Assembly (NCBI RefSeq): GCF_031260455.1
Contig: NZ_JAIRJW010000037.1
Direction: 5' to 3' (one strand)
Origin: Fluviicola sp.
GTDB lineage: Bacteria > Bacteroidota > Bacteroidia > Flavobacteriales_D > Crocinitomicaceae
Length of the DNA stretch: 64,000 nucleotides
Shown here: positions 1-64,000 of the stretch, piece by piece
Layout: each line of letters opens with the position of its first letter
How positions within the stretch are numbered: the first letter of the stretch is position 1
Position numbers and translations under genes: made by a program
Notes under the pieces: model-generated
Databases searched by the model: none
Seen by the model: the letters and a program-made list of their open reading frames with translations, nothing else
Told to the model about the DNA's origin: nothing

Positions 1-168
1 CAGGGAACCGCAGGTGTAAGAAAAGGAATTTACCGCACAGGACTGGAAAATCCTGTTTTCGATGAGAACGGAAGAAGTGTGCTTTCCGTAGAGGACGTGG
101 CTGTCGCTCTGGCAGATGAACTGGAACAAAACAAGCACATCAGACAGCGTTTTACTGCAGCTTATTAA
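1..168 (+). CDS. 3' end of a CDS entering from the left edge (..[55 protein letters not shown]); possibly the tail of an NAD(P)H-binding NmrA/SDR-like oxidoreductase
   Basis: Frame 1 is open from base 1 to TAA at 166-168 and is followed by a hairpin terminator. The function is only a weak recollection of family C-termini. Confidence 0.35.
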
Positions 169-186
169 GTTCTAAAGAAAAATACG

Positions 187-220
187 AACGGGAAGACCAA
201 AAGAGCCTTCCCGTTTTATT
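187..220. terminator. Rho-independent-type hairpin between convergent genes
   Basis: AACGGGAAG (187-195) pairs with CTTCCCGTT (207-215) and is followed by TTATT. It sits between the + CDS ending at 168 and the - CDS ending at 290. Confidence 0.6.
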
Positions 221-289
221 CCCGCACTTACAAGTCTTTATATTAACTAGCCCTAAATAGTCGATACAGTTTTATAGACGTTTCCGTTC

Positions 290-1360
290 TTATTTCTTCA
301 TACTCTGCTTATAATACCTAAAATAATCGATTTCGAAGGCCATAGGGAAAACAGCATCTTTTTCCGATTCATTCTTGTTGTTATACTGCACCGCCAGATT
401 GAAACGCACATCCATCGTTTCCGTATCGGGCCAGAACCAGGCTTCATAAAGGTCATCCAGGTTTTTCGCTTCAGATCTGCAAGTGACCGGTTCGCCCTTC
501 CGGTTCACGAAATGCCAGGTGGTTCGCACTTTTTCCCCATCTATGTACCAGGATATTTTATAGTAATCCCATTCCAGGCCGTACACGTGGTAATCTGCAT
601 CCAGTCCCTGATCCGACCAGCTTTGTCCCTGGCATGGCTTGCAGAGATCGGTCGGGCAGGTAACATCGGTCGGAAATAATGCTTTATTCGAGTGAATATT
701 CCAGTGTGGATTTTTGGAAAGCCGGTTGGAATCATAGCTTCCCAGACAACTGCTTTCGTTCCAAAATTCAAAAATATCGATTTCGAAGGCAAAGCCGTCT
801 TTCCCCGAAAAAAGCCAAAATGCGGGCCACATTCCTTTTCCTTTGGGCAATTTACAGCGGGTTTCATAATAACCATAACCGAATTGCTTTTCCGATTCGA
901 TCCATGCTGAAGAATACTCAAAACTGGCCGTATCACGCGTTGGAGGGTTTACTGACCAGTCTGTAACATAGGAACCCACAATTGGCTTCGGTTCTTTCAC
1001 AGCGATCAGTTTCAACACACCGTTTTCTACCCGGATGTTGTTTGAAACGGAAGTTTCGGGAGTTTTTCCGGTATTTGCATACCATTGCTTCGATCCGCTG
1101 TTTGCAAAATCAAATCCGGCCAGGACTCCCTGGTACGGAAGCTTCCAATGGGAGTAATTCAGATCTTTTCCATCAAATGCATCCTCAAATTCCAGCACCC
1201 AGGCATTGTAACTACAGTCCGGAAAGTCCGTTTTTTCCAGAACCGGGCCGTAGATTCCTCCGTTGATCTTTTTTGTTTTTAAATACTTGTTCTTCTTTTG
1301 GGAAAAAGCATCCGGGGAAAGGAATAACGCTGCTGCAATCAGAATCAAAACGACTCTCAT
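290..1360 (-). CDS. Secreted glycoside hydrolase family 16 (beta-glucanase/laminarinase-like)
   Basis: GH16 catalytic signature E-x-D-x-x-E (AFEIDIFEF). The internal ATG at 1360 gives a clean signal peptide, MRVVLILIAAALFLSPDAFSQ. The longest ORF extends to 1420. Confidence 0.8.
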   Translation of the reverse strand: MRVVLILIAAALFLSPDAFSQKKNKYLKTKKINGGIYGPVLEKTDFPDCSYNAWVLEFEDAFDGKDLNYSHWKLPYQGVLAGFDFANSGSKQWYANTGKTPETSVSNNIRVENGVLKLIAVKEPKPIVGSYVTDWSVNPPTRDTASFEYSSAWIESEKQFGYGYYETRCKLPKGKGMWPAFWLFSGKDGFAFEIDIFEFWNESSCLGSYDSNRLSKNPHWNIHSNKALFPTDVTCPTDLCKPCQGQSWSDQGLDADYHVYGLEWDYYKISWYIDGEKVRTTWHFVNRKGEPVTCRSEAKNLDDLYEAWFWPDTETMDVRFNLAVQYNNKNESEKDAVFPMAFEIDYFRYYKQSMKK

Positions 1361-1447
1361 ATACGATGATTTAAAGATACACTTGCGTGAAAATACAAAA
1401 AAGGGAGTGACAAAAATCACCCCCTTTCGTTTCTGTATATTGAATTT

Positions 1448-3658
1448 TTAGCGGATAATTCCAATTTCAAGCAAAGCTCTGTTATCCATTACATTCAGTT
1501 TCTTTTGCAAAGCCTGTCTTGCAGAATTTGCAACCGAAGACTTAATCTGGCTCAGCAATTGCATTTTTTCGGCATCATAATTCGAAGCAGCAGGTGCTTT
1601 CACTGTTTTATTCAAACGGATCACATATATTCCGGACTGACCAATAGTTGCTTTCGAAGAAGCCTTATCCTTCAGTTTTCCAGAGAACAGTGCTCCTACT
1701 ACTTCCGGCTCATATCCTCCTCCCTGGATACTTGGGGAAGAGAAGGTCAGCTCAGCTTGTTTTACGTCAGTTTTTAACTTTTTAGCCAATGATTCCAGGT
1801 TTGTTACAGATCCCATCTTCTTCAGGATAGCATTTGCTTTTTTCTCATTCAATGCGTCCGTTCTCATACGCTCATAAGTATCGACCAATTCAGGAGCTCC
1901 TTTTTCACGGATAGAAGAAACAATTGCAATGATCAGGCGGTTGTCGTCCTGAATTGGTGAAGAACACAAATCTCCAACTTGTGCATCTTTTCGATATGCC
2001 ATTTCCAGAATAGCTTGTGCCGCCATTTTGGTAGCAAATCCCTGAACTTTAGGAGCTTCTTCAAACATACGCACTGGTCTGGAGTAATATCCTTCGTTAC
2101 GTGCAACCGTATCAAACAAACTAATTTTATCAGTAATATCTGATTTTTTGGAAAGATCTGTATCTATCTTTGATAAGATTGTATACGCCTTATCTTTCAA
2201 TTCCGCTTTGGTATCGGAAGATGCTTCCAGTGTTTTCTCTACCACTGCCAAAACAGGGAATTTTACATTATTCTTTCTGTCCAATACTTCGATGATATGG
2301 AATCCGAAGTCTGTCTGAACTACCCCGATCGTTCCGACCGGCTTATCTGTAGAGAATTTCGCAAACGGGGTAACCATTTCGTAATCCATAAAGTCCTCGT
2401 AAACACCTCCTTTATCTTTTGATCCCGGATCTTCGGAATATTTTTTCACAAATTCTTCAAAGTTGGTGTTGTTCACCACTTTCACCAAACTATCTGCCAG
2501 TTTCTTTGCAGATGCGATTTTTTTGGTATCTCCTTTCGGAGCTGAAATCAGGATGTGGCGTACTTTACAAACGGTAGTGTTGAAATCCATTACTTTTGCA
2601 ATACGTGTTTTCCCGTTATCATTATAAGGTCCTACCAACTGACCGATGGAAGCGGTTTTAAATACGGTATCCATTGCAACAGGATAAGTTAATCCCTGGC
2701 GTGCTTTTGGGTCACCTTCCGGACGGAAAGTCATCATATGCCCCGATGCATACATTCTCGGCAATTCGGAGTTCTGCAAGATAAACAGGGAATCGTTGGC
2801 GGAAGCTGCGAAGTTTTTCTTGATCTCAGCCAATTCCCTGTTGAATTTGGATGAGTCGGCCTTAGATGGTTGAATCGCAATATCGAAATACTTCACATCA
2901 CGCCCCGCCATTACCTGGTATTTCGGTTTATCTTTATTCTTTTCATAAAATGCCCGTACTTCCGCATCGGAAACTTTCAGCTGGTTTTCCGGAATATCGC
3001 GGTAAGCTCCCATCACATAAGAAATCGATTTGGATTCGTTCTTTGCGAGGTATTCGTTTTTCGCTTCCAGTTTCGTTACATAAGCTCCCTGACCCAAATA
3101 TTGGAAATACTTATCCTGCATACGCTGATTGCGAATCGCTTCTTTGGTTCTTTTCCAACCATCGATCGCGCCTGGATCTGTAGATTTCTCCTGATCCTGG
3201 ATGTATTTATCCAATTGGGCAGCATTAAACTGACCGGTAGTCGGGTTTGTAAATGCCTGCTGGATTTCCGGCAACAAGTTGAATCCTTCCTCACCGTAAA
3301 GGAATGCGGTAAGTTCCTTTTCAGAAACTGCCAAGCCCAGTGCTTCGTACTCACGCTTCATGATAATTTCGTCAACCGCGGCATTCCACGCTTTTTCTGC
3401 AGATTGCTCTGCATCGCGGTCCGTGTATTCACGTTGCTGCTGCTGAAACTGTTGTCTGTCGGAAAATTCAAACTGACGCAGCTTGGTATTGTAAACTGCC
3501 GTGTCAACTGCGTCTCCGTCAATTGTCCCCAGGTTTCCTCTGTCAGCAGAAGACCCCAGTTTATCGAATAATCCGGTAAGAATAAAAACTAAAAGAGCTA
3601 AACCAGTAATACCTACCAAAAGGTAACGCTGATCTCTGATTTTACCAATGATTGCCAT
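1448..3658 (-). CDS. PpiD-like periplasmic peptidyl-prolyl isomerase/chaperone (SurA-N plus parvulin domain)
   Basis: 736 aa with an N-terminal membrane anchor (LLVGITGLALLVFILTGLF). Parvulin-type segment VRHILISAP...FGFHIIEV. Confidence 0.8.
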   Translation of the reverse strand: MAIIGKIRDQRYLLVGITGLALLVFILTGLFDKLGSSADRGNLGTIDGDAVDTAVYNTKLRQFEFSDRQQFQQQQREYTDRDAEQSAEKAWNAAVDEIIMKREYEALGLAVSEKELTAFLYGEEGFNLLPEIQQAFTNPTTGQFNAAQLDKYIQDQEKSTDPGAIDGWKRTKEAIRNQRMQDKYFQYLGQGAYVTKLEAKNEYLAKNESKSISYVMGAYRDIPENQLKVSDAEVRAFYEKNKDKPKYQVMAGRDVKYFDIAIQPSKADSSKFNRELAEIKKNFAASANDSLFILQNSELPRMYASGHMMTFRPEGDPKARQGLTYPVAMDTVFKTASIGQLVGPYNDNGKTRIAKVMDFNTTVCKVRHILISAPKGDTKKIASAKKLADSLVKVVNNTNFEEFVKKYSEDPGSKDKGGVYEDFMDYEMVTPFAKFSTDKPVGTIGVVQTDFGFHIIEVLDRKNNVKFPVLAVVEKTLEASSDTKAELKDKAYTILSKIDTDLSKKSDITDKISLFDTVARNEGYYSRPVRMFEEAPKVQGFATKMAAQAILEMAYRKDAQVGDLCSSPIQDDNRLIIAIVSSIREKGAPELVDTYERMRTDALNEKKANAILKKMGSVTNLESLAKKLKTDVKQAELTFSSPSIQGGGYEPEVVGALFSGKLKDKASSKATIGQSGIYVIRLNKTVKAPAASNYDAEKMQLLSQIKSSVANSARQALQKKLNVMDNRALLEIGIIR

Positions 3659-3862
3659 TTTATATTTTCTTTTAAGGGTGCGAATATAATCAGTTGAGCC
3701 GACTTTTTAAATCTTTCAGCCTTTTTTTGTTGTTTAAGCTTCAATTATTTGTTTGATCTGTCCCGAAAAAAACGGCGTAAAAAAGTTAAAACCGGCCAAA
3801 AAGGAATCCAAAATGATATTTTATGTGTAATTCACTGAAAATTCGCATCATGAAGCAATTCC

Positions 3863-5869
3863 TTATTCTTTTGGAGGGTTGCTGTCCTTTCTTCTTGAAT
3901 GCATTTTTATTAGTGTTAAATTCGACAGATAGTCTTCCACTTCACGGACATGCACCATTGGGATGGAACAAATTCCCGCAGCACACACCGTTGCTTCAGC
4001 ATTATCCGAATAGCGCACCAATAAAAATGGTGAGCTTTGCTTTCTGAATACATTCCATTCTGCCGTTTCCGGGATAGTCAGCAAGCAAACTCCTTTCTGA
4101 AAGCGCAGCAGCAGCAATGCCCAATTGGAATAACCGGAACCGTATTGTTCCATCCCGTCAATGACATTCTGCAGCATTTGTTTCGACATGGCTTCGTATT
4201 CCATCTGATCGGTCAGCAATGAAAGTGTGAGTAAGTTATGTGCCATAATGCTGTTCGTAGACGGAATTACATTGTCGTTTATTTCCATTTTTCGCGCAAT
4301 CAGATCGTGACTATCCGGTGTGAAATAAAACATCCCGGATTGCGGATCGTGGAAATGCTTCACAGCGTACGCGCAAAGTGATGCCGCAAAATGCAATTCT
4401 TCAGCATTTCCCGTTACCTGGTACAAACTCAGAAAAGCCTGAATGGTAGCCGCATAATCATCCAGGAATCCTCCGATAAAGGAGCGTCTGTTTTGCCTTG
4501 TATGCCACAGCTGAAAATCATTTTCAACCTGGTAAACTCTGATCCAGCGCGCCTGTTGCAATGCCAGTTTCAGGTAACTGTGATCTTCTGTCGCTTTGAA
4601 TGCTTCTACCAAACCCGTAATCGTTAAAGCATTCCATGCCGTTAAACATTTGATATCCGTTGCCGGAGCAACACGTTTTCTGCGAATATGCAACAAGGTA
4701 TCCAACTGATCCTGGATTTTCGCAACGGTAACCGCCGGATGCTTCTCACAGAATTCTTCCCAGGTTTCATTTCGCAACAAGACCCATTGCCCACGCTCCC
4801 AATACCCTTTGTTTCCGGGATTGTACAAAGACCAGAACCAGGATGCGTTTTCACCCAGTGCAGCTTCTATTTCGGGTAGTGTCCAAACGTAGTATTTCCC
4901 TTCCGCTCCCTCCGAATCTGCGTCCTGCGAAGCAAACAAACCACCCTCTTCACTCAGCATTTCCCGTTCGAGCCACCTGAGCGTCTGATCCAGAACCCGC
5001 TTGTATTCTGGCAGGTTTGTTTCGCGGTAAGCCCGGGCATATACTCCGAGCAATTGCCCGTTATCGTACAACATTTTCTCAAAATGCGGAATTTTCCACA
5101 ATAAATCAACTGAATAACGCGAAAAACCACCTCCAAGCTGATCGTAAATTCCACCCAATGCCATTTTCCGCAAGGTCAGATTGGTATATTCTGTTATTGC
5201 TGTGTTTTTCTCCAGGATTCCGTAATGAAGCAAAAACTCCAGGTTACCTGGCAACGGAAATTTCGGTGCATTTGCAGGTCCTCCTTCTATCAGGTCCATT
5301 CGTTGCTGCCAGCGACGCACCAATTCCGGGAGTTTGTCTTCCGGAAACGGTTTGACTGGTTCTGCAACGGTAATCCAATCCGATTGCTGCACGCCATCGC
5401 TCAGTTCACTGGCATATTCGAAAACCTTTTGAGGTTCATTCCGATAGGTATGTTCCAGCGAACGCAATACGTGCATCCATTGTTCTTTTGGAAAATAAGT
5501 GCCTCCGTAAACCGGCTTTCCGTTCGGGATCGTAAAACAATTCAAAGGCCAGCCACCTCGTTGCGTCATCAGTTGCACAGCCGTCATATAAACCTGATCC
5601 ACATCCGGTCGCTCTTCCCTGTCGACTTTGATACAAACAAAATACTTGTTCATCAATGCCGCCACTTCCTCATCTTCAAAGCATTCGTGTTCCATTACGT
5701 GACACCAATGGCAGGCAGAATAACCAACTGAAATTAATACCAGTTTGTTTTCTTTCTCTGCTCGTTCAAAAGCCGCTTTCGACCAGGGAACCCAATTAAC
5801 GGGATTGTGTGCATGCTGCTGCAAATAAAGACTGCTTTCATGAATGAGTTCGTTTGTGTATTCCTCCAT
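3863..5869 (-). CDS. Thioredoxin-domain protein, DUF255/YyaL family (thioredoxin fold plus six-hairpin epimerase-like domain)
   Basis: Hallmark N-terminal motif [20 protein letters not shown]. The 668 aa length is typical of the family. Confidence 0.8.
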
Positions 5870-6110
5870 TATTTAAAGGTACGAATAGTGAGGGAATGAA
5901 GCTCGTTGGAATGGGATTCGGGAATTGCATCGAATTGCAGAATGCATCTGAATCCCTCTGAAATCAGGGATTCTACACAATTTTATAAATTTGTAATTTT
6001 GTGTTTTCAGAGCCACATTTCTGACAATGAGAGATGTCTCCCAATAAATCAGATAATCCCCTAACGGTCACGGATAATAAACAATCAAATTGTCTATTTC
6101 CAATTTGGAT

Positions 6111-6118
6111 TAATTTTG
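6111..6118 (+). promoter_or_regulatory. Bacteroidota-type -7 promoter box TAATTTTG
   Basis: Matches the TAnnTTTG consensus 18 nt upstream of the GTG start at 6137. Confidence 0.35.
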
Positions 6119-6136
6119 TAGCTCATTTTAAGAACA

Positions 6137-7612
6137 GTGAAACAACTACAACCAGTTTATATACTTATTTATCTTGCCGGAATCCTGGTTTTGCTAACCG
6201 GAATCAGCTTTTTGGTGAAAGGCGATAAAATCGACCTGTTCGGTACCGAACTTCGCTTTTTGTCGTTCAATGAAGCCCTGACCCCACCCAAACCGGTAGA
6301 GAAAAAAGATATTACCAGTATTGTCCAGGTTGATACCGTAAATATTGAAGGAGCAACCGCCGACACAACTATTAAAAATACGTTTGAATCGGACGGTAAA
6401 ATGGGAGCACCTGCTGGAGGAACTTTGGCTGCTGAAGCCTCAACCAGCATTCAGTCTACGGAAAAAGGACTAACCGACCTGCATGCGTTTTTTGAAAAAC
6501 TGGAAGAAGTTTCCAAAGGAAAAAAAGTCCGTGTGCTTCACTACGGGGATTCACAGATCGAAGGTGACCGGATGACTTCGTATATTCGTCAGCGCTTACA
6601 AACACAATTCGGAGGGTTCGGACCGGGAACCATCCCCGCCAAAAACGAATACAATACCATTACCTTTAAACAAACCTGTTCACCCAATTTCACCCGCTAC
6701 ACAGCCTTTGGCGGAGCGAGCCTGAAATCGCGCAAATACGGATCAATGAATACCGCAGCACGTTTTACGGCTGAAATGGACAGTGCTCAAATGGCCGGAG
6801 CGACCAGCATCAAAGAAGCATTCATCGAAATCGAACCGGCCAAAACGGCTTATTCGCGTGCACGGGAATACAATCACGCAAAAATGTTCTACACCAGCTG
6901 TTTCAAGCCTTGTAAGATCAAAGTTTACAATGGAAAGGAATTGATTCACGAAGACAGCCTGGAAAACGACGGAAAATATCACATACTCTCATTGGAATTT
7001 CCTTCCACACCCAGCAAATTGCGTTACGAATTTTCTGCTTCGGTAAGTCCAACCATCATCGGCTTTTCCCTGGAAAGTGATTACGGGGTGTTTGTAGACA
7101 ATATCGGGATGCGCGGATCAAGCGGAACGTTCTTCGGGAAAATCGACCAGAGTATTGCCTCTAAAATGTATGCCGACCTCAACGTGGAAATGGTTATCAT
7201 GCAGTTCGGGGGAAACGGCGTTCCGTATATGAGTGATTCCTCTTCCGTTCGCAGATATGCCGATCAGTTCAAAGGCCAGTTGCGTACACTGAAAAAACTA
7301 CGTCCTTCCGCATCCGTGATGGTTATCGGACCGAGCGATATGTCGATGCAAAGTACCAACGGGCGCGTAACCTATAAAATGCTTCCTTTCCTTGTAAAGG
7401 AAATGACGCACGCTTCCAAAGAAGCCGGGGCTTGTTACTGGGATTTGTTTAGTGCCATGGGTGGAGAAAATTCCATGCCGAGCTGGGTTGAAAAAGGATT
7501 AGCCGGAAATGATTACATCCACTTTACAAACCGGGGAGCAAGTATTGCCTCACAGCTCTTTTTCGACGCGCTGGCAGCCGAGTATGTCAAATGGAAACAG
7601 GGAGCCCGGTGA
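6137..7612 (+). CDS. Membrane-anchored SGNH/GDSL-type hydrolase or acyltransferase
   Basis: GTG start and N-terminal TM helix. SGNH block I (VLHYGDSQIEGD) and block V (NDYIHFT). Linked to a second SGNH-like gene and an MBOAT gene. Confidence 0.7.
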   Translation: MKQLQPVYILIYLAGILVLLTGISFLVKGDKIDLFGTELRFLSFNEALTPPKPVEKKDITSIVQVDTVNIEGATADTTIKNTFESDGKMGAPAGGTLAAEASTSIQSTEKGLTDLHAFFEKLEEVSKGKKVRVLHYGDSQIEGDRMTSYIRQRLQTQFGGFGPGTIPAKNEYNTITFKQTCSPNFTRYTAFGGASLKSRKYGSMNTAARFTAEMDSAQMAGATSIKEAFIEIEPAKTAYSRAREYNHAKMFYTSCFKPCKIKVYNGKELIHEDSLENDGKYHILSLEFPSTPSKLRYEFSASVSPTIIGFSLESDYGVFVDNIGMRGSSGTFFGKIDQSIASKMYADLNVEMVIMQFGGNGVPYMSDSSSVRRYADQFKGQLRTLKKLRPSASVMVIGPSDMSMQSTNGRVTYKMLPFLVKEMTHASKEAGACYWDLFSAMGGENSMPSWVEKGLAGNDYIHFTNRGASIASQLFFDALAAEYVKWKQGAR

Positions 7613-7646
7613 AAAGGCATGCCCATTGCTCAAATCGAATGCTTGG

Positions 7647-8966
7647 ATGAAGATTAGTGTTTATATGATAGTGTTATTTCTTTCGCTTATTGCCTGCAAC
7701 AGTCAGTCGCAAGTGGAAATCATACACGAGAAAGCACCTCTCGACACCTATACTTATCCCCTCTTCCATCAACTCGATACCAACCTGAAGCACCGCTATC
7801 CCTTTATCCGTTTTGAAACCAATAATTTCCGGTTTTATTCAGCTCAAAGTCCCAGCTGGGAGCACTTGTATCAGGATTTCCAGAATATGGTCAACGAAAA
7901 GAACTGCAAACTGAATTTCTATCACATCGGAGGTTCGCATTTGCAGGCTGATATATATACTCACGATATTCGCACCTATTTGCAAACGCATTGGACGGAT
8001 GTTCCGGGAGAACGCGGATTGATTTTCCCGTTTGACCTGGCACATACCAACAACCCGCGGAATTACGAGTTTCATTCCAAAAATCATTGGACAGCTTACA
8101 GAAGTGTGAATTTCCATCATCCGGAAGAATTTGATTTCGGTTTGCTTGGAGCAGTCATTGAAACGCCGGATTCCATCGTGGAAATTTCATTCAATTACGA
8201 CAAAACAAAGGTAAAACCCGGATTTACACGGCTTCGCGTGTATCATAACAAGGGCGTTTTCCCATACGAACTGAATTTCGGACCGGACGAAATCCTGATC
8301 GTCAACCAATTCCGGAACGAAGCCTTAGGCTATACGGAAACTATTTTCACGGACCCGGTTGATACCTTTAACCTGCAGTTCACCAAACTGATTGATGTAC
8401 CGTACAAATTGCAAATTCATGCTGTTCAGCTGAGCAATACTTCTCCGGGAATTTCCTACACAACCATCGGGATCAATGGCGCAGGTTTGTATACCTACCT
8501 TGCCAATAAGAACTTCGAAGAACAATTAAAAGAATCACCACCGGATTTCTTCGCCTTTTCCGTAGGAACGAACGATGCGAACGTGCCCTATGCTGCTTTT
8601 GACCCGGAAGTTTACAAACAAAACCTCGAAGCAATGATGCAGGAAGTGCTCCTGGCAAACCCGGATTGTGCCATTCTGCTGACTGTTCCGAATGATGCCG
8701 GGTACAAAAAAAAATATCTCAACAAAAATGTTGCCCGCGAGCGGGAAGTAATCATCGAGCTGGCCAGGAAATACCAGTGCCCGGTTTGGGACATGTACGG
8801 AATCATGGGCGAACTCGGTTCATCCCGGACCTGGAAAGCTCATGAACTCATGAGGTCCGACCTGATTCACTTTACAGCTCCTGGTTATCATTTGAAAGCG
8901 GATCTGTTCATCGATGCATTTGAAAAATGGCTCGAACAAATGCAAAAAAGAAAATACATCAATTAA
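7647..8966 (+). CDS. SGNH/GDSL-like lipoprotein (second esterase/acyltransferase of the cassette)
   Basis: The internal ATG at 7647 gives a lipoprotein-like signal, MKISVYMIVLFLSLIACNS. Motifs FSVGTNDA and SDLIHFT. The longest ORF (from 7509) would overlap the upstream gene by 104 nt. Confidence 0.65.
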   Translation: MKISVYMIVLFLSLIACNSQSQVEIIHEKAPLDTYTYPLFHQLDTNLKHRYPFIRFETNNFRFYSAQSPSWEHLYQDFQNMVNEKNCKLNFYHIGGSHLQADIYTHDIRTYLQTHWTDVPGERGLIFPFDLAHTNNPRNYEFHSKNHWTAYRSVNFHHPEEFDFGLLGAVIETPDSIVEISFNYDKTKVKPGFTRLRVYHNKGVFPYELNFGPDEILIVNQFRNEALGYTETIFTDPVDTFNLQFTKLIDVPYKLQIHAVQLSNTSPGISYTTIGINGAGLYTYLANKNFEEQLKESPPDFFAFSVGTNDANVPYAAFDPEVYKQNLEAMMQEVLLANPDCAILLTVPNDAGYKKKYLNKNVAREREVIIELARKYQCPVWDMYGIMGELGSSRTWKAHELMRSDLIHFTAPGYHLKADLFIDAFEKWLEQMQKRKYIN

Positions 8967-8984
8967 ACTGTTTTAATCCCTCTT

Positions 8985-10652
8985 ATGGAATCGTTGCACC
9001 GTATTTTTAGCTTCACACACATGTCGGCAGATGACTTGGCATTCAATCGCCTCGACTTCTGGATCTTCTTCCTGGCATTCATGGTGCTTTTCAGTTTTCT
9101 CCACAAAAACCAGTTGGTGCGCAGTATGTTCATTACGATAATGAGCCTGTTTTTGTACTTCAAAACCTCCGGATTCTTCGTCACACTTCTGGCACTTTCC
9201 GTAACAGTCAACTTCCTGCTGGGGAAATGGATTTTCCGGGTTAAAAGCTCAGCTGGAAGAAAATGGATCATTACGTTTTCCGCAATATTTAACTTATTTT
9301 TCCTGGGATTCTTCAAATATGCCCATTTTTTCACCGATTCGTTCAACAAGATGTTCCACACAGATTATGAGATCTTTAACACTTTTGCACAATGGGGAAA
9401 CGGATTTTTTGGCGACGGAACTTTTGAAACAACGATCCTGCTTCCGGCAGGAGTGAGTTTCTTCACGTTCCAATCCATCAGCTATGTGGTCGATATTTAC
9501 CGGAAGGAAATCAAACCGGTGAAAAACTATTGGGATTATGCATTCTATGTGACTTATTTTCCGCACGTGTTAATGGGTCCGATCGTACGGGCACGTGATT
9601 TCATTCCTCAGATCTACCAGAAGTTCCATCTGACTAAAAAAGAATTCGGAGAATCTGTTTTTCTGATCATGAAAGGATTGTTCAAGAAAATCGTCCTGGC
9701 AGATTTCATAGCGACACATTTTATCAATTCGGTGGTTGACAATCCCGGAAATTACCCCGGCTATTGGAGTGTCATTGCCATGTGGGGATATTCCCTGCAG
9801 ATCTATGGCGATTTTTCCGGGTACACAGACATTGCAATCGGGATCTCAAAACTGATGGGTTTCGAACTGTTACCGAATTTTAATTCACCCTACAAAGCAA
9901 ACAGTGTGGCAGATTTCTGGCGCAGGTGGCACAAATCACTGGGTTCCTGGCTAAAGGATTACCTGTACATTCCATTGGGAGGAAATAAGAAAGGAACGGC
10001 TGGAACTTACATTGCCATCATTGTCATTTTCATTTTCCTGATCTTCATTACCGGCTGGTACGAATTGATCTTTGTCTATGCAGGTTTGATGAGTTTATAT
10101 GGGATCGCCATCCTGATCAGTCCGAAAGCAAAAACCTTCATGCACCGTGACCTGAACCTGCTTATTACCATGATTCTTGGCGGATTGTGGCACGGAGCTT
10201 CTCAAAACTTTGTGATCTGGGGAGCGATGAACGGCTTGGCACTGGTAATATACAACCACTGGAAAAAGATCTCTCCGTATGAGAAAAGTTCCCGGTGGAT
10301 TGTCCATTTCTGGAAAATCCTGATCACTTTCAACTTCATCACGTTCACGCGGATCTGGTTCCGCCTGAAAACAGAAGGTGCACCGAACAACATGCTTGAT
10401 CGCATTTTCAATCATTTTAATTTCCAGTGGGACACTTTCCAGGCGCTGACAAATACCTATTATCCGGTATTGCTAATCATGCTTTTGGGCTTTTTCATCC
10501 ATTGGATGCCGCAGAAGTGGAAAAATTTCATGGTTTCATATTTTGTGAAAACGCCGATGATTTTGCAAATGGCAATTATTGCTGTTTTCATCGTAATCCT
10601 CTACCAGGCAGCTTCCGATTCCTTCCAACCTTTCGTATATTTGGAGTTCTAA
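8985..10652 (+). CDS. MBOAT-family membrane O-acyltransferase (AlgI/DltB/PatA-like)
   Basis: Polytopic membrane protein with WRRWHKSLGSWLKDYLYIPLGGN and the invariant His context GGLWHGASQNFVIWG. Confidence 0.85.
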   Translation: MESLHRIFSFTHMSADDLAFNRLDFWIFFLAFMVLFSFLHKNQLVRSMFITIMSLFLYFKTSGFFVTLLALSVTVNFLLGKWIFRVKSSAGRKWIITFSAIFNLFFLGFFKYAHFFTDSFNKMFHTDYEIFNTFAQWGNGFFGDGTFETTILLPAGVSFFTFQSISYVVDIYRKEIKPVKNYWDYAFYVTYFPHVLMGPIVRARDFIPQIYQKFHLTKKEFGESVFLIMKGLFKKIVLADFIATHFINSVVDNPGNYPGYWSVIAMWGYSLQIYGDFSGYTDIAIGISKLMGFELLPNFNSPYKANSVADFWRRWHKSLGSWLKDYLYIPLGGNKKGTAGTYIAIIVIFIFLIFITGWYELIFVYAGLMSLYGIAILISPKAKTFMHRDLNLLITMILGGLWHGASQNFVIWGAMNGLALVIYNHWKKISPYEKSSRWIVHFWKILITFNFITFTRIWFRLKTEGAPNNMLDRIFNHFNFQWDTFQALTNTYYPVLLIMLLGFFIHWMPQKWKNFMVSYFVKTPMILQMAIIAVFIVILYQAASDSFQPFVYLEF

Positions 10653-10783
10653 AAACAGTGTAAAAAAGTTGAAAAAGCAGAAAAGTGCAAACGGTTTGAC
10701 GGGCTTAAAGTCACTTTTGAACTTTTATATATCCGGAAAAATATAGGAGTTTCTTAAAAAACTGGCATAAGACATCTAAAAAT

Positions 10784-11479
10784 ATGACACCAGAAGTTCG
10801 CTTTCAGGATTTGGGGCTGATCGATTATCAGGAAGCCTGGGATTACCAGGAAAAACTGTTTGCCCAAAGCATTACGCTAAAAATTGAGCGGAGGAATGGC
10901 ACCAGCCAGGAGGAAACGAAAAACTACCTGTTGTTTTGTGAGCATCCGCACGTATATACACTTGGGAAAAGCGGAACAGAAGATCACCTGCTCCTGAATC
11001 AGGAAGGTTTGAATGAATTCGATGCAAAGTTCTACAAAATCAACCGCGGTGGCGACATTACCTACCATGGACCCGGACAGCTCGTTGCCTACCCGATTTT
11101 CGACCTCGATTACTTCTTTACCGATATCCACAAATACATGCGCTATCTTGAAGAAGCCGTAATTCAGGTTCTGGCTCATTACGGAGTGAGGGGAGAACGC
11201 TCGGAAGGGCTTACCGGCGTGTGGATCGACACAGACAAACCAACCGCGCGAAAAATCTGCGCAATGGGTGTGAAATCATCCCGCTGGGTCACTATGCATG
11301 GAATCGGATTCAACATTAATTCCAATCTTTCCTATTTTTCTCATATCGTACCTTGCGGAATTGAAGATAAATCTGTAACTTCCTTGCAACAGGAGCTTGG
11401 AAGTCCGGTTGACATGCAGGAAGTAAAAAACCTGCTGAAAGAAAAACTAGCTTCCCAATTCGGATTTACTTACGCATAA
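10784..11479 (+). CDS. lipB: Lipoyl(octanoyl) transferase
   Basis: KINRGGDITYHGPGQLVAYPI and the KICAMGVK region. 231 aa. Confidence 0.9.
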   Translation: MTPEVRFQDLGLIDYQEAWDYQEKLFAQSITLKIERRNGTSQEETKNYLLFCEHPHVYTLGKSGTEDHLLLNQEGLNEFDAKFYKINRGGDITYHGPGQLVAYPIFDLDYFFTDIHKYMRYLEEAVIQVLAHYGVRGERSEGLTGVWIDTDKPTARKICAMGVKSSRWVTMHGIGFNINSNLSYFSHIVPCGIEDKSVTSLQQELGSPVDMQEVKNLLKEKLASQFGFTYA

Positions 11480-11484
11480 TAGTC

Positions 11485-12720
11485 ATGAAACGCACCCTAC
11501 TCAAATGGTTGAAACGAATCGGTTGGTTTGTTTTAATTCTTTTTCTGTCTCTAAACATCTTCGTGGTTCTAAGCGGGCGTTTCTATCTCTATAAAGGAGT
11601 TTATTACACTTACCTGCACGGGGAAACATCTCCTACGATCTACGACCTGGATAAGTTTTACAACGCTACAGTGAAAGCCCCGGAGAAAAAAGAACCGTGG
11701 AAATTCAATCTGGCAAAAGGAGAAGCCTTGAGTAGTGAGGATTTAAAGTACATGGACACCTGGCGCACCTCTTCGTTCCTGGTTGTTAAAAATGACAAAA
11801 TAGTCTATGAACACTATTGGGATGAGCACCATCCTGAAACGGTTTCCAACTCGTTTTCTGCAGCAAAAACGGTAGTGAGCATCCTGGTTGGGATTGCTAG
11901 AGAAGAAGGGCACATCAAAAGCCTGGATGAACCGGTGCACAAATACATTCCCGAATTTTCAGGAAAAGGCAAAGAAAAAATCACCATCCGGCACCTGCTC
12001 ATGATGGCTTCCGGGCTGGATTGGACCGAAAGTGGTAAAAATCCGTTATCAGAAAACGCGGAATCATACTACGGCTGGGATTTGAGAGGGCTGGTTACCC
12101 GGCAGCATGCCATCCGCGAACCGGGAAAGGAATTTATTTATCAAAGCGGAAACTCACAATTACTTAGTTTCATCGTTGAAAAAGCAACTGGTAAAGACCT
12201 CGCAACATACGCCTCCGAAAAGCTTTGGAAGCCGATAGGTGCCGAATCCGACGCATTCTGGAGCCTAGATAAGAAAAACGGAGATGAAAAAGCCTTCTGC
12301 TGCCTCTACAGCACCACAAGAGATTTTGCCCGGATCGGGAAAATACTGGCCAATCACGGAAAATGGAACAAAAAACAAGTCATACCAGGCGAATATTTTG
12401 ACGAAATGGTTCGAAACCCGGAAATGACAACCGAAGAAGGCGTTCCGAATACAAGATACGGGCTGCACATCTGGACTTATGTCAGTAACGGTCACCCTGT
12501 TTATTATTGCCGTGGAATCAAAGGCCAGTACATCATTGCAATCCCGGATGAGCAACTTATTATTGTGAGAACCGGACACGAAAGAGCTCCGAATGTCGAA
12601 CGGGAAATCCTGCAACAGGGAGATACAGAAGCAAATCGTGAAAAGATCGGGCATCCGGCAGATTTGTTTGAATACATCCGCATGGGAAGAGTAATTGCAA
12701 TAAAATCTGCCGATAAATAA
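11485..12720 (+). CDS. Serine hydrolase of the beta-lactamase (class C/PBP4*-like) family, membrane anchored
   Basis: N-terminal TM helix, S-x-x-K motif (SAAK) and the general family look (YQSGNSQLL..). Confidence 0.7.
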   Translation: MKRTLLKWLKRIGWFVLILFLSLNIFVVLSGRFYLYKGVYYTYLHGETSPTIYDLDKFYNATVKAPEKKEPWKFNLAKGEALSSEDLKYMDTWRTSSFLVVKNDKIVYEHYWDEHHPETVSNSFSAAKTVVSILVGIAREEGHIKSLDEPVHKYIPEFSGKGKEKITIRHLLMMASGLDWTESGKNPLSENAESYYGWDLRGLVTRQHAIREPGKEFIYQSGNSQLLSFIVEKATGKDLATYASEKLWKPIGAESDAFWSLDKKNGDEKAFCCLYSTTRDFARIGKILANHGKWNKKQVIPGEYFDEMVRNPEMTTEEGVPNTRYGLHIWTYVSNGHPVYYCRGIKGQYIIAIPDEQLIIVRTGHERAPNVEREILQQGDTEANREKIGHPADLFEYIRMGRVIAIKSADK

Positions 12721-12966
12721 GTCCTGTCTGTCCCGACTTCTTTTAGAAGCAAATGAGTCAGCTATCTGTACATCGTTCAACAGAATTCACCCCGAAGTTT
12801 GTGGACAAGAAAACATCTCCGGAACTGTTATGCAATACATTATTTTAAGATTTCGCAGTCTGCTCTTCTATAGCCACTGTATTTACAGCAAAGCAACCTC
12901 TAAAAATTCTGCAGGCAGGCAAAGAGAATCTCGTCAGTCTCTTATGAGAGTTGAATCACAAATGAT

Positions 12967-12974
12967 TACCTTTG
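12967..12974 (+). promoter_or_regulatory. -7 promoter box TACCTTTG
   Basis: TAnnTTTG match 22 nt upstream of the ATG at 12996. Confidence 0.35.
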
Positions 12975-12995
12975 CATTCCAAAATCCGGATTATC

Positions 12996-13406
12996 ATGCG
13001 TGAAGAACTCAAAAGTCTCCCGGCTGAAAATGTGAAAATGGTCGTTGTACCCGAAACAAACGAAGAAGGAGAAATCCAGCACTACGTTTATTTACTGAAT
13101 CTCCGGGACGATATCATGGAAGGAATCATCGTCACAAGCAAAGGATACGGAGAAGATGTCAATACCGGTGAGAAAATCAAAACTTCTACACTTCGTCACT
13201 CCCTGGAAGTGCTACTTCCGAATGAAGCTGCTAAAATCGAACCGATTATGGAGGAAGTATTCGGCCTTACAAACGAATACTGGGTTTCTTTCTGGATCGA
13301 AGATGTTTTGTACGACAAAAAATTCATCTTCCTGCCGGAAACCATCAGCGAGAAGAATTTCATCGGGATCCCGAAACTGGGAGGAAAAGGAATTATGGTT
13401 GGATAA
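12996..13406 (+). CDS. Hypothetical protein (136 aa)
   Basis: Open frame with an ATG at 12996; the track ORF starts at a TTG at 12972. No recognisable motif. Confidence 0.5.
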   Translation: MREELKSLPAENVKMVVVPETNEEGEIQHYVYLLNLRDDIMEGIIVTSKGYGEDVNTGEKIKTSTLRHSLEVLLPNEAAKIEPIMEEVFGLTNEYWVSFWIEDVLYDKKFIFLPETISEKNFIGIPKLGGKGIMVG

Positions 13407-13554
13407 AGAAGGTGATTTATACCAATTGCGCATTCAATACAGATACATTTCATCACTCTTTTTGCATATAGTATCATTATTATTTACTAAAAAAACAGAA
13501 CTCAATTTTTTTCGAAAAACGAAGAAAAAATTTGGAATTTCGTTTTATACGAAA

Positions 13555-13562
13555 TACATTTG
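13555..13562 (+). promoter_or_regulatory. -7 promoter box TACATTTG, about 410 nt upstream of the next + strand start codon
   Basis: Perfect TAnnTTTG match in an AT-rich stretch. It implies a long leader or an independent RNA. Confidence 0.3.
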
Positions 13563-13599
13563 TTTTTAACCTTTTTTAAGGAAAATCATTTAGGTAGTG

Positions 13600-13934
13600 C
13601 GTAGCATGACTTTTCTCAATCGGAAAATCTCCAAAATTTCAAGTAGAGAGAAAACGTCAGGAAGCGCGCCCGTTTTCACGGGCGTGTTCCTTGGTGTATT
13701 TGATTCTACAAGGCGTTTGGAGATGCCTCCGGTTGTTAAATACTGCTGAGGTTCACGCCCTCCCTTAGAATCACGATTATAAACGGTCTTCCGGAACCTC
13801 AGAGACACTAGTACAATATCTTATGAAAAATTAAATCCCTCGCTCACATGTATGGTGAAACCGCTTGCAGGATGCAGTTTGGTTTCACGAAAAGAAAGCC
13901 GCAGGCTTTCGGTAACGGACAAATGACACATGTG
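13600..13934 (+). promoter_or_regulatory. Highly structured non-coding region (candidate 5' leader or ncRNA) upstream of the M4 protease gene
   Basis: Nested stems: CGCCCG/CGGGCG hairpin near 13668-13685, and CTGAGGTTC/GAACCTCAG (about 13746-13803). There is also a three-way junction, CACATGT (13845-13851)/ACATGTG (13928-13934), enclosing GTGAAACC/GGTTTCAC and GAAAGCC/GGCTTTC hairpins. Confidence 0.3.
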
Positions 13935-13972
13935 TATTTATCCTTGTTTCACATTAAAAATCAGGAAATAAT

Positions 13973-15926
13973 ATGAAAACCCTATTAACAATCGCTTGTA
14001 TTACCCTCGTAAAAATCGGTTTCGGGCAATATACCCAATACGAGCAGTACGTAACTCCTTTTCTTTCCGCTCCCATTGAGAGCGGCTTTTTCTATTTTAC
14101 CACTCCCAATAACATCCAGGCAGGCCAGTTGTATCAGTTCTACCGCACCAATGCCCCCGATTTAAACAATAACATGGTATTAATCGATCAGCATACGGAC
14201 AGCCTGGCTCATTTAACCCACTACAAATACCAGCAAACGTATATGAATATTCCCATTGAAGGGGCGGGCTGCATCGAACACCACAATCCGGATGAATCAC
14301 TGCTGTTCATTAATGCAAAAATAGCAGACTCGATTAAGAAGGATCACCGACCGCGAATAACGGCTGAAGAAGCCATAAAAAAACTGCTGGATGAATTAAA
14401 CAAACAGGGAATATTCAAATTTGCCTGGGAAGATCCGCACCGACAATGCAGACAGTTCCGCAACCTGGTTCCCAACAGCAGAATTAATCTGGGCCGTTGA
14501 TACTCTGAAAGATATGCACCTGGTAATCCCGGGTTCCAGGTATTCACTGGCATATAAAATCCCGGTCACAATCATTGTCCCTGATTTTGAAACATTCCAT
14601 TATTATGTAGATGCAAATAGTGGTGCGATACTCAAAATACGGCCTACTCATATTGATGTTACTGCAGATGTGTATGGGTACGGAAACAGAAACATCGACA
14701 CCAAATGGAGAGGAGGTTTTATTCAAAAATACGAACTGGATGCCGAAGATGATACCCACAATATTCATACGAAAAAATATACTACACCATTTCAAACTTG
14801 GGATAATATGCCGGATACGCGCTCTTCTGCTTCCAATTGGGGAAGCACTTACCTGACAGAAACCTCTACACATTTCCATGTCACAAATACTTGGGACTAT
14901 TTCAGAAATGTATTCGGAAGGACCGGACAAAACAACGCAGGTAGAGAAATCCATGTCATGACACAGTGGAATAATGCTAACGCCTATTTTGAATCCGGTA
15001 ATAATTACAACAATTTGGTCTTCGGTAAGAAGAATGCCTGGGATTGGGGAATGGAGCCTTCTATTGTAGCACACGAGTTTACACATGGAGTTACCCATCA
15101 CACCGCAGGATTAATATATCAGTATGAGACTGGTGCCATAAATGAATCTTTCAGTGATATTTTTGGTATAGTTATTCAAGCGACTACGCTTGATGCTGAT
15201 TTAACTGATTGGATTCTGGGTAACTTTATTCCGTATGCCCCTACCCGTTCACTGAAAGATCCCAATTCTATGGGAATACACTTTGATGCTTCCGGAAACC
15301 AGCAAACCGGTCAGCCAGACACTTACAATGGAACATATTGGTACACGGGATCATTAGACAATGGAGGAGTGCATATCAATTCGGGAGTTCAAAACAAATG
15401 GTTCCATGTCTTGGCTCATGGTGATGACGGGTATAATGATTTGTCCAATTACTATCATGTGAACGGAATCGGTATGACAAAAGCTGCCAAAATCGCCTAC
15501 TACGCCCTTACTTCTGTTTTGTTGCCTTCCTCACAATACTCTGACTCCCGACAAGCAACTGTCAGTGCTGCCAAAATCCTTTACGGTGAATGTTCAGTGG
15601 AGCATCAGGCAACCATTGATGCCTGGTATGCAGTTGGCATAGGAAGTGTGAATAATTGTAGTTTCACGGCTTCTCTCAATGAAATCGCGCCGGAAGATGT
15701 TTCTGCCTTCCCCAATCCTGCAAATACTGTCGTTACATTTGATTTACCTGCCATTGCAGATGGGCCGATCCGAATTATGGACATATCCGGCAACCTGGTG
15801 AAAGAGCTGAAAAGCGATTTGTTGTTCTTTCAAACCGATATATCCGGGTTTGCCAATGGAATTTATTTTGTAAATTTCAACTTTAAGAGTAATCAAGTTG
15901 TAAAACGAATCATTGTACAAAAATGA
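13973..15926 (+). pseudogene. Thermolysin-like M4 zinc metalloprotease with FTP/PepSY-type propeptide and T9SS C-terminal sorting domain, split into two overlapping frames (13973-14500 and 14421-15926)
   Basis: ORF A carries the signal peptide and propeptide. ORF B carries HExxH (VAHEFTHGV), the third zinc ligand region (GAINESFSDIFG), GGVHINSGV and a Por/T9SS tail. ORF B lacks a signal peptide and starts at a TTG. The paralog at 16704 reads continuously across the junction. This could be a true frameshift or a sequencing error. Confidence 0.6.
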
Positions 15927-16654
15927 AGAAGTATATAGCTATACTACTCACAATGCTTGGAATTAGCATGGTGAATTCCCAAGATAACAACCGGATCTCG
16001 TTGCAAACAGGTCTGTTTCACAATTATTTTGATGGTTCCCCGATGCTGAATACCAACTACCCTGAAAGAGGAGGTGTCAACTACGTGTTCAGAGGGCTTC
16101 TCTATAATTCGGTAGGTTTGCAATACAAGCGAAAACTCAATACCAAAAATACTTTAGGTGTTGAGTATATGAACTACAATGAATTTTACTGGAACACACC
16201 GCATCTACTCTCTGACAAATATGCAGTGTCATACAGGAAATACAGAACAATTAATATCACTTATGAAAGGAACATTCCTCTGGCATCACATTTCAATTTT
16301 ATGTATGGTGGTGGGATGAATTATAGAAACGGATTGGAAGAAATTCATGAAGCAAATTCTTTTCCATTCTCTGAACGTCCATATCCATTAAGGAAAGTAA
16401 GCGACTTTGGTGGGAATTTAAGGGTGGGAATTGAGTACTCTCCTACACTTTGGATTACCCTGTTTTCAGCCTTTGATTTGATCGGTTTATGTTATATAAA
16501 TGATAATATTGGTGATTACTCAAATGATGGAACAGATTTATATGCGAACGATAAAAAAACGATTAAAACAATAAGAAATTCGGGCTACAAAGCATACCCT
16601 TATTATTTTGATCTATCCTGGAGGTTCGGAATTGGATTTAATTTCGGTAAGTAA
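15923..16654 (+). CDS. Hypothetical secreted protein, possibly a small outer-membrane beta-barrel
   Basis: Signal peptide MKKYIAILLTMLGISMVNSQ, alternating aromatic/Gly-rich segments and an aromatic-rich C-terminus (WRFGIGFNFGK). ATGA overlap with the protease stop codon. Confidence 0.5.
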   Translation: MKKYIAILLTMLGISMVNSQDNNRISLQTGLFHNYFDGSPMLNTNYPERGGVNYVFRGLLYNSVGLQYKRKLNTKNTLGVEYMNYNEFYWNTPHLLSDKYAVSYRKYRTINITYERNIPLASHFNFMYGGGMNYRNGLEEIHEANSFPFSERPYPLRKVSDFGGNLRVGIEYSPTLWITLFSAFDLIGLCYINDNIGDYSNDGTDLYANDKKTIKTIRNSGYKAYPYYFDLSWRFGIGFNFGK

Positions 16655-16703
16655 TCGCAATAAGACACGAATAATTTTTTATATTCTCGTTAGCTTTAAA
16701 ACT

Positions 16704-17627
16704 ATGAAAACTAAATTTTTAACACTTGTATGTATCGGATTTGCAGTATTCACATATGGGCAATACCAAAAATATGTGGAGTATATTACTCCGTTTCTTT
16801 CAGGTCCCCCTTCAAGTGGTTTTTATGACCTTATTACTCCAAACAATTTTTTGCAACCTGGGCAACTGTATGAAGGATACAAGGCATTTGCAGGTGATCC
16901 ATTCAATGATATGCTGGTAACAAGTGATTATGTAGATAATTTGGCACAGATGAGGCATGTTACATACCAGCAGACTTACAAAAACATTCCCGTTGAGGCG
17001 GCGGGATGTGTCGAGCATTTTAACAGCGAAGAATCTTTGTCTTTCATTAATGCGAAAATGGCAGATTCCATTAACCAAGATGTAGCACCTCAAGTTACCC
17101 CTGAATATGTTCTCAATAATTTATTACTCTCGTTAAGTGAGAGTGGGGAATCCGTTGTTGATCATTCCGGTGTGGAACTGCTTTGGGCGATCGACTCAGC
17201 ATATAATGTTGGAGCTGTCATTCCCGGAAGTCGCTACACATTGGTTTATGCTGTTCTTATTTATACCAGTGATACCTGGGATCCGGATATTTGGTATGGC
17301 AATAGGTACTACATCGATCCGCAAACAGGAGAAATTTTGAAAATCCGGTCCACCGGAATTTCGGAAACTACAGGCATAAACGAAATAGCTGATCTAAGCA
17401 TCGTAATATATCCCAATCCAACCGGCTCAATGTTGATAATTGAATTGCCTCAAATGACTGATAATCCGATCCAGATTATGGATATATCCGGCAACCTGGT
17501 GAAAGAGCTGAAAAGCGATTTGTTGTTCTTTCAAACTGATATATCCGGATTTGCCAATGGAGTTTATTTGGTTAAGTTTAATTTCAAAGGCAATCAGATC
17601 GTAAAACGAATCATCGTGCAAAAATAA
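16704..17627 (+). CDS. Paralog of the M4 protease propeptide fused directly to a T9SS C-terminal domain (no catalytic domain)
   Basis: Signal peptide MKTKFLTLVCIGFAVFTYGQ. The N-terminal ~220 aa align with ORF 13973-14500 plus the start of 14421-15926. There is no HExxH. The last ~50 aa are nearly identical to the protease tail. Confidence 0.7.
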   Translation: MKTKFLTLVCIGFAVFTYGQYQKYVEYITPFLSGPPSSGFYDLITPNNFLQPGQLYEGYKAFAGDPFNDMLVTSDYVDNLAQMRHVTYQQTYKNIPVEAAGCVEHFNSEESLSFINAKMADSINQDVAPQVTPEYVLNNLLLSLSESGESVVDHSGVELLWAIDSAYNVGAVIPGSRYTLVYAVLIYTSDTWDPDIWYGNRYYIDPQTGEILKIRSTGISETTGINEIADLSIVIYPNPTGSMLIIELPQMTDNPIQIMDISGNLVKELKSDLLFFQTDISGFANGVYLVKFNFKGNQIVKRIIVQK

Positions 17628-17789
17628 TACGTAAAATTACAATTCATATTACAGACAGAAAACTTAAGACCCAGTTCAAAAGCACAGACACAATGAAAGA
17701 AAACCCCGACTCCAATAATTGGATATCAAGGTTTTACATGAAATATTGTCAAGTCTCTAGTCTTACATCTAAAGTCTGACAGTAGTCTC

Positions 17790-18950
17790 TTAAAGAGTTC
17801 CTCGTTTCTCCTGCTCTCTTTCGATGGATTCGAACAAAGCCTTGAAGTTTCCTGCTCCAAAGCCACGAGCTCCCATACGCTGGATGATTTCGAAGAACAA
17901 AGTCGGACGGTCCTCAACCGGTTTGGTAAAAATCTGCAATAAGTATCCCTCATCATCCGCATCAATCATGATTCCCAATTTCTGCAATTCATTGATGTCT
18001 TCCTTGAATTTCGACATGTGATCTTTCAATCGCTCAGGGATTGCATCGTAATATGCTTGCGGAGGAGTTGATAAAAACTCAATTCCACGTGAACGCATAT
18101 CTGTAACTGTCGTGATGATATCATCTGTTGCAACAGCGATGTGCTGTACCCCCGGACCTTCGTAGAAATCAATATATTCTTCGATCTGGGATTTTTTCTT
18201 CCCTTCAGCCGGTTCGTTGATTGGAAATTTGATACGTCCGTTTCCATTCGACATCACTTTTGACATCAAAGCCGAATATTCTGTGGTAATCTGCTTATCG
18301 TCGAAAGAAAGGAAATTCACAAATCCCATCACATCTTCGTACCATTTTACCCAGGTATTCATTTCATTCCAGCCCACATTTCCTACCATGTGGTCAATGT
18401 ATTTCAAACCTACCGGAACAGGGTTGTAATCTGTTTCCCATTTCTGGTATCCAGGTAAAAACTGCCCTTTGTAGTTCTTGCGTTCCACGAATATGTGAAC
18501 CGTTTCGCCATACGTGTAAATTCCGGAACGCACCACTTCTCCGTGTTCATCCGTTTCAACCGTCGGCTCCATGAAGGATTTTGCTCCTCTGCTGGTCGTT
18601 TCTTCCCAGGATTTACGCGCATCATCTACCCACAGCGCAATGATTTTCACTCCGTCACCATGTTTTTTCACGTGCTCCCCGATCGGAGAATCACTCACCA
18701 GAGCAGTAGTGAATACCAAACGAATCTTATCCTGCTTCAATACATAGGATGCGCGGTCTTTCATTCCCGTTTCCAGTCCTGCATAAGCATGTGACTGGAA
18801 TCCGAAAGCCGTTTTGTAGAAATGTGCTGCTTGTTTCGCATTTCCCACATAAAACTCCACATAATCCGTTCCCAACAATGGAAGGAAGTCTTGCGCTCCT
18901 TCAAAAATTTTCTCTAATCCGTATTCAACGCTTTTAATTTCGTTACTCAT
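17790..18950 (-). CDS. hppD: 4-hydroxyphenylpyruvate dioxygenase
   Basis: 386 aa with two VOC-fold halves and the characteristic C-terminus ..IQRMGARGFGAGNFKALFESIEREQEKRG. Confidence 0.9.
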   Translation of the reverse strand: MSNEIKSVEYGLEKIFEGAQDFLPLLGTDYVEFYVGNAKQAAHFYKTAFGFQSHAYAGLETGMKDRASYVLKQDKIRLVFTTALVSDSPIGEHVKKHGDGVKIIALWVDDARKSWEETTSRGAKSFMEPTVETDEHGEVVRSGIYTYGETVHIFVERKNYKGQFLPGYQKWETDYNPVPVGLKYIDHMVGNVGWNEMNTWVKWYEDVMGFVNFLSFDDKQITTEYSALMSKVMSNGNGRIKFPINEPAEGKKKSQIEEYIDFYEGPGVQHIAVATDDIITTVTDMRSRGIEFLSTPPQAYYDAIPERLKDHMSKFKEDINELQKLGIMIDADDEGYLLQIFTKPVEDRPTLFFEIIQRMGARGFGAGNFKALFESIEREQEKRGTL

Positions 18951-19024
18951 AATCTTATTTAATTACCAATAATTTGAATGATAGATAATCAATTGAAATT
19001 GTTAAATTAATTGATTATTATGTA

Positions 19025-20179
19025 TTATAGCCAACTGGTTAAGTAATCCGCATCTTCCATATCGATCGCCGCCTGCGTTAATTTTAAAGGTTTAAACGTG
19101 TCAACCATGACAGCCAGCTCTTTTGTTTCCTTTTGCCCGATACTTCTCTCGTATGCTCCCGGATGTGGTCCGTGCGGAATTCCTCCCGGATGCAGGGAAA
19201 TATATCCTTTTTCCACGTGGTTTCTGCTCATGAAATCTCCGTCTACATAATATAGCACCTCATCGGAATCGATATTACTGTGATTATACGGAGCCGGAAT
19301 CGCAAGCGGGTGGTAATCGTACAATCTCGGAACAAAGGAACAGATCACAAAATTGTGCCCTTCAAAAGTCTGATGCACCGGAGGTGGCTGGTGCACACGT
19401 CCCGTAATCGGCTCAAATTCGTGAATCGAGAACGCATAAGGGAAGCTATATCCATCCCAGCCTGCCACATCGAAAGGATGCGAAGCATAGTGCAATTCGT
19501 GCAGCACATTTTCCTTTTTGACCAGGATAGTGAAATCTCCCAGTTCATCATGTGTTTCCAATTCGGAAGGTCCTCTCAGATCGCGTTCACAGAACGGAGA
19601 ATGCTCCAGTAACTGACCGAAGTTATTGCGGTAGTTTCGCGGCGTATAAACCGGCGAAAACGATTCAACAATAAACAAACGGTTTTGCTCTGTTTCAAAT
19701 TCAATCTGGTAGATCATTCCACGTGGAATAACTAGGTAATCTCCGTAGCCGAAAGGAATATTTCCCATCATTGTACGCAATTTCCCACTTCCTTCATGAA
19801 TAAAAATCACTTCATCCGCATCGGCATTCTTATAGAAATAAGTCGTCATGGACTTTTTCGGTGCGGCAAGCGCAATGTTCAGATCATTGTTGAACAGAAC
19901 AATCTCACGAGACTCCAGGAAGTCGTCTTTCGGAGTCACGTTAAATCCTCTCAACATGCGGGAAGTGATATTTTTATTTACCGCCGGAACAGGAGTCAGG
20001 TCCTTGAAAGTCTTCACCGATTTAACCATCGTCGGACGGTGCACATGATATAATAAGGACGAAAAACCATGAAAGCCTTCCGTACCGAATAATTGCTCAT
20101 AATACAACTCACCCGACTCTTTGCGGAACTGTATATGTCTTTTAGAGGGAAACTCCCCTAAGCTATAATAAAAGGGCAT
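19025..20179 (-). CDS. hmgA: Homogentisate 1,2-dioxygenase
   Basis: 384 aa cupin-type HGO sequence adjacent to hppD (tyrosine catabolism pair). Confidence 0.85.
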   Translation of the reverse strand: MPFYYSLGEFPSKRHIQFRKESGELYYEQLFGTEGFHGFSSLLYHVHRPTMVKSVKTFKDLTPVPAVNKNITSRMLRGFNVTPKDDFLESREIVLFNNDLNIALAAPKKSMTTYFYKNADADEVIFIHEGSGKLRTMMGNIPFGYGDYLVIPRGMIYQIEFETEQNRLFIVESFSPVYTPRNYRNNFGQLLEHSPFCERDLRGPSELETHDELGDFTILVKKENVLHELHYASHPFDVAGWDGYSFPYAFSIHEFEPITGRVHQPPPVHQTFEGHNFVICSFVPRLYDYHPLAIPAPYNHSNIDSDEVLYYVDGDFMSRNHVEKGYISLHPGGIPHGPHPGAYERSIGQKETKELAVMVDTFKPLKLTQAAIDMEDADYLTSWL

Positions 20180-20373
20180 ATTTTATTCAATTTTTTAACA
20201 TTCAACAAATAATTAAGCAATAAACTTCCGGTTTGTGAACAAACAACCTTCGTGTCAACTCCAGCCATCTAACACCCGAAAGTTACGCAAAATACCGACA
20301 AAATATGTTATAAAAAATGAGAATTGTCAGTTTTTATACGAAAGTGATCTCTTTTATTGGCAGGAAAAAAAAG

Positions 20374-20381
20374 TATATTTG
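20374..20381 (+). promoter_or_regulatory. -7 promoter box TATATTTG
   Basis: TAnnTTTG match 17 nt upstream of the ATG at 20399. This supports the shorter start. Confidence 0.4.
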
Positions 20382-20398
20382 CGAACAAATCGCACCCC

Positions 20399-21331
20399 AT
20401 GAAAAAAATTCTGGTTTTAGGTTCCTGTGGACAAATCGGTACTGAACTGGTCCTGACGCTCCGTGAAAAATTCGGTGCACAACAGGTTGTTGCAGCTGAT
20501 CTGAAAGAAGAATGCCCGGAAGCGCTTTCCAGCGGACCTTATATTCGCCTGGACGCTTTGGACAAAGAAGCTGTCCGAAACTATATTATCGGGGAAAAGT
20601 TCTCTGATGTGTATCTTCTGGCCGCTTTGCTTTCGGCTACTGCAGAGAAAAATCCGGATTTTGCGTGGAAACTGAACATGGAAAGCTTATTCATCATCCT
20701 GGATTTAGCAAAAGAAGGGTATATCTCAAAAGTATTCTGGCCTTCATCCATTGCGGTTTTTGGTCCCACAACACCAAGACAAAACACCCCACAATATACT
20801 GTGATGGAGCCGAGCACTGTTTACGGAATTTCGAAACAGGCCGGAGAAAGATGGTGTGAATATTACTTCAATAAATTCGGTGTGGATGTGAGAAGCATCC
20901 GCTATCCGGGGCTGATTTCATACAAAAGCCTTCCGGGAGGGGGAACAACGGATTACGCCGTAGATATTTACTACAAAGCGAAAGCAGGCGAACATTTCAC
21001 TTGTTTTCTGAAAGAAGACACAGCGCTCCCGATGATGTTTATGGACGATGCAATCCGCGCAACAATTGAGCTGATGGAAGCACCGAAAGAACAGGTGAAA
21101 GTGCGTTCCAGCTATAACCTTTCAGCCTTGAGCTTTACACCCAAACAGATCTTTGAGAGCATTCAAAAAGAGCTTCCTTCATTTACCATTGATTACCAAC
21201 CGGATTTTCGTCAGGCAATTGCAGATTCCTGGCCAGCATCCATTGACGATGCGTATGCCAGAGAAAATTGGGGATGGAAAGAGCGTTATGATTTAGACAA
21301 AATGACCAGGGAAATGTTAAACAACCTTTAG
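20399..21331 (+). CDS. tdh: L-threonine 3-dehydrogenase, short-chain (NAD-dependent epimerase/dehydratase) type
   Basis: Rossmann N-terminus MKKILVLGSCGQIGTELV and the overall resemblance to UDP-glucose-4-epimerase-like TDHs. The track ORF starts 42 nt upstream at 20357. Confidence 0.65.
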   Translation: MKKILVLGSCGQIGTELVLTLREKFGAQQVVAADLKEECPEALSSGPYIRLDALDKEAVRNYIIGEKFSDVYLLAALLSATAEKNPDFAWKLNMESLFIILDLAKEGYISKVFWPSSIAVFGPTTPRQNTPQYTVMEPSTVYGISKQAGERWCEYYFNKFGVDVRSIRYPGLISYKSLPGGGTTDYAVDIYYKAKAGEHFTCFLKEDTALPMMFMDDAIRATIELMEAPKEQVKVRSSYNLSALSFTPKQIFESIQKELPSFTIDYQPDFRQAIADSWPASIDDAYARENWGWKERYDLDKMTREMLNNL

Positions 21332-21460
21332 CAAAACAAAATTGCCATAAATTCCTGACTGTTAATTGAAAAAATGCTTCAGCGAAGCTTTTCATGTATT
21401 GTATAGATAGCTAACAAAATAATTCTATCTTTAGATTATACTACAAAATCAATTCAAATC

Positions 21461-22339
21461 ATGTGGAAATATAAACAAGCCGGACTCATTGTTTTATTCC
21501 TGTTTCTGCTAACTTCCGTTAAAGCGTTTCCCATCACAGACCAGGATGGCAAAATAAATGTTACAGACGAAAAAGGAAGAAAGCAGGGTAAGTGGATTTA
21601 CTATGGTAAAGACCGTCCCGGGTCCGATGTTCCCCCGAATGGAAAAATAGAAGAGGGGGAGTATATTGACGATCGCAAAGAAGGCATTTGGATTCAGTAT
21701 TATAATGACGGTGTAACACCATCTTTAAGAGGAACTTACGAAAACAATCATCCAAAAGGGCAGTTTACCCGTTACTGGCCGAATGGTCAGATCAAAGAAA
21801 AAGGGATTTTCGAAAAAAACATTTATAAGGATTCTCTGATTCGCAAATACGAAAACGGACAAGCTTCCTACCAGGGATTCTATAACGAAATCGGGAAAGA
21901 AGACGGCAAAATCCGTTATTACTACCCGAACGGTCAGTTGGAGTATGAATATGATGCCAATAATGGTGTTGTGGCTGGAAAAGCTATCCGCTATTACGAA
22001 AATGGAGATATCAGGGAAATTATTTATTATGACGGAACCGGAAATCAAATCAGATCAGAGCTAAAAGATCCGGTAAACCCGATGGTCAAAATGAAAACCC
22101 CGGGACAATCCACGGAAAAACCACCAACAATTTCCGGTACCCCAAAAACTCAAGGGGCGAAATGGGTACCAAACGGCTATAATAAAGTTTATAACAATAA
22201 TGGGGAAATCTGGCAGGACGGGATCTTTAAAAACGGAGATCTCTGGGATGGAAAAGTTTACGTTTACGACAACGATGGAATTCTTCTCAAAGTAAAAGTT
22301 TACAAAAACGGCGTTTACCATTCAGACGGACAATTGTAA
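21461..22339 (+). CDS. Secreted MORN-repeat-variant (YwqK-like) repeat protein
   Basis: Signal peptide, then repeated G-x-G/W-x-x-YY-x-NG units (e.g. GKWIYYGKD, GIWIQYYNDG, IRYYYPNGQ, IRYYENGD). Confidence 0.7.
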   Translation: MWKYKQAGLIVLFLFLLTSVKAFPITDQDGKINVTDEKGRKQGKWIYYGKDRPGSDVPPNGKIEEGEYIDDRKEGIWIQYYNDGVTPSLRGTYENNHPKGQFTRYWPNGQIKEKGIFEKNIYKDSLIRKYENGQASYQGFYNEIGKEDGKIRYYYPNGQLEYEYDANNGVVAGKAIRYYENGDIREIIYYDGTGNQIRSELKDPVNPMVKMKTPGQSTEKPPTISGTPKTQGAKWVPNGYNKVYNNNGEIWQDGIFKNGDLWDGKVYVYDNDGILLKVKVYKNGVYHSDGQL

Positions 22340-22565
22340 ATGGAGTCCGCTAGTTTCGTTTCGTGTGGCGGTTTAAAAAAATCATAAGCCATCCGTTACA
22401 CCGCCTGTGATGAGGAAAAAATAAAAACCTGGTCGGGCGAAACGGAAAAAAGGCTGTTGACCTTGCTATGAAGATCCGTTTAAAAAGGGTTCCACCATAA
22501 CAAAGTTTTAGCTGCTGAAGTAAACATCCTAGTTTATTCGATAAGCAAGTAGTATGAAAAGAAAA

Positions 22566-24761
22566 CTAATTTCCAAGCTCTAATTGATTTTTGACCAGAT
22601 TATAATAAAGTCCCTGAAACTTGACTAAACTTTCATGATTTCCTATTTCAGCAACCTTTCCTTGGTCAAGAACAACAATCTGATCTGCATTTTTAACTGT
22701 ACTCAGCCGGTGGGCAATTATACAAACTGTTTTCCCCTTGAAAAAAGTTTTGAGATTATTATGAATTTGCAATTCGTTATGTGCATCTAAACTGCTTGTT
22801 GCTTCATCAAAGAAAATAAATTCCGGATTCCGATATATTGCTCTGGCAATAAGAATTCGTTGTGTTTGACCACCACTTAATTGAATTCCCACACTTCCAA
22901 CTTTTGTAGAGTATCCCATTGGAAGAGATGAAATAAAATCATCTATGCAAGCAATCTCCGCTACCTTTCTTATTTGTTCCAAATCATCAATGTTATTTGA
23001 AAATGCAATGTTGAAAGCTATCGTACCGCTAAAAATAATCCCTTCTTGCGAAACTACCCCACAGGAATTCCTCCATAAATCGGGATTAATTTGATTAATA
23101 TCCTGGTCACCTAGCAGAATTTGTCCAGAGGAAACTTTGTGATATTTCAATAATAATTTTAACAACGTCGTTTTTCCACTCCCACTTTGTCCAACAATTG
23201 CAGTTGTTTTATTCGCAGGAATTACAAAATCAATATTTTCAAGAACGAATGGATTAAAAGAGCCTGGATATTTAAACGAAATGCCTTTCAGTCTAATATC
23301 AAAGTCAGAATTCAACGGAACGAGATTTGCACCGTCATCTTCATTTTGTTCGTTATATACATCACTTATCCTGTTATAAGCAATTTTAGCATCCTGTGTA
23401 TCTTTGATGAAGTTTATGATATTCTGAATCGGACCAGATAATTGACCTAGAATATAAGTAGTGGCAAGCATTGAGCCTATCGTCATTTTTCCTTCAATGA
23501 TTAAATATGCACAAATTGCAATAGCTGCTATTTCTTTTAATTTAGAAAGAAAACCCACTCCTATCAATTGATAAATATTGAGAAAAAGTGAACGAAGTTC
23601 AAGCCTGTTTAGTTTGTGCTGTAAATCAATAATGTTCTTTATTATTGCATCTTGAGCATTATGCGTTCTTATTTCTGGCATATTCATTACAAACTCATAT
23701 AGCAGATTACTATTTGCTGATTGCCTTAAAAAAATCGAGTATTCAATTACTGCGCGTTTTTTCAGAAAAACTGCAACCCAAAGAATTGAAAATATGCTTA
23801 GTAAAATATAAATACTAAAAACCGTTTTACTTGAATAAAAAAGAAGTATGCTAAATACAATGATATTCGCAGAGGTAATTAAAAGTGACAGTCCTTTCCA
23901 AGTGACAAAATTCTTGATTTTCTCATGATCGCCCAGCCTCTCTAAAGTATCAGAGTTTAACCGTGTGTCAAAATAACTAATCGGCAACTTCATCAATTTT
24001 TTCAAGAAGTTTTCTTTTAAATTTATACTTAAATAGAAGTTTATTTTTGTTAAAGACCATTCTGATATAAATTCAGAAATAATACTACTTATAAACAAAA
24101 TGAGTTGTGCAATCAGTAGATATACTACAATATTCAAAGAGCGATCTAATATTCCTTCATCTAATATTCGTTTAAATATTACTGGTGATAACCAATTGGA
24201 AACCAAACCAATAAAAAGAATCAATATTGAGAGTAGATACTTAAATTTATTGTTCTTGACATAGCTGAATACATTATTCAATAGGCTTCTATCTTGTTGT
24301 CTCCCTTCAATTTTAGGTATTTCCAAGCCCTCATCACCTTCTTGAAAAAGGATTGCAACACCTTTGGATTCATTGCCTACCCATTCATTTTTAAAAACAT
24401 CCTCTTCCAAACCCGTTTCTCCATAACCCGGATCAGCTATATGATAGATTCTTTTATTTCTCCTTACTTCTACCTTATATAACACAACAAAATGATCCTG
24501 TTTCCAAAAAAGTATAGCAGGTAGTGGAACTTGCTCTATTTCTTCTAAATTTACCTTGTAAGCATTGGTTTCAAATCCTATTTTTTTTCCTCCTTCAACT
24601 ATATCTTGAACTGAAACCCCCATACGAGTAACAGAACAAATAGATTTGACAGTTTTCACATCAGCCTTCAAACCAAAATGGCTGCATATCATTGAAAGGC
24701 AAGCAGGTCCACAATCAACACTTTCACTCTGATGAAAGAATCTAAATTTTTTATTAAACAT
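22566..24761 (-). CDS. Peptidase C39-domain ABC transporter (double-glycine leader-cleaving bacteriocin/RiPP exporter)
   Basis: N-terminal C39 motif QSESVDCGPACLSMI with downstream HFVVLY. Six-TM region. Walker A GQSGSGKTT, signature LSGGQTQR, Walker B FIFFDEATSSLD. Confidence 0.9.
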   Translation of the reverse strand: MFNKKFRFFHQSESVDCGPACLSMICSHFGLKADVKTVKSICSVTRMGVSVQDIVEGGKKIGFETNAYKVNLEEIEQVPLPAILFWKQDHFVVLYKVEVRRNKRIYHIADPGYGETGLEEDVFKNEWVGNESKGVAILFQEGDEGLEIPKIEGRQQDRSLLNNVFSYVKNNKFKYLLSILILFIGLVSNWLSPVIFKRILDEGILDRSLNIVVYLLIAQLILFISSIISEFISEWSLTKINFYLSINLKENFLKKLMKLPISYFDTRLNSDTLERLGDHEKIKNFVTWKGLSLLITSANIIVFSILLFYSSKTVFSIYILLSIFSILWVAVFLKKRAVIEYSIFLRQSANSNLLYEFVMNMPEIRTHNAQDAIIKNIIDLQHKLNRLELRSLFLNIYQLIGVGFLSKLKEIAAIAICAYLIIEGKMTIGSMLATTYILGQLSGPIQNIINFIKDTQDAKIAYNRISDVYNEQNEDDGANLVPLNSDFDIRLKGISFKYPGSFNPFVLENIDFVIPANKTTAIVGQSGSGKTTLLKLLLKYHKVSSGQILLGDQDINQINPDLWRNSCGVVSQEGIIFSGTIAFNIAFSNNIDDLEQIRKVAEIACIDDFISSLPMGYSTKVGSVGIQLSGGQTQRILIARAIYRNPEFIFFDEATSSLDAHNELQIHNNLKTFFKGKTVCIIAHRLSTVKNADQIVVLDQGKVAEIGNHESLVKFQGLYYNLVKNQLELGN

Positions 24762-24775
24762 CTAAAATCTATACT

Positions 24776-27205
24776 TTAAATTCGATTTCTTTCTGATTCA
24801 CTTCCTTTGTTCTGCTTCCTTTGTCTTATGTACTTATTACCGAATTTATAGCTCAATGAAAAGGCAATATTTCTTGAATCATAGTAGTTGTTGGTGTAAA
24901 TAGAAAAGGTTGAAGTTCGCATGTCCGATTTTGGTGCTGAATTTTTAAATAAATCTGAAATATTTACAGATAATATTAATCGGCCCTCCAAAAACTTTTG
25001 GGTTAATCCGAAACCCAAAATATACTGGGACTTCATGTTGGAGATTGTATATATGGAGCCTAATGGACGAGCCGAAAAATTCACATCTGCTGAAAGCCCT
25101 TTAGTAATTGTAATTGAGGAATTGAAGTTACAGAATAAAATACTGGTCGAAGATGCTTCGTAAAAAGATGCCTTTGGTTTAAAAGTCGAAAACAAATACA
25201 CCAACACGATCGAATTTTCTATTTTCTCCCCCAGATTAAAAGGAATATTAACAAAACCTCCGTATTGATTAGTATTTCCAATGTTCTCTTGGGTATATAC
25301 AATATTATTCAATTCGTCTTTTGGCGCCTCCATATACGAATTAGCAAAATTGGTGTACAAAAGCCCCAAATAATAACGGTCATTTAAAACATAATCAATT
25401 TCAGCATCTGTAATATAAGTTGGTCTTAGTTGAGGATTTCCAATATTATAAATCCGATTTGTTACGTAACGTCTAAATGGATTCAGGGAAGTAAATCCTG
25501 GTCTATCTATTCGCATACCATAGGATATCGAAACCGTATGCTTACCGGAAAATTTATGCAAATAATAAATCGTCGGAAACAGATTAAAAAACACTCGTTT
25601 TGTTTGACTATTTACTATATCTTGCTTTCCAATTAGTTGAGTGTACTCTCCTCGTATTCCTAGTTGAATCTCATCTTTGTCCCATTGTTTGTTATAAGAA
25701 GTATAAAATGCTTCTGTCTGCTCAGTATATAAAAAGCGACTATTTTGAAGTGTGTCATAGAAGACATTATTATTAACCGAATGCGTCATTGAATTATTAT
25801 TATTATTTCCGATCCAGTTAAATTTAGCTCCTATACTAAAATTACCAATTTTTGAAGGCAATTGATATTCTACATCAATTACTGCAAGATTTACCAACTG
25901 CACACTTCCGCTATTCATTGATTCAAAAGAATTCAATGTATCTCCTGAATAATTTTGAAAATCAAAATTATTGGCTAAATCTGTATTATTGTAAAAATAA
26001 TTCGCGACAAAATTTAGACTTCGTCCAGTTGAATCCAATTTATACTGCCAACTAGCATTTACAGATTGAAAATATAAATCAGTAGCATTTCTTTTGAATG
26101 TATAAGCCGTCGAATCAATTATACTACCATATCCATAAATACTTTCTGCAGTAGATTGATTCTTCAGAACAGAAACACTTCCTTCCCAACTTACAGATAA
26201 ATTTGATTTACTCGAAAAGTAGTAATCTAAACCGATTGTACCTCTCATTCCTTGGGAATATCGATTGGTTATGTCATTCTGCCTGTTAAAGGACGAACTA
26301 AAGCTATAATCTGATTTTTCATTGTATCTATTTTCACCATTTCGACCGCTAAGGGTTCCATACACATTAAATTTCTTGCCTCGATGGTTAAGCATAAAGC
26401 TCAATCTTTCAGCCCCATAAAAAGCTTGTGTGTAAGATGCTGTCAGACTTCCGTTAGTACCTAGCATTCTATTCTTCTTCAACACAATATTGATTATTGC
26501 ACTTCCACTGGCATCGTACTTTGAAGGAGGGTTTGTCAATACCTCAATTCTAACGACTTCCTCGGACGGAATTGATTCTAAATACTGAACCAAATCATCT
26601 CCTTCCAAATATATTCGCTTTTCATTAATCAAAAAAGCTAATCCAGCTTTTCCAACGACCGAAATACTTCGATTTTGAACAAAAACCAATGGTGTCTTAC
26701 TCAAAAGTTCAAGTACATTCCTCCCACTTGAATTGGATGTATTCTCAATATTGAAAACTAATCTGTCAATCTTTTTCTCAATCAATGGGGGCTTACCGGT
26801 TATTTCAACGAGATTTAGCTGATGACTATTAGGATTCAGATTTAAGAGTCCTAAATCAATCGTTTTAACTTCTGCAGGTTGAATGATCCGAATAACAGTG
26901 TCCCTAATTTCAGCTTGGGTAATAAACAAGAAAACGTCAATTGGTTCAACAATCAAATTGAATTCAAATTGACCAATTGAATCTGAAAAAGCATAAAACA
27001 ACAATAATGAATCACTGACCTTTCGTAACTCTAATTTTGCAAAAACACAATCTCCTCCGTCAGCTATCTTTAACCGACCTTTAACTACGCTTTGACCATA
27101 GGAATAACCAAAAAAATTAAAAAACAGGGTAATCAGGATAGTTCTAAATAATACAATTCCGCAATTTGGAACTACTTTAGTTAAAATTAACTTCAACAAT
27201 TTCAT
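24776..27205 (-). CDS. TonB-dependent-receptor-like outer-membrane beta-barrel protein (CarboxypepD_reg-like domain, plug-like domain, barrel)
   Basis: Signal/anchor, a VVKGRLK.. Ig-like N-domain, a plug-like stretch (RNVLELLSKTPLVFV...VVRIEVLTNPPSKYDASGSAIINIVLKK), then a long Y/N/S-rich beta-strand region. It overlaps the maturase stop by 29 nt and ends 14 nt before the ABC gene start. Confidence 0.75.
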   Translation of the reverse strand: MKLLKLILTKVVPNCGIVLFRTILITLFFNFFGYSYGQSVVKGRLKIADGGDCVFAKLELRKVSDSLLLFYAFSDSIGQFEFNLIVEPIDVFLFITQAEIRDTVIRIIQPAEVKTIDLGLLNLNPNSHQLNLVEITGKPPLIEKKIDRLVFNIENTSNSSGRNVLELLSKTPLVFVQNRSISVVGKAGLAFLINEKRIYLEGDDLVQYLESIPSEEVVRIEVLTNPPSKYDASGSAIINIVLKKNRMLGTNGSLTASYTQAFYGAERLSFMLNHRGKKFNVYGTLSGRNGENRYNEKSDYSFSSSFNRQNDITNRYSQGMRGTIGLDYYFSSKSNLSVSWEGSVSVLKNQSTAESIYGYGSIIDSTAYTFKRNATDLYFQSVNASWQYKLDSTGRSLNFVANYFYNNTDLANNFDFQNYSGDTLNSFESMNSGSVQLVNLAVIDVEYQLPSKIGNFSIGAKFNWIGNNNNNSMTHSVNNNVFYDTLQNSRFLYTEQTEAFYTSYNKQWDKDEIQLGIRGEYTQLIGKQDIVNSQTKRVFFNLFPTIYYLHKFSGKHTVSISYGMRIDRPGFTSLNPFRRYVTNRIYNIGNPQLRPTYITDAEIDYVLNDRYYLGLLYTNFANSYMEAPKDELNNIVYTQENIGNTNQYGGFVNIPFNLGEKIENSIVLVYLFSTFKPKASFYEASSTSILFCNFNSSITITKGLSADVNFSARPLGSIYTISNMKSQYILGFGLTQKFLEGRLILSVNISDLFKNSAPKSDMRTSTFSIYTNNYYDSRNIAFSLSYKFGNKYIRQRKQNKGSESERNRI

Positions 27206-28487
27206 TTATTTTATTGATAATTACTTTATCCTTTTCATTTTCATCTCCAAAGAAGACACAGTATTCTCTCCCTAAATTATCTAAAGCATGTTGTGAGCAA
27301 CCGCCATTACACAAAGGCATTATTTTACACGATAGACAAGGTTTATTATTGAACTTAGAACTCATTCGTTTATCAAGGGAATCATTTTCCCAAATTATTA
27401 TACCATCATCGGTCAAATATCCCTCTCTTTTTTCAGCAAGAAAGTCACGCGCAGTACATTTGTAAACATCACTATTATAGTTAATTACCGCGCTATTTCG
27501 TTTGTCGGCATAGCAAGAATTTCTAACATTATCTGCAGAATATCCTGATTGGGCATCAATTCCGGTTTCCTTAATTTGTTGAATATTTTTTTGAGCAATT
27601 TCATCAGTATCGTCAATTTGATTATCTTGCCATACTCTATGAAAATCAAACTTTAGAAAACGATCTTTTAAATCCTGATCCAGATCCGAAAATTCATTTG
27701 CAATTTTAAAAGTGTCTTCAATATTTTTAGTAGTGTAGTTTATTCTAATATTGACAAAAAATTCATTTCGCACTAATAATTTTATATTCTTGACAATCTT
27801 TTCATAAGAGCCTTTACTTGAACTAACATAACGAATTTTGTCGTGCTTTTCCTTATATCCGTCTAATGTGATTTGTAAAGCGCTTTTTACTCCCTTTGAT
27901 CTAAAATAATCAATGAATTTATCATTAATCAAATATCCATTACTCGTAAATCCAATAAGAGGTTCGAGACTTTTCTCTTTACATTTAATTAAGTAGTAAT
28001 CAATAATCGGAATAACATCTTTTTCAAAATACAATAGTGGTTCTCCTCCGAAAAAGGACAAGTTAAAGGATTTAAGTTCTGAGGAACTCATTTGATTATC
28101 AATTAACTTATTTACCTTGTTTATCATTGTCATCCCCAACTTAGACTGAGGAATGTGAGTTTCATAACAATACCAGCATTTGAAATTACAATTCATTGTC
28201 GGATTAATAGTTAGAAAAAAATTGTCATGATTCTCATCGACAGATTTTGAAAGTTTTTTTATTTCTTCTATCTCATCAATGTTTTCATCAATAATAAATT
28301 CTTCCTGGATTAAATAATCGTATAATGTCGGGTGAATTCCTTGTAGATTATCAATACCTTCCACAATTGCAGCATTAATCAAATCCTTAACTATTTCTTC
28401 AATGAAGATAACCTTTTGGTTAATGGAATTGAAAAGGGCATAATTTTCTTGGTATTTTAATATTGTGTTGTATCTACTATACTTCAT
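27177..28487 (-). CDS. Radical SAM/SPASM-domain peptide maturase
   Basis: CX3CX2C (CNFKCWYC) at about residue 100 from the ATG at 28487. C-terminal SPASM motif CX2CX5CX3C (CLSCKIMPLCNGGC). The longest ORF (to 28601) would run into precursor 4, so the internal ATG, preceded by AGGAG, is preferred. Confidence 0.85.
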   Translation of the reverse strand: MKYSRYNTILKYQENYALFNSINQKVIFIEEIVKDLINAAIVEGIDNLQGIHPTLYDYLIQEEFIIDENIDEIEEIKKLSKSVDENHDNFFLTINPTMNCNFKCWYCYETHIPQSKLGMTMINKVNKLIDNQMSSSELKSFNLSFFGGEPLLYFEKDVIPIIDYYLIKCKEKSLEPLIGFTSNGYLINDKFIDYFRSKGVKSALQITLDGYKEKHDKIRYVSSSKGSYEKIVKNIKLLVRNEFFVNIRINYTTKNIEDTFKIANEFSDLDQDLKDRFLKFDFHRVWQDNQIDDTDEIAQKNIQQIKETGIDAQSGYSADNVRNSCYADKRNSAVINYNSDVYKCTARDFLAEKREGYLTDDGIIIWENDSLDKRMSSKFNNKPCLSCKIMPLCNGGCSQHALDNLGREYCVFFGDENEKDKVIINKINEIVEVNFN

Positions 28488-28510
28488 TTCTCCTAATCGA
28501 TAGGGTGTGG

Positions 28511-28741
28511 CTATCCGCCACACCCAGTTACACAATTCCCAGAGCAATTTGCATTTATACCCTTGGGTTTCTTTTTTGATTTTTTGTTCTTTGAACCACA
28601 ACCAACAGTAACGTTACCTCCTTTACAGTTATTAACAGATGTAGCATCAGGCTCTTGTTCAAGTAACCCAATAGAGATAGAAAATCCTCCAATTAATTCC
28701 TGACTGGAGTTATTCGATAGTTTTTCAAAATTTAATCCCAT
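28511..28741 (-). CDS. RiPP precursor peptide 4 (76 aa; GG leader, bipartite Cys-rich core with Lys-rich linker)
   Basis: MGLNFEKLSNNSSQELIGG|FS...NNCKGGNVTVGCGSKNKKSKKKPKGINANCSGNCVTGCGG. Confidence 0.75.
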   Translation of the reverse strand: MGLNFEKLSNNSSQELIGGFSISIGLLEQEPDATSVNNCKGGNVTVGCGSKNKKSKKKPKGINANCSGNCVTGCGG

Positions 28742-28810
28742 AACTTAAAATTTATTGGTTAGTGATTTTGATGCGTTAGTTGTCAAAAGTTAACAAAAGA
28801 AAAATAATAA

Positions 28811-29014
28811 TTAATTTTTCGGCCAAGAAATACTACATGAAGTCGCACAGTTAGAACCGGCAACACAATTATTCACTACTACGCATTGGCCGTCATTCTT
28901 ATTTGTACTAATTAAATTACCCTCGAACTTATTCATTACTCCAGAGAATCCGCCAACCAATTTTCCGTTGGCCACTTCTGTAATTTTTTGAAATGATTTA
29001 CTCAAGTTTTTCAT
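28811..29014 (-). CDS. RiPP precursor peptide 3 (67 aa)
   Basis: MKNLSKSFQKITEVANGKLVGG|FS...QCVVVNNCVAGSNCATSCSISWPKN. Confidence 0.8.
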   Translation of the reverse strand: MKNLSKSFQKITEVANGKLVGGFSGVMNKFEGNLISTNKNDGQCVVVNNCVAGSNCATSCSISWPKN

Positions 29015-29020
29015 AGCAGA

Positions 29021-29227
29021 TTATTTTAATTGTGTTTCACCACAACCCATTCGACAATTGGCTCCTGAACAGTTATTAGTTGTTATACAATCCTTATTCC
29101 TTTCCAAACCAATGGAATTATCCGAAAGACTTGGCTTCGCAACTTGGCTGAAGCCACCTACTAAAAGCCCAAAATCATTTATCTTTAGGCTTTCAAGATT
29201 TAATGAATTAATCTTTGAATTTTTCAT
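29021..29227 (-). CDS. RiPP precursor peptide 2 (68 aa)
   Basis: MKNSKINSLNLESLKINDFGLLVGG|FS...DCITTNNCSGANCRMGCGETQLK. It starts 9 nt after the stop of precursor 1. Confidence 0.8.
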   Translation of the reverse strand: MKNSKINSLNLESLKINDFGLLVGGFSQVAKPSLSDNSIGLERNKDCITTNNCSGANCRMGCGETQLK

Positions 29228-29236
29228 ATTAAAAAA

Positions 29237-29431
29237 TTATTCTGTGGCACCACATCCTTTAACACAATTACCACCATTGCAATTATTGACAGTTTGGCAT
29301 CTATCATTCAGCATTGAAACTGAATTGCCAGGTGCATTAAACGTAACAGAAAAGCCCCCAACCAAAAGACCTTCCTTGTCTTGATTTAACCCCTCAAATT
29401 TGGTTAAATCCATTTTCTTTGTTTTACTCAT
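29237..29431 (-). CDS. RiPP precursor peptide 1 (64 aa)
   Basis: MSKTKKMDLTKFEGLNQDKEGLLVGG|FS...RCQTVNNCNGGNCVKGCGATE. Confidence 0.8.
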   Translation of the reverse strand: MSKTKKMDLTKFEGLNQDKEGLLVGGFSVTFNAPGNSVSMLNDRCQTVNNCNGGNCVKGCGATE

Positions 29432-29749
29432 AAATAATAAAATTTAGTTAGCCTCAAATTACACCGTGAGGATTCGGCGAGCTAAAAGCGGTTGTTTATT
29501 TTAAACCGTAGTTTAGTGAGATAATTCTATAATGAAAAGTACCACCAACTTATTAAATCATTAATAATAAATTAGATAGGAAATTTCAAGTAGTTGAGCG
29601 CAATTTTTCGCAGAGTTAGAAAAGAACGTTCGGTTCCAACTGAATTGGATTGAAAAGTTTGAGCAATGTCATATTCAAATAGTGTTTTAAGTTCTCCACA
29701 CATAAATTGCCGTGAAGAATAGCAGTCAGCAGACTTGTTAGTAAATAGT

Positions 29750-29900
29750 CAACCTGTACAATGATAAACAAATATCCACATATTAACAAGTTGTACAGGT
29801 TGTAAAATACAACTTATATCGTTGTATTTTGGTTGTATGGTACAACCAATAGCCAAAAATCATTATATTTCGTGCTGCGTATAGGTTGTACGATACAACT
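29750..29900. promoter_or_regulatory. Array of palindromic operator-like sites GTTGTA-N3-TACAAC plus extra half-sites, between the precursor operon and the XRE gene
   Basis: Palindromes at 29799-29813 (GTTGTAaaaTACAAC), 29831-29847 (GGTTGTAtggTACAACC) and 29884-29899 (GGTTGTAcgaTACAAC). Half-sites at 29790-29795 and 29821-29826. An 11-bp inverted repeat, CAACCTGTACA (29750-29760)/TGTACAGGTTG (29792-29802). Confidence 0.6.
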
Positions 29901-29924
29901 AAGAAAGTTCAAAAAAAATGAATT

Positions 29925-30326
29925 ATGGGAGAATTAGAGGTTAGTTACGCAAACAAATTGCGTTTTCTTAGGCATCGACACGGAAAAAAACAAATTGAAG
30001 TTGCCGATCATTTGAAATTAAGTCAGCAGGCTTATAGTAAGTTGGAAAATGGGGAGACTTCTTTTTCAGATGAAGTAATAGAGAGAATAGCTGACTTCTT
30101 TAAAATTACGCCAGCAGATTTTGTTAAACCTTTCGATCAAATGAATATTGGTGATAATAGCATGAACAGTAATACTACTATTCATTTGATTGATGCAAAA
30201 ATTATTGAAACATTAGAAAAACTATACCAACAAAATGTTACTCTTATTGAATTAAATGTAAAGTTAACCGAAAATCTGCTCAAAGAAAAAGACCTTAGAA
30301 TTAAAGATTTAGAAAAAGGGAAATAA
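29925..30326 (+). CDS. XRE-family helix-turn-helix transcriptional regulator with a C-terminal coiled-coil-like tail
   Basis: HTH_3 pattern LRFLRHRHGKKQIEVADHLKLSQQAYSKLENGETSFSDEVIERIADFF. Divergently oriented to the RiPP operon. Confidence 0.85.
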   Translation: MGELEVSYANKLRFLRHRHGKKQIEVADHLKLSQQAYSKLENGETSFSDEVIERIADFFKITPADFVKPFDQMNIGDNSMNSNTTIHLIDAKIIETLEKLYQQNVTLIELNVKLTENLLKEKDLRIKDLEKGK

Positions 30327-30449
30327 GACAACTACCCGGTTATATAATTGAATATCAGATTGTTTTGTAAACAATTGTTCATCGAATCGACATGATAAGC
30401 ATTGAAATTTTTCGGATTAATTTTCTGAAAATCAAATAGTTTATCAAAA

Positions 30450-31364
30450 TTAATAAGGTTTATCCCAGAAAGTGGGTTCTTTAAAACGGATAATGGATAT
30501 GAAATTGGTGCTCACTTCCCGGATAATGATGGAATAAATCAAACCGGTCAAACCACTGTAAACAAGCTGGTATTCGGTCACAAACACGCCATCTTTATAA
30601 ACCAGCTTCGACTGAAGATTCCCGAAAGCGTCATAAGTGAAACGGGATTCGGAAGTTGGAACCGTATCCATATTTTTATAGACGGAAATATTTTCGATCC
30701 AGCCTTTGTCCGAATACTTGTATTTGGTTGTAATCCGGTTCCGGGTAATGGTAAACAATTCCTCTTCCCTGGATAAATATCCCAGGCTGTCATAATATTT
30801 TGTTACTTCCAGGTATTGGTTCCCATAACTATTGAAAACCTTCTTCCGGTATTGTCCTTCGTAAACCTGATAATCCATTGTTTCGGTATTCCAGAGAATA
30901 CTTCGCTCAATGAAGGGATTCAGGAGACTGTGCATGGTATCAATATCACGATAAACCTCTTCTTTTATAGACTGACCGTCTCCATTGTAAGAATAATAAG
31001 TTGACAAAAAACCTTTTTTCTGACTGATCCGTTTGCGCACCATTCTTCCATCCCTGGTATAATCGTAAAAACGAACGGTTGTATCAGTTACTCCATCTCC
31101 TTTAGCCGTTTGATAGTGACGAACAAGATTTCCGAGCGTATCAAAATCGAAAACATACACATAATTCGATTCACGCATAATGTCGCCCTGCTTTTTATAC
31201 GTAAAGGCCCCGCGGATTTCTTTGATCTTACTTCCCTTGATGAATCTTGTGTTGAAAAAGGGCACATCTGTTAAAGCGACTCCTTTCGAATTGTCGAAAA
31301 GCTGCGCCGATACGCTGTTTGCCAGTAAAGTGAGGATGAAAAAAAAGCTATACTTCAAAAACAT
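30450..31364 (-). CDS. Secreted hypothetical protein with YD/RHS-like repeats
   Basis: Signal peptide MFLKYSFFFILTLLANSVSAQ from the ATG at 31364; the longest ORF runs to 31394. Repeats FDTLGNL, YDYTRDGRM, YNGDGQS, YDSLGYL, YDAFGNL. Confidence 0.6.
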   Translation of the reverse strand: MFLKYSFFFILTLLANSVSAQLFDNSKGVALTDVPFFNTRFIKGSKIKEIRGAFTYKKQGDIMRESNYVYVFDFDTLGNLVRHYQTAKGDGVTDTTVRFYDYTRDGRMVRKRISQKKGFLSTYYSYNGDGQSIKEEVYRDIDTMHSLLNPFIERSILWNTETMDYQVYEGQYRKKVFNSYGNQYLEVTKYYDSLGYLSREEELFTITRNRITTKYKYSDKGWIENISVYKNMDTVPTSESRFTYDAFGNLQSKLVYKDGVFVTEYQLVYSGLTGLIYSIIIREVSTNFISIIRFKEPTFWDKPY

Positions 31365-31426
31365 AACGCAAAAATGGGTTGAATTTTGAAGCATAGCTTA
31401 AATTTTAAGAAAAATTGGAATCTTGT

Positions 31427-32800
31427 TTACAGCCAGGAAACAATCACACTGAATCCAAGCATTCCGATCAGTGCAAGAGTTAACACACCAATTGTTAACG
31501 GTGACAATTTAATTTTTTCCTGCCCGGATTCAACCGGGGAAATGATTGTTGCGATCACTTTCAGATAGTAATAAATACTAATTGCCGAATTGATCAAAGC
31601 GATGATTACCAGCCACGATGCATTTGCCCAGGCACTGGAGAAAACGATATATTTTGCAAAGAAACCGGCTGTCGGAGGAATTCCTGCTAAAGACAACAGG
31701 GAAACAATTCCCACAATTGCCAGGAATGGGTTACGTTTGCCCAAACCTCTCCATGCTTCGATCCTGTCTTCCTGATCGTTTACTGCCAATCCTACGCCAA
31801 TAACTCCAACGATGGAGAATCCGTAAGCGAACATATAGAACCACAATTCCATAACTGATCCCATACTGTTACTTACAAAAACCAGCAAAGTATATCCAAC
31901 GTGTGTGATGGAAGAGTAAGCCAGCAAACGCTTGAATTTCACCTGACGCAATGCAGACAGGTTCCCGACAAACATCGTGATGATGATCATTATGACCAAA
32001 GCGTTTTGCCAGAATCCGAGCAATTCTCCAAATCCGAAGCAAACGATAAACATTTTCAGAAACGCGTAGAATGCAGAAATTTTCACCACTGAAGCCATAA
32101 ACCCAGTTACGGCATGCGGTGCTCCGTCATATACGTCCGGACTCCAGAAATGGAATGGTGCCGCACCGATTTTGAAAATAAAGGAAGCCATAATCAACAA
32201 TACACCAATCATTAAAATCGGGCTCAGAGATTCCATTTCCATAATTTTCGCCTGAATCTCCCATAGCCTGAATGTTCCGGTAGCTCCATACACCCATGCC
32301 AATCCGAAAAGGAAAATTCCGGAAGCAAAGGAACCTGTGAGGAAATATTTCAAGGATGCTTCGGAAGACCGTATATCAGTCTTGTTACTTCCCGCCATGA
32401 CATAAATCGGAATAGAAAGGATTTCCAGGCCAAGGAAGAACATGAACATATCGGTGTAAGCAGTCATAATCATCGCTCCTACTGTTGAGAATATCAATAA
32501 ACCGATGTATTCTCCCGTATGTACCGGATTTTCTTTGAAACGCTCGTAACCGAGTCCGACAATCAATAAAGCCAAAACGCAAATCGCAAGACTGTATACC
32601 AAAGCCAGATCGTCAAACAACAAACCTTCGTACTTCAGGAAGTCGAAAAATGCCTTCCCGGTCTGAAGCTGGTTAAGAATAACGATAATAGCAGCCAACA
32701 AACCTGCCATTGCAGAGCTTACAACTAACCAAGGTTTCTTTGCAAAAGCAGCAAATAAGGAAATCAGTCCACTGGCAAAAACAATCAATAATGCATCCAT
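31427..32800 (-). CDS. nuoN: NADH-quinone oxidoreductase subunit N
   Basis: 457 aa polytopic antiporter-like subunit, last gene of the contiguous nuo operon. Confidence 0.9.
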   Translation of the reverse strand: MDALLIVFASGLISLFAAFAKKPWLVVSSAMAGLLAAIIVILNQLQTGKAFFDFLKYEGLLFDDLALVYSLAICVLALLIVGLGYERFKENPVHTGEYIGLLIFSTVGAMIMTAYTDMFMFFLGLEILSIPIYVMAGSNKTDIRSSEASLKYFLTGSFASGIFLFGLAWVYGATGTFRLWEIQAKIMEMESLSPILMIGVLLIMASFIFKIGAAPFHFWSPDVYDGAPHAVTGFMASVVKISAFYAFLKMFIVCFGFGELLGFWQNALVIMIIITMFVGNLSALRQVKFKRLLAYSSITHVGYTLLVFVSNSMGSVMELWFYMFAYGFSIVGVIGVGLAVNDQEDRIEAWRGLGKRNPFLAIVGIVSLLSLAGIPPTAGFFAKYIVFSSAWANASWLVIIALINSAISIYYYLKVIATIISPVESGQEKIKLSPLTIGVLTLALIGMLGFSVIVSWL

Positions 32801-32801
32801 A

Positions 32802-34238
32802 TTATAAACCTGAAGGTGTTGAAAGGGTTTCTAAAACTACTTTTATACTAGGATTCACAAAATCCGTGATAGCTGCCGGGTAAACTCCAAAGATCACCAC
32901 AGCAATAACAATTAGTGCCAAAACCAGTAATTCCGACCAGTGCAAATCTGCAAAATGATCTCTGGTAACCGGTCCGTACATACTCAACTGGTATGCGCGG
33001 AACGTATAAACCGCTCCGAGAATCAGGGTTGTCCCCGCAATGATTCCCACAACCATATCAAAACCAACTAATCCTTTCAGCATCAGGAATTCCCCAATAA
33101 ATCCACTGGTTAACGGAACGGATACCGATGCAAAAGCCAATGCTGCAAACCAGAATGCGAATTTCGGAGCTTGTTTTGCAAAACCTCCCAATTCATCCAG
33201 GTTCCGGGTTCCGGCCCTGCGTTCAATAATTTCAACTGCCAGGAATAAGCCAACTGCAACCAGCCCATGATTAAGGATCTGAACCATACTTCCGGAAAGT
33301 GCATCGAAGTTACAAGTCATGATTGCCGCAGCGATCAATCCTACGTGTGACATAGATGCAAAGGCAAATACACGCTTCATGTCTTTTTGCCTGATGGCAA
33401 TAATTGCCGCGTAAACCACCCCGACCGTTGCCAGAATAATAATGGGATACTGCAAACACGGAATTGCTTCAGGGAACAGCGGAAGCATCCAGCGGATCAT
33501 TCCGTAAAGTGCCATTTTCAGCATAATTCCCGAAAGCAGCATTGTTCCGGCCATCGGTGATTTCGTATATGTATCCGGCTGCCACGTGTGGAACGGGAAT
33601 ACCGGGATCTTGATTGCAAAAGCAAGAAAAAATCCTAAAGCCAACCAGCAAGCCGTTTTACCTGTAAAAACAACCGTTCTCAAATCCTCAATGTAGAAAG
33701 TCGGTGAGTTCACTTTAATTCCGATCAAAGCAGCAAGCATTGCCAATGAGCCCACAAAGGTGTAAATGAAAAACTTCATCAAAGCCGCCTTTCTTTCAGG
33801 CGCTCCAAACCACCAGGAGATCAGAAAGATCGGAATCAGGGTGATTTCCCAGAATATGTAGAACCACAATCCGTCCATGGAAACAAATACTCCGATCAAA
33901 CCTAGCTGCATGAAGAAAACCATACTTGTGAACAAGCGGTTTTCAGCCAGTTCGTTCCTGAAGTTTGCAACCAGGATCAACGGAACCAAAACGGCTGTCA
34001 ACAACAACATTAACAGGGAAATTCCATCGTATCCGAAGCTTAGGGTAATTCCGTAAAACCACGGTTTTTGCATAAACAAATACATCGTTCCATTATTGTT
34101 GTATTGCATCATACATGCTATTACAACACCTAAAACGACAAGCGAACCGATGATTCCGTATGCACGAACCCCTTGTTTAGGGACTAACAATACCGATAAC
34201 GCAAAGAAAACTGGTAAAATAAATAAAAGTAATTCCAC
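32802..34238 (-). CDS. nuoM: NADH-quinone oxidoreductase subunit M
   Basis: 478 aa antiporter-like subunit; assigned from operon position. Confidence 0.9.
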   Translation of the reverse strand: MELLLFILPVFFALSVLLVPKQGVRAYGIIGSLVVLGVVIACMMQYNNNGTMYLFMQKPWFYGITLSFGYDGISLLMLLLTAVLVPLILVANFRNELAENRLFTSMVFFMQLGLIGVFVSMDGLWFYIFWEITLIPIFLISWWFGAPERKAALMKFFIYTFVGSLAMLAALIGIKVNSPTFYIEDLRTVVFTGKTACWLALGFFLAFAIKIPVFPFHTWQPDTYTKSPMAGTMLLSGIMLKMALYGMIRWMLPLFPEAIPCLQYPIIILATVGVVYAAIIAIRQKDMKRVFAFASMSHVGLIAAAIMTCNFDALSGSMVQILNHGLVAVGLFLAVEIIERRAGTRNLDELGGFAKQAPKFAFWFAALAFASVSVPLTSGFIGEFLMLKGLVGFDMVVGIIAGTTLILGAVYTFRAYQLSMYGPVTRDHFADLHWSELLVLALIVIAVVIFGVYPAAITDFVNPSIKVVLETLSTPSGL

Positions 34239-34241
34239 GTC

Positions 34242-36158
34242 TTAGTTTTTATAATAGATAATGTAATAAACAATCAACCCGATGATTCCGAAAACCATCC
34301 ACAAAATATAGTTATCTGCTCTTCCCGTTTGGATTTTGCGAATCAGATCGCCCGATTTCCCAATAGTTTTTCCCAAACTGACAACGCTTCTATGCAAGAA
34401 CGCTCCTTCGAAATAATGCGCTCCTTTTTCAGACAGCCACAAGACGGGTCTTACGAACAGGAAGTCGTAAATTTCATCGAAATACAATTTTCTTGCGGAA
34501 GCTTTTTCCCATCCTTTCAATTGCTCGTCTGCAACAGGTATGCTGTTTTTCTTCACATAAACAATGTAGGTCACAATTGCAATAATCACAGCCATTGCTC
34601 CTGCCGCAACCATCAGCATCAAAGTGGTATTCGGGTCACCGTGTTCACTAATGGCCTTCAAACCATCTACGTTCTGTGCATAGTGATGCGACAACCAGTG
34701 TGTCCCGTTGCGAAGGAAAACTCCCGGTAAATTCAATAAACCTCCGAATACGGACAATATTGCCAGGATAATCAGCGGCAAAGTCATAGAAGCCGGACCT
34801 TCGTGTACATGGTGCTCCTGCTCGTGCGTTCCGCGGAATGTTCCAAAGAAAGTCACAAAGTACAGTCGGAACATGTAAATGGCTGTCAAAGCCGAGCTGA
34901 ACATCAATGCGAAGTAAACAAACTTGTGTGATTCAAATGCGTGCCCGATAATTTCATCTTTGGAGTAGAACCCGGACAATAACGGGATACCGGAAATTGC
35001 CAGTGTTCCGATTAAGAACGTGAAATGCGTTACCGGGATTTTCCTGCGAAGTCCACCCATTTTGCGAATATCCTGCTCGTCAGACATCGCGTGGATTACA
35101 CTTCCCGAACCTAAGAACAGCAATGCTTTGAAGAATGCGTGAGTCGTAACATGGAACATGGCAGCCGTGTAGGCTCCCATTCCCAATGCTACGAATAACA
35201 TCCCCAGCTGAGAAACAGTTGAATAAGCTAATACTTTCTTGATATCGTTCTGACGCATTGCAATGAATGCCGCCACGATTGAAGTAGCTAACCCGATGTA
35301 TAACATGATCTCCTTTGTCAGATGTGCATGTTCGAACAAATAGTTGGAACGAACCGTTAAGAAAATACCCGCTGTTACCATCGTTGCCGCGTGGATCAAA
35401 GCTGAAACCGGAGTTGGTCCCGCCATCGCATCTGGCAACCACGTAAACAATGGAATCTGAGCCGATTTTCCGGTTGCACCGATAAATAAACAGATCGTAA
35501 TTCCGAAGATCAGCCATTCGGAAATTTCAAATCCTTTTGCCAGCACTGCTTTTGCTACTTCAGCATATTCCAGCGTTCCGAATTTTCCCAAGATCAGGAA
35601 CAAGCCGATCAGTAAGCCCAAATCTCCGATTCGGTTCATGATGAATGCTTTACGGGCAGCCAGTGTATTTTTGAAGTCCTGATACCAGAACCCAATTAAC
35701 AAATAAGAACAAATACCAACACCTTCCCAGCCGAAGAATAACATGAAATAGTTGCTTCCCAGGACCAGAATCAACATCGCAAAGACGAACAGGTTCAGGT
35801 AAACAAAGAACTTGTAATATCCTGCATCATGTTTCATATAGCCCATTGAAAACAGGTGAATCAAGGTTCCGACACCAGTTACGATCAGTGTCATCCACAT
35901 CGACAGGTTATCTGCGAACAAACGCGCATGCAAGGAGAATGTGTCTGTTTTGATCATGGTAAATAAATGAGCTGTCACCGGTTCTCCGTGTTGAACTCCC
36001 ATGAATGCCATGATTGCCAGAACAAAAGAAACGAGCATTACACCTGTTGCAATTGTTCCTACTAAAACTTTTGATAATGATTTTCCGATAGTTCCGTTAA
36101 TAAAAGCTCCGGTCAGGGGGAGCAAAACAATAAACGGAAGTAGTTGTGATACCGACAT
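34242..36158 (-). CDS. nuoL: NADH-quinone oxidoreductase subunit L
   Basis: 638 aa antiporter-like subunit with a C-terminal extension. Confidence 0.9.
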   Translation of the reverse strand: MSVSQLLPFIVLLPLTGAFINGTIGKSLSKVLVGTIATGVMLVSFVLAIMAFMGVQHGEPVTAHLFTMIKTDTFSLHARLFADNLSMWMTLIVTGVGTLIHLFSMGYMKHDAGYYKFFVYLNLFVFAMLILVLGSNYFMLFFGWEGVGICSYLLIGFWYQDFKNTLAARKAFIMNRIGDLGLLIGLFLILGKFGTLEYAEVAKAVLAKGFEISEWLIFGITICLFIGATGKSAQIPLFTWLPDAMAGPTPVSALIHAATMVTAGIFLTVRSNYLFEHAHLTKEIMLYIGLATSIVAAFIAMRQNDIKKVLAYSTVSQLGMLFVALGMGAYTAAMFHVTTHAFFKALLFLGSGSVIHAMSDEQDIRKMGGLRRKIPVTHFTFLIGTLAISGIPLLSGFYSKDEIIGHAFESHKFVYFALMFSSALTAIYMFRLYFVTFFGTFRGTHEQEHHVHEGPASMTLPLIILAILSVFGGLLNLPGVFLRNGTHWLSHHYAQNVDGLKAISEHGDPNTTLMLMVAAGAMAVIIAIVTYIVYVKKNSIPVADEQLKGWEKASARKLYFDEIYDFLFVRPVLWLSEKGAHYFEGAFLHRSVVSLGKTIGKSGDLIRKIQTGRADNYILWMVFGIIGLIVYYIIYYKN

Positions 36159-36161
36159 CTG

Positions 36162-36491
36162 TTAGTTTTTTAATTTATTAAACAATCGAATATCTACAGA
36201 GCGCGTATTTCTGAACAAAAGCACCAGGATCGATAATCCGACCGTTGCTTCCGCTGCTGCCACTACCATGATGAAAAACACGAATAATTGTCCGTCTGCC
36301 TGCCCCAGGTACGTTGAAAAAGCTACCAACAGCAAATTCACCGCATTGAGCATCAATTCAATGCACATCAACAAAATGATTGCATTTTTCCGGTAAAGCA
36401 CCCCGAACACACCAATGATGAACAATGCCGTAGCAAGGACCATATAATGCTCGATCTTTACACCTGATTCAAATAATGTCGCTAATAACAT
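36162..36491 (-). CDS. nuoK: NADH-quinone oxidoreductase subunit K
   Basis: 109 aa three-TM protein; assigned from operon position. Confidence 0.9.
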
Positions 36492-36492
36492 A

Positions 36493-37005
36493 TCAATCTA
36501 TAGTTTGTTTTTCCTTTTTAGCCAAAAGAACCGCTCCGACCATTGCTGCCAGGAACAATACGGAAGAAGCTTCAAAAGGAAGTACGTACTTCGTAAATAA
36601 TACCTGTCCGAGGTTCTCTACCAATCCCACTTTCGGAGAATTCTCGTCGATCACCGGAGTTGCCAGAATGGCATCCCGCATTGCAGCCACTACTACCAGG
36701 AACAATCCACCACCTGCAACCGCAGCACCGATCGTCATCAACGGGGAATGCTTCGGTTCGTTTTCCTTATTCAGATTCAGGAGCATCAATACGAAGAGGA
36801 ACAATACCATGATTGCCCCGGCATATACAATGATGTTTACAATTGCAATGAACTGTGCATTCATCAACACATAATTTGCCGAAATCAAAAAGAAGGTCAA
36901 TACCAGGTACAATACACTTCTCACCGGATGTTTACTCAGAACCACCATCAAAGCCGTTCCGATCGTCAATCCACCCAGGATATAAAAAATCACATCTAAA
37001 CTCAT
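36493..37005 (-). CDS. nuoJ: NADH-quinone oxidoreductase subunit J
   Basis: 170 aa membrane protein; assigned from operon position. Confidence 0.85.
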
Positions 37006-37544
37006 TACGCAGGTCTTTTTCCGGTTAATTGTCTCTTACTGATGTCTACACGGTGATCAACCGGTTCTACCAGTTTATCTTTCCCGTAAACAAAATCATG
37101 GCGTTCAAAATAAGTCGGAACGATACGATCCGTTAAGAAAATCGCTTCCTTCGGACAAGCTTCCTCACACAATCCGCAGAAAATGCAACGCAGCATATTG
37201 ATTTCATATGTTGTAGCGTATTTCTCTTCTCTGTACAAGTGCTCTTCTCCCTTCTTGCGCTCACCGGAAGTCATGGTGATGGCTTCTGCCGGACATGCTA
37301 CTGCACACAATCCGCAAGCCGTGCAATTTTCACGTCCCTGCTCATCGCGCTTTAATACATGTTGTCCGCGGTAAACAGGTGCAAACTCGCGTTTCTGCTC
37401 CGGATATTTTACCGTATTATTCTTCATGAACAAGTGCTTCAGGGTAATCCACATACCTCCCAGGATTGCCGGGAAATAGAGCTTCTCCATGAAGGTCATC
37501 TTCTTGTTCGAAACAACTTTTTTGCGATTTGATAAACTTTCCAT
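37005..37544 (-). CDS. nuoI: NADH-quinone oxidoreductase subunit I (2x[4Fe-4S] ferredoxin)
   Basis: Two CxxCxxCxxxCP motifs (CTACGLCAVACP, CIFCGLCEEACP). Confidence 0.9.
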   Translation of the reverse strand: MESLSNRKKVVSNKKMTFMEKLYFPAILGGMWITLKHLFMKNNTVKYPEQKREFAPVYRGQHVLKRDEQGRENCTACGLCAVACPAEAITMTSGERKKGEEHLYREEKYATTYEINMLRCIFCGLCEEACPKEAIFLTDRIVPTYFERHDFVYGKDKLVEPVDHRVDISKRQLTGKRPA

Positions 37545-37545
37545 G

Positions 37546-38685
37546 TTAGTATCTATAAGCTATTCCGGTTTGACTCGTCTTTTCGAAGGATTGGTTCAAT
37601 CCCAAAGGTTGCTCTGTTTTCGCAGTGCCTGCAGACTCGTTGTCCTTGTCTTTAGAAAACCAGCCTGAAGTATAAGCGATCACCACACCTGTAATCAACA
37701 GGTTGATTAAAGCAACCGGAATCATCTTTTTCCAACCGATATGCATCAGCTGATCGTAGCGGAAGCGCGGCAATGTCCAGCGAATCCACATGAATACGAA
37801 AATGAAGAAGAATGTTTTTCCGAAGAAAACCAGTGTTCCCAAAATTGCTAAGGTATTTCCTGAGAAATGATCCATTCCCGGGAAGTTGTATCCTCCGAAG
37901 AATAATGCGGAAATTACTGCACAGGAAATGAACATATTTACGTATTCTGCGAACAGAAAGAATCCAAGTTTCATTGCACCGTATTCTGTGTGATAACCAC
38001 CAATCAGCTCGGATTCACATTCTGGTAAGTCGAACGGAGCGCGGTTACACTCTGCCAAAGCCGTAATCAGGAATACTACAAAACAGACCGGTTGCTTGAA
38101 TACGTTCCAGGAGAACCAGCCATCGTTCCAGAAACCATGTTGCTGATCCACGATATCGCGCAAACTCAGCGATCCAGTCATCAATACGATTGTAATAACG
38201 GAAACTCCCATCGCCAATTCGTAGGAAATCATCTGGGAACTCGCACGAATTGCTCCAAACAAGGCAAATTTATTGTTGGAAGCCCAGCCTCCGATCATGA
38301 TTCCGTAAACTCCGATGGAGACAACTCCCATAATGAAGAGAATTCCCACGTTTACATCTGCAACCTGCAAAGCGATTGATTCACCCGCAATTTTCAGATC
38401 CGGTCCCCACGGAATTACCGCCCCGGTAATCAGGGAAGTAAACATGGCAATTCCCGGCCCAATGATGAACAACCATTTATCGGCGTTCGCAGGGCGAAAA
38501 TCTTCCTTGAAGAACATTTTTCCACCGTCTGCCAATGGCTGAAGCAAACCAAAAGGCCCCGCTCTGTCCGGACCAATACGGTCCTGCATCCAGGCCGCAA
38601 CTTTACGCTCCATCAGCGTCAGGTAAGCTGCAATTCCCAGCGTAATGGCGAATAAGGCAACAACTATGATTAATTTTATGATCAT
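37546..38685 (-). CDS. nuoH: NADH-quinone oxidoreductase subunit H
   Basis: Polytopic ND1-like protein (..MERKVAAWMQDRIGPDRAGPFGLLQPLADG..) with a hydrophilic C-terminal extension. Confidence 0.9.
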   Translation of the reverse strand: MIIKLIIVVALFAITLGIAAYLTLMERKVAAWMQDRIGPDRAGPFGLLQPLADGGKMFFKEDFRPANADKWLFIIGPGIAMFTSLITGAVIPWGPDLKIAGESIALQVADVNVGILFIMGVVSIGVYGIMIGGWASNNKFALFGAIRASSQMISYELAMGVSVITIVLMTGSLSLRDIVDQQHGFWNDGWFSWNVFKQPVCFVVFLITALAECNRAPFDLPECESELIGGYHTEYGAMKLGFFLFAEYVNMFISCAVISALFFGGYNFPGMDHFSGNTLAILGTLVFFGKTFFFIFVFMWIRWTLPRFRYDQLMHIGWKKMIPVALINLLITGVVIAYTSGWFSKDKDNESAGTAKTEQPLGLNQSFEKTSQTGIAYRY

Positions 38686-38686
38686 T

Positions 38687-39655
38687 TTACTTTCCTGTTA
38701 GTTTTTTGGATTCGATTTGATCGTCAGCAATGTATTGGTTCTGCGAAATCACGGAATGGCGGTTAATTACTCGCGGTCCTTCGATCTTCCACATGCTCTT
38801 ATCTTTCTTATCGAAACGACATTCGTTACAAATCCAGGCTGTTTTTCCGTCAATGTCTTCGATCTCACCGTATTTATCTTTACGGCCCGTTACGCGGTAA
38901 ATTTCATCTCCAAACATCCAGATCACGGCTTTTCCGGCACATTTTGTACACTCGCAGGATGCCTCCATCGGTTTTAAGAACCATACACGGCTTTTGAAGC
39001 GGAATGTTTTATCCGTCAAAGCACCAACCGGACACACATCAATCACATTCCCGGAGAAATCGTTATCGATAGCTTTCTCAATGTAAGTAGAGATTTCCGC
39101 ATGGTCTCCGCGGTGCATGACTCCGTGAACACGCTGATCCGTAAGCTGATTCGCCGTATAAACACAACGGTAACACAGGATACAACGGTTCATGTGCAGC
39201 TTGATCTTATCGCCAATATCAATCGGATCAAATGTTCTGCGTTTTTCTTCGTAGCGCGTTCTTTCTTTTCCGTGTTCGAAACCCAAATCCTGTAAGTGAC
39301 ACTCACCTGCCTGGTCGCAAACCGGACAATCCAACGGGTGGTTAATTAATAAGAACTCCGTTACAGCCGCACGGTTATCGTACACGCGCTGTGAAGTTTT
39401 GTTTTTCACCACCATTCCATCGTTTACCGGAGTAGAGCAGGAAGCCACCAGCTTCGGCATCGGGCGCGGATCTGTAGCTGAACCGGCAGCCACTTCCACC
39501 AGGCATGTTCTGCATTTTCCACCACTCCCCTGCAATTTACTGTAATAACACATAGCAGGAGGTACAATATCTCCACCGATCTTACGGGCAGCATTCAGGA
39601 TCGTTGTTCCCGGTTCTACTTCTACTTCAATATCGTCAATGATAACTTTTACCAT
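38687..39655 (-). CDS. nuoG: NADH-quinone oxidoreductase subunit G, short Bacteroidota form (2Fe-2S plus 4Fe-4S domains only)
   Basis: N-terminal 2Fe-2S ferredoxin fold (CYYSKLQGSGGKCRTCLVEV) and HPLDCPVCDQAGEC. At 322 aa it lacks the molybdopterin-like domain. Confidence 0.8.
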   Translation of the reverse strand: MVKVIIDDIEVEVEPGTTILNAARKIGGDIVPPAMCYYSKLQGSGGKCRTCLVEVAAGSATDPRPMPKLVASCSTPVNDGMVVKNKTSQRVYDNRAAVTEFLLINHPLDCPVCDQAGECHLQDLGFEHGKERTRYEEKRRTFDPIDIGDKIKLHMNRCILCYRCVYTANQLTDQRVHGVMHRGDHAEISTYIEKAIDNDFSGNVIDVCPVGALTDKTFRFKSRVWFLKPMEASCECTKCAGKAVIWMFGDEIYRVTGRKDKYGEIEDIDGKTAWICNECRFDKKDKSMWKIEGPRVINRHSVISQNQYIADDQIESKKLTGK

Positions 39656-39670
39656 AATCGATCAACTAGT

Positions 39671-41014
39671 TTATATTAAAGGCATGTGACTGGATGCAAT
39701 TCCGAAGTTGCGTTTTACCGCTTCATCCGGGTGCGTCACGTGCCATTCAAATTCTTCCCGGAAATGACGGATTGCCGCCGCTACCGGCCATGCAGCAGCA
39801 TCACCCAGCGGACAAATCGTGTTTCCTTCTATTTTCTTATTGATTTCTGCCAACAAATCGATATCGTGCATGTGGCCCTGACCGTGTTCAATCCGGCGAA
39901 GCACTTTTTCCATCCATCCTGTTCCTTCGCGGCAGGGCGAGCATTGTCCACAGGATTCGTGCGCATAGAAACGCGCAAAGTTCCAGGTATTTCTGACAAT
40001 ACACTGATCTTCGTCAAATACGATGAATCCTCCTGAGCCCAGCATCGAACCGGTAGCGAAACCACCTTCTGCCAAACTTTCGTAGGTCATCAAACGATCG
40101 GCCCCTTCAGCCGTTTTGGTAATCAGGTTTGCAGGTAAGACCGGAACAGAAGATCCTCCCGGAACACAAGCCTTGATTTTCTTTCCGTTTGCGATTCCAC
40201 CACACCATTCGTCGGAGTAGATGAATTCTTCTACGGAAAGGCCCAGCTCAATTTCGTAAACTCCCGGTTTTGCCAGGTTTCCACATGCGGAGATCAGCTT
40301 CGTTCCGGTACTTTTACCGATACCGATTTTTGCATATTCAGCACCGCCATCATTCACAATCGGAACTATGGTAGCAATGGATTCCACGTTGTTTACCACG
40401 GTCGGACAACCCCACAATCCTTTCACAGCCGGGAATGGCGGTTTGATTCGCGGGTTTCCTCTTTTTCCTTCCAGGGATTCAATCAGGGCCGTTTCTTCAC
40501 CACAGATGTAAGCTCCTCCTCCCGGACAGATTGCCAGATCCAGATCGTAACCCGAACCCAGGATATTTTTCCCAAGGAATCCGTTTGAGTACGCTTCAGC
40601 AATTGCTTTTTCCACGATTTCCAATACCCACATATATTCTCCGCGGATGTAAATGTAGGATTGGTTACATCCCAGTGCGTAGGAAGAAACAATCATTCCT
40701 TCTACCAGCAAATGCGGGATTTTTTCCATCAGGTAACGATCTTTGAAAGTTCCGGGCTCGGATTCGTCGGCATTACACAATAAATAACGCGGAACGCCTT
40801 CCGGTTTTGCCAGGAAAGACCACTTCATTCCTGTCGGGAATCCTGCACCACCACGACCTCTCAGTCCGGATGCCTGCACCTCTTCCATCACATTTTGCGG
40901 CGACATGGTTTTCAAAGCTTTCTCTACAGAACGGTAACCTCCGTTTTTGCGGTAAACTTCAAAAGTTTCAATTCCGGGAACGTTTGCATGTTCCAATAAT
41001 AGTTTTCTTCCCAT
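39671..41014 (-). CDS. nuoF: NADH-quinone oxidoreductase subunit F
   Basis: GLRGRGGAGFPTGMKW FMN/NADH site and ESCGQCSPCREG 4Fe-4S site. Confidence 0.95.
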   Translation of the reverse strand: MGRKLLLEHANVPGIETFEVYRKNGGYRSVEKALKTMSPQNVMEEVQASGLRGRGGAGFPTGMKWSFLAKPEGVPRYLLCNADESEPGTFKDRYLMEKIPHLLVEGMIVSSYALGCNQSYIYIRGEYMWVLEIVEKAIAEAYSNGFLGKNILGSGYDLDLAICPGGGAYICGEETALIESLEGKRGNPRIKPPFPAVKGLWGCPTVVNNVESIATIVPIVNDGGAEYAKIGIGKSTGTKLISACGNLAKPGVYEIELGLSVEEFIYSDEWCGGIANGKKIKACVPGGSSVPVLPANLITKTAEGADRLMTYESLAEGGFATGSMLGSGGFIVFDEDQCIVRNTWNFARFYAHESCGQCSPCREGTGWMEKVLRRIEHGQGHMHDIDLLAEINKKIEGNTICPLGDAAAWPVAAAIRHFREEFEWHVTHPDEAVKRNFGIASSHMPLI

Positions 41015-41016
41015 TC

Positions 41017-41553
41017 TTATTTATCTGAATGTTCTTTACGCAAGGTATCTAACAACTCATCTACTTTTGCAGGAGTCAAATGCTCGTGATAATGTTTTCC
41101 ACACTGAAGCATCGGACCGTAACCACAAGCTCCCAGACATTCTGCCGTTTTCAGTGTAAATATCCCGTCGGCGGAGGTTTCCCCTGCTTTGATATTGAGT
41201 TTCTTTTCGATGTGTTCAATAATCTGGTCGGAACCAACCAGCATACAAGGCCCGGTTCTGCATACTTCCAAAACCACTTTCCCAGGTTTTTCGATGTTGA
41301 ACATTGTGTAGAATGTTGCCACTTCGTACACTTCGATCGGTTGAATATTCAGCAGGCGAGCTACGTAGTTCATAGTTGGTACACTCAACCAGCCTCCGAA
41401 TTCTTCTTCCGCTATATGAAGAATGCGCATTAAGGCACTTTTTTGTTTTCCTTCCGGAAATAATCCGATAATACGCTGTACTTCTTTCATTTTCTCAGCA
41501 CTGAACTCCGGCTCCGGCTGATTGATATATTCATTTGTTGCTATCGTACTCAT
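41017..41553 (-). CDS. nuoE: NADH-quinone oxidoreductase subunit E
   Basis: Thioredoxin-like 2Fe-2S motifs (EVCRTGPC...ECLGACGYGP). The ATG at 41553 abuts the nuoD stop; the longest ORF runs to 41577. Confidence 0.9.
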   Translation of the reverse strand: MSTIATNEYINQPEPEFSAEKMKEVQRIIGLFPEGKQKSALMRILHIAEEEFGGWLSVPTMNYVARLLNIQPIEVYEVATFYTMFNIEKPGKVVLEVCRTGPCMLVGSDQIIEHIEKKLNIKAGETSADGIFTLKTAECLGACGYGPMLQCGKHYHEHLTPAKVDELLDTLRKEHSDK

Positions 41554-41554
41554 C

Positions 41555-42772
41555 TTATGCGTCCAATTCTCCTGCAATCACGTTCATGCTACTCATAGTC
41601 AAAACTGCATCAGAGATGGTCTGACCGGTAATCATTTCCGGGTATGCCTGGTAATAAATAAAACAAGGTCTTCTGAACTGAAGTCTGTATGGTGTTCTTC
41701 CTCCGTCTGAAATCAAGTGGAAGCCTAATTCTCCGTTTCCTCCTTCTACCGAATGGTACACTTCTCCTACCGGAACAGGCGTTTCCCCCATGACGATCTT
41801 GAAGTGATAAATTAACGCTTCCATTTTAGTGTAAACGTCTTCTTTGCGCGGCAAATAAAATTCAGGAACATCTGGTGAGAAGTGTTTTCCCTCCGGAAGA
41901 TTCTTGTATGCTTGTTCAATGATCCGCAAACTCTGACGGATTTCTTCCTGGCGTACACAGAAACGATCGTATGTATCTCCCTGTGTTCCTACCGGGATGA
42001 TGAAATCAAAATCTTCGTAGGATGCATACGGGTTCATTGCACGCACATCGTAATCTACTCCTGCTGCGCGCAGATTCGGACCGGTGAAACCGTAATCCAT
42101 TGCCCTTTCTGCGGAAATAGGCCCTGTACCGATTGTACGATCCATAAAGATGCGGTTGCGCAATAATAAGTCATCGAACTCCTGGAAGCGTTTTGGAAAC
42201 TCTTTCAGAAATACCTGTAATTTTTTATGGAAAGTTGGTGAGAAATCACGCTCAAATCCACCGATACGGCCCATGTTGGTTGTCAAACGCGCTCCGCATA
42301 CTTCTTCGTATAATTCGTAGATTTTTTCGCGTTCCTGGAACATATATGTGAACCCCGTTAACGCTCCGGTATCTACTCCAATTACCGAGTTACACACCAA
42401 GTGATCCGCGATACGCGCCAATTCCATGATGATGACCCGCATGTAATTCACACGTTTCGGGACTTCTATCCCGATCAGTTTTTCCATTGTCATTTCCCAT
42501 CCCATGTTGTTAATCGGGGAAGAACAATAGTTCAGCCGGTCCGTGATCGGCGTAATCTGATTGTAAGGTCTGCGCTCCGCCAGTTTTTCAAAAGCGCGGT
42601 GAATGTAACCTACCGTTTGAACAGAACCTAAGATTTTCTCTCCGTCAACTGTCAGCACGTTCTGGAAAATTCCATGCGTTGCCGGGTGTGTAGGCCCTAA
42701 GTTCAGCGTTGCAATTTGTCCGTCGATGGTTTCATCAGCGAATAAACTTTTATTTTCTGGAGTGTCGCTCAT
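41555..42772 (-). CDS. nuoD: NADH-quinone oxidoreductase subunit D
   Basis: 405 aa, LNLGPTHPATHG N-terminal signature. Confidence 0.95.
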   Translation of the reverse strand: MSDTPENKSLFADETIDGQIATLNLGPTHPATHGIFQNVLTVDGEKILGSVQTVGYIHRAFEKLAERRPYNQITPITDRLNYCSSPINNMGWEMTMEKLIGIEVPKRVNYMRVIIMELARIADHLVCNSVIGVDTGALTGFTYMFQEREKIYELYEEVCGARLTTNMGRIGGFERDFSPTFHKKLQVFLKEFPKRFQEFDDLLLRNRIFMDRTIGTGPISAERAMDYGFTGPNLRAAGVDYDVRAMNPYASYEDFDFIIPVGTQGDTYDRFCVRQEEIRQSLRIIEQAYKNLPEGKHFSPDVPEFYLPRKEDVYTKMEALIYHFKIVMGETPVPVGEVYHSVEGGNGELGFHLISDGGRTPYRLQFRRPCFIYYQAYPEMITGQTISDAVLTMSSMNVIAGELDA

Positions 42773-42872
42773 AATTTCATTATCTCAAAGCTGTACTAAC
42801 TCTATTTCCTTTAAACTCTCTTTTTGCAACCGCGCTCCGCTTGTTGCTTATCGAAAGCAGTGCTTTCTCTTC

Positions 42873-43382
42873 TCACCTGCCGAAGTAACGGTCATCTTTA
42901 TCTTCTCTTGTTGCATCTTCCAGATGATACTGTTTACGCATCGGGAAATAATCCATGGAATCTTCGTTGAGAATTCGTGTCAGGTTCGGATGTCCTTCGA
43001 AAATCACTCCGAAGAAATCGTATGTTTCACGCTCCAGCCAGTTTGCCCCCATATAGATGTCCGTAATTGACTGAATAGCCGGATTTTCAATCGGAAGAAA
43101 AGCACGGATACGCAGGCGCACATTGTGAATGAAGGAATGAATATGGTAGTTCACACAAATCTCACGGCCTTTGTCGTTCGGGTAATGCACTGCCCCAAGC
43201 AAAGTCAGGAATGACATTTTCAACACTTCATCTGTCTTCAGCCAGGAAATCAGATTATGCGTTTTTTCAGCAGGTACTTCAATGGTCAGAAAGCCATACG
43301 GTTCCTCATATTTCAGGATTGCATCACCGAATTTATCCTGCAGACGAGTCAATACCGTTTCGTTCGTCAGTTTACTCATCAT
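42873..43382 (-). CDS. nuoC: NADH-quinone oxidoreductase subunit C
   Basis: 169 aa, ..ANWLERETYDFFGVIFEGHP.. signature. Confidence 0.9.
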   Translation of the reverse strand: MMSKLTNETVLTRLQDKFGDAILKYEEPYGFLTIEVPAEKTHNLISWLKTDEVLKMSFLTLLGAVHYPNDKGREICVNYHIHSFIHNVRLRIRAFLPIENPAIQSITDIYMGANWLERETYDFFGVIFEGHPNLTRILNEDSMDYFPMRKQYHLEDATREDKDDRYFGR

Positions 43383-43920
43383 TCAAATCGTATTTCTTCA
43401 ACAAATGCTTATATTCATCCGAGTAACGACGACGCAATGACTCGCTTTTCACCAGGCGGTGGATGTTCATTACTCCTTCAATGATCTGTTCCGGTCTCGG
43501 CGGGCATCCCGGAACGTAAACGTCCACCGGAATCACACGGTCAATTCCCTGCAATACGGAGTAAGTATCAAAAATCCCTCCTGAAGAAGCACATGCGCCA
43601 ACAGACAAAACCCATTTCGGCTCTGCCATTTGCTCATACACCTGTTTCAGGACCGGAGCTAATTTTTTCGAGATTGTGCCAGCAACGATCAGCAGATCTG
43701 CCTGGCGTGGAGAAAAGGACATACGCTCCATTCCGAAACGCGCCACGTCATAGTTACTTCCCATGGTTCCCATGTATTCAATACCGCAACAAGAGGTAGC
43801 AAAAGGAAGCGGCCAAACCGAGTTTGCACGCGCAACGCCTATTACCTTATCGAGTATTGACAACTGAAACCCTTCTCCGTTAATGGTTTCAACACCATTG
43901 ATGATTTCTACTTTTCCCAT
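43372..43920 (-). CDS. nuoB: NADH-quinone oxidoreductase subunit B
   Basis: PFATSCCGIEYM, GACASSGG and VPGCPPRPE cluster-N2 motifs. Confidence 0.95.
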   Translation of the reverse strand: MGKVEIINGVETINGEGFQLSILDKVIGVARANSVWPLPFATSCCGIEYMGTMGSNYDVARFGMERMSFSPRQADLLIVAGTISKKLAPVLKQVYEQMAEPKWVLSVGACASSGGIFDTYSVLQGIDRVIPVDVYVPGCPPRPEQIIEGVMNIHRLVKSESLRRRYSDEYKHLLKKYDLNDE

Positions 43921-44279
43921 TCTAAAGCACCTTTTTTGAGTACATAGAAAAATCCTGTAAGGAAGAATGCCACGAAAACGACCACTGCTATCAATCCGTC
44001 AGACTGCAGGAAACGGAAATTCACTGCATACGGGTAGAAGAAAATGACTTCCACGTCAAAAAGCACGAATAAAATAGCGGTCAACAAATACCGGATAGAA
44101 ATCGGGAAACGGGCATTTCCAACTTCTTCAATACCACATTCCCAATTGGCGTTTTTCTTTTTTCCTGTCAGTTTCGGTCCGAGCATCGGAGCCACAACCA
44201 GAACCGTAATAACAAAGCCTAAAGCAACGGCTGCCTGAAGCAATATCGGTAAATAATCTTCTGCAGAAGACATAATCAC
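43908..44279 (-). CDS. nuoA: NADH-quinone oxidoreductase subunit A
   Basis: 123 aa three-TM ND3-like protein, first gene of the operon. Confidence 0.9.
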   Translation of the reverse strand: MIMSSAEDYLPILLQAAVALGFVITVLVVAPMLGPKLTGKKKNANWECGIEEVGNARFPISIRYLLTAILFVLFDVEVIFFYPYAVNFRFLQSDGLIAVVVFVAFFLTGFFYVLKKGALEWEK

Positions 44280-44472
44280 TAGTTTTAAGACTCGCGAATT
44301 TAATACAATTTAAGGTGAGAAAAGCCTGGAAAAAACTATTTAGACTTAATCTAAATTACCAGGTAATTATTTCAAAAATCTCTAAAATAGCTGGTCGATA
44401 AAAAGTGTTTACCGGGCGAAGATAAAGTTGTATTGATACAATTAAGTTTGGTTGCCCACAATACCTGTATTT

Positions 44473-44997
44473 TCATGAATTTAAAATATGAGAGTTCCCC
44501 GTTAGTATATCCAATCCGGTGTTTCTAAAATCTTTGTCATTAGTCAGCAATACGAAATTGCTCTCCTTGCAAAAGATCGCAATTGCTTTATCAACAATAT
44601 CAAGGGTATCTGGAATCAAAAGCCCTTCTATCTCCATTTTATTAAATGCTTTTCCGGTCACTTCAAAGCGGTTCAATACATTCTCTTTTAAAATCGTATA
44701 AATATCTTTTAAAGCAGATTGGCCAACTTCACTTTCCCTGAAGTCCTTAAATTTTAGAGTTGAAGCCACTTTTACATTTTCAATTCGAATAATCCTGTTA
44801 ACGACTTCTGAAACTACCAAAAAATCAACAAATAACCGATTACCTTGTTTCAAAAGTAAACGAAAAACCTTAGCGTAACTCTCTTCATATCTGTGCTGAC
44901 CTGTAGGCCAAAACAAGTAAATCAGGACATTGGCATCAATAAATACATTTCGATCTCTGATCTGACTAACCTCATTCAATCTATAATTAGCAGCCAT
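44473..44997 (-). CDS. PIN-domain nuclease
   Basis: The acidic residues sit in canonical contexts: VFIDANVLIY, VVSEVVNR, LLTNDKDF. ATG at 44997; the track ORF starts at a TTG at 45003. Confidence 0.75.
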   Translation of the reverse strand: MAANYRLNEVSQIRDRNVFIDANVLIYLFWPTGQHRYEESYAKVFRLLLKQGNRLFVDFLVVSEVVNRIIRIENVKVASTLKFKDFRESEVGQSALKDIYTILKENVLNRFEVTGKAFNKMEIEGLLIPDTLDIVDKAIAIFCKESNFVLLTNDKDFRNTGLDILTGNSHILNS

Positions 44998-45010
44998 AAG
45001 CAAGTCAGTT

Positions 45011-45388
45011 TTAGTCTAATAAATCATTAATGCTTCTTTCTAATGCATCCGGATCACTATAGAATAATTTTGCCGTATCTACAACGCGTTTTAGCGCCAC
45101 TTTCCCGGAATCAGACATATCTGTAACCTGTAAATGTTCTTTAATGTATGATTCAGAATAATCTTTATAGAGCTGACCAATTGCTGTATTCAGAAAAGCC
45201 GTTGTAAGCATTTCAATATTCACAAAGGAAAGTATGACTTTGTGGTCATTTTCAAAAGCTTTTCGAACCAATTCATATACCTTTTGACCATCTTCAGCTT
45301 CTACCCCAAATAGATCTCCAATTGTATTTACGATATTAATTGTAGTACCTTCCATAGTTTCAAAATATATCATTTTCATCAATTTCAC
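45011..45388 (-). CDS. STAS-like (DUF4325-type) small protein
   Basis: About 115-125 aa. The pattern ..VILSFVNIEMLTTAFLNTAIGQLY.. is typical of DUF4325/anti-sigma-antagonist-like proteins. Alternative ATG starts at 45379, 45373 and 45355. Confidence 0.6.
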   Translation of the reverse strand: MKLMKMIYFETMEGTTINIVNTIGDLFGVEAEDGQKVYELVRKAFENDHKVILSFVNIEMLTTAFLNTAIGQLYKDYSESYIKEHLQVTDMSDSGKVALKRVVDTAKLFYSDPDALERSINDLLD

Positions 45389-46220
45389 CGGTTAATGAAT
45401 AGTTGTTACTATCATCTGTACAGAATTGCAAATTTACAATTGTTCCCGGAAATTCTCCATTAAACATCTTTGTCATCACTCCGTCATTATCATACTGATA
45501 AAACCCATCCCGACTAATAATTTGCATTCGACCCTTATTCATATTTATGAATTCTCTCAAAACTGCTAATCCTAAACCTCCGGTTACCTGCTTGGTAGTA
45601 TTTTTGTCCTGAACAGCCCACTCAATTGCTCTATCAGCTGCCAAATGCTTTCCAAATCGTTCTAATATTTTTTGTTTGAATCCGACACCTGTATCAACGA
45701 TCGTGAATTCAATCTTATTTTTATTCGGAAAGAATTGACCACAGGTGTAAATATCTTCGGTATTACTATGGAATTGTGCATTGACGAAGATCTCATAAAT
45801 TGCCTCCACTATTTTTTCTTTTACTCCTGAAGACATAGGAGGCAAATCATAACTGTGCCCATCAATCAACTCTTCTATTACATAACGTTTAAAATATTTT
45901 CCATCTGTCGGTTTAAGACGCTGGTATTTAATTGTTGTACGATTTGTATCTTCTATCCTTTCTCTGCCATAGTATGTTAAAAAATCATTCTTAAGCAGAA
46001 TTTGCTCAATTTGCGAATGAATATAATCAAAAATCACATCATTTAGATTTTCTGAAAATTTGTCTAAAATGGCCCCAAGAGCAGCACTCATATTGGCAGC
46101 AAAAAAAACATCAAGTTCTAGTCTGATCTCATCAAACTCTTTATCTTTGTGACTATTGTAAAACGAGATTAGGTTCTGATAACTCGTAAATGTATTGTTG
46201 ACAGAAAACAGCCTATTCAT
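45360..46220 (-). CDS. GHKL-superfamily ATPase (HATPase_c, RsbW/SpoIIAB-like kinase fold)
   Basis: N-box EIFVNAQFHS, G1 box VDTGVGF, G2 box TGGLGLAVL. 286 aa with an uncharacterised N-terminal half. Confidence 0.7.
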   Translation of the reverse strand: MNRLFSVNNTFTSYQNLISFYNSHKDKEFDEIRLELDVFFAANMSAALGAILDKFSENLNDVIFDYIHSQIEQILLKNDFLTYYGRERIEDTNRTTIKYQRLKPTDGKYFKRYVIEELIDGHSYDLPPMSSGVKEKIVEAIYEIFVNAQFHSNTEDIYTCGQFFPNKNKIEFTIVDTGVGFKQKILERFGKHLAADRAIEWAVQDKNTTKQVTGGLGLAVLREFINMNKGRMQIISRDGFYQYDNDGVMTKMFNGEFPGTIVNLQFCTDDSNNYSLTGEIDENDIF

Positions 46221-46259
46221 ATCATATTTAGAATCAGATTTGCATCTGACAAGTTAAAA

Positions 46260-48086
46260 TCATAAATCCTCCTCGTCCGAAACATCACCACGCAGCGCCC
46301 GGTAGCGCTTACGCGCTTCGACTGTCAGAAGGCTTCCTTTGCATTCAAAAAGGATTTTCTTGTAGTATTCCTGGGCTTTTTCCTTGTCGTGAAGGTTCTT
46401 TTCATAAATTTCCGCCATCTGGAATACGGCATCGTCAGCAAGGATGTCGTTTTTGTAATACGTGTAAATGCGATTCAGGTAATCAAGCGCTTCCTGCCAT
46501 TTTCCCTGGTACTCCATTGCCTGGGCTTTACGGAACAGGATTTCATCTGCCAATCCATGATCTGGGAATGCCGCATTGATGGAATCGTACAGTTTGAAGG
46601 CACGGTCGAACTGATGCTGTTCCAATAACAGATCTGCCTGAGCAAACTGGTACATGGCGGTATAATTGCTGTCTAATCCCAAATTATCCGTGATCAGAAC
46701 GGATAATTTCATCGCATCATTCGCAATGAGCTTGCTGGTTGATTCTTTCAGGACATCCAGCTGAGACTGGGCAAACTTAAAATCTCCGTCATAATAGAAA
46801 ACCCGTGCGTTCTTGAATTTAGCTTCCGAACCGATTGTCTCGAATTTGAAATCTTTGTCGATCTGCATGTAATACAGAGAAGCTTGCCAGATATCGTCTT
46901 TCAGTACCAATACATCTGCCAGCGCCATTTTCACTTGTGCTTTTTCAAAATCGGACAACCCCGGAATGGCCAGACAGCTATCAAGCAATTGTGCTGCACC
47001 CTCTGCATCGTTTCCATAGTACGCCTTAATCTCCGCCAGTTCTTTTGCAGTATAAACGGCATTCCTGTCCCAACCCAATAATTTCAAACCTTGTCTGTAT
47101 TCTCTTTCAGCAGCAGCAATATCTTCCGGCTGGTATTTCTTTTCAATCGTGATTTCGCGGTAACGAATATTGAGCAACGCACTGTATGCCGTGTAATAAT
47201 TCGGGTTTTGCGGACCTTGTTCAATGATGTAGTTATATGCTGAACGCGCAGTGGCATAATCGCCGTTTTCCACACAGGTTTCAGCCAGGTCCATCACGCG
47301 GTTTCCATTTCCTTTTTCCCGGCGATCCAGGGCCTGGGTCTGAATTAACGCTGCCTTGAATTCTTTTTTCTGGATAAATAACCAGATCAGCATTTCGGAA
47401 TAGATAAAATCATTGGGTTTCTTCTGAATCCGGACAAGTAATTTCTCTTTCAGCTTCTGGTAAACACCTGTTTTATCTTCCGAAAAATCAATTTGTTTGG
47501 TCAGCGCATTCTGAATATTGGATGCATAATTCGGATACAAATCCAGTACCTCGAAATATTCGTCTATCATTTCATCCGTACGGCCAAGCAGTGCGTACAC
47601 TTCTGCAAACTGGACCTGCAGCGGATAATTTTTCTTTAGTTCCTTCCGACCAGCTTCGAGCGTTTTCAAGCCCCAATCTACTTTTCCCTTTTTGATGAAA
47701 GAATTGTATAATTCAACTACCTCGTATCCGTCTGATGCCACTTGTTTAATCCGTTCGTTATACAGTTTTTCTGTCTGAGAAGCTCTTTCCGTACGTTCGT
47801 ACAAGTCTCCCAGCGCAATAGTGTAGTCAAAATCCTTCGAACTGGAAATCAGCTTTTTGAGAAACTTTTCAGCATCTTTCTGCTGATTGGTTTTTTCCAG
47901 ACAATTCACATAGCGCAACTGGTCAAACTTGGTGCTTTGCTTGTTGATGAGCTTTTCAAAATACGGAAGTGCCTTGTCAAATTCTCCATTGTTGTAGTAC
48001 AAATTGGCCAATTGCTGATCTGTGCTCGTCTGCGCCGAAAGAGCAAGAGAAAAGAACAGGCAATAAAAAATAATCAAGTGTTTCAT
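46260..48086 (-). CDS. Secreted tetratricopeptide (TPR) repeat protein
   Basis: Signal peptide MKHLIIFYCLFFSLALSAQ from the ATG at 48086, followed by many TPR-like A/Y/L-patterned repeats. Confidence 0.75.
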   Translation of the reverse strand: MKHLIIFYCLFFSLALSAQTSTDQQLANLYYNNGEFDKALPYFEKLINKQSTKFDQLRYVNCLEKTNQQKDAEKFLKKLISSSKDFDYTIALGDLYERTERASQTEKLYNERIKQVASDGYEVVELYNSFIKKGKVDWGLKTLEAGRKELKKNYPLQVQFAEVYALLGRTDEMIDEYFEVLDLYPNYASNIQNALTKQIDFSEDKTGVYQKLKEKLLVRIQKKPNDFIYSEMLIWLFIQKKEFKAALIQTQALDRREKGNGNRVMDLAETCVENGDYATARSAYNYIIEQGPQNPNYYTAYSALLNIRYREITIEKKYQPEDIAAAEREYRQGLKLLGWDRNAVYTAKELAEIKAYYGNDAEGAAQLLDSCLAIPGLSDFEKAQVKMALADVLVLKDDIWQASLYYMQIDKDFKFETIGSEAKFKNARVFYYDGDFKFAQSQLDVLKESTSKLIANDAMKLSVLITDNLGLDSNYTAMYQFAQADLLLEQHQFDRAFKLYDSINAAFPDHGLADEILFRKAQAMEYQGKWQEALDYLNRIYTYYKNDILADDAVFQMAEIYEKNLHDKEKAQEYYKKILFECKGSLLTVEARKRYRALRGDVSDEEDL

Positions 48087-48093
48087 CAAGTAC

Positions 48094-48636
48094 TTACTGC
48101 TTTGAAGGTGAATGTTCGTCTTTAAAACGTTCAAAAATAGGTTTAAATTGCTCGTAAGAATGTTTAAATTCTATAAATTGTTTTTCCAGGATCAGACTAT
48201 GCTTCCGGATTTCTTCCGCCTCCTTCAGTTCAAACTGAACATGTTCGTAATACTGTGCCCGGTCTCCTGCTCCGTCTTCAATATCTGACTGCAGCAATTT
48301 CAAACGTTTCTGTTGTTCTTGCTGTGCTTTTCTAAGCTTTCGGATCTCATTCGTATAAAAATCAGTTGCCCGGTATGCCTGGATAAATCCGTCGATTTCT
48401 CTGGCTGTTTCTATATCCAGGGTGTCATTTCCCAGTTCAATATTAAAATCGAGCAGAGCCATTTTGGATTGTCCGCGCAATTTTAATAATTGATTGGTAT
48501 CCAGCTCCTGTAGCACATTTGCAACAGAATCATTGGTTATTTTTGCAAACAGCACATCACTTTCAAACTTTCCAAGTTTACTTTCACAGGAAAGAATTAA
48601 TCCAAATGACAAAAGAAACAACAAGCTTCTGAACAT
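48094..48636 (-). CDS. Hypothetical lipoprotein, coiled-coil rich
   Basis: Lipobox-like N-terminus MFRSLLFLLSFGLILSC. E/K/Q-rich helical sequence. Confidence 0.55.
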   Translation of the reverse strand: MFRSLLFLLSFGLILSCESKLGKFESDVLFAKITNDSVANVLQELDTNQLLKLRGQSKMALLDFNIELGNDTLDIETAREIDGFIQAYRATDFYTNEIRKLRKAQQEQQKRLKLLQSDIEDGAGDRAQYYEHVQFELKEAEEIRKHSLILEKQFIEFKHSYEQFKPIFERFKDEHSPSKQ

Positions 48637-48954
48637 GGCACTAAATTACATAAAATGTCGCGTTCCAGAATTGGGAACCGGAAGGAATTTAACAAATGAG
48701 TTACAATTACAACCAAATTCTGCCATGGCAGGATTACAAGGTTCAGATCTGATTATCACAACAAATTCAGATGCTTTTGCCGTCCACATTTGGTAATTTC
48801 GTATAAAAAAGAAGCTATTGATCTTGTTAAATAAGAATATTTACCTGTTAAATGAAAAGTTAGTGTATTTTTTATAACTATCACTTCAACCCACAACACT
48901 AATGAACGCTTGACATCTGACCCCATGACAAACGGCTACATTTCAGGTTGGACG

Positions 48955-48990
48955 GTAAAAATCTCATGATGAACAAAGCCACCATGAGAT
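48955..48990 (-). terminator. Rho-independent terminator downstream of serS
   Basis: On the minus strand ATCTCATG (48983-48990) and CATGAGAT (48961-48968) form the stem, followed by TTTT. It lies immediately after the serS stop at 48999. Confidence 0.6.
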
Positions 48991-48998
48991 GCTCATAT

Positions 48999-50270
48999 TT
49001 AATCAATTCTAGTGAAACCAGTATACGGATGTAACGCTTCCGGAATTTCGATTCCGTCCAGTGTCTGGTAATTTTCCATAATAGATGCCATAATCCGGGG
49101 CAATGCCAATGCCGAACCGTTCAATGTATGTGCCAGGTAATTTTTCTTATCCGCACCTTTAAAACGCAGTTTCAAACGATTTGCCTGGAATGTATCAAAG
49201 CGGGAACAAGAACTTACCTCCAGCCATTTTTCCTGTGCTGCAGAAAAAACTTCAAAGTCGTAAGTCATAGCAGAAGCGAAACCGGTATCTCCACCACATA
49301 AGCGCAAAATACGGTAATGCAAGCCTAATTTCTCCAGTAATCCTTTCACATGGTTTACCATCTCATTCAACGCCCTTTCTGTATTGCGCGGATGTTCGAT
49401 GCGTACAATTTCTACTTTGTCGAACTGATGCAAGCGGTTTAAACCCCGTACATGTGCTCCGTAACTCCCCGCCTCTCTTCTGAAACACGGTGTATAACCA
49501 GTCATTTTGACAGAGAAATTCTCATCCGAAAGAACCACATCGCGGTAAATATTCGTCAGCGGTACTTCAGCCGTTGGAATCATGTATAAATCATCTACCT
49601 GCATATGATACATCTGGCCTTCCTTATCCGGCAATTGTCCCGTTCCGTAAGCACTTGCTTCATTCACCATGTGAGGAACCACAAATTCTTCATAACCTGC
49701 TTTTTCTGCTTCTTCCAGGAAGAACCGGATCAAAGCACGTTGCAATTTTGCACCTTTCCCTTTGTAAACCGGAAAACCGGCACCTGTGATTTTCACTCCT
49801 AATTCAAAGTCTATCAAATCAAATTTCCTGGCCAATTCCCAGTGCGGAATCGCCTTGTTGTGCAATACTGCCGGTTCACCGACTATTTCAACAATTTCGT
49901 TATCCTCTTCATTTTTCCCGGAAACCACCAAAGCATTCGGAACATTCGGGATCTGGTACAACAACTGTGTGATTTCATTTTCCAGTGAGTCTACCTGCAA
50001 TTTGAGCTGCTGTTCTTCCTGTTTCAGATCAGATGTTTTAACTTTTGCTGCTTCTGCCTCCGAAGTTTTACCACTTTTGAAGAATTCACCAATTTCCTTT
50101 GCAATTTTATTCAACTCGGACGTAATTAATTCCATAGATGTTTTCGCAACACGCCATTGCTGATCTTTAGCAATAATTGCATCAATTGTTTCTGTTACAT
50201 CGATGTTGCGCTTTTTCAGTGCAGTGATAATCTCATCACGTTCAGCGCGGATTCTGGTCATTTCTAACAT
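48999..50270 (-). CDS. serS: Seryl-tRNA synthetase
   Basis: 423 aa with an N-terminal coiled-coil arm and class II motifs (..TPCFRREAGSYG.., ..LNGSALALPR..). Confidence 0.95.
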   Translation of the reverse strand: MLEMTRIRAERDEIITALKKRNIDVTETIDAIIAKDQQWRVAKTSMELITSELNKIAKEIGEFFKSGKTSEAEAAKVKTSDLKQEEQQLKLQVDSLENEITQLLYQIPNVPNALVVSGKNEEDNEIVEIVGEPAVLHNKAIPHWELARKFDLIDFELGVKITGAGFPVYKGKGAKLQRALIRFFLEEAEKAGYEEFVVPHMVNEASAYGTGQLPDKEGQMYHMQVDDLYMIPTAEVPLTNIYRDVVLSDENFSVKMTGYTPCFRREAGSYGAHVRGLNRLHQFDKVEIVRIEHPRNTERALNEMVNHVKGLLEKLGLHYRILRLCGGDTGFASAMTYDFEVFSAAQEKWLEVSSCSRFDTFQANRLKLRFKGADKKNYLAHTLNGSALALPRIMASIMENYQTLDGIEIPEALHPYTGFTRID

Positions 50271-50432
50271 AAGTGGATTGAATTATAAAGTCCCGGTAAC
50301 CGGGGTCAAAAAAACGGTAATTTTAAATACATGTCATGTACGAAAATATAGGTAATACCCCTATTTTCAGGCAGATCACAGGATTTCACAGAAATGATAA
50401 TGTAGCTAAATCTGTGCCCTCCTGTACATACA

Positions 50433-50470
50433 GGAAAAGGCGAGTTCCGTAACTGTCGGAACCCGCCTTT
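50433..50470 (-). terminator. Rho-independent terminator downstream of rpmA
   Basis: On the minus strand AAGGCGGGTTCCG...CGGAACTCGCCTT is followed by TTCC. It lies about 25 nt after the rpmA stop. Confidence 0.6.
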
Positions 50471-50493
50471 CTCAGAATGTTATATAAATTCGA

Positions 50494-50763
50494 TTAAGCC
50501 TCCGCAGTTTCAAATGGAACTACCGATACAAACGAACGATTGTCTTTTTTCTTACGGAATTCAACTGTTCCGTCAGTCAATGCATATAATGTATGGTCTT
50601 TTCCAATACCCACATTGTTCCCTGGGTGGTGCGCCGTACCACGTTGGCGAACGATGATGTTCCCAGCGATTGCAGCTTGTCCACCGAAAATTTTCACTCC
50701 AAGACGTTTGCTTTCTGACTCGCGACCGTTTTTGGAACTACCGACTCCTTTTTTGTGTGCCAT
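50494..50763 (-). CDS. rpmA: 50S ribosomal protein L27
   Basis: [24 protein letters not shown].. canonical L27 N-terminus. Confidence 0.95.
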
Positions 50764-50799
50764 TTCTTTAAAATTTTAATCCGTTATTCAACGGAATAA

Positions 50800-51111
50800 T
50801 TACCCTTTAATATCTGTAATTGTAATTTGTGTAAAAGATTGACGGTGACCGTTTCTTTTCACGTACCCTTTTCTGCGTTTTTTGCGAAACACAATGATTG
50901 TATCACCTTTTATGTGATCATTAACTTGAGCAGTAACTTTAGCTCCTGCTATAGCTGGGGCGCCAATATTTACTTTTCCACCATTGTCTACCAGCAAAAC
51001 ACGGTCAAATTCTACTTTTGATCCTGCTTCAGCATCCAAACGGTGTACAAAGATTTTTTGGTCTTTTTGCACTTTAAATTGCTGCCCTGCTATCTCTACA
51101 ATTGCATACAT
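50800..51111 (-). CDS. rplU: 50S ribosomal protein L21
   Basis: [14 protein letters not shown].. canonical L21 start at the ATG at 51111; the longest ORF runs to 51144. Confidence 0.95.
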
Positions 51112-51278
51112 AACAGATATTTTAAAATTTAATTTGGAGGGCAAAGATAGAAAACTTTTTCAACAATTCACTCATTCCGATTATTTTTCTTCGCTGATTT
51201 ACTTTTAATAAAGTGTGTATCTGCTATCCGAATGAACCCAACGAATTTTTATCAGCTCTGCACCCGACCTAAACTCAC

Positions 51279-51310
51279 AAAAAAAGCCTCGCAAAACTTG
51301 CAAGGCTTCC
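51279..51310 (-). terminator. Rho-independent terminator after the small membrane-protein ORF
   Basis: On the minus strand GGAAGCCTTGCAAGTTTTGCGAGGCTT is followed by TTTTTT. Confidence 0.55.
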
Positions 51311-51326
51311 AATATCACTGATCAGA

Positions 51327-51500
51327 TTATTTATTATCTGCTGCTTCGTCTTTCTCAAAAACACGCTTTGGACGCATCTGCTGACCAATTCCCAGAGTAA
51401 TCCAGAAAGGAACAACAAATCCTAAAAGAAATAATAACATCCAAAATGCCATACCTCCAATCAAAAGAAATAATACAATACCGAAAATACTTATACCCAT
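51327..51500 (-). CDS. Small two-TM membrane protein (57 aa), below the ORF-track cutoff
   Basis: Hand translation: MGISIFGIVLFLLIGGMAFWMLLFLLGFVVPFWITLGIGQQMRPKRVFEKDEAADNK*. Two clear hydrophobic helices and a charged tail, followed by a terminator. It replaces the implausible 66-aa ORF at 51355-51555. Confidence 0.5.
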   Translation of the reverse strand: MGISIFGIVLFLLIGGMAFWMLLFLLGFVVPFWITLGIGQQMRPKRVFEKDEAADNK

Positions 51501-51589
51501 GGTGTACTAATTTGTGTTTTGTGATAGTAAAAGTAGTAAAAAAATTAAAAGTCAATCGATTTAACCGGAAATTTTCTGATAAAAATATC

Positions 51590-53362
51590 TCAGGAAGCCA
51601 ACTGACTCAGGAGATTTTCCGCACGCAACAACAGATCTTCCGTTTCAAGGTTCTCGGTTCCGAATCCGTAACGATACTGGTCACAAGTTTCAATAATTTC
51701 TCTTAACCCCTTCGCCAATTCAGGTTTGGTATCAATTAACCGGTCAAAAGCTTTCTCACGGGATTGGAAATTACACTTTTCACATTGCTCAATACGCTGA
51801 ATAATGGCTTTCGGCATTAAAATCGCAAATGACCCCGGATCATCTAGTGCATTGGTTGTATCCCTCCAGTAATCGATTACTTCTTTTACCGGATCTGCTT
51901 TCAGATTGCTCAGGAATACCGGGCCTTTCGGCAATTCGGATTTTACAGCGGCAGAAATGCTTTCAGCCTCGTTCTTTTTGCGTTTTCTGACCATCAAAAA
52001 AACAAACAGCAATCCCAGTAAACTGGTAGGAGTTACAATCCCTACCCAAAGTCGGGTTTTCGAGTCTGATTCTGAAGAAGATTTCCTGGTAGTTGCCTGG
52101 GTATTACTGACATGAACCAGATCCGTATGTGTTCCGGGTTCCGGGTTGGATGCTACAACCGGGCTGAAGCTCTTATCCGGAATTACTTTGACCTTAAACG
52201 AATTTCCTTTGATTGTTTGATACTTTTCCTTTTCCGGATCAAAATAACTGATGGAAGGAGCCTGGAATTCCAGATTTTTTCCGTCCAATACCTGGATGTT
52301 AAAGCGATAAGTGACCGTTCCTTCTGCTCCGCCCTCGGTAAATTCAATTTCTTCTACTCTTTCCGGATCCCCGTATATGGCGCATCCTTCCGGAATAACC
52401 AGTTTCGGAGTATTCGAATTGTGAATATTTCCAACGCCTGAAACGATCAGTTCCAGGGTGAATACGTCTCCTTCTTTGATTTCACCAACAGGATTTTTCT
52501 GCGAAAGCCGGTAATCTCCCACTGCCCCAATAAAATCTTTCGGTGCATTATTCGGCAAAGGTTTCACATTGATCATTAACCCCGCAGAACGGAAACGAAT
52601 GGTTTTTGAAAAAATGGAACCGTGACATCTCACAGCCATTTCAAACGGTTTCACATGGCATTTACCCGTAGCAACCGGAATCAGCAACTGCTTGCCATAT
52701 TCGAATGCAAGCGCATCTTTTCCGTTTATTTTTGTTTGCTCCACCTCTACTTTTCCGTTCGGGAAAACGTGTTCTTCCATGGAAACATCGGCTTTAAAAT
52801 CCGAATAACCTTCCAGGTATTCAATATCCATGTAGGAAAAAACTTTCGCTTTCAGCAAAACCGGCTCTCCTTCATATATACATGTTTTTTTGCATTGGAT
52901 CAATCCGAAAACCGGGTCGTTGGAATTAATCTTGTTGTCTTCGGGAGCAGCTTCAGTGACTTTGACAGTAATTTTATTAGACCTGTAGGTTTTATTGAGG
53001 CAAGTGATGTAAGCATAAAAAGAATAAGTTCCTTCTTTCTTAAACACTCCCGACTGCTGCATGTAATAGTACGTTTTGATCTTCCCGCTCGGGTCCATTT
53101 TTTGTTCCATTCCGTGCATCACCCCAAAATCTACTTCAAATTCAACCGGGAAATCGATTTTCATAGAACCCTCCACGTTGGAAGTAATCGTAAATGTCAG
53201 ATGCTCATCCTGCTCGATTTCCTTTTTATCACAGGTCAATGCTACCACAGCTTTTTGAGCCACTGAGATCTGGCTCACCAAAGTGAACAAAACCAACAGC
53301 AGCTGCCATTGATTACCAGTCTTTACGTGCTTTCTTACCACCTGTTGTACCTTTTGAACCAT
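51590..53362 (-). CDS. batD: BatD-family (oxygen tolerance) protein
   Basis: 590 aa: signal peptide, Ig-like repeats, a single TM near residue 450 and a cytosolic tail. Its position is downstream of batC in a Bat operon. Confidence 0.75.
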   Translation of the reverse strand: MVQKVQQVVRKHVKTGNQWQLLLVLFTLVSQISVAQKAVVALTCDKKEIEQDEHLTFTITSNVEGSMKIDFPVEFEVDFGVMHGMEQKMDPSGKIKTYYYMQQSGVFKKEGTYSFYAYITCLNKTYRSNKITVKVTEAAPEDNKINSNDPVFGLIQCKKTCIYEGEPVLLKAKVFSYMDIEYLEGYSDFKADVSMEEHVFPNGKVEVEQTKINGKDALAFEYGKQLLIPVATGKCHVKPFEMAVRCHGSIFSKTIRFRSAGLMINVKPLPNNAPKDFIGAVGDYRLSQKNPVGEIKEGDVFTLELIVSGVGNIHNSNTPKLVIPEGCAIYGDPERVEEIEFTEGGAEGTVTYRFNIQVLDGKNLEFQAPSISYFDPEKEKYQTIKGNSFKVKVIPDKSFSPVVASNPEPGTHTDLVHVSNTQATTRKSSSESDSKTRLWVGIVTPTSLLGLLFVFLMVRKRKKNEAESISAAVKSELPKGPVFLSNLKADPVKEVIDYWRDTTNALDDPGSFAILMPKAIIQRIEQCEKCNFQSREKAFDRLIDTKPELAKGLREIIETCDQYRYGFGTENLETEDLLLRAENLLSQLAS

Positions 53363-54041
53363 TTATTCGTCTCTTGGTATTTAATTCCTGTTTTGCAAAT
53401 TCATCCAGTTTCCGCTCCGTTTCCTTGTCCTGCAGTTTCTGCTGATCTTTTTTCTGAGACTGGGCATTCTGATTTTGCTTGTTATCTTTCGATTGATTTT
53501 GATCTTTATCTCCTTTTTGCTGCGGATTTTTATTATTATTCTTATTCTGCTGCTGGTTCTGATTATTATTCTTTTGTTCCTTTTCTTTATCCTGCTGGTT
53601 CTGCTCTTGTTTCTTCTGCTGCTCAAGCAAGCGTTTTGCTTCCATCAGGCGTTGTCTGGCCTTTTCATTATCCGGATCCAGCCTCAGCACATCCTTGTAA
53701 GCATCCACCGCACTCTGGTAATCCTGTTGTTTCATGCAGGATTCTCCTAAACTTGTTCGGGCCCGAATCTCTTTTTCTTTTGTTTTTGCATTATTTGCCT
53801 GGCGTTCAAAACTCTCAGCGGCAGTCCTGAAGTCATTTGCACGATATGCAGTCTGACCTATTTCCTGAGACAAATCTACATCATTTGGTGCAGAACTCCC
53901 GGCTCTTTTATAATACTTTAACGCTTCTTTGTACTTCCCTTCTTTGTACAGGCGCCGGGCATGATTCAAATCTTCTTCCCAGTTTTGTCCGAAAACAGCA
54001 AAACCCCAAAAACAGCAAACAATTATCAACAATAATCTCAT
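53313..54041 (-). CDS. batC: BatC-like TPR protein with a Q/N/K-rich low-complexity tail
   Basis: Signal peptide, TPR units (YKEGKYKEALKYYKRA.., QQDYQSAVDAYKDVLRLDPDN), then about 70 aa of Q/N/K repeats. Confidence 0.75.
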   Translation of the reverse strand: MRLLLIIVCCFWGFAVFGQNWEEDLNHARRLYKEGKYKEALKYYKRAGSSAPNDVDLSQEIGQTAYRANDFRTAAESFERQANNAKTKEKEIRARTSLGESCMKQQDYQSAVDAYKDVLRLDPDNEKARQRLMEAKRLLEQQKKQEQNQQDKEKEQKNNNQNQQQNKNNNKNPQQKGDKDQNQSKDNKQNQNAQSQKKDQQKLQDKETERKLDEFAKQELNTKRRINGSKGTTGGKKARKDW

Positions 54042-55165
54042 CGTTTTTCAGGCTTTATCAGGATGGGCAAAAAGAAGTAACAGATCATACAGAACAGTGC
54101 TAAAATTGCAGGAATATAAAAATAGTTTTTATCTACATTAAATTCCACTTTCATCACCTGTTTATTCTTTGTATTCTTATAATTGGCCGCAATGTTATAA
54201 ATATTTGGAAATGCGCTGTTTGAAACTACCAGAATGCTGCCGGAAGCTGCAGCCATCCTTTCCAGAGACTTCTTATCCAGCCTGGAAACGACCGCCTGTC
54301 CGTTTTCCCGTTTGTATCCTTCCGATACGTCGTAGGGATTGTTTGGAATCAATCCTCCTTTTGCAGAACCCAAACCAAGGTACACCAACTCTATGTGTTG
54401 CTTTTTTAATTCGGTCAGTTGCTTTTTCCAGAGGTTTTCATGGTCTTCGCCATCTGTGATTACCAGGACAGCCTTCCCGGATTCCGTGTCCTTGAATTGT
54501 TCCCGGGCCAGCTCCAGCGCTCTTCCAATATTGGTTCCCTGATCTGTAATCATAGACGTTTCAATATCAGGGATAAACAGCTTAGCAGCACCGTAATCCA
54601 TTGTCAGAGGAAGCTGCGTGTAGGCATCATTGGCAAAAACCACTACTGCAATACGCTCTCCCTTTAACTGGTTCATCAACTCCCCGATGGCCTGTTTGGC
54701 GGCAGTCAGCCGACTCACCTGTCCACCTCCCATATCTTTGGTATTCATCGAATTGGAAATATCCAGGCAGATGACCAGGTCCAGCACGCGCTTTGATCCG
54801 TTTACTTTCCGGGATCCTGCAACGGGCTGTGCCATGGCAAGAACGATGAAAAAATAAGTGCTTCGCAACAAAAAGTAATGCAAAAAGGCTTTTACCGGCT
54901 CAAATTTCACCCATAACATCCGGGTAGTGCCGTAACCTGAATATTGCTGGTAAATTTTCGACTTCCAGTTCCACTGAAGCCAGGTCAGCACTCCCAATAT
55001 GGGAATAATGATCCACAACAGGAGCATCTCCGGATGAAGCAACTTCACTCCCCATCTGCCAAACGGAAGCACAACGCAGCAAATCAAGACCAGGAGCCAC
55101 CAGATTCCTTCAGAAATGAGCAAGAGCTTCACCAGATGCTGATATGTGGAGTGTTTTTTAGTCAT
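54038..55165 (-). CDS. batB: BatB-like von Willebrand factor A (VWA) membrane protein
   Basis: MIDAS motif DLVICLDISNSM, N-terminal TM helices and a C-terminal TM. ATG at 55165; the longest ORF runs to 55192. Confidence 0.8.
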   Translation of the reverse strand: MTKKHSTYQHLVKLLLISEGIWWLLVLICCVVLPFGRWGVKLLHPEMLLLWIIIPILGVLTWLQWNWKSKIYQQYSGYGTTRMLWVKFEPVKAFLHYFLLRSTYFFIVLAMAQPVAGSRKVNGSKRVLDLVICLDISNSMNTKDMGGGQVSRLTAAKQAIGELMNQLKGERIAVVVFANDAYTQLPLTMDYGAAKLFIPDIETSMITDQGTNIGRALELAREQFKDTESGKAVLVITDGEDHENLWKKQLTELKKQHIELVYLGLGSAKGGLIPNNPYDVSEGYKRENGQAVVSRLDKKSLERMAAASGSILVVSNSAFPNIYNIAANYKNTKNKQVMKVEFNVDKNYFYIPAILALFCMICYFFLPILIKPEKR

Positions 55166-56183
55166 CCAGTCTGAATTTCCATCGCTGAACACTCCATGCC
55201 GTCAGTGAAAACAGCATGCTCCAGATAAAAAACGGGAACAAAGTCAGCGGTGGTTCTGCCTCCAGGTGCTGATCTTCCATTTTTCGTTTTTCCAGCCGAT
55301 CTATTTCAGCGTAAATTTTTTCCAGCGATTTTTCATCTGTTGCCCGGAAGAATTTTCCTCCTGTCAATTTCGAGATATTTTTCAAAACAGCTTCATCAAT
55401 TTCTACCGGCAGATTCTGGTAAATCACTCCGAAAGGTGTCTGAACCGGAACTGGCGCCATTCCTTTTGCTCCCACTCCAATCGTATAAACTTTGCATTTC
55501 TTCGCTTTGGCCAGACTGGCTGCTTCCATCGGATCCGGTCCTGTATTGCTGCTTCCGTCTGTGAGCAAAATAATCACTTTGGAAGGCAGGCTGTCACTTC
55601 TGAGTCGCGTAACTGCAACCCCTAATCCACTTCCGATCGCAGTTCCAGGCTCCAGGTATCCCGGTTCGATTTCGGAAATCTGTTGCTTCAGCAGTTTGTA
55701 ATCCAGTGTTGCCGGACAAGCTGTATAAGCCTCACCTTCATAAACTACCAACCCTACGCGGTCTCCCTTCCTGGAATCCACAAATTTTCTGGCTACACGC
55801 TTCGCCACTTCCAGACGGTTCGGATCGAAATCCTGCGCCAGCATGGAGCCGGATGCATCAATTGCAAGAATAATATCGATTCCATTTTTATAATCGATTT
55901 TCGGAGGATCAACGGAAGTATTATACGGTTCGGCCAATACCAAAACGAGGCAAGCTATTGAAAATACATAAAAGGTATTGATTCCCCAGCGAACATAACG
56001 CACCCAGCCAATAGAATACGACAACTGTTCCTGCTCAGAATTCGCGTATTTCAACTGACCTGAACGGCTTTTCTGCAAATATTCCCACAGAAACAACAAT
56101 ACCGGAATCACCAGCAAAAGCCAGAGCATTTGTGGTTTGTAGAAATCATATTCCCAAAAGCAAATGTTGAAATAACGACTCAT
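55158..56183 (-). CDS. batA: BatA-like VWA membrane protein
   Basis: MIDAS motif DIILAIDASGSM, with flanking TM helices. Confidence 0.8.
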   Translation of the reverse strand: MSRYFNICFWEYDFYKPQMLWLLLVIPVLLFLWEYLQKSRSGQLKYANSEQEQLSYSIGWVRYVRWGINTFYVFSIACLVLVLAEPYNTSVDPPKIDYKNGIDIILAIDASGSMLAQDFDPNRLEVAKRVARKFVDSRKGDRVGLVVYEGEAYTACPATLDYKLLKQQISEIEPGYLEPGTAIGSGLGVAVTRLRSDSLPSKVIILLTDGSSNTGPDPMEAASLAKAKKCKVYTIGVGAKGMAPVPVQTPFGVIYQNLPVEIDEAVLKNISKLTGGKFFRATDEKSLEKIYAEIDRLEKRKMEDQHLEAEPPLTLFPFFIWSMLFSLTAWSVQRWKFRLDD

Positions 56184-57094
56184 TCCGGTATTTCCAAAGG
56201 ACTTAATTCGGTTACTATTTCTTCCAGCCGGAGCAAACTTGAGCGGATGTGAATATCATCCAACTCGGTTTTGGCAAACTTCACCATATCTGCTTCCCTA
56301 AGTAAGGTTTCGATGCGTTTGACCATAGTAAAATCCAGTTGTTTCAGTTTCAGTAGTGCAATGGTTTCCTGCGTTGTCCGTTCCATCAGGTTCAGTTCAT
56401 AACGGGAACTCAGGTACATTTTCAGAATTGATGAAAATGAGATGTAATGCGCTTTTGTTTTTCCATGTAACCAATCTTCTTTTTTTCGCAGCTGATGAAT
56501 GGTTAACAAGGTTCGTTCCCGCAAGCTCAACTCCTCTGATTTCCGGATTTTACGCCGTTTGTTCCATCGGATTGCAAGAATAACCGCAATAACAGCGATC
56601 GCGATAGCCCACCAATAATCTTTCAGCCACCTCAGGTAATCGCTTGTCGGCTCAATCGGAATTTCATCGATGCCTTCTTTTACTTTTTTCCTCACAAACC
56701 CAACGTCAAGGCTCGGAGCACGAAATGAAAAAGCAGAATCTTCCCAGCTCATCCACAAATCCGGCAGGCGATATTTCGCAGAATCCCAGGCAATGAGTGT
56801 ATAAACACCTTTCCAGTATTTGATTCCTTTCTGTGTATAATTTGTATCCCGGAAGGATACAATTTCCAGTTCAGCTCCCGGTTTCCAGAGTGTTTCTCCT
56901 TTGTGAATTTCTTCACAGCTAAAAACCCCTGTAACCGGATTATAATCAAATTTAGCAGGTTTGTTTTTGACCAGGATAATCAGCTTTGCCTTGTCACCAA
57001 CCCGTACGGAATCTTTTTTCCAGAACACATGCTTTGTCTGAGCACTGACAGCTACCAAACACCAACAGGCAAGTATGGACAGGATCCCTTTCAT
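56180..57094 (-). CDS. Hypothetical membrane protein of the Bat/MoxR operon (DUF4381-like position)
   Basis: Signal peptide and a single central TM (WWAIAIAVIAVILAI). 4-nt overlaps with both neighbours. Confidence 0.6.
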   Translation of the reverse strand: MKGILSILACWCLVAVSAQTKHVFWKKDSVRVGDKAKLIILVKNKPAKFDYNPVTGVFSCEEIHKGETLWKPGAELEIVSFRDTNYTQKGIKYWKGVYTLIAWDSAKYRLPDLWMSWEDSAFSFRAPSLDVGFVRKKVKEGIDEIPIEPTSDYLRWLKDYWWAIAIAVIAVILAIRWNKRRKIRKSEELSLRERTLLTIHQLRKKEDWLHGKTKAHYISFSSILKMYLSSRYELNLMERTTQETIALLKLKQLDFTMVKRIETLLREADMVKFAKTELDDIHIRSSLLRLEEIVTELSPLEIPE

Positions 57095-57960
57095 TTCCGG
57101 CGATTGAACAGTTGAAGCAAGGGTAAGTATACATGATCGCCAACTTCAAAAAAGGCAGCATCTATTCCCAACTGCTGAAAAAAAGTTTCGTTCTTTTCTC
57201 TTTGCTGGTGATATTTTTTTTCATAATCTCTTCTGACTACAGCCGATGAGCTGTCAATCCAGTTAGTCATATTAGTTTCAGCATTCATCCAACGCACAAA
57301 TCCCACATCCGGGAGTTTTGCTTCTCCCGGGTCGCTCACTCCAAGCACAACCAGATCATGTTTTCTTGCGGTATTCGCGAATCCTTCCTTATTCATTTCC
57401 AACTGGGAAAAATCGCTTATCACAAAGCAAATACTTCGCTGTTTGAATATATTTCGTGCATATTTCAGACCTATATCCAGGTTTGTTCCGGCAGATTTCG
57501 GTTTCAGGTTAATCAGCTTGCGAAGTAAAAAATGAGCATGTCCGAAGCCCTTTTTCGGAGGAACGTAATACTCCACTTCATCCGAGATAAAGATTGCTCC
57601 AATCTTATCATTCTTTTTTGCAGCTGAAAAAGCCAGCGTTGCAGCCAGTTCCACAGCCAGTGAAATCTTGGAATCGGATCCCTGTCCGAAATACATGGAA
57701 CCTGAAACATCGATAATGAGCAAAACCGTTAATTCACGCTCTTCTTCAAAGATTTTTACGAAAGGTTCGCGAAAACGTGCCGTCACATTCCAGTCAATTG
57801 TCCGGACATCATCTCCCACCTGGTAAGAGCGTACTTCACTGAATGACATACCACGGCCCTTGAACGCCGACTGGTATTGCCCGGCAAAGACTTGTTCCGT
57901 CATACCACGAGTCTGAAGCTCAATGGTACGAATGCGTTTCAGTAAAGAGTCCTGATCCAT
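57091..57960 (-). CDS. DUF58-family protein (MoxR-associated VWA-like)
   Basis: Characteristic ..YQVGDDVRTIDWNVTAR.. motif immediately downstream of MoxR. Confidence 0.85.
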   Translation of the reverse strand: MDQDSLLKRIRTIELQTRGMTEQVFAGQYQSAFKGRGMSFSEVRSYQVGDDVRTIDWNVTARFREPFVKIFEEERELTVLLIIDVSGSMYFGQGSDSKISLAVELAATLAFSAAKKNDKIGAIFISDEVEYYVPPKKGFGHAHFLLRKLINLKPKSAGTNLDIGLKYARNIFKQRSICFVISDFSQLEMNKEGFANTARKHDLVVLGVSDPGEAKLPDVGFVRWMNAETNMTNWIDSSSAVVRRDYEKKYHQQREKNETFFQQLGIDAAFFEVGDHVYLPLLQLFNRRK

Positions 57961-57968
57961 GGGTATGT

Positions 57969-58982
57969 TTATGGAACTTCTATTCGCTGTAATAAACGTT
58001 CTATGATTTGTTCCGGCTTCACTCCTTCAGCTTCCGCTTCATAGTTCAGCCCGATCCGGTGGCGCAGTACATCCATCGCAACGGTACGTACGTCATCCGG
58101 GATAACGAAGCCACGCTGCTCCAAGAAAGCATTTGCCTTAGCTGCCAGTGCCAGGTTGATGGATGCTCTCGGCGATGCTCCGTAAAACAAATATTTCGAT
58201 ATTTCAGAAACGCCAGCAGTTGCGGGATTTCGTGTTGCATCTACAATATCTACGATATACCGTTCTACTTTTTCATCGAGATAAATAGAACGCGTTAATT
58301 TTTTTCCTTTGATCAGGTCGTCCGGATGCATCACATGCGATACTTTTTCAAGTCCTTCCGGGCGCACATTGGATCTGAGAATCAATTGTTCTTCCTGTTT
58401 GGACGGATATCCCATGAATACTTTCAGCATGAAACGGTCTATCTGGGCCTCCGGCAACGGGTACGTTCCCTCTTGTTCAATCGGATTTTGCGTTGCCAGC
58501 ACCAGAAACGGCTTCGGTAATGCATAGGTCGAATCTCCGATCGTAACCTGGCGTTCCTGCATGGCTTCCAGAAGCGCGGCCTGCACTTTTGCAGGAGCAC
58601 GGTTAATCTCATCAGCCAGTACAAAGTTGGCAAAGATAGGGCCTTTTTTAACAGCAAACTGTTCTGATTTCTGCTGGTAAATCAACGTTCCGGTAACGTC
58701 CGCAGGTAATAAGTCGGGAGTAAACTGAATGCGTGAAAAATCTGCCGATACCGCACTGGAAAGGGTTCGGATAGCCAATGTCTTCGCCAATCCGGGAACT
58801 CCTTCCAGGAGCACATGCCCGTCAGCCAATAATGCAATCAGCAAACTGCGAACCATGTTCTCCTGTCCGACAATTACTTTTCCGATTTCACGACGCAATA
58901 AATCATATTTCAGCCCTTCCGCTTTGATTTCATTTGCAATGACCTGCAACTGCTCGGAAGGAGATAAATCAGGTATACCCAT
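57969..58982 (-). CDS. moxR: MoxR-family AAA+ ATPase
   Basis: Walker A LLEGVPGLAKT, Walker B FVLADEINRA. 337 aa. Confidence 0.9.
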   Translation of the reverse strand: MGIPDLSPSEQLQVIANEIKAEGLKYDLLRREIGKVIVGQENMVRSLLIALLADGHVLLEGVPGLAKTLAIRTLSSAVSADFSRIQFTPDLLPADVTGTLIYQQKSEQFAVKKGPIFANFVLADEINRAPAKVQAALLEAMQERQVTIGDSTYALPKPFLVLATQNPIEQEGTYPLPEAQIDRFMLKVFMGYPSKQEEQLILRSNVRPEGLEKVSHVMHPDDLIKGKKLTRSIYLDEKVERYIVDIVDATRNPATAGVSEISKYLFYGASPRASINLALAAKANAFLEQRGFVIPDDVRTVAMDVLRHRIGLNYEAEAEGVKPEQIIERLLQRIEVP

Positions 58983-59077
58983 ATAGTTTCAGCCTAAGGC
59001 CGCAAATATGTAAAAGAATGTTCTTTGGGCTTTGCAATTGCTGTTAATTAATGTTAACATTGCCTCAATATTGAACT

Positions 59078-59440
59078 ATGGAAAAGCGGGTTTGCCTGGA
59101 ATGTGGTATGAAGTTAAGTGGTCGGAAGGATCAGAAGTTTTGTTCGGATTATTGCAGGAATACGCATAACAACCGACTGAATGAAGATGCCACGAAATAT
59201 GTGCGCCGGATTAACAACATTCTGCGGAAAAACCGGCGCATTCTAGCGGGCTTAAATCCAGACGGAAAGCGTACTGTGGATGCGATTACGCTCGCCGAAG
59301 AAGGATTTAATTTTCATTATTTCACGAACACATATCAGACTCAGAAGGGAAATACCTATTATTTCTGCTACGAACAGGGTTATTCCAAAATGGATAATGA
59401 TCAGTATATGCTGGTTTGGAAGCAGGATTATGTGAAGTAA
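59078..59440 (+). CDS. Hypothetical protein with an N-terminal zinc-ribbon-like CxxC...CxxxC motif
   Basis: MEKRVCLECGMKLSGRKDQKFCSDYCRNTHNN. Confidence 0.55.
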   Translation: MEKRVCLECGMKLSGRKDQKFCSDYCRNTHNNRLNEDATKYVRRINNILRKNRRILAGLNPDGKRTVDAITLAEEGFNFHYFTNTYQTQKGNTYYFCYEQGYSKMDNDQYMLVWKQDYVK

Positions 59441-59445
59441 GTCAA

Positions 59446-59486
59446 AAAATGCAAAATGCAAAATGCAAAATGCAAAATGCAAAATG
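59446..59486. repeat. Heptanucleotide tandem repeat (AAAATGC) x5 plus one partial copy
   Basis: Perfect copies at 59446, 59453, 59460, 59467 and 59474, and a partial copy at 59481-59486. Intergenic, about 63 nt upstream of the CDS at 59549. Confidence 0.9.
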
Positions 59487-59548
59487 TTCACTTAATTTTT
59501 AGAATGGGAAGTCATTTTTTGTTAACTTAAATAGAAAACATATAGATA

Positions 59549-59920
59549 ATGACTGAATACAAACCATTTGACATTAAAGAAAGATCTTTTTTATTTGCAT
59601 TAGATTGCCTCAGATTGTGCAAAACTATTTCGGATGATTATCAGGAGTTTATTATGACAAAGCAACTCTCAAGATCCGCTACTTCAGTAGGCGCAAATAT
59701 TCGGGAGGCTCAAAATGGAATTAGCAAGCGCGACTTTATTCACAAACTGACTATTTCTCAAAAAGAGTGTCATGAAAGCATATACTGGATTGAGCTCCTG
59801 AGTGCTTTTTTAGAATTAGAATCTCATGAAATTATGCGATTGCAAAAAGAAGCAAACGAATTATTGCTAATTCTAAGTTCCATCATAGTTAAATCCAGGA
59901 ATAGAATGCTTCCGGAATAA
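59549..59920 (+). CDS. Four-helix-bundle protein (so-called 23S rRNA intervening-sequence protein family)
   Basis: Family pattern ..QLSRSATSVGANIREAQ...SKRDFIHKL.IS.KE..E..YWIELL.. Confidence 0.75.
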   Translation: MTEYKPFDIKERSFLFALDCLRLCKTISDDYQEFIMTKQLSRSATSVGANIREAQNGISKRDFIHKLTISQKECHESIYWIELLSAFLELESHEIMRLQKEANELLLILSSIIVKSRNRMLPE

Positions 59921-59949
59921 GATTTTTGAATTCGAAAATTTTGAATTTC

Positions 59950-60327
59950 TCAGAGGTTCCACTTCTCCTTGAAGAGTTCCATTTTCGGGTGGTCTTTTAC
60001 GCCTTCGCAACCAATGAATAGTACATCTTTACATTTGGTGCGGTCAAAAAACAGGGAAAGGTGAGACAAAGCAACATTCATAGTTCCGCTCAGGTCAATT
60101 TTATGGATCGGTACCTGGTGAACTTCGAACAAGTCCCGTAATTCAGCAGCGCGTTTATCAAAATTGTGATTATCGTGAAAAATAACAACAGCATCAATTT
60201 TTTCAATCAGCTCATCATTTTCCTGAAACGGCAAAACCTGAAAGCCCAATCCTTCCAACCAGGAATTCACGGCATCAGCAAATGGTGTTTTGTCTTCGGT
60301 GTAAATGGTCTGAATATGTGTTATCAT
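59950..60327 (-). CDS. Hypothetical protein (125 aa)
   Basis: Clean ORF with an ATG start; no motif recognised. Confidence 0.45.
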   Translation of the reverse strand: MITHIQTIYTEDKTPFADAVNSWLEGLGFQVLPFQENDELIEKIDAVVIFHDNHNFDKRAAELRDLFEVHQVPIHKIDLSGTMNVALSHLSLFFDRTKCKDVLFIGCEGVKDHPKMELFKEKWNL

Positions 60328-60575
60328 TCTTACCCTAATTTGTTGTTTTTTGTTTTCTCTTTTTTAGCTAAAGAGTTTGCAAAAATACTGTAAACTTTCA
60401 GTAAACTCAGTTTAAAATTCAATTAATTACGCTTTTTATTTTTGTCTAGCAATTTAGATATATTACAATCAGCTGATTTTGAAATAACTAAAATACCCCT
60501 TGTGAAATTTGAAAAATACAATGCCCTTAACCAGAAATCCAGAAGTATATTTGCTAATTCGATTTAGGTCTTTGA

Positions 60576-61973
60576 CTATTTGTAACCCAAAATGTGCATA
60601 AAGTCATCAGCCGTTTGCTCGTATGAAAACAGTTCCGTTACGATTTTTCCGTATTCATCGCGTTGAATCAATACGTGTTTCGGCTCCGGGATCAGGCAAT
60701 GTTTCAACCCACCGAATCCACCAATTGTTTCCTGGTAAGCACCTGTATTAAAGAATCCAATATAGAGCGGTTTATTTTTATCAAATTTCGGAAGATAAAT
60801 TGCGTTGGAATGCTGTTCCGAGTTATAATAATCATCTGAATCACAAGTCAATCCACCCAAAAGCACCCGTTCGTAATCATCGTTCCAGCGGTTGATCGCC
60901 AACATAATGAAACGCTGGTTGATTGCCCAGGTATCCGGCAGGTTGGTCATGAAAGAACTATCGATCATATTCCACTTTTCCCGGTCATTCTGCTGTTTCT
61001 GATGCAGTACGTTAAAGATTGCACCACCACTTTCGCCAACAGTAAAAGATCCGAATTCAGTAAAAATGTTTGGCTCCGGAATATCGTTGTCGTTGCACAC
61101 GCGCTTCACCTGTATAAGTATTTCACGAACCATGTACGCATAATCAAAGTCAAAAGCCAGTGATTTCTTGATCGGAAAACCACCGCCGATATTCAGGGAA
61201 TCCAGCGTTGGACACACTTTTTTCAAGTCGGAATAAATTCTCAGGCACTTCGTCAGCTCGTTCCAGTAGTAGGATGTATCATTGATCCCGGTATTGATGA
61301 AAAAGTGAAGCATTTTGATCTGAACACGGGGATTGTCCTGGATAAATGCCTTGTAAAACGGAACTATTTCGCGGTAACGAATTCCCAGCCGCGAAGTATA
61401 AAATTCAAATTTCGGTTCTTCCTCCGATGCAATCCGGATTCCGATTTTCAGCTCATTTTCACCTGTTGCAGCAATCAGATCGTGGATTTCTGCCGTGTTA
61501 TCCACCACCGGGATTACATTCAAACGTTTATCATCGATCAGATCCGCCACATTCTGAATATATTTCGGAGGCTTGAACCCGTTGCAAATTACGTAGCTTC
61601 CTTCCTTCAGCTTTCCTGCATTCAGCAGATTCCTGACAATGTCAACATCAAATGCAGAAGACGTTTCAATGTGTACGTCATTCTTCAGGACTTCATCCAG
61701 CACGAAGGAAAAATGTGAGCTTTTTGTACAGTACGAATAATAGTAATTCCCTGAATATCCCAGGTTATTCATTGCCTCCCGGAACCAACCCTTAGCCCGC
61801 TGAATGTTATGAGATATCTGAGGCAGATAATTGAATTTTAAAGGAGTTCCGTATTCCTCAATTAATCGCATCAAATCAATACCGTGAAACATCAAACGAT
61901 CTTCTCTCAAGTGAAATTCATCTTGCGGGAAATCAAAAGTCTGATCGATAAGGTCAATGTATTTCGTTCTCAT
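60576..61973 (-). CDS. speA: PLP-dependent fold-III decarboxylase, arginine decarboxylase-like
   Basis: 465 aa with a YCTKSS Lys region and SLNIGGGFP motif, as in Orn/DAP/Arg decarboxylases. The length and N-terminus resemble flavobacterial arginine decarboxylases. Confidence 0.65.
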   Translation of the reverse strand: MRTKYIDLIDQTFDFPQDEFHLREDRLMFHGIDLMRLIEEYGTPLKFNYLPQISHNIQRAKGWFREAMNNLGYSGNYYYSYCTKSSHFSFVLDEVLKNDVHIETSSAFDVDIVRNLLNAGKLKEGSYVICNGFKPPKYIQNVADLIDDKRLNVIPVVDNTAEIHDLIAATGENELKIGIRIASEEEPKFEFYTSRLGIRYREIVPFYKAFIQDNPRVQIKMLHFFINTGINDTSYYWNELTKCLRIYSDLKKVCPTLDSLNIGGGFPIKKSLAFDFDYAYMVREILIQVKRVCNDNDIPEPNIFTEFGSFTVGESGGAIFNVLHQKQQNDREKWNMIDSSFMTNLPDTWAINQRFIMLAINRWNDDYERVLLGGLTCDSDDYYNSEQHSNAIYLPKFDKNKPLYIGFFNTGAYQETIGGFGGLKHCLIPEPKHVLIQRDEYGKIVTELFSYEQTADDFMHILGYK

Positions 61974-62341
61974 TCGCGCTACATAAAGTACTTTTCGTAC
62001 GGGATTTCAAAATAAAAGTTCAAAAAATACAATTATACTTTAAGTATAATCAGGGGCACAAATTTAGGGGAAAGATTCAGAAATGACTGGTAAAAAATCA
62101 AAAATTGTCTGTCAAAATCCGATTCATGCCATCCACATTTTCCGCACTTCCCCTTATGTGATTTCTCCCAGCATATAAACACTCTGATTGTCAATAATCA
62201 ACACTTTTAGTTCTGTGTCTTCTTTTACTGGAAATTTTAACCAAAGAATTGATTGTGTGGAAATACATACACCGGAAAAATGCCTGACAAGCGGATATTA
62301 ATAATTCATGGTACGAATGTAAACGGGATTCCAAAACCGGT

Positions 62342-62656
62342 TCAGGAATTTCTCAGCAAATGTTCAACCAGGCGGCTGGAACGATAGGAAGAATAGACCC
62401 CAAAGGCATTTACAACTACTCCTTTGATCGTGTTGTCACGCGAGGAAATGGCATAAACAATCATTTCATCTCCCGGATCCGTCATTCCTTCAAAGCGATA
62501 AACCTCATCGATTGAAAACTGCCCGGGAGACAATTCTGCGAAGGAAGAATCACAAACCAAGCATTCTTTTTCAGCTTCAAGCGAAAGGTTTGCCGTATAT
62601 CCACGCTGTTTCAGGTCATTCACCGCTTCACTTACCGTTTCATAATTCTGTGCCAT
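62342..62656 (-). CDS. Conserved hypothetical protein (104 aa)
   Basis: ORF with an ATG start; no catalytic motif recognised. Confidence 0.45.
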   Translation of the reverse strand: MAQNYETVSEAVNDLKQRGYTANLSLEAEKECLVCDSSFAELSPGQFSIDEVYRFEGMTDPGDEMIVYAISSRDNTIKGVVVNAFGVYSSYRSSRLVEHLLRNS

Positions 62657-62735
62657 TGTTCTTTTTTTGATTCTTCATTAAAGATATGGAAAAGATTTCA
62701 TCCATCGGAGTTAAGACAGTTTAAATCAGGCAAAA

Positions 62736-63101
62736 TCACTTGCCCGATTTATTATCACTTAAGAATTCTTTGATCAAAACCGGTGGTCTTCCGATAATTG
62801 CTTTTGTACCTTGCACAATAACTGGTCGTTCGATCAATACTGGGTTTTTCACCATCACTTTGATCCATTCTTCCGGCGACTTTTTCTTGTCTTTGTATTT
62901 CTCTTTGTAAAGATCCTCGCTTTTTCGAATGAGATCAACCGGCTTAATGTTCAGCATGCGAATCAATTCTGTCAGTTCCTCCTCGTCCGGAGTATCTTTC
63001 AGGTATTCCCTGATTTCCACGTCAACTCCTTCTTCCATGAGTAAACACAGTGCTTCCCGACTTTTGGAACAGCGCGGATTGTGGTATATAATTGTTTTCA
63101 T
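62736..63101 (-). CDS. ArsC/Spx/YffB-family (glutaredoxin-like arsenate reductase family) protein
   Basis: N-terminal IYHNPRCSKSREAL motif; 121 aa. Confidence 0.75.
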   Translation of the reverse strand: MKTIIYHNPRCSKSREALCLLMEEGVDVEIREYLKDTPDEEELTELIRMLNIKPVDLIRKSEDLYKEKYKDKKKSPEEWIKVMVKNPVLIERPVIVQGTKAIIGRPPVLIKEFLSDNKSGK

Positions 63102-63195
63102 TTTTTTAAGACATCAGACTTTTAGACGAAAGACTCAAGACAAATACAGACTGAACAGGAATTCAAGCCTTTTGTCCTAAGTCTATGGTCTTTTA

Positions 63196-64000
63196 TTAAT
63201 TACCATACATCATCAGATAAGATTTCAAAAAGGGAAGCAAATCGCCATCTAATACTTTATCCGGATCGTTCACTGTATAATCTGTCCGGTGATCTTTTAC
63301 GCGCCGGTCATCCAGAACGTAGCTTCTGATCTGGGATCCCCATTCGATTTTTTTCTTACCTGCTTCAATTTGCTCTCTGGATTCGGCACGTTTGCGCAAT
63401 TCGATTTCGTATAACTGAGAACGCAACAACTGCATGGCTTTTTCCTTATTGGCCAGCTGGGAACGCGATTCGGAGTTTTCGATGATAATCCCGGACGGAG
63501 CGTGACGCAGACGAACAGCCGTTTCGACCTTGTTTACATTCTGTCCCCCGGCACCACCTGAACGAAAGGTTTCAAAAGTAATATCCGCAGGATTGACATA
63601 AATTTCAATTGTATCGTCTACAGACGGGTAAACATACACCGAAGCAAAGGATGTCATTCGTTTTCCCTGTGAGTTGTAGGGACTCACACGCACCAGGCGG
63701 TGAATTCCGTTTTCTCCTTTCAGGTAACCGAATGCGAATTCCCCTTCAATTTCCAGCGTAACGGTTTTAATTCCTGCCACATCACCTTCCTGGAAGTTTA
63801 GCTCTTTAACTTTGTATCCGCTTTTTTCAGCCCACATCAAATACATCCGCATCAGCATTCCCGCCCAGTCACAGGCTTCCGTTCCACCAGCTCCGGCAGT
63901 AATCTGAAGCACCGCACTCAGGGCATCTTCTTCTCCCGAAAGCATGTTTTTCAACTCTACTTCTTCCACCGTGTTCACCAGGCTTTTATAGGCCTCATCA
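63196..64000 (-). CDS. prfB: Peptide chain release factor 2, 5'-truncated by the window edge
   Basis: GGQ motif ([18 protein letters not shown]), SPY/SPF-type tripeptide region ([15 protein letters not shown]) and [14 protein letters not shown]. The frame stays open upstream of the GTG at 63978 to the window end. Confidence 0.9.

What the first reader, a model, noticed from the sequence alone, without database searches (positions are those of the whole stretch)
22566..30326. Compact radical-SAM/SPASM RiPP cluster: four precursors, maturase, outer-membrane barrel, C39-ABC exporter and a divergent XRE regulator
Seen: on the minus strand, four small ORFs (64-76 aa) are separated by only 6-69 nt. 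They are followed after 23 nt by a protein with CX3CX2C (CNFKCWYC) and a C-terminal CX2CX5CX3C (CLSCKIMPLCNGGC). Next comes a TonB-receptor-like barrel overlapping the maturase stop by 29 nt, and after 14 nt an ABC transporter with an N-terminal C39 Cys-protease motif (DCGPACL). An XRE HTH gene is divergent. Known: double-glycine leaders are cleaved by C39-ABC exporters, and SPASM radical SAM enzymes install crosslinks (sactionine/ranthionine thioethers and others) in Cys-rich RiPP cores. GG-leader peptide plus rSAM pairings are catalogued in Bacteroidota HMM collections, but as far as I know no product has been chemically characterised. Inference: this is a self-contained biosynthesis, export and regulation unit for a family of crosslinked peptides.
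Basis: partly seen in the sequence, partly recalled or inferred. Interest (0 to 1): 0.9.

Follow-up and report, generated by a model that had tools for sequence, protein, structure and literature searches.

The report
Uncharacterised Bacteroidota radical-SAM peptide gene cluster
A 7.8-kb imported island in a Fluviicola genome encodes four small Cys/Asn/Gly-rich peptides, the radical-SAM enzyme that probably cross-links them, a leader-cleaving ABC exporter and a TonB-type outer-membrane barrel; the same kit is widespread in Bacteroidota but has no curated family, and I found no characterised product.

Summary
Comparative data support the RiPP reading. In 80 genomes carrying a homologous rSAM, only three neighbouring protein families recur: the rSAM (80), a C39-ABC exporter (75) and an OMP_b-brl_3 barrel (66). 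In 73 loci, leader-GGFS peptides lie directly upstream of the rSAM. Their core is [T/A/S]-N-N-C-x-G-G-N-C-x-x-G-C-G. The maturase has an RRE-like N-terminus, CX3CX2C and a 7-Cys SPASM; its nearest solved relative is the thioether synthase CteB. The barrel models as a plug-containing TonB-dependent transporter with the same domain order as Oar. One close relative of the barrel flanks a lanthipeptide/PCAT cluster, so it tracks the exporter and not the chemistry. Neither the rSAM nor the precursors reach any NCBIfam family, including the catalogued Cys-rich and ranthipeptide families. The XRE gene is accessory. It shares the island's low GC and has three perfect palindromic operators, but it is absent or non-orthologous in the two closest relatives. 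Crosslink chemistry, bioactivity and the direction of barrel transport remain inferred. Verdict: a real, uncharacterised variant of a known kind; moderately high interest.

The parts
29237..29431 (-). Precursor P1 (64 aa, one-module 'type a'). Leader MSKTKKMDLTKFEGLNQDKEGLLVGG; core FSVTFNAPGNSVSMLNDRCQTVNNCNGGNCVKGCGATE.
   Evidence: 75% aa identity to the L081 ortholog with a third-position substitution bias. NCBI names it 'hypothetical protein'.
29021..29227 (-). Precursor P2 (68 aa, type a); core ends ...KDCITTNNCSGANCRMGCGETQLK.
28811..29014 (-). Precursor P3 (67 aa, type a variant); core ...GQCVVVNNCVAGSNCATSCSISWPKN. Not annotated at NCBI.
28511..28741 (-). Precursor P4 (76 aa, two-module 'type B'): NNCKGGNVTVGCG, then the Lys-rich linker SKNKKSKKKPKG, then NANCSGNCVTGCGG. 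It is the precursor next to the rSAM, as in every other locus that carries a type B peptide.
   Evidence: 86% identity to the L081 ortholog.
27177..28487 (-). Radical SAM/SPASM peptide maturase (436 aa). It has an RRE-like N-terminus (aa 7-61), CX3CX2C (C100/C104/C107) and a 7-Cys SPASM (C325, C344, C384, C387, C393, C397, C410).
   Evidence: invariant Cys; CteB, E 1e-18; AF2 pLDDT 87; top folds CteB, TigE, SuiB.
24776..27205 (-). Outer-membrane TonB-dependent-transporter-like protein (809 aa): signal peptide, CarboxypepD_reg-like beta-sandwich (about aa 39-123), plug (about 142-242) and barrel (249-789). Its start overlaps the rSAM stop by 29 nt.
   Evidence: pLDDT 85.8; PhuR, PfeA, Cir, FoxA; E about 1e-20. 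A homolog lies near the rSAM in 66/80 loci.
22566..24761 (-). Peptidase-containing ABC transporter (PCAT, 731 aa). C39 domain with Q11/C17/H90/D110, a six-helix TMD, and an NBD with Walker A GQSGSGKT, LSGGQ and Walker B.
   Evidence: full-length match to PCAT1 4ry2, E 2e-89; ComA 8hf4. Catalytic residues were read from the sequence.
29432..29719 (-). Conserved non-coding upstream region of the operon. The proximal block CCGAATCCTCACGGTGTAATTTGAGGC (29451-29477) is near-identical in the two closest relatives (one T/C difference in L082). A second conserved block lies at about 29641-29719. Presumed promoter or 5' leader.
   Evidence: No Rfam family. The motif is absent from more distant loci.
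29799..29899 (.). Three perfect copies of the 15-bp palindrome GTTGTA-N3-TACAAC (29799-29813, 29832-29846, 29885-29899), 26-126 nt upstream of the XRE start. Candidate XRE operators.
   Evidence: No other perfect copy in the 64-kb window (one further site with 1 mismatch, at 52145); 0.09 matches expected at up to 1 mismatch.
29925..30326 (+). XRE-family HTH protein (133 aa; HTH aa 9-66 plus a helical C-terminal tail). Divergent, with low GC like the cassette.
   Evidence: GC3 0.239 against 0.41-0.47 in flanking genes. A BLAST-similar XRE gene occurs in only 4 of 80 loci (3 group together in the clustering). L082 has a non-homologous HTH gene at the same place.

Best explanation
This is a horizontally acquired RiPP biosynthetic island of about 7.8 kb in a Fluviicola genome. 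It belongs to a large, uncurated Bacteroidota family.

Shown by sequence and comparison: four co-directional precursor genes encode a Cys-free leader of about 20-26 aa ending in GG, an almost invariant FS, a variable spacer, and a C-terminal N-N-C-x-G-G-N-C-x-x-G-C-G module. P4 carries two modules joined by a Lys-rich linker. The genes that follow are an RRE-rSAM-SPASM maturase, a plug-containing TonB-type barrel, and a C39-peptidase ABC exporter with an intact Cys/His/Asp triad. These three genes are translationally packed.

Inferred mechanism: the RRE binds the leader. The rSAM uses 5'-dA radical chemistry and its two auxiliary clusters to cross-link the conserved Cys residues. Thioethers are most likely. 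The three near-invariant Asn per module are candidate acceptors, by analogy to Cys-Asn beta-thioethers. The PCAT then cleaves after GG and moves the peptide across the inner membrane. No membrane-fusion or TolC partner is conserved, so the peptide would be released in the periplasm and cross the outer membrane through the dedicated TonB-type barrel (two-step export, as with Oar/PopC). The one-module peptides and the cationic two-module peptide probably act together as secreted antagonistic peptides.

The divergent XRE protein binds three GTTGTA-N3-TACAAC operators. It at least autoregulates, and it may gate the operon in this strain.
For: Anatomy.

Conserved module: rSAM 80/80, PCAT 75/80, barrel 66/80, and no other family in more than 10 loci.

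Precursors: 184 precursor-like ORFs in 73/80 loci, nearly all directly upstream of the rSAM. 178 of 186 leaders lack Cys, and FS follows GG in 159 of 186. The motif logo gives N 94%, N 98%, C, x, G, G 82%, N, C 95%, x, x, G 69%, C 93%, G 76%.

Enzyme-substrate co-variation: the NNC motif occurs in 114/148 cores where the rSAM is at least 49% identical, and in 1/38 otherwise.

Cys counts are odd as often as even (91 against 95), which argues against a disulfide-only fold.

Coding selection.

Maturase: all 10 cluster Cys are invariant. The profile hits CteB at E 1e-18. The AF2 model has a beta3-alpha3 RRE-like N-terminus and its top folds are CteB, TigE and SuiB. The best NCBIfam relatives all act on Cys-rich peptides.

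PCAT: full-length match to PCAT1.

Barrel: TBDT fold. Homologs carry CarboxypepD_reg + Plug + TonB_dep_Rec, the same architecture as Oar, which is required for PopC secretion (PMC6434023). A 31%-identical homolog sits upstream of a LanB/LanC/PCAT lanthipeptide cluster, and two others sit with rSAM/PCAT. TonB-receptor-like proteins were also noted in Bacteroidetes graspetide loci and predicted to export (PMC8939145).

Island: GC 0.324 against 0.423; the same cassette lies in other genomic contexts; relatives occur on plasmids.

Operators.
Against: No chemistry has been observed, so thioether formation, the acceptor residues and the Calpha/Cbeta regiochemistry are guesses. The nearest solved relatives share under 20% identity and include non-thioether enzymes (SuiB, anSME).

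No immunity gene is evident, which is unusual for a bacteriocin locus.

TBDTs normally import. The Plug domain is below Pfam's threshold in this protein (15.1 bits against 23.9). The TonB box is only consensus-like.

Four of the seven OMP homologs whose contexts were looked up are not next to RiPP genes. 14 of 80 loci lack a nearby barrel.

The XRE gene is absent or non-orthologous in the nearest relatives, and its operators lie about 370-470 nt from P1.

The strong conservation of FS after GG is not explained by simple GG cleavage.
Confidence: 0.8

Rival explanations
1. The barrel is an importer or receptor and not an exporter. The mature peptide would be secreted by another route and taken back up through the TonB-dependent barrel, as a signal or as a metal-binding peptide. 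Alternatively, the barrel provides self-protection.
For: Every structural neighbour of the model is an uptake transporter (haem, siderophores, colicin and microcin receptors). The domain set NTE + plug + barrel is that of importers. Cys-rich peptides can bind metals. The barrel diverges much faster (23-37% identity) than the rSAM (43-61%) or the PCAT (38-61%) across loci, as surface receptors often do.
Against: No inner-membrane importer, periplasmic binding protein or sensor is conserved in the 80 loci. The barrel accompanies PCATs in clusters of unrelated chemistry (rSAM, lanthipeptide, graspetide), which ties it to export and not to one ligand. No MFP/TolC is conserved to provide another way out. 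If all Cys are thioether-linked, no thiols remain for metal binding.
Confidence: 0.27
2. The rSAM installs something other than Cys thioethers, for example epimerisation, C-C or C-O crosslinks, or modification of Asn. The cysteines would then form disulfides in the periplasm.
For: Related SPASM enzymes do many chemistries: SuiB makes a Lys-Trp crosslink, DynA makes C-C/N-C links, and YhhB and GrrM make cyclophanes. All of these appear among the hits. The window's three type-a peptides have four Cys each, which is compatible with two disulfides.
Against: The closest profile and fold match is the thioether synthase CteB. The closest NCBIfam families all target Cys-rich peptides. Cores have almost no aromatic residues (W 0.1%, Y 0.9%), so cyclophane or Trp crosslinks are unlikely. 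Odd Cys counts are as frequent as even ones.
Confidence: 0.22
3. The small ORFs are unmodified class-II-type GG-leader bacteriocins, or spurious ORFs, and the rSAM acts on an unrelated substrate, for example as an anaerobic sulfatase-maturase-like enzyme.
For: anSME families appear among the weaker hits (79 bits against a cutoff of 349). The small ORFs match no HMM and are annotated as hypothetical.
Against: Peptide genes lie directly upstream of the rSAM in 73/80 genomes. Core type co-varies with rSAM clade. The enzyme has an RRE-like leader-binding domain. No sulfatase lies in the island. The substitution pattern is that of coding sequence.
Confidence: 0.03

Closest known systems
Ranthipeptide / SCIFF-type thioether RiPPs (CteB-thermocellin, PapB-freyrasin, QhpD)
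   Same: A Cys-rich core is modified by an RRE-rSAM-SPASM maturase with seven auxiliary-cluster Cys. CteB is the best solved-structure match by both profile and fold. PapB, SCIFF and QhpD models give significant but sub-threshold hits.
   Different: Scores are far below the family cutoffs (PapB 99/340, SCIFF maturase 66/425). The precursors have a GG leader, and a different N-N-C-x-G-G-N-C-x-x-G-C-G core replaces the CX3D/E-type (freyrasin) or SCIFF-type core. The host is Gram-negative Bacteroidota and the cluster carries a dedicated outer-membrane barrel. The known acceptors are Asp/Glu/Thr; here the conserved candidates are Asn (own knowledge for the known acceptors).
NCBIfam TIGR04463 (rSAM_vs_C_rich) and CefB 'Cys-every-fifth' (NF038107) maturases
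   Same: These are the best-scoring curated families, with full-length alignments from the N-terminus through most of the SPASM region (profile positions 2-397 of 438). Both target Cys-rich peptides.
   Different: The window rSAM scores 157 and 144 bits against cutoffs of 525 and 600. Ten family members sampled across Bacteroidota also fail (at most 189 bits). The Cys spacing here is C-x4-C-x3-C and not every fifth residue.
NxxC-type RaS-RiPPs of streptococci (Cys-Asn beta-thioether; from my own knowledge, not checked here)
   Same: An rSAM/SPASM enzyme acts on short cores in which Asn and Cys are the conserved residues. This gives a precedent for Asn as a thioether acceptor.
   Different: The motif spacing differs (NNC / GNC in place of NxxC). 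The leader is a GG leader and not an SHP/Rgg-linked one. The phylum and the export machinery differ. No sequence-level family match was found.
PCAT exporters (PCAT1, ComA, CvaB, LahT)
   Same: Full-length homology to PCAT1 (E 2e-89). The C39 domain has the Gln/Cys/His/Asp residues, and the substrates have GG leaders.
   Different: In Gram-negative models (CvaB-CvaA-TolC) a membrane-fusion protein and TolC complete a one-step channel. Here neither is conserved, and a TonB-type barrel is linked instead. The protein scores below the TIGR01193 and TIGR03796 cutoffs.
Oar, the TonB-dependent transporter required for PopC secretion in Myxococcus xanthus (PMC6434023)
   Same: Same domain order: CarboxypepD_reg-like N-terminal extension, plug, 22-strand barrel. 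The proposed role is also the same: the outer-membrane step of a two-step secretion.
   Different: Oar's cargo is a 50-kDa protease and not a RiPP of about 4-6 kDa. Oar is not encoded next to its cargo. There is no detectable close sequence relationship, and export through the barrel here is inferred only.

Membership tests
Radical SAM / SPASM RiPP maturases (superfamily) | CX3CX2C radical SAM cluster motif in a Radical_SAM domain | tested here: met
   PF04055 E 6e-14, above the gathering score. C100/C104/C107 are invariant in 42 homologs.
Radical SAM / SPASM RiPP maturases (superfamily) | C-terminal SPASM region with 7 Cys for two auxiliary [4Fe-4S] clusters | tested here: met
   C325, C344, C384, C387, C393, C397 and C410 are invariant, in the pattern CX2CX5CX3C. 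The SPASM region aligns to SuiB and the full-length fold matches CteB. Pfam PF13186 itself was not reported for the window protein, though it is precomputed for homolog P0003.
Radical SAM / SPASM RiPP maturases (superfamily) | N-terminal RRE (winged-helix, beta3-alpha3) for leader binding | tested here: met
   The AF2 model (pLDDT about 95 over aa 1-80) has strands 7-12, 15-20 and 25-29, then helices 31-43, 47-51 and 53-61. Binding itself was not tested.
Radical SAM / SPASM RiPP maturases (superfamily) | Genomic adjacency to a precursor peptide | tested here: met
   73/80 loci.
Ranthipeptides (SCIFF/PapB/CteB type) | Maturase reaches the family HMM cutoff (TIGR03974, NF047865) | tested here: not met
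   66 bits against 425, and 99 bits against 340.
Ranthipeptides (SCIFF/PapB/CteB type) | Thioether from Cys S to a non-alpha carbon of the acceptor | not testable with these tools
   Needs MS/MS and NMR of the product.
Sactipeptides | Cys S to acceptor Calpha thioether | not testable with these tools
   Needs MS/MS and NMR. SkfB is only a marginal hit (E 5e-4).
TIGR04463 / CefB (NF038107) Cys-rich peptide maturase families | Score at or above the curated equivalog cutoff | tested here: not met
   157/525 and 144/600 for the window rSAM. 146-189 bits for 10 other family members.
Catalogued GG-leader precursor families (e.g. TIGR01847 bacteriocin-type signal, GG-Bacteroidales precursor models) | Precursor matches the leader/precursor HMM | tested here: not met
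   No NCBIfam or Pfam family matched P1-P4, even at E<=10. I could not list the library to confirm which GG models it holds.
Double-glycine leader peptides (functional class) | Leader of about 15-30 aa ending in GG, with hydrophobic residues at -4, -12 and -15, encoded with a C39 transporter | tested here: met
   Median leader length is 26 aa and leaders end in [LIV]-x-G-G. P1 has L-4, L-12 and F-15 (by inspection). A PCAT lies in the same operon. Cleavage was not tested.
Peptidase-containing ABC transporters (PCAT) | N-terminal C39 domain with catalytic Cys/His/Asp, plus TMD and NBD | tested here: met
   PF03412 1e-29, PF00664 and PF00005. Q11, C17, H90 and D110 by inspection. PCAT1 full length, E 2e-89. 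TIGR01193 scores 331, below its cutoff of 524.
TonB-dependent transporters | 22-strand beta-barrel occluded by an N-terminal plug | tested here: met
   AF2 pLDDT 85.8. Foldseek hits PhuR, PfeA, Cir and FoxA at E about 1e-20 and TM 0.5-0.7. PF14905 1e-70. Pfam Plug reaches only 15.1 bits against 23.9 in the window protein, but is present in homologs.
TonB-dependent transporters | Functional TonB box and dependence on TonB-ExbBD | tested here: inconclusive
   The family consensus L-x-E-V-x-x-x-A-x-K-P ahead of the plug resembles a TonB box. The window has LNLVEITGKP.
XRE-family transcription factors | HTH_3 domain | tested here: met
   PF01381 5e-12.

The most novel reading that the evidence does not exclude
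Bacteroidota possess a phylum-wide, chemically uncharted class of secreted peptides. These are Asn/Gly/Cys-rich modules cross-linked by a dedicated rSAM, possibly through three Cys-Asn thioethers per module. They are often made as a pair of a one-module 'a' peptide and a cationic two-module 'B' peptide. They would leave the cell by a two-step route in which a TonB-dependent-transporter-like barrel, and not an MFP-TolC channel, carries PCAT-processed RiPPs across the outer membrane. That route would be shared with Bacteroidota lanthipeptides and graspetides.
Probability: 0.3. Interest if true: 0.8.

Novelty: new variant of a known kind. Interest (0 to 1): 0.6.

Why it matters
Bacteroidota are major members of soil, water, gut and fish-pathogen communities. 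Family members found here include Flavobacterium columnare, F. covae and F. davisii, and species of Tenacibaculum, Riemerella, Chryseobacterium, Pedobacter and Chitinophaga. Very few of their ribosomal natural products are characterised.

This locus is a compact, complete example (seven genes plus a regulator) of a family found here in 80 sampled species genomes. About 178 distinct precursor clusters (50% identity level) match a narrow profile. No curated model exists and I found no characterised product. The family therefore offers three things:
- a defined target for discovering a new crosslink pattern;
- a possible two-component antimicrobial;
- a clean genetic system for asking how Gram-negative bacteria without an MFP/TolC partner move processed peptides across the outer membrane, and whether a TonB-type barrel can work in export for peptides.

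Tried and rejected
HMM libraries. NCBIfam and Pfam scans of the four precursors gave nothing at E<=0.01 or at E<=10. I therefore did not file them under any GG-leader or SCIFF family.

Literature. Nine full-text searches and four papers read for this purpose found no description of this family. Two of the searches were badly chosen and returned noise: ('CefB' matched unrelated acronyms). Haft & Basu 2011 is not held. Subscription-only papers, such as rSAM-RiPP atlases, could not be checked.

Non-coding region. An Rfam scan of 22000-31000 gave no hit. RNAalifold on three upstream sequences had too few sequences to judge covariation. The conserved motif TCACGGTGTAAT occurs only in the two closest relatives.

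XRE operators. My first operator pattern used the wrong spacer (N4) and missed the sites; N3 is correct. No comparable palindromes lie next to the XRE-like genes of L001, L038, L060 or L082 (one unrelated palindrome in L042).

Island borders. No direct or inverted repeats of 11 nt or more flank the island.

Small upstream ORF. The 43-aa ORF at 29572-29703 was rejected as a gene because its start codon is lost in L082.

Flanking genes. The MORN-repeat gene (21461-22339) and the 314-aa gene (30450-31394) have no counterparts in other loci and have host-like GC. They are not part of the system.

False positives. Two long Calx-beta-type proteins that topped the precursor profile search are false positives sharing 'IVGGFSVEV'.

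anSME reading. Rejected, as set out under the rival explanations.


Full report
**1.

On the minus strand there are four small ORFs: P1 29237-29431, P2 29021-29227, P3 28811-29014 and P4 28511-28741 (64, 68, 67 and 76 aa). They are separated by 9, 6 and 69 nt.

- The radical SAM gene is best started at ATG 28487, 23 nt after the P4 stop. The mechanical ORF list extends it to a TTG at 28601, which would overlap P4. This gives 436 aa with CNFKCWYC and CLSCKIMPLCNGGC.
- The 809-aa outer-membrane gene (24776-27205) overlaps the rSAM stop by 29 nt.
- The 731-aa ABC gene (22566-24761) follows after 14 nt.
- The XRE gene (29925-30326) is divergent.

Pfam confirms Radical_SAM, OMP_b-brl_3 (1e-70), Peptidase_C39 + ABC_membrane + ABC_tran, and HTH_3. 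The window comes from a Fluviicola sp. genome: the rSAM is 100% identical to an NCBI Fluviicola protein named only 'radical SAM/SPASM domain-containing protein'. P1, P2 and P4 are annotated 'hypothetical protein', and P3 is not annotated at NCBI at all.

**2. The four-part module is conserved, so the small ORFs are real precursors**

A scan of one genome per species returned 80 loci with an rSAM 43-62% identical to this one. All but two (MAGs labelled Limnohabitans and Hydrocarboniphaga) are from Bacteroidota. The genera include Flavobacterium (among them the fish pathogens F. columnare, F. covae and F. davisii), Chryseobacterium, Tenacibaculum, Riemerella, Bergeyella, Apibacter, Pedobacter, Mucilaginibacter, Chitinophaga, Niastella, Flammeovirga, Hymenobacter, Thermonema, and MAGs labelled Prevotellaceae.

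Clustering all ORFs of at least 110 aa in these loci gave only three families present in more than 10 loci: the rSAM (80), the C39-ABC transporter (75) and the OMP_b-brl_3 barrel (66). No HlyD-type membrane-fusion protein or TolC is conserved; an HlyD-like gene occurs in 7 divergent loci. The common gene order is barrel, precursors, rSAM, ABC. The window and its two closest relatives have precursors, rSAM, barrel, ABC.

An HMM seeded with P1-P4 and iterated on small ORFs found 184 precursor-like ORFs in 73 of the 80 loci. Nearly all lie directly upstream of the rSAM on the same strand, with 1-10 copies per locus.

Against the closest relative (L081, 73% nucleotide identity), differences in the four ORFs fall 10/11/31, 19/21/37, 11/13/38 and 9/4/22 on codon positions 1/2/3. 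Amino-acid changes concentrate in the spacer between GGFS and the Cys motif. That is the signature of protein-coding genes under purifying selection.

**3. Precursor anatomy**

- Leaders have a median length of 26 aa, and 178 of 186 lack Cys.
- Leaders end in [LIV]-x-G-G, and the next two residues are F-S in 159 of 186.
- Cores have a median length of 45 aa and are rich in Gly (15.7%), Asn (13.2%), Ser (9.9%) and Cys (9.6%), with almost no aromatic residues.
- Anchoring on C-x-G-x-N (107 of 150 precursors from loci whose rSAM is at least 49% identical) gives the module [T/A/S]-N(94%)-N(98%)-C-x-G-G(82%)-N-C(95%)-x-x-G(69%)-C(93%)-G(76%).
- Each module therefore has three near-invariant Cys and three near-invariant Asn.
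- Core Cys counts are odd in 91 precursors and even in 95. A fold held only by disulfides would not predict this.
- Loci whose rSAM is below 48% identity carry other cores (for example NISKCHCT, or repeated C-T-N). The NNC motif occurs in 114/148 cores in the first group and in 1/38 in the second. Enzyme and substrate therefore co-vary.

In the window and at least six other loci, the type B gene is the last one before the rSAM, and one-module 'type a' genes precede it (aaaB or aB). This suggests a two-component product.

A narrow profile of window and metagenome precursors hit 180 cluster representatives (50% identity level) among 1.84 billion proteins. Two of these were Calx-beta false positives.

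**4. The maturase**

All three radical-SAM Cys and seven SPASM Cys are invariant in 42 homologs. The AlphaFold model (pLDDT 87) begins with three strands and three helices (aa 7-61), which is the RRE topology.

- By profile, the best solved relative is CteB, the thermocellin thioether synthase (E 1e-18), then ChlB and SuiB.
- By fold, the best matches are CteB, TigE, SuiB and anSME.
- The best NCBIfam relatives are TIGR04463 'rSAM_vs_C_rich' (157 bits, cutoff 525), CefB 'Cys-every-fifth' (144/600), Clo7bot, the geopeptide maturase and PapB (99/340).
- Ten other members sampled across the family also stay far below every cutoff, at 189 bits or less.

The clade is thus a SPASM RiPP maturase family closest to enzymes that work on Cys-rich peptides, but it belongs to none of the curated families.

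**5. The exporter**

The ABC protein aligns over its full length with the peptidase-containing transporter PCAT1 (E 2e-89) and with ComA. By inspection it has the C39 oxyanion Gln (Q11), Cys17, His90 and Asp110, plus intact Walker A, signature and Walker B motifs. It should be catalytically competent for GG-leader cleavage coupled to export.

**6. The barrel**

Pfam sees only OMP_b-brl_3 plus a sub-threshold Plug. Homologs, however, carry CarboxypepD_reg-like + Plug + TonB_dep_Rec domains. The AlphaFold model (pLDDT 85.8) shows a signal peptide, an N-terminal beta-sandwich, a plug and a large barrel. Its structural neighbours are all TonB-dependent transporters: PhuR, PfeA, Cir, FoxA, FhuA and others, at E about 1e-20.

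What does it do in a RiPP operon? I see four lines of evidence.

- It is the third most conserved gene of the system, and in the window lineage it overlaps the rSAM gene, which suggests translational coupling.
- No MFP/TolC is conserved to complete a one-step channel.
- I looked up the contexts of seven of its best homologs outside the sibling clusters. Two sit in small-ORF/rSAM/PCAT clusters. One (Chryseobacterium sp. L7) sits directly upstream of a class I lanthipeptide cluster with two Lant_leader precursors, LanB, LanC and a PCAT. Two sit next to BlaR1-like genes, and two have no telling neighbours.
- Makarova et al. noted TonB-receptor-related proteins in Bacteroidetes graspetide loci and predicted an export role (PMC8939145).

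The barrel therefore follows the PCAT across unrelated chemistries. There is one experimental precedent for a TBDT of the same domain order working in secretion: Oar, which is required with TonB for the outer-membrane step of PopC export (PMC6434023).

I conclude that two-step export through the barrel is the most likely role, at roughly 50%. Uptake, sensing or self-protection is the main rival, at about 27%. The barrel also diverges far faster than its partners: 23-37% identity, against 43-61% for the rSAM and 38-61% for the PCAT. This fits a surface-exposed protein but does not settle the direction of transport.

**7. Regulation and mobility**

The cassette has GC 0.324 against 0.423 for the rest of the window. 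GC3 of its genes is 0.25-0.28, against 0.41-0.47 for the flanking housekeeping genes (epimerase, homogentisate dioxygenase, nuoN).

Nucleotide homology with the two closest relatives (72-73% identity) runs from exactly the ABC stop codon (22566/22567) to 29705 (L081) or 29530 (L082). The flanking genes differ in both. No flanking repeats were found. Relatives also occur on a 640-kb Flammeovirga replicon (57% identity) and, more distantly (39%), on a 30-kb MOBP-mobilisable plasmid of Rhizosphaericola mali, with five small ORFs and a PCAT. The unit is thus horizontally mobile.

The XRE gene shares the island's composition (GC3 0.239). It is preceded by three perfect copies of GTTGTA-N3-TACAAC within 100 bp. 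No other perfect copy occurs in 64 kb (one further site with one mismatch lies at 52145), and 0.09 matches are expected by chance at up to one mismatch. Autoregulation is therefore very likely.

The XRE gene is nonetheless not a conserved part of the system:
- L081 shows none in the 940 bp available upstream.
- L082 has a divergent HTH_3 gene at the same position that shares no detectable similarity and has no such palindromes.
- A BLAST-similar XRE gene occurs in only 4 of the 80 loci (3 of them group together in the clustering).

A divergent HTH regulator is a recurrent but interchangeable accessory.

Upstream of P1 there is a strongly conserved non-coding stretch. The block CCGAATCCTCACGGTGTAATTTGAGGC (29451-29477) is near-identical in both close relatives (one T/C difference in L082), and a second block lies at about 29641-29719. 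No Rfam family matches, and the sequences are too few to judge structure.

**8. Comparison with what is known, and novelty**

The locus works like a ranthipeptide- or sactipeptide-type pathway coupled to a PCAT. It fails every family-membership test that could be run: the curated rSAM cutoffs, the precursor HMMs and the GG-leader HMMs.

I found no description of the family, its product or its core motif in the open-access library (nine searches). Subscription-only literature could not be checked.

I rate it a new variant of a known kind. The enzymology class and the export logic are familiar. The core motif, the a/B precursor pairing, the absence of MFP/TolC and the conserved TonB-type barrel are not.

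Interest is 0.6. It is a solid, well-delimited lead and not a surprise of principle. The part that could become important is the barrel: a TonB-type transporter acting as a general outer-membrane exit for RiPPs in Bacteroidota.

Noticed in passing
window 28511-28741 (P4) versus 28811-29431 (P1-P3); also L001, L018, L019, L022, L024, L053: There are two kinds of precursor: one-module 'a' peptides and a two-module 'B' peptide with a Lys-rich linker. In most B peptides, including P4, the middle Cys of the first module is replaced by a hydrophobic residue. The B gene is always the one next to the rSAM (aaaB / aB). This suggests a two-component product.
   Followed up: partly
window 29799-29899: Three perfect copies of the 15-bp palindrome GTTGTA-N3-TACAAC lie just upstream of the XRE gene. 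No other perfect copy occurs in the window (one site with 1 mismatch at 52145; 0.09 expected at up to 1 mismatch). The palindromes are absent from the XRE-like neighbourhoods of other loci.
   Followed up: yes
window 29451-29477 and about 29641-29719; L081 ~660-930; L082 ~1890-2160: Non-coding blocks upstream of the first precursor are better conserved than the coding sequence. The proximal block is near-identical (one T/C difference in L082), against about 72% identity overall. Both blocks contain TCACGG. They may be promoter or 5'-leader elements. No Rfam match.
   Followed up: partly
window 28811-29014: Precursor P3 is not annotated in the NCBI record (only JGI and Logan call it), although it is conserved and under purifying selection.
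   Followed up: yes
L085 8001-18355 (Chryseobacterium sp. L7, JAELVM010000001.1): A 31%-identical homolog of the barrel lies directly upstream of a class I lanthipeptide cluster (two Lant_leader precursors, LanB, LanC, PCAT). The barrel-PCAT pairing therefore crosses RiPP classes.
   Followed up: partly
L084 5891-10376 and L090 3897-10376 (Pedobacter): Other close barrel homologs sit immediately after BlaI/BlaR1-like genes (Penicillinase_R + Peptidase_M56). This is a different and unexplained association.
   Followed up: no
loci L001-L080 compared with the window: Across loci the barrel is only 23-37% identical to the window protein. The rSAM (43-61%) and the PCAT (38-61%) of the same loci are far better conserved.
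   Followed up: no
L092 (Rhizosphaericola mali plasmid pB3-10, 30 kb, MOBP): A distant relative of the system (rSAM 39% identical, five small ORFs, PCAT) is carried on a small mobilisable plasmid. No barrel is annotated in the stretch shown.
   Followed up: no
window 44473-46220 (minus strand): A second low-GC patch (0.35) holds a PIN-domain protein, a DUF4325 (STAS-like) protein and an HATPase_c protein in a row. It may be a small imported toxin/defence-type module next to the nuo operon.
   Followed up: no
P0268, P0387: Giant Calx-beta-type repeat proteins score at the top of the precursor profile search only because each repeat contains 'IVGGFSVEV'. This is a trap for automated precursor mining with this leader motif.
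   Followed up: yes

Follow-up and report, generated by a model that had tools for sequence, protein, structure and literature searches.

PF14905 barrels of the TonB-dependent transporter superfamily accompany some peptidase-containing ABC exporters in Bacteroidota peptide clusters

In the Fluviicola sequence analysed here (the window, 64,000 nucleotides in full), a gene for an outer-membrane barrel of the TonB-dependent transporter (TBDT) superfamily lies between a radical SAM (rSAM) peptide maturase and a C39 peptidase-containing ABC exporter (PCAT). The barrel-PCAT arrangement is a recurrent Bacteroidota module that occurs with radical-SAM as well as class I lanthipeptide clusters, and where it occurs the membrane fusion protein (MFP) of the exporter is missing or has lost its coiled-coil hairpin. 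This pairing suggests a different way of moving peptides over the outer membrane. How RiPPs cross the Gram-negative outer membrane is poorly understood, and the accessible text of one study acknowledges this as a question for Bacteroidota (PMC10352776). Pinensins, of about 2 kDa, cannot use porins (PMC13532221). We tentatively read the window cluster as a two-step, TolC-independent export system with the barrel as its outer-membrane gate, an interpretation that we consider plausible and somewhat short of probable.

The cluster comprises the following genes:

29925..30326, plus strand: divergent XRE-type helix-turn-helix regulator (PF01381 HTH_3, E 5e-12)
28511..29431, minus strand: four tandem precursor genes (29237-29431, 29021-29227, 28811-29014 and 28511-28741), seen in their translations
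27177..28601, minus strand: radical SAM/SPASM peptide maturase (PF04055, E 6e-14)
24776..27205, minus strand: barrel gene, PF14905 TBDT-like, outer membrane (PF14905, family profile, hhalign and ESM Atlas)
22566..24761, minus strand: PCAT of 731 aa, the last gene of the operon (PF03412, E 1e-29; PF00664; PF00005)

The precursors have leaders ending in L[VI]GGFS and Cys-rich cores, and similar GGFS-containing precursors are found in the related loci L105 and L046. The PCAT is, by its domains, a C39 peptidase-ABC exporter, and the four precursors are its GG-leader substrates. Since the longer rSAM frame overlaps the last precursor gene, the true rSAM start is probably the ATG at 28487. The best NCBIfam match of this maturase is TIGR04463 (157 bits, under the cut-off of 525), and it is 55% identical to a homologue in genome G140 and 54% identical to that of L046. 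The divergent XRE-type gene likely encodes the regulator of the cluster, judging from its domain, and an HTH gene is similarly placed in L046 and L095. A promoter and terminator scan gave counts at the level of chance. A 314-aa ORF (30450-31394), considered as a hidden partner, was set aside: it lacks a Pfam match, and related loci have no conserved counterpart.

The barrel ORF encodes 809 aa from an ATG start and contains no internal stops. The TAA stop of the rSAM gene (27177-27179) falls within it, giving an overlap of 29 nt, and a 14-nt gap separates its own stop (24776-24778) from the PCAT ATG at 24761. The close packing of the barrel gene against its maturase and exporter neighbours, as described in the original prediction, is confirmed by our re-measurement. 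Downstream of the PCAT there is no MFP gene; a 226-nt spacer is followed by a convergent MORN-repeat gene. On the PCAT tree, this exporter belongs to a clade in which every member is barrel-linked.

That the cluster has no MFP gene was likewise borne out by searches beyond its borders. PF13437 had no match on the window's contig, although this model alone is too insensitive for MFPs, having missed both HlyD-type MFPs on contigs C42 and C53. We therefore relied on a purpose-built HlyD-type HMM that recovers 59/59 full-length MFPs of our sample at E ≤ 1e-29. It detected nothing at E ≤ 0.01 when all 64 kb of the window were translated in six frames, and nothing at E ≤ 1e-5 among those ORFs of the contig (C25) that encode 80 aa or more. 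The TolC/OEP model PF02321 had no match on C25 and 19 matches elsewhere in the genome. Ordinary ABC-MFP-TolC operons of the HlyD type are present on C53 and C42, which we count in favour of a separate route through the barrel; a MFP-TolC pair encoded elsewhere may also be supplied in trans to the PCAT.

The barrel protein can be divided as follows:

27095..27205, minus strand: predicted signal peptide, residues 1-37, ending in SYG before Q38 (hydrophobic residues 17-33, then YGQ; read by eye)
26831..27094, minus strand: carboxypeptidase-regulatory-like N-terminal extension, residues 38-125 (family profile, homologues, hhalign)
26792..26815, minus strand: TonB-box-like motif LNLVEITG, residues 131-138 (hhalign and family conservation)
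26456..26779, minus strand: plug domain, residues 143-250, beginning KIDRLVFNIEN (family profile, hhalign and a weak Pfam match)
24836..26455, minus strand: beta-barrel region, residues 251-790 (PF14905; PF00593 in homologues; ESM Atlas neighbours)
24779..24835, minus strand: charged C-terminal tail, residues 791-809, past the last strand, which ends YKFGN and is followed by KYIRQRKQNKGSESERNRI (alignment consensus)

The protein belongs to the Bacteroidota branch of TBDTs defined by PF14905 (OMP_b-brl_3), which matches residues 389-786 with E 1.1e-70 and 239 bits (cut-off 27). Homologues additionally match PF00593, and the NCBIfam search with the barrel protein returned no model. PF14905 is a large family. 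The ESM Atlas model has a pTM of 0.71, and its structural neighbours (TM 0.79-0.84 over 680-736 residues) all fall in PF14905/PF00593 clusters. The charged tail is common to the whole family, as seen in the alignment consensus.

For the plug, the window protein alone gives a match to PF07715 that is under the cut-off (E 0.011, residues 154-233). With a family profile built from 30 sequences, matches extend to the plugs of Cir (8e-8), PfeA/FepA (2e-7) and BtuB (1e-4), within an overall range of 8e-8 to 2e-4. A comparison by hhalign with two classical TBDTs returns 98.6% probability across columns 9-232, a stretch that takes in the extension, the TonB-box-like motif and the plug. At the profile level, the barrel is thus predicted to have the N-terminal plug of the TBDT superfamily; D147, L168, P172 and G185 are among the plug residues invariant in the 30-sequence alignment. 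The receptor-like identity originally proposed for this protein is upheld by the PF14905 match together with these profile and hhalign matches. Pfam finds no carboxypeptidase-regulatory domain in the window barrel, and homologues carry PF13715/PF13620; positions 16-101 of the family profile match carboxypeptidase-regulatory-like domains in PDB, and hhalign pairs columns 9-100 with such a domain. The extension is therefore carboxypeptidase-regulatory-like and not of the STN signalling type. M1, the first residue of the predicted signal peptide, and Q38, the residue after its end, are unchanged across a six-member subclade alignment. In the hhalign alignment, the LNLVEITG motif lies opposite EVVV in the classical TBDTs, and its family consensus, L-x-E-V-x-I, is kept in PCAT-linked and unlinked members alike. 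The genome has three TonB_C genes.

To determine how often barrel and exporter occur together, we used a sample of 78 full-length PCATs drawn from 401 class-level genomes. For 10/78, the same strand encodes a PF14905 barrel no more than 6.4 kb away, and these ten loci come from ten genomes with nine family codes. Approached from the other side, 13 of 80 barrel-centred metagenome loci have a full-length PCAT within 10 kb. The metagenome scan with the subclade alignment used family-wide patterns, and the 35-70% relatives (P0002-P0006) are not among the loci recovered. A single-protein search of genome contigs found relatives of 26-34% identity, none with an rSAM or C39-ABC gene nearby. Thus, the layout that the original prediction had singled out as unusual is real but not isolated.

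These counts bear on the possibility that the barrel is simply a passenger with an unrelated role in nutrient uptake, while the PCAT borrows a MFP-TolC pair from elsewhere. The two HlyD-type MFP-TolC operons in the genome and the several PF14905 copies per genome in the genus would fit this. We nevertheless judge it improbable: the gene is held in one operon by the 29-nt overlap and 14-nt gap, the linkage frequencies compare with about 2 PCAT loci and fewer than 1 barrel locus expected by chance (a rough estimate from gene frequencies), and the linkage is maintained across different maturase classes.

The conservation of the rSAM-barrel-PCAT order, on the other hand, is mixed. The order is not kept in the nearest relatives, L105 (barrel..barrel-rSAM-PCAT-barrel) and L046 (rSAM-PCAT, then a convergent barrel), but it is the same in L129 and L144, where a short MFP remnant follows. 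No barrel lies within 9 kb of two further rSAM homologues, which are more distant (41-43% identity). Some clusters (L105, L120 and L145) contain several barrels (2-3).

The state of the MFP differs sharply between the two kinds of PCAT locus. A full-length MFP is missing from all ten genome loci with a linked barrel (no MFP in five, a remnant of 159-239 aa in the other five), whereas a full MFP of about 430 aa adjoins the PCAT in 59/68 barrel-less cases. Among the 13 metagenome loci, the MFP is absent in nine, a fragment in three and cut by the contig end in one. A membrane helix at the N-terminus and a beta domain at the C-terminus are retained in the remnants, and about 200 residues of the coiled-coil hairpin are gone. 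In tripartite pumps, docking to TolC is mediated by this hairpin. Among the 59 loci with a full MFP, eight carry LanB and two a window-like rSAM, so the same maturase classes are found with either layout, and the choice between layouts follows the export hardware and not the class of peptide.

Three functions had been put forward for the barrel without ranking: an exit route, a decoy or receptor variant, and an uptake gate. The comparisons favour the exit route, because either the MFP or its hairpin has been lost from the barrel-linked PCAT loci. In such a route, the rSAM enzyme would modify the GG-leader precursors, the PCAT would cleave the leader after L[VI]GG and pump the core over the inner membrane to the periplasm without a MFP, and the PF14905 barrel would provide the passage over the outer membrane, with its plug probably moved by TonB, as for Oar. 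For the barrel route we infer that transport is outward, that it depends on TonB and that it passes through a periplasmic intermediate. Extended to the whole set, with a little more reserve than for the window cluster, PCAT-linked PF14905 barrels could be TonB-powered exit gates that, with MFP-less or hairpin-less-MFP PCATs, form a TolC-independent pathway for radical-SAM peptides and class I lanthipeptides.

Several observations weigh against export. Nearly every TBDT studied so far is an importer, and the retained TonB-box-like motif and plug fit import equally well. Phylogenetic replication is low: the barrel label changes three times (FastTree) or five times (IQ-TREE) on the PCAT tree, and the independent barrel/MFP contrasts (two pairs on well-supported branches, four in all) are too few for any test. 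On the barrel tree the PCAT-linked members form no clade (16 changes), and in clusters whose rSAM proteins (54-55% identity) and PCATs (50-53%) are clear orthologues, the barrels share only 23-29%; the barrels evolve fast. We also count against export the presence of several barrels in some clusters, the mini-MFP loci L127 and L130, which have no barrel in the DNA examined (for L130 including a further 12 kb upstream), a possible full MFP beside the barrel in L033, where the contig ends, and the surroundings of PF14905 members that lack a PCAT link. Neighbors of the latter are sensor or regulator genes and not exporters; among 20 such members, LytTR/His_kinase genes adjoin five, BlaR1-type sensors two and AraC regulators three.

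Those same surroundings would fit a barrel that works in the customary TBDT direction, as a gate for uptake or sensing that re-imports the mature peptide, either to reach an inner-membrane sensor (autoinduction) or to deliver cargo such as a metal bound by the Cys-rich peptide. Barrel-PCAT loci L025, L070, L142 and L129 likewise contain LytTR response regulators and His_kinase genes, several barrels are interleaved with precursor genes in L105, and the retained motif and plug, along with long branches and low identity between orthologous clusters that make the barrels look peptide-specific, point in the same direction. A precedent exists in the methanobactin RiPP operon, which carries the TBDT MbnT for re-uptake. 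However, uptake would leave the loss of the MFP or its hairpin in barrel-linked PCATs unexplained and would not account for how the peptide exits over the outer membrane. In addition, Pfam and the flanking genes reveal no sensor kinase, periplasmic binding protein or inner-membrane importer in the window cluster, and the N-terminal extension is not of the STN type. We regard this explanation as possible but on the unlikely side.

Little supports the remaining proposal, in which the barrel would protect the producer by serving as a decoy or a resistant form of whichever outer-membrane receptor lets the peptide into its targets. Many peptide antibiotics against Gram-negative bacteria do enter via TBDTs, and the barrels are highly divergent and cluster-specific. 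Yet a close paralogue that the barrel might replace is absent from the genome, where the other family members (on C55 and C70) share 25% identity with it, and across 35 further genomes of the genus no match exceeds 33%. Moreover, an extra receptor copy would raise sensitivity and not remove it, and self-protection gives no reason for the loss of the MFP, so that we consider it very doubtful.

Export and import would each have consequences. Either would be the first functional handle on PF14905, and the question can be approached by knock-out and fractionation because the comparative signature (barrel present, MFP lost or hairpin-less) belongs to a defined gene pair. Export would widen the known roles of TBDTs and show genome miners and users of heterologous expression which gene must accompany Bacteroidota RiPP clusters. 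Import would suggest that Bacteroidota use such peptides for autoinduction or to capture nutrients that the peptides carry.

Among known systems, the methanobactin operons resemble the window cluster in encoding a TonB-dependent transporter within a RiPP biosynthetic cluster. MbnT imports the metal-loaded peptide, a chalkophore, and export is carried out by a separate MATE pump, whereas the window barrel is paired with an exporter. The colicin V system CvaB-CvaA-TolC, like other Gram-negative PCAT/type I exporters, shares the C39 peptidase-ABC protein, the GG-type cleavage site and the co-encoded precursors. It differs in that the window cluster and contig have no MFP and no TolC gene is nearby, with a plugged TBDT-like barrel encoded in their place; most sampled Bacteroidia PCATs (59/78) retain the classical adjacent MFP.

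The layout of a PCAT with an outer-membrane protein (OMP) and no MFP has already been remarked on in print, without analysis, for the Bacteroidales RiPP clusters BGC6-9, whose authors ask in the accessible text whether the transport mechanism is distinct (PMC10352776, 2023). Like ours, these clusters combine GG-leader precursors with a PCAT and a gene for an outer-membrane protein, and a MFP was not found in them. The accessible text differs from the present analysis in that it leaves the type of OMP unstated, draws no link to PF14905 or TBDTs and makes no comparison with MFP-bearing PCATs (PMC10352776). In the literature that we searched, which covered few subscription journals, no PF14905 or TBDT gene was tied to RiPP export.

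The closest parallel for outward transport is Oar of Myxococcus xanthus, described in the accessible text as a TBDT with a CarboxypepD_reg extension, plug and TonB box that is required for the two-step secretion of PopC (PMC6434023). The window barrel resembles it in its carboxypeptidase-regulatory-like extension, plug and barrel, in a TonB-box-like motif at the place of the TonB box, and in the proposed outward two-step route with a periplasmic intermediate. The likeness is one of domain architecture; Oar is a PF00593-type TBDT, and the window barrel belongs to the PF14905 branch. The cargo would also differ: a PCAT would deliver modified peptides of 2-4 kDa, whereas that of Oar is a folded protease with a different path to the periplasm. 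Dedicated Ton genes were absent from the clusters examined. If the export reading of the PCAT-linked barrels is correct, they would be the second known case of an outward TonB-dependent transporter after Oar/PopC, and the first for small modified peptides.

The operon in the window is compact and lies on the minus strand, running from four small precursor genes through a radical SAM/SPASM maturase and an 809-aa open reading frame to a C39 peptidase-containing ABC exporter (PCAT). The 29-nt overlap of the 809-aa frame with the maturase gene and its 14-nt gap to the PCAT gene, both given in the original prediction, are exact.

Genes of the operon and its divergent upstream neighbor
29431-28511, minus strand, four precursor genes with leaders ending in L[VI]GGFS and Cys-rich cores
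28601 or 28487 to 27177, minus strand, radical SAM/SPASM maturase
27205-24776, minus strand, PF14905 barrel, 809 aa
24761-22566, minus strand, PCAT, 731 aa
29925-30326, divergent, HTH gene upstream of the operon

The island encoding this RiPP operon is AT-rich (positions 22000-30500; GC 0.32-0.35 from 22 to 30 kb vs. ~0.42 around it). Housekeeping genes flank it: nuoL/M/N at one end, and at the other a MORN-repeat gene, an epimerase and homogentisate dioxygenase. Because the island is AT-rich, sits among unrelated genes and has no close barrel orthologue in the genus (best match in 35 other genomes, 33% identity), its composition and setting suggest that it was horizontally acquired.

The assignment of the 809-aa protein as TonB-dependent-receptor-like is well founded. 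It matches Pfam PF14905 (OMP_b-brl_3; E 1e-70) but matched no NCBIfam model. In the PDB, a profile of 30 family sequences hits the plugs of Cir, PfeA/FepA and BtuB, as well as carboxypeptidase-regulatory-like domains. Using hhalign, the family aligned with two classical TonB-dependent transporters (TBDTs) at 98.6% probability from the N-terminal extension through the TonB-box-like region to the plug. In this alignment the family motif L-x-E-V-x-I, which reads LNLVEITG in the window, falls opposite their EVVV segment. The ESM Atlas model of the exact window protein (pTM 0.71) has only TBDT-like clusters as structural neighbors (TM ~0.8). Relatives are Bacteroidota proteins of ~800 aa, named “TonB-dependent receptor” or “outer membrane beta-barrel protein” in their sources, with PF13715/PF13620, PF14905 and often PF07715 and PF00593 domains. 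The closest, both from assemblies of public reads, have identities of 70 and 68%, and the next 35-37%. Paralogues in the same genome are 25% identical, and this lack of a housekeeping counterpart, together with the distant best match in the genus, makes it improbable that the barrel confers immunity as a receptor variant.

Two further features of these proteins stand out. The family lacks the terminal aromatic residue usual for outer-membrane barrels, and instead ends, after ...Y-x-F-G-N, in a charged tail of ~20 residues that includes a conserved acidic patch and an Arg (24779-24835 in the window). In the genus genome search, one group of barrel paralogues from ~10 genomes carries a single in-frame TAG within the ~809-aa frame (for example genome contigs G017:C10, G018:C31, G035:C1, G007:C1 and G012:C128); this may be a true stop past which the alignment runs, or it may reflect a split gene or read-through.

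As predicted, the cluster is adaptor-less: neither the window nor the rest of its contig yielded a HlyD-type periplasmic adaptor (MFP) or a TolC-type gene. Elsewhere, the same genome encodes an operon of an ABC protein without C39 domain, an MFP (432 aa) and TolC (G000:C53:72436-76650), and a separate 229-aa C39 peptidase upstream of an MFP (425 aa)-TolC pair (G000:C42:29296-34052); a PF13437 genome scan missed both of these MFPs. Three TonB_C genes are also present.

The pairing of barrel and PCAT recurs. Among 80 metagenome loci, each with a family member ~30% identical to the window barrel, 13 have a contig that also encodes a full-length PCAT no more than 10 kb away, and a 14th has a C39 fragment at the contig end; some of these loci are near-duplicates of one another (L071/L074, L060/L049). 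Maturases in the 13 are LanB in seven (five with LanC) and radical SAM/SPASM in six, with both in locus L033 and neither in one. Nine of the 13 have no MFP and three have N- or C-terminal fragments (L025, L027, L095); L033 is truncated 180 nt past the PCAT with an MFP-like N-terminus visible, and may be a counter-example. No HlyD-family Pfam match (E ≤ 1e-5) was detected among 105 ORFs neighboring the barrel-centered loci. None of ten genome-contig loci from a scan with the window barrel contained a PCAT.

In the reciprocal sample, the window PCAT gave 89 match rows in 401 class-level genomes, of which we left out the window's own and 10 with matches starting at residue 98 or later; the remaining 78 loci were taken with 8.8 kb per side and scanned with two HMMs, one built from the aligned barrels and the other, refined by iteration, from HlyD-type MFPs. 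Family barrels (E < 1e-60, Pfam-confirmed as PF14905) occur in 10 of the 78, always on the same strand as the PCAT and within 6.4 kb of it. Weaker barrel-HMM matches in L116, L133 and L148 are, by Pfam, classical TBDTs outside PF14905. Such recurrence, along with the operon packing, makes it unlikely that the barrel is a mere passenger gene.

No full-length MFP is encoded at any barrel-linked genome locus: five lack an MFP altogether (L105, L138, L142, L165, L174) and five encode a protein of 159-239 aa directly 3′ of the PCAT. Of the 68 barrel-less loci, by contrast, 59 have a full MFP adjoining the PCAT (351-491 aa, mostly ~430 aa; Pfam-confirmed as HlyD_3), two a short MFP, and seven none or a broken one. 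An alignment with full MFPs shows that the short proteins retain both the membrane helix at the N-terminus and the C-terminal beta domain, and lack the ~200 coiled-coil residues between. Pfam recovers HlyD_3 in L129 (E 5e-9) and weakly in L127 (4e-4), and gave no match at E ≤ 0.001 for the other five. In tripartite pumps, it is the coiled-coil hairpin of the MFP that reaches TolC.

Short MFP genes (159-239 aa) directly after the PCAT, by locus
Barrel-linked: L120:11021-11554; L129:8076-8795; L144:11019-11561; L145:11014-11493; L147:11005-11673
Barrel-less: L127:8258-8773; L130:10990-11481

Locus L127 additionally encodes a 525-aa protein fusing C39 peptidase, VKOR and thioredoxin domains (L127:16210-17787).

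Since LanB (eight) and window-like radical SAM proteins (two) are encoded in the 59 full-MFP loci as well, the same peptide classes use either layout. Searching the 401 genomes with the maturase (E ≤ 1e-30) gave four carriers besides the window: G140 has barrels, G373 lacks both PCAT and barrel within 9 kb, G317 combines a full MFP with two ABC genes and has no barrel, and the G440 locus is ended by a contig edge. Given G373 and G317, the maturase family is not tied to the barrel.

In a FastTree phylogeny of 92 PCATs, those linked to a barrel fall into three groups (three label changes): a clade of 18 (support 84) that includes the window with L046 and L105 (100), a clade of five (100) comprising the short-MFP loci and nested among full-MFP PCATs, and L033 alone. 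A quick IQ-TREE phylogeny gave five label changes, with two independent contrasts on well-supported branches and four over all; MFP loss goes in the same direction in a mean of 1.7 of the two well-supported contrasts and never in the opposite one, too few for a test. The pattern is thus consistent, yet few events lie behind it, and the thin comparative signal is suggestive.

The barrels themselves appear to have diverged rapidly. In a tree of 122 family members, barrels linked to a PCAT are dispersed (16 changes, 13 forced by supported branches) and occupy long branches (window 1.41 vs. median 0.15). With the two clusters nearest to it, the window cluster shares 54-55% identity in the maturase and 50-53% in the PCAT, but just 23-29% in the barrels. 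The closest genome relative, L105 (G140:C2:2689459-2709284), has three PF14905 barrels around its maturase and PCAT, mutually 27-41% identical. Two GGFS-leader precursors adjoin barrels 2 and 3, as though every barrel had a peptide of its own. GGFS leaders matching the window precursors occur there and in L046, and L120 and L145 have two barrels each. From these scattered long branches, low identities and multiple copies, the linked barrels look like peptide-specific, fast-evolving recognition proteins, which would suit a receptor and a gate equally. Linked and unlinked barrels alike retain the TonB-box-like motif; the D-R of the first plug strand that follows it is present in 25/25 unlinked and 19/28 linked barrels, including that of the window.

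Two sets of conserved ~340-aa proteins without Pfam match are found repeatedly in barrel-linked clusters, placed between the barrel and the maturase or PCAT (L033:13124-14137, L103:4333-5349 and L165:12240-13214, 29-51% identical; L060:12006-13037 and L049:12015-13052, 59% identical), and are possible unrecognized accessory proteins.

Sensors and regulators predominate among the neighbors of 20 unlinked family members (LytTR response regulator with histidine kinase in five, AraC in three, BlaR1-type M56 proteins in two, cNMP-binding regulators in two), and these neighbors include no MFP or TolC gene. Unlinked barrels (L076, L082, L085, L099, L061, L037, L054; ~8-15 kb per locus) often lie beside divergent LytTR/histidine-kinase pairs, in many cases accompanied by a DUF5694 gene or second barrel; others directly follow BlaR1-type M56 proteins, with a BlaI repressor too in L054. 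LytTR systems are also present in four barrel-PCAT loci. These neighborhoods hint at a signaling role for the family and, with the fast evolution of the barrel and the canonical direction of TBDTs, speak for an uptake or sensing gate for the peptide; this reading, a little less likely than the export route favored below, leaves both peptide exit and MFP loss unexplained.

We tentatively favor substitution of the MFP-TolC route by the barrel, a plausible reading, though short of an even chance, and the sole model that explains adaptor loss. The PCAT would set the processed peptide free in the periplasm, and TonB would open the plugged barrel, through which the peptide would leave the cell. Export and uptake could also coexist in one gate. 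Outward passage has a precedent in Oar, which is described as doing the same for PopC (PMC6434023). The departure from textbook export is in any case real, with a barrel in a PCAT operon without MFP. Our literature search, with most subscription journals outside it, found no link of PF14905 barrels to RiPP export. Clusters with PCAT and an outer-membrane protein but no MFP have been remarked on in Bacteroidales, in a paper that leaves the class of that protein unspecified (PMC10352776). Recurrent and as yet unexplained, the barrel-PCAT module is a variant of PCAT export in Bacteroidota, not a singular oddity.

Follow-up and report, generated by a model that had tools for sequence, protein, structure and literature searches.

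Gene content and architecture of the locus

The window analyzed here is a 64,000-nt stretch of DNA from a Fluviicola sp. (contig NZ_JAIRJW010000037.1), in which three genes, all on the minus strand and tightly packed, occupy positions 44473-46220 between a gene for a TPR protein and the nuo operon. We label these genes vapK, vapS and vapC after the family to which they very probably belong (see below). The module and its borders comprise the following features:

45360..46220, minus strand: vapK, predicted to encode a kinase of 286 aa in which an N-terminal alpha/beta domain is followed by a C-terminal domain of the GHKL (Bergerat-fold) type (from ORF and Pfam)
45011..45355, minus strand: vapS, predicted to encode an antitoxin of 114 aa, STAS-like (DUF4325), with a helix region at its C-terminus and a candidate phospho-acceptor, T52 (from ORF and Pfam)
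44473..44997, minus strand: vapC, predicted to encode a 174-aa PIN-domain nuclease toxin; alternative start TTG at 45003 (from ORF and Pfam)
46221..46259, minus strand: A+T-rich spacer of 39 nt that separates the TPR gene stop from the vapK start; forms the upstream border of the inserted segment and is the presumed promoter site (from sequence)
44368..44472, minus strand: portion of the vapC-nuoA spacer that is not conserved; forms the downstream border of the inserted segment (from alignment of the relatives' nuoA-upstream regions)
44280..44367, minus strand: resident nuoA upstream/leader region, outside the module and marking its boundary (from alignment with relatives)

The initial annotation had described three co-directional minus-strand reading frames with minimal spacing, and we found them at these coordinates, together with each of the spacers that it had given: 39 nt from the TPR gene stop (46260) to the vapK ATG, 13 nt from the stop of the DUF4325 gene to the PIN ATG (44997), and 193 nt from the PIN stop to the nuoA start (44279). 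The motifs that it had quoted are likewise all present (EIFVNAQFHS, VDTGVGF and GGLGLAVL in the ATPase; FIDANVL, SEVVN and TNDKDF in the PIN protein), and its GHKL, DUF4325 and PIN domain calls are borne out by Pfam matches above the curated cut-offs (HATPase_c, E=2.4e-7; DUF4325, E=4.2e-15; and PIN, E=2.8e-9, respectively). The DUF4325 gene, with its stop at 45011, has in-frame upstream starts up to the listed GTG at 45388; starting at ATG 45355 leaves a 4-nt gap after vapK, and the starts upstream of it produce an overlap with vapK. We favor ATG 45355 (114 aa) because the vapS homologs are 115 aa long and begin 4 nt past the ATPase stop in their loci. Note that both the 4-nt and the 13-nt spacings are the same as in homologous operons, and that, measured against their homologs, the three proteins are all full length, with catalytic and phospho-acceptor residues intact.

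No family was assigned to the module by NCBIfam, whose VapC models scored the window PIN protein far below their cut-offs. PADLOC v2.0 (PADLOC-DB v2.0.0) returned no match for VapK or VapS, and its database gave a single, non-significant match for the PIN protein (PDC-M07B, E=0.018).

Insertion site and genomic context

The module is a solitary low-G+C insertion between the TPR gene and the nuo operon. Its G+C content is 0.339 (vs. 0.43-0.47 in the flanking genes and a window mean of 0.411), and that of the 39-nt spacer between the TPR gene and vapK is 0.256. The dip is real but not exceptional alone, as ~12% of window segments of the same length have a G+C as low or lower. The low G+C of the module relative to the TPR gene, pointed out in the initial annotation, was thereby confirmed, but the TPR gene itself stands at 0.43 and not at the ~0.48 that had been given for it.

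That the module was inserted upstream of nuo, as had also been proposed, agrees with the arrangement in relatives. In related metagenome loci a TPR ortholog is followed by nuoA after 144-759 nt with no triad between them, an empty-site comparison that rests on TPR relatives at 68-69% identity. The closest TPR relatives (83-95% identity) were tried as the empty site and set aside; in these the TPR gene is followed by a gene for a ~340-aa secreted protein, not by nuoA. We found ~90 nt upstream of nuoA to be conserved between the window and relatives, and the blocks TAATTTAGA and GTATTAAATTCGCGGGTCTTAAAA of this leader are kept in three triad-less loci (L037, L038 and L042). As judged from this alignment, positions 44280..44367 are retained from the ancestral TPR-nuoA spacer, and positions 44368..44472 show no conservation with the relatives' nuoA-upstream regions.

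At the module edges we found no target-site duplication, no flanking direct or inverted repeats and no terminal inverted repeats. Likewise, no terminator-like hairpin was found in the vapC-nuoA spacer, no Rfam match in the window, and no credible promoter at the module edge with a sigma-70 scan, which is uninformative for Bacteroidota. The neighbors of the module in the window are nuo, TPR, SerRS and Bat/MoxR genes, with no other defense genes within ~10 kb.

The triad in other genomes

The initial annotation had staked its reading on the co-occurrence of GHKL, DUF4325 and PIN genes elsewhere, and we found the three together in every related locus examined: the GHKL-STAS-PIN triad is present in all of the ~20 distinct related loci. 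It occurs in 12 of 12 close loci and also in more distant loci of other phyla (VapK identity 37-44%), and its hosts comprise Bacteroidota, Acidobacteriota, Elusimicrobiota, Desulfuromonadales, a Roseobacteraceae MAG and a Deinococcus plasmid. The Bacteroidota clade has ~70% VapK identity across several orders. The K-S-C order and the spacing of the window recur in L015-L020, L023, L027-L029 and L067, and in one related locus the order is permuted to S-C-K, which speaks for a functional, not merely inherited, linkage of the three genes. On plasmid P5 of D. gobiensis I-0, an ATP-binding/STAS-like/PIN operon encodes proteins with which the window's three proteins align over most of their length.

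Defense genes surround related loci (type I restriction-modification, SoFic, AbiE and Eco57I-like genes, along with an integrase). Several triad loci sit in defense islands or inside type I restriction-modification operons, and the triad is repeatedly embedded between hsdS and hsdR of the latter. No sigma factor gene was found in the module, its flanks or any related locus. Incomplete and extended versions were also seen: streptococcal prophages carry a VapK/VapS pair without VapC at accessory (moron) sites, and one VapK/VapS clade has an extra PLD-like gene upstream.

Identity of the module as VapKSC

The lead to the identity of the module came from a profile search of PDB sequences. Literature keyword searches on STAS-like proteins in phage defense, on HATPase_c with PIN and STAS, and on PF14213 found nothing, and a literature search on DUF4325 returned only a Francisella prophage table and a note on the PIN.4 subfamily (Matelska, Steczkiewicz, Ginalski, NAR 2017; PMC5499597). 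The latter had flagged the same gene pair bioinformatically nine years earlier, with no mention of the kinase and no mechanism proposed. The PDB matches pointed to VapKSC, a toxin-antitoxin system against phages that is under the control of a kinase (Chambers, Rani, Min, Villa, Corbett, EMBO J 2026; PMC13373217). In the system from Escherichia sp. E4736, VapC is toxic and VapS is a STAS-domain antitoxin that binds it, as captured in a VapS2-VapC2 crystal structure (PDB 9z7o); the phosphomimetic VapS S48E loses VapC binding and rescue, releasing VapC; and the operon confers ~2 logs of protection against phage Bas42, which requires VapC D28, VapS S48 and VapK F54 (PMC13373217).

We found that window VapS matches chain A of this structure ('Escherichia VapS') directly (phmmer, E=2e-14; residues 18-110 on chain residues 32-123) and that the VapS family profile does so more strongly (E=1e-22), the homology taking in the C-terminal inhibitory region. 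Window VapS T52 aligns with chain residue S66, which equals native Escherichia VapS S48 given an inferred 18-residue tag (chain of 134 residues vs. 116 in the native protein); all of 11 diverse homologs have Ser or Thr at this position, as does D. gobiensis. For the nuclease, it is the family profile only that matches chain C ('Escherichia VapC'; E=3.6e-9, residues 3-172), aligning window VapC D21 with the catalytic D28; the window PIN protein alone had no phmmer match in the PDB at E<=0.01, 9z7o_C included. VapC D21, E64, D133, D136, D154 and D156 are invariant across 13 homologs (23-61% identity). Both of the residue types mutated in PMC13373217, at VapS T52 (S48) and VapC D21 (D28), are thus conserved in the window.

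The published catalog (Dataset EV3 of PMC13373217) lists the D. gobiensis genome, to whose proteins all three window proteins are related (VapK, 31% identity, E=1e-38, residues 32-286; VapS vs. the STAS-like protein of plasmid P5, E=7e-20; and VapC, E=3e-12). It also lists Marinilabilia salmonicolor, and the VapK of another strain of this species, JCM 21150, is 72% identical to that of the window. The window's Fluviicola genome is not listed in the catalog. We consider it very probable that 44473-46220 is an intact vapK-vapS-vapC (VapKSC) operon that reached a Fluviicola-like genome by horizontal transfer and was inserted there between the TPR gene and nuo. By homology, then, this copy is an uncatalogued member of an already known system, and its activity is predicted on the same grounds. 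The initial annotation had recognized no named defense system here. The system now has a name, given by Chambers et al. (EMBO J 2026), and its absence from PADLOC v2.0 is in keeping with its not having been recognized.

Solitary position among housekeeping genes, with no neighboring defense genes and with neither promoter nor terminator that could be assigned, would also be compatible with a decayed or silent relic, that is, with transferred genes that are non-functional in this host or with a fortuitous adjacency. Solitude is, however, common among the 289 catalogued operons, 64% of which have no PADLOC match within 10 kb (PMC13373217), and three full-length reading frames with intact catalytic and phospho-acceptor residues, set at the 4-nt and 13-nt spacings of homologous operons, speak against a relic. 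We regard decay or chance adjacency as very unlikely and retain the reading of an intact VapKSC operon.

The VapK kinase

The GHKL motifs of VapK are invariant in 77 homologs (N box E143/N147/H151, G1 box D176xG178 and G2 box G214-G215-x-G217). An AlphaFold2 model of the window protein (pLDDT 89.6) retrieved GHKL folds in Foldseek, with SpoIIAB as the best geometric match (1til_E, target-normalized TM 0.66); the SpoIIAB structures matched by the kinase domain are ADP/ATP-bound complexes. HSP90 N-domains headed the whole-protein list by E-value and were rejected in favor of SpoIIAB because they superpose badly (rmsd 12-16 A).

The N-terminal domain (residues 1-125), which is named STAS by Chambers et al. 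(PMC13373217), takes a confident (beta-alpha)n fold in the model. Its profile matches to the STAS protein TM1442 were marginal (E=0.05-0.23), hhalign against DUF4325 gave E=0.34, and Foldseek with the isolated domain returned no significant match and no STAS protein in the top 50; its top matches there were to ClpP, with poor TM scores, and were regarded as noise. Position 39 of this domain is aromatic in 77 of 77 homologs (W in 69, F in 8), the window protein and those nearest to it having Phe in place of the otherwise usual Trp. Such a pattern is in keeping with a conserved stacking residue comparable to CapK W68 or Escherichia VapK F54, to which position 39 would be the putative equivalent.

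Proposed mechanism

The steps that we propose are taken by homology from the characterized Escherichia system (PMC13373217). In an unstressed cell, the STAS domain of VapS would bind VapC in a VapS2-VapC2 complex, where the C-terminal helix of VapS would adjoin the VapC active site and block substrate access. Phage infection or DNA damage would give rise to single-stranded DNA (ssDNA), which would lie in the groove between the N-terminal and GHKL domains of VapK and switch the kinase on. The ssDNA-activated VapK would then phosphorylate the conserved Ser/Thr of VapS, phosphorylated VapS would leave, and free VapC would cleave RNA, probably tRNA or rRNA, leading to a growth stop and abortion of the infection. 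By analogy, we infer both the phosphorylation of VapS by VapK and the activation of VapK by ssDNA for the Fluviicola copy, as well as its activity. In the published work, only CapK was shown by biochemistry to be activated by ssDNA; for VapK, activation is proposed from an AlphaFold 3 model together with a single mutant, F54A, studied in vivo. Escherichia VapK was insoluble, and its phosphorylation of VapS is a proposal (PMC13373217).

The initial annotation had suggested that control of a PIN RNase falls to a kinase/STAS pair, which would stand in for a classical antitoxin in a system of toxin-antitoxin or abortive-infection type. This idea coincides in essence with the published VapKSC model (PMC13373217) and is upheld here by family membership, with the refinement that the model is not one of a classical partner switch.

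The same architecture could have another trigger, the cellular energy state. The ATP/ADP ratio would then set whether VapK phosphorylates or merely binds VapS, as with RsbW/SpoIIAB, and ATP depletion in the course of infection would control the release of VapC. The geometric match to nucleotide-bound SpoIIAB speaks for this, as does the kind of evidence on which ssDNA activation of VapK rests. However, it is phosphorylation that frees the toxin in the published logic, and ATP depletion would keep VapC inhibited, which is the wrong direction for an abortive-infection trigger. The invariant aromatic residue at position 39, moreover, fits an ssDNA stacking residue. Activation by energy state seems to us distinctly unlikely, and we keep ssDNA as the proposed trigger.

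Somewhat less remote, though still rather doubtful, is the prospect that Bacteroidota VapKSC systems have a trigger or an RNA other than those of the Escherichia system, with VapK/VapS as a portable sensor able to act without VapC. The former would concern the clade with ~70% VapK identity and the Phe at position 39 of the window protein and its nearest relatives; the latter draws on the VapC-less prophage pairs and the clade with the PLD-like gene. Were the pair such a sensor, it would serve as a kinase-gated inhibitor of general use, with several effectors of which not all are known.

Extent of the family

A reading of the raw sequence alone thus recovered a real defense system along with a logic that matches the experimentally supported model of 2026. 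The added biological value is modest, namely one uncatalogued Fluviicola VapKSC copy, to which may be added the permuted gene order, the hsdS-hsdR embedding and the VapC-less pairs in streptococcal prophages. Clustered at 50% identity, the VapK-like proteins found at E<=1e-10 give 930 cluster representatives, a number that includes relatives outside triads; counting these, the family is much larger than the published set of operons. A VapK ortholog from another host might prove soluble, unlike the Escherichia protein.

Comparison with known systems

The closest likeness is to VapKSC of Escherichia sp. E4736, which has the same K-S-C order and the same domain content (a GHKL kinase with an N-terminal alpha/beta domain, a STAS protein with a C-terminal helix, and a PIN protein) and shares with the window the Ser/Thr acceptor and the catalytic Asp. 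The window operon is a distant ortholog of it in a Bacteroidota host, known here from sequence.

CapK/CapS pairs (in CBASS, Bub and Thoeris operons; PMC13373217) likewise join a GHKL kinase to a STAS substrate with a conserved phospho-serine. Since these follow a homologous domain logic and are encoded ahead of the operons that they control, and since the module lies directly upstream of nuoA, the window pair might be supposed to act as a transcriptional switch of this type, regulating the PIN gene or the nuo operon with no direct inhibition of the nuclease. Against this, CapK has an extra N-terminal HTH and CapS is a winged-helix transcriptional repressor, whereas neither window protein gave an HTH or wHTH match: the STAS protein, at 114 aa, is devoid of any DNA-binding domain, winged-helix or other, and the kinase is without an HTH at its N-terminus. 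CapK/CapS couple to a downstream immune operon, whereas the window pair is followed by the PIN toxin and then by nuo. Window VapS is, furthermore, homologous to the VapC-binding Escherichia VapS of the solved complex, in all other loci the genes next to the triad are unrelated ones, and the conserved leader of nuoA is still in place. A transcriptional switch is, in our view, scarcely credible, and direct inhibition of VapC by VapS remains the preferred reading.

Classical type II VapBC systems share with the window a PIN-domain VapC with the canonical acidic residues, encoded directly after a small neutralizing protein. VapB, however, has a DNA-binding domain (AbrB, RHH, HTH or Phd), whereas the window antitoxin is a STAS-fold protein without one; and type II toxins are released by proteolysis, whereas VapKSC would release VapC by the proposed phosphorylation and has a third gene, a kinase. 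Escherichia VapS leaves the active-site Mg2+ of VapC in place in the structure (PMC13373217).

Finally, in SpoIIAB-SpoIIAA and RsbW-RsbV, too, a GHKL Ser/Thr kinase acts on a STAS protein, which it phosphorylates at a helix N-terminus. In those modules the kinase is an anti-sigma factor, with the cognate sigma factor usually in the same operon, whereas the module and its flanks have no sigma factor gene; they are without the extra 125-residue N-terminal domain of the window kinase; and it is the kinase that sequesters the effector, whereas in VapKSC the STAS protein itself inhibits.

Identification of the module as VapKSC

The three co-directional minus-strand genes at 44473-46220 encode a GHKL ATPase (vapK), a STAS-like DUF4325 protein (vapS) and a PIN nuclease (vapC); Pfam agrees with all three domain calls of the initial annotation, each scoring above the curated threshold.

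45360-46220, minus: ATPase/VapK ORF, 286 aa (Pfam HATPase_c, E=2.4e-7)
45011-45388, minus: DUF4325/VapS ORF, 125 aa as listed (Pfam DUF4325, E=4.2e-15)
44473 to ATG 44997 or TTG 45003, minus: PIN/VapC, 174 aa from the ATG (Pfam PIN, E=2.8e-9)

The spacers quoted in that annotation are exact (TPR gene stop to ATPase, 39 nt; middle-gene stop to PIN ATG, 13 nt; PIN to nuoA, 193 nt), and its peptide motifs were all found in the module ORFs. Because the 115-aa DUF4325 proteins of homologous operons start 4 nt past the kinase stop, we favour ATG 45355 (114 aa) as the vapS start.

PADLOC v2.0 includes no model covering the module proteins, in line with the earlier failure to recognise a named system, and literature searches on DUF4325 brought up just two items: a 2017 note describing a PIN subfamily, 'PIN.4', transcriptionally coupled to DUF4325 genes (PMC5499597), and a Francisella prophage table. 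What pointed to the answer was a comparison of the family profiles with PDB sequences. There the DUF4325 profile matched 9z7o chain A, 'Escherichia VapS' (E=1e-22; E=2e-14 for the window protein alone), and the PIN profile matched chain C, 'Escherichia VapC', over essentially its full length (E=3.6e-9); the window PIN protein alone, searched against PDB by phmmer, was too diverged to match chain C. These chain names led us to the VapKSC system of Escherichia sp. E4736 (Chambers, Rani, Min, Villa and Corbett, EMBO J 2026; bioRxiv February 2026; PMC13373217).

VapKSC is a three-gene operon related to CapK/CapS, a GHKL kinase and STAS-wHTH repressor pair in which the ssDNA-activated kinase leads to de-repression of immune operons; 289 vapKSC operons were catalogued, of which 36% have a PADLOC hit no more than 10 kb away (PMC13373217). 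Escherichia VapC is toxic, D28A abolishes this toxicity, and VapS rescues from VapC unless its C-terminal region is deleted or S48E is introduced; in the VapS2-VapC2 crystal structure the STAS domain of VapS binds VapC and the VapS C-terminal helix approaches the active site (PMC13373217). Against phage Bas42 the operon confers ~2 logs of protection, which VapC D28A, VapS S48A or VapK F54A removes. Phosphorylation of VapS by VapK and activation of VapK by ssDNA were proposed on the basis of CapK and AlphaFold 3 modelling, VapK being insoluble and so out of reach of biochemical assays (PMC13373217).

Three other assignments were considered and ruled out: membership of CapK/CapS, whose CapS carries a wHTH, whereas the module proteins have no HTH or wHTH domain; classical VapBC, the module having no DNA-binding VapB; and a sigma-factor partner switch, with no sigma factor gene in the module or its flanks. 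Gene order, spacing and domain content are all as in VapKSC, window VapC D21 aligns with Escherichia D28, and window VapS T52 aligns with Escherichia S48 (chain residue 66, taking the 134-residue chain to carry an 18-residue tag relative to the 116-residue native protein). Judged by sequence, the module is an uncatalogued but ordinary VapKSC member; Fluviicola is absent from the list in Dataset EV3 (PMC13373217). The observation of the initial annotation is confirmed. Its proposal of a PIN toxin controlled by a kinase and STAS pair rather than by a classical antitoxin, in an anti-phage role, is supported, and the module that it did not recognise as a named defence system does have a name, VapKSC, published in 2026.

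Two organisms tie the window genes to the published catalogue. A plasmid tblastn search gave one relative, an operon annotated as ATP-binding / STAS-like / PIN on Deinococcus gobiensis I-0 plasmid P5, to whose products the window proteins align at E=1e-38 for VapK, 7e-20 for VapS and 3e-12 for VapC, and the D. gobiensis genome is in Dataset EV3 (PMC13373217); a separate HTH regulator gene precedes this plasmid operon (locus L067, 2360-2821). Marinilabilia salmonicolor is also in Dataset EV3 (PMC13373217), and VapK of a different strain, JCM 21150, is 72% identical to window VapK.

Conserved residues and kinase structure

Among 77 ATPase homologues the N box (E143/N147/H151), G1 box (D176/G178) and G2 box (G214/G215/G217) are invariant; the same holds for W201, T209 and the motifs CGQ and FPGT. 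Position 39 is always aromatic (W in 69/77, F in 8/77), and is a plausible counterpart of VapK F54 and CapK W68, the residues assigned to ssDNA stacking (PMC13373217). PIN residues D21, E64, D133, D136, D154 and D156 are invariant among homologues at 23-61% identity, and the DUF4325 protein has either Ser or Thr, without exception, at position 52, within its L-T-[TS]-A-F-L-N motif.

The AlphaFold2 model of the ATPase is confident (pLDDT 89.6, pTM 0.88) and has two parts. The C-terminal part is a Bergerat fold, whose best geometric PDB match is the anti-sigma kinase SpoIIAB (1til_E; target-normalised TM 0.66, rmsd 4.1 A); HSP90 N-domains ranked above SpoIIAB by E-value, yet superposed poorly. 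The N-terminal part is a 125-residue (beta-alpha)n domain with marginal profile matches to the STAS protein TM1442 (E=0.05-0.23), E=0.34 against DUF4325 by hhalign, and no significant Foldseek match when searched in isolation.

Conservation and genomic context of relatives

A word-indexed search returned 691 ATPase relatives, the best 120 of which (66-72% identity) span several Bacteroidota orders and one alphaproteobacterial MAG; an exhaustive search matched 930 cluster representatives (50% identity) at E<=1e-10, most of them ~290 aa and aligned end-to-end. Against the refuting condition set in the initial annotation, the three genes co-occur elsewhere, and we found the triad at every related locus examined, distant phyla included. 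All 12/12 genome loci encoding close ATPase relatives keep the gene order, with DUF4325 and then PIN behind the ATPase and flanks otherwise unrelated, and the triad persists at just 37-44% ATPase identity (Pyrinomonadaceae, Terriglobia, Elusimicrobiota, Desulfuromonadales and others). In one lineage the genes are permuted to vapS-vapC-vapK (loci L021 and L022, both 6879-8876, own coordinates); linkage that outlasts such rearrangement argues for function. This permuted relative adjoins Fic, HicB-like and NTase_sub_bind genes.

The contexts are often defensive. The Marinilabilia triad adjoins a type I R-M system, DUF3800, a PD-(D/E)xK gene and an integrase, and that of Algoriphagus lies amid SoFic, an Eco57I-like enzyme, AbiEi/AbiEii and large helicases. 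In a Saprospiraceae genome (L018, 4927-14913) and in an Elusimicrobiota MAG (L027, 742-8563), a type I R-M operon harbours vapKSC, with hsdS on one side and hsdR on the other; L018 has two more PIN-family genes between hsdM and hsdS. Streptococcal prophages carry VapK/VapS-like pairs in which the PIN gene is absent, comprising an ATPase of ~300 aa (29% identity) and then a 99-114-aa DUF4325 protein (Streptococcus phage Javan172, L025, 3375-4653; phage phiGBSVK-D, L026, 2563-3752). These pairs occupy typical accessory sites, namely the integrase/repressor-module interval or the interval between lysis genes and paratox, and match phrog_3364 and phrog_9989, both function-unannotated PHROGs families. 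One vapKSC clade has a 250-aa ORF whose end coincides with the vapK start (L023, 7249-8001; L024, 6436-7188) and which, given weak PLD-like/NgoFVII-like nuclease similarity (E=0.004-0.007), may be a fourth component there. Family size, permuted order, insertion within type I R-M operons, the VapC-less prophage pairs and this possible extra gene go slightly beyond the published work. Ahead of a Desulfuromonadales operon lies a gene for a protein of 1546 aa, for which no Pfam domain is recorded (L029, 2193-6833).

Probable insertion site in Fluviicola

The window copy stands alone, since its neighbours are ordinary housekeeping genes (the nuo operon downstream; the TPR gene and those listed here upstream), and in this it resembles 64% of the published operons (PMC13373217).

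48999-50270: seryl-tRNA synthetase
51590-58982, minus: Bat/MoxR-type operon (MoxR AAA ATPase, DUF58, an unassigned 304-aa ORF, two VWA proteins, TPR protein, BatD)

Searching metagenomes with the TPR protein gave 37 related loci, with the triad in 0/37. At 68-69% TPR protein identity, nuoA lies 144-759 nt after the TPR gene, and these relatives share with the window ~90 nt upstream of nuoA (44280-44367; strongly conserved blocks TAATTTAGA ... GTATTAAATTCGCGGGTCTTAAAA), a region that has no Rfam match and is probably a nuo promoter or leader. Conservation of this region in triad-less loci bounds the acquired segment to ~44368-46259. G+C is 0.339 in the module, 0.411 on average in the window, and 0.43 in the TPR gene (not ~0.48, as first given); ~12% of equally long window stretches match or undercut the module value. 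The triad-less junctions, conserved nuoA upstream region and lower G+C together support horizontal insertion, and with it the original description of a module inserted just upstream of nuo; repeats, an integrase and other insertion signatures were sought at the module edges and none was found. Next to the closest TPR relatives (83-95% identity) the place of nuoA is taken by a gene for a secreted protein of ~340 aa that has a coiled coil at its C-terminus, and beyond it lie ~2.5 kb in which long ORFs are few (L030, 5876-9872; L034, 5894-9890); the TPR-nuoA junction is therefore variable within the group.

A separate low-G+C cluster

Elsewhere in the window, 22566-29431 (minus strand, G+C ~0.305) is a putative RiPP/bacteriocin cluster.

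22566-24761, minus: C39-peptidase ABC exporter
24776-27205, minus: outer-membrane beta-barrel
27177-28601, minus: radical SAM enzyme
28511-28741, 28811-29014, 29021-29227 and 29237-29431, minus: four tandem small ORFs, 64-76 aa

A common L[VI]GGFS motif, together with C-termini rich in Cys (NNCxGxNCxxGCG), marks the products of the four small ORFs as likely precursor peptides.
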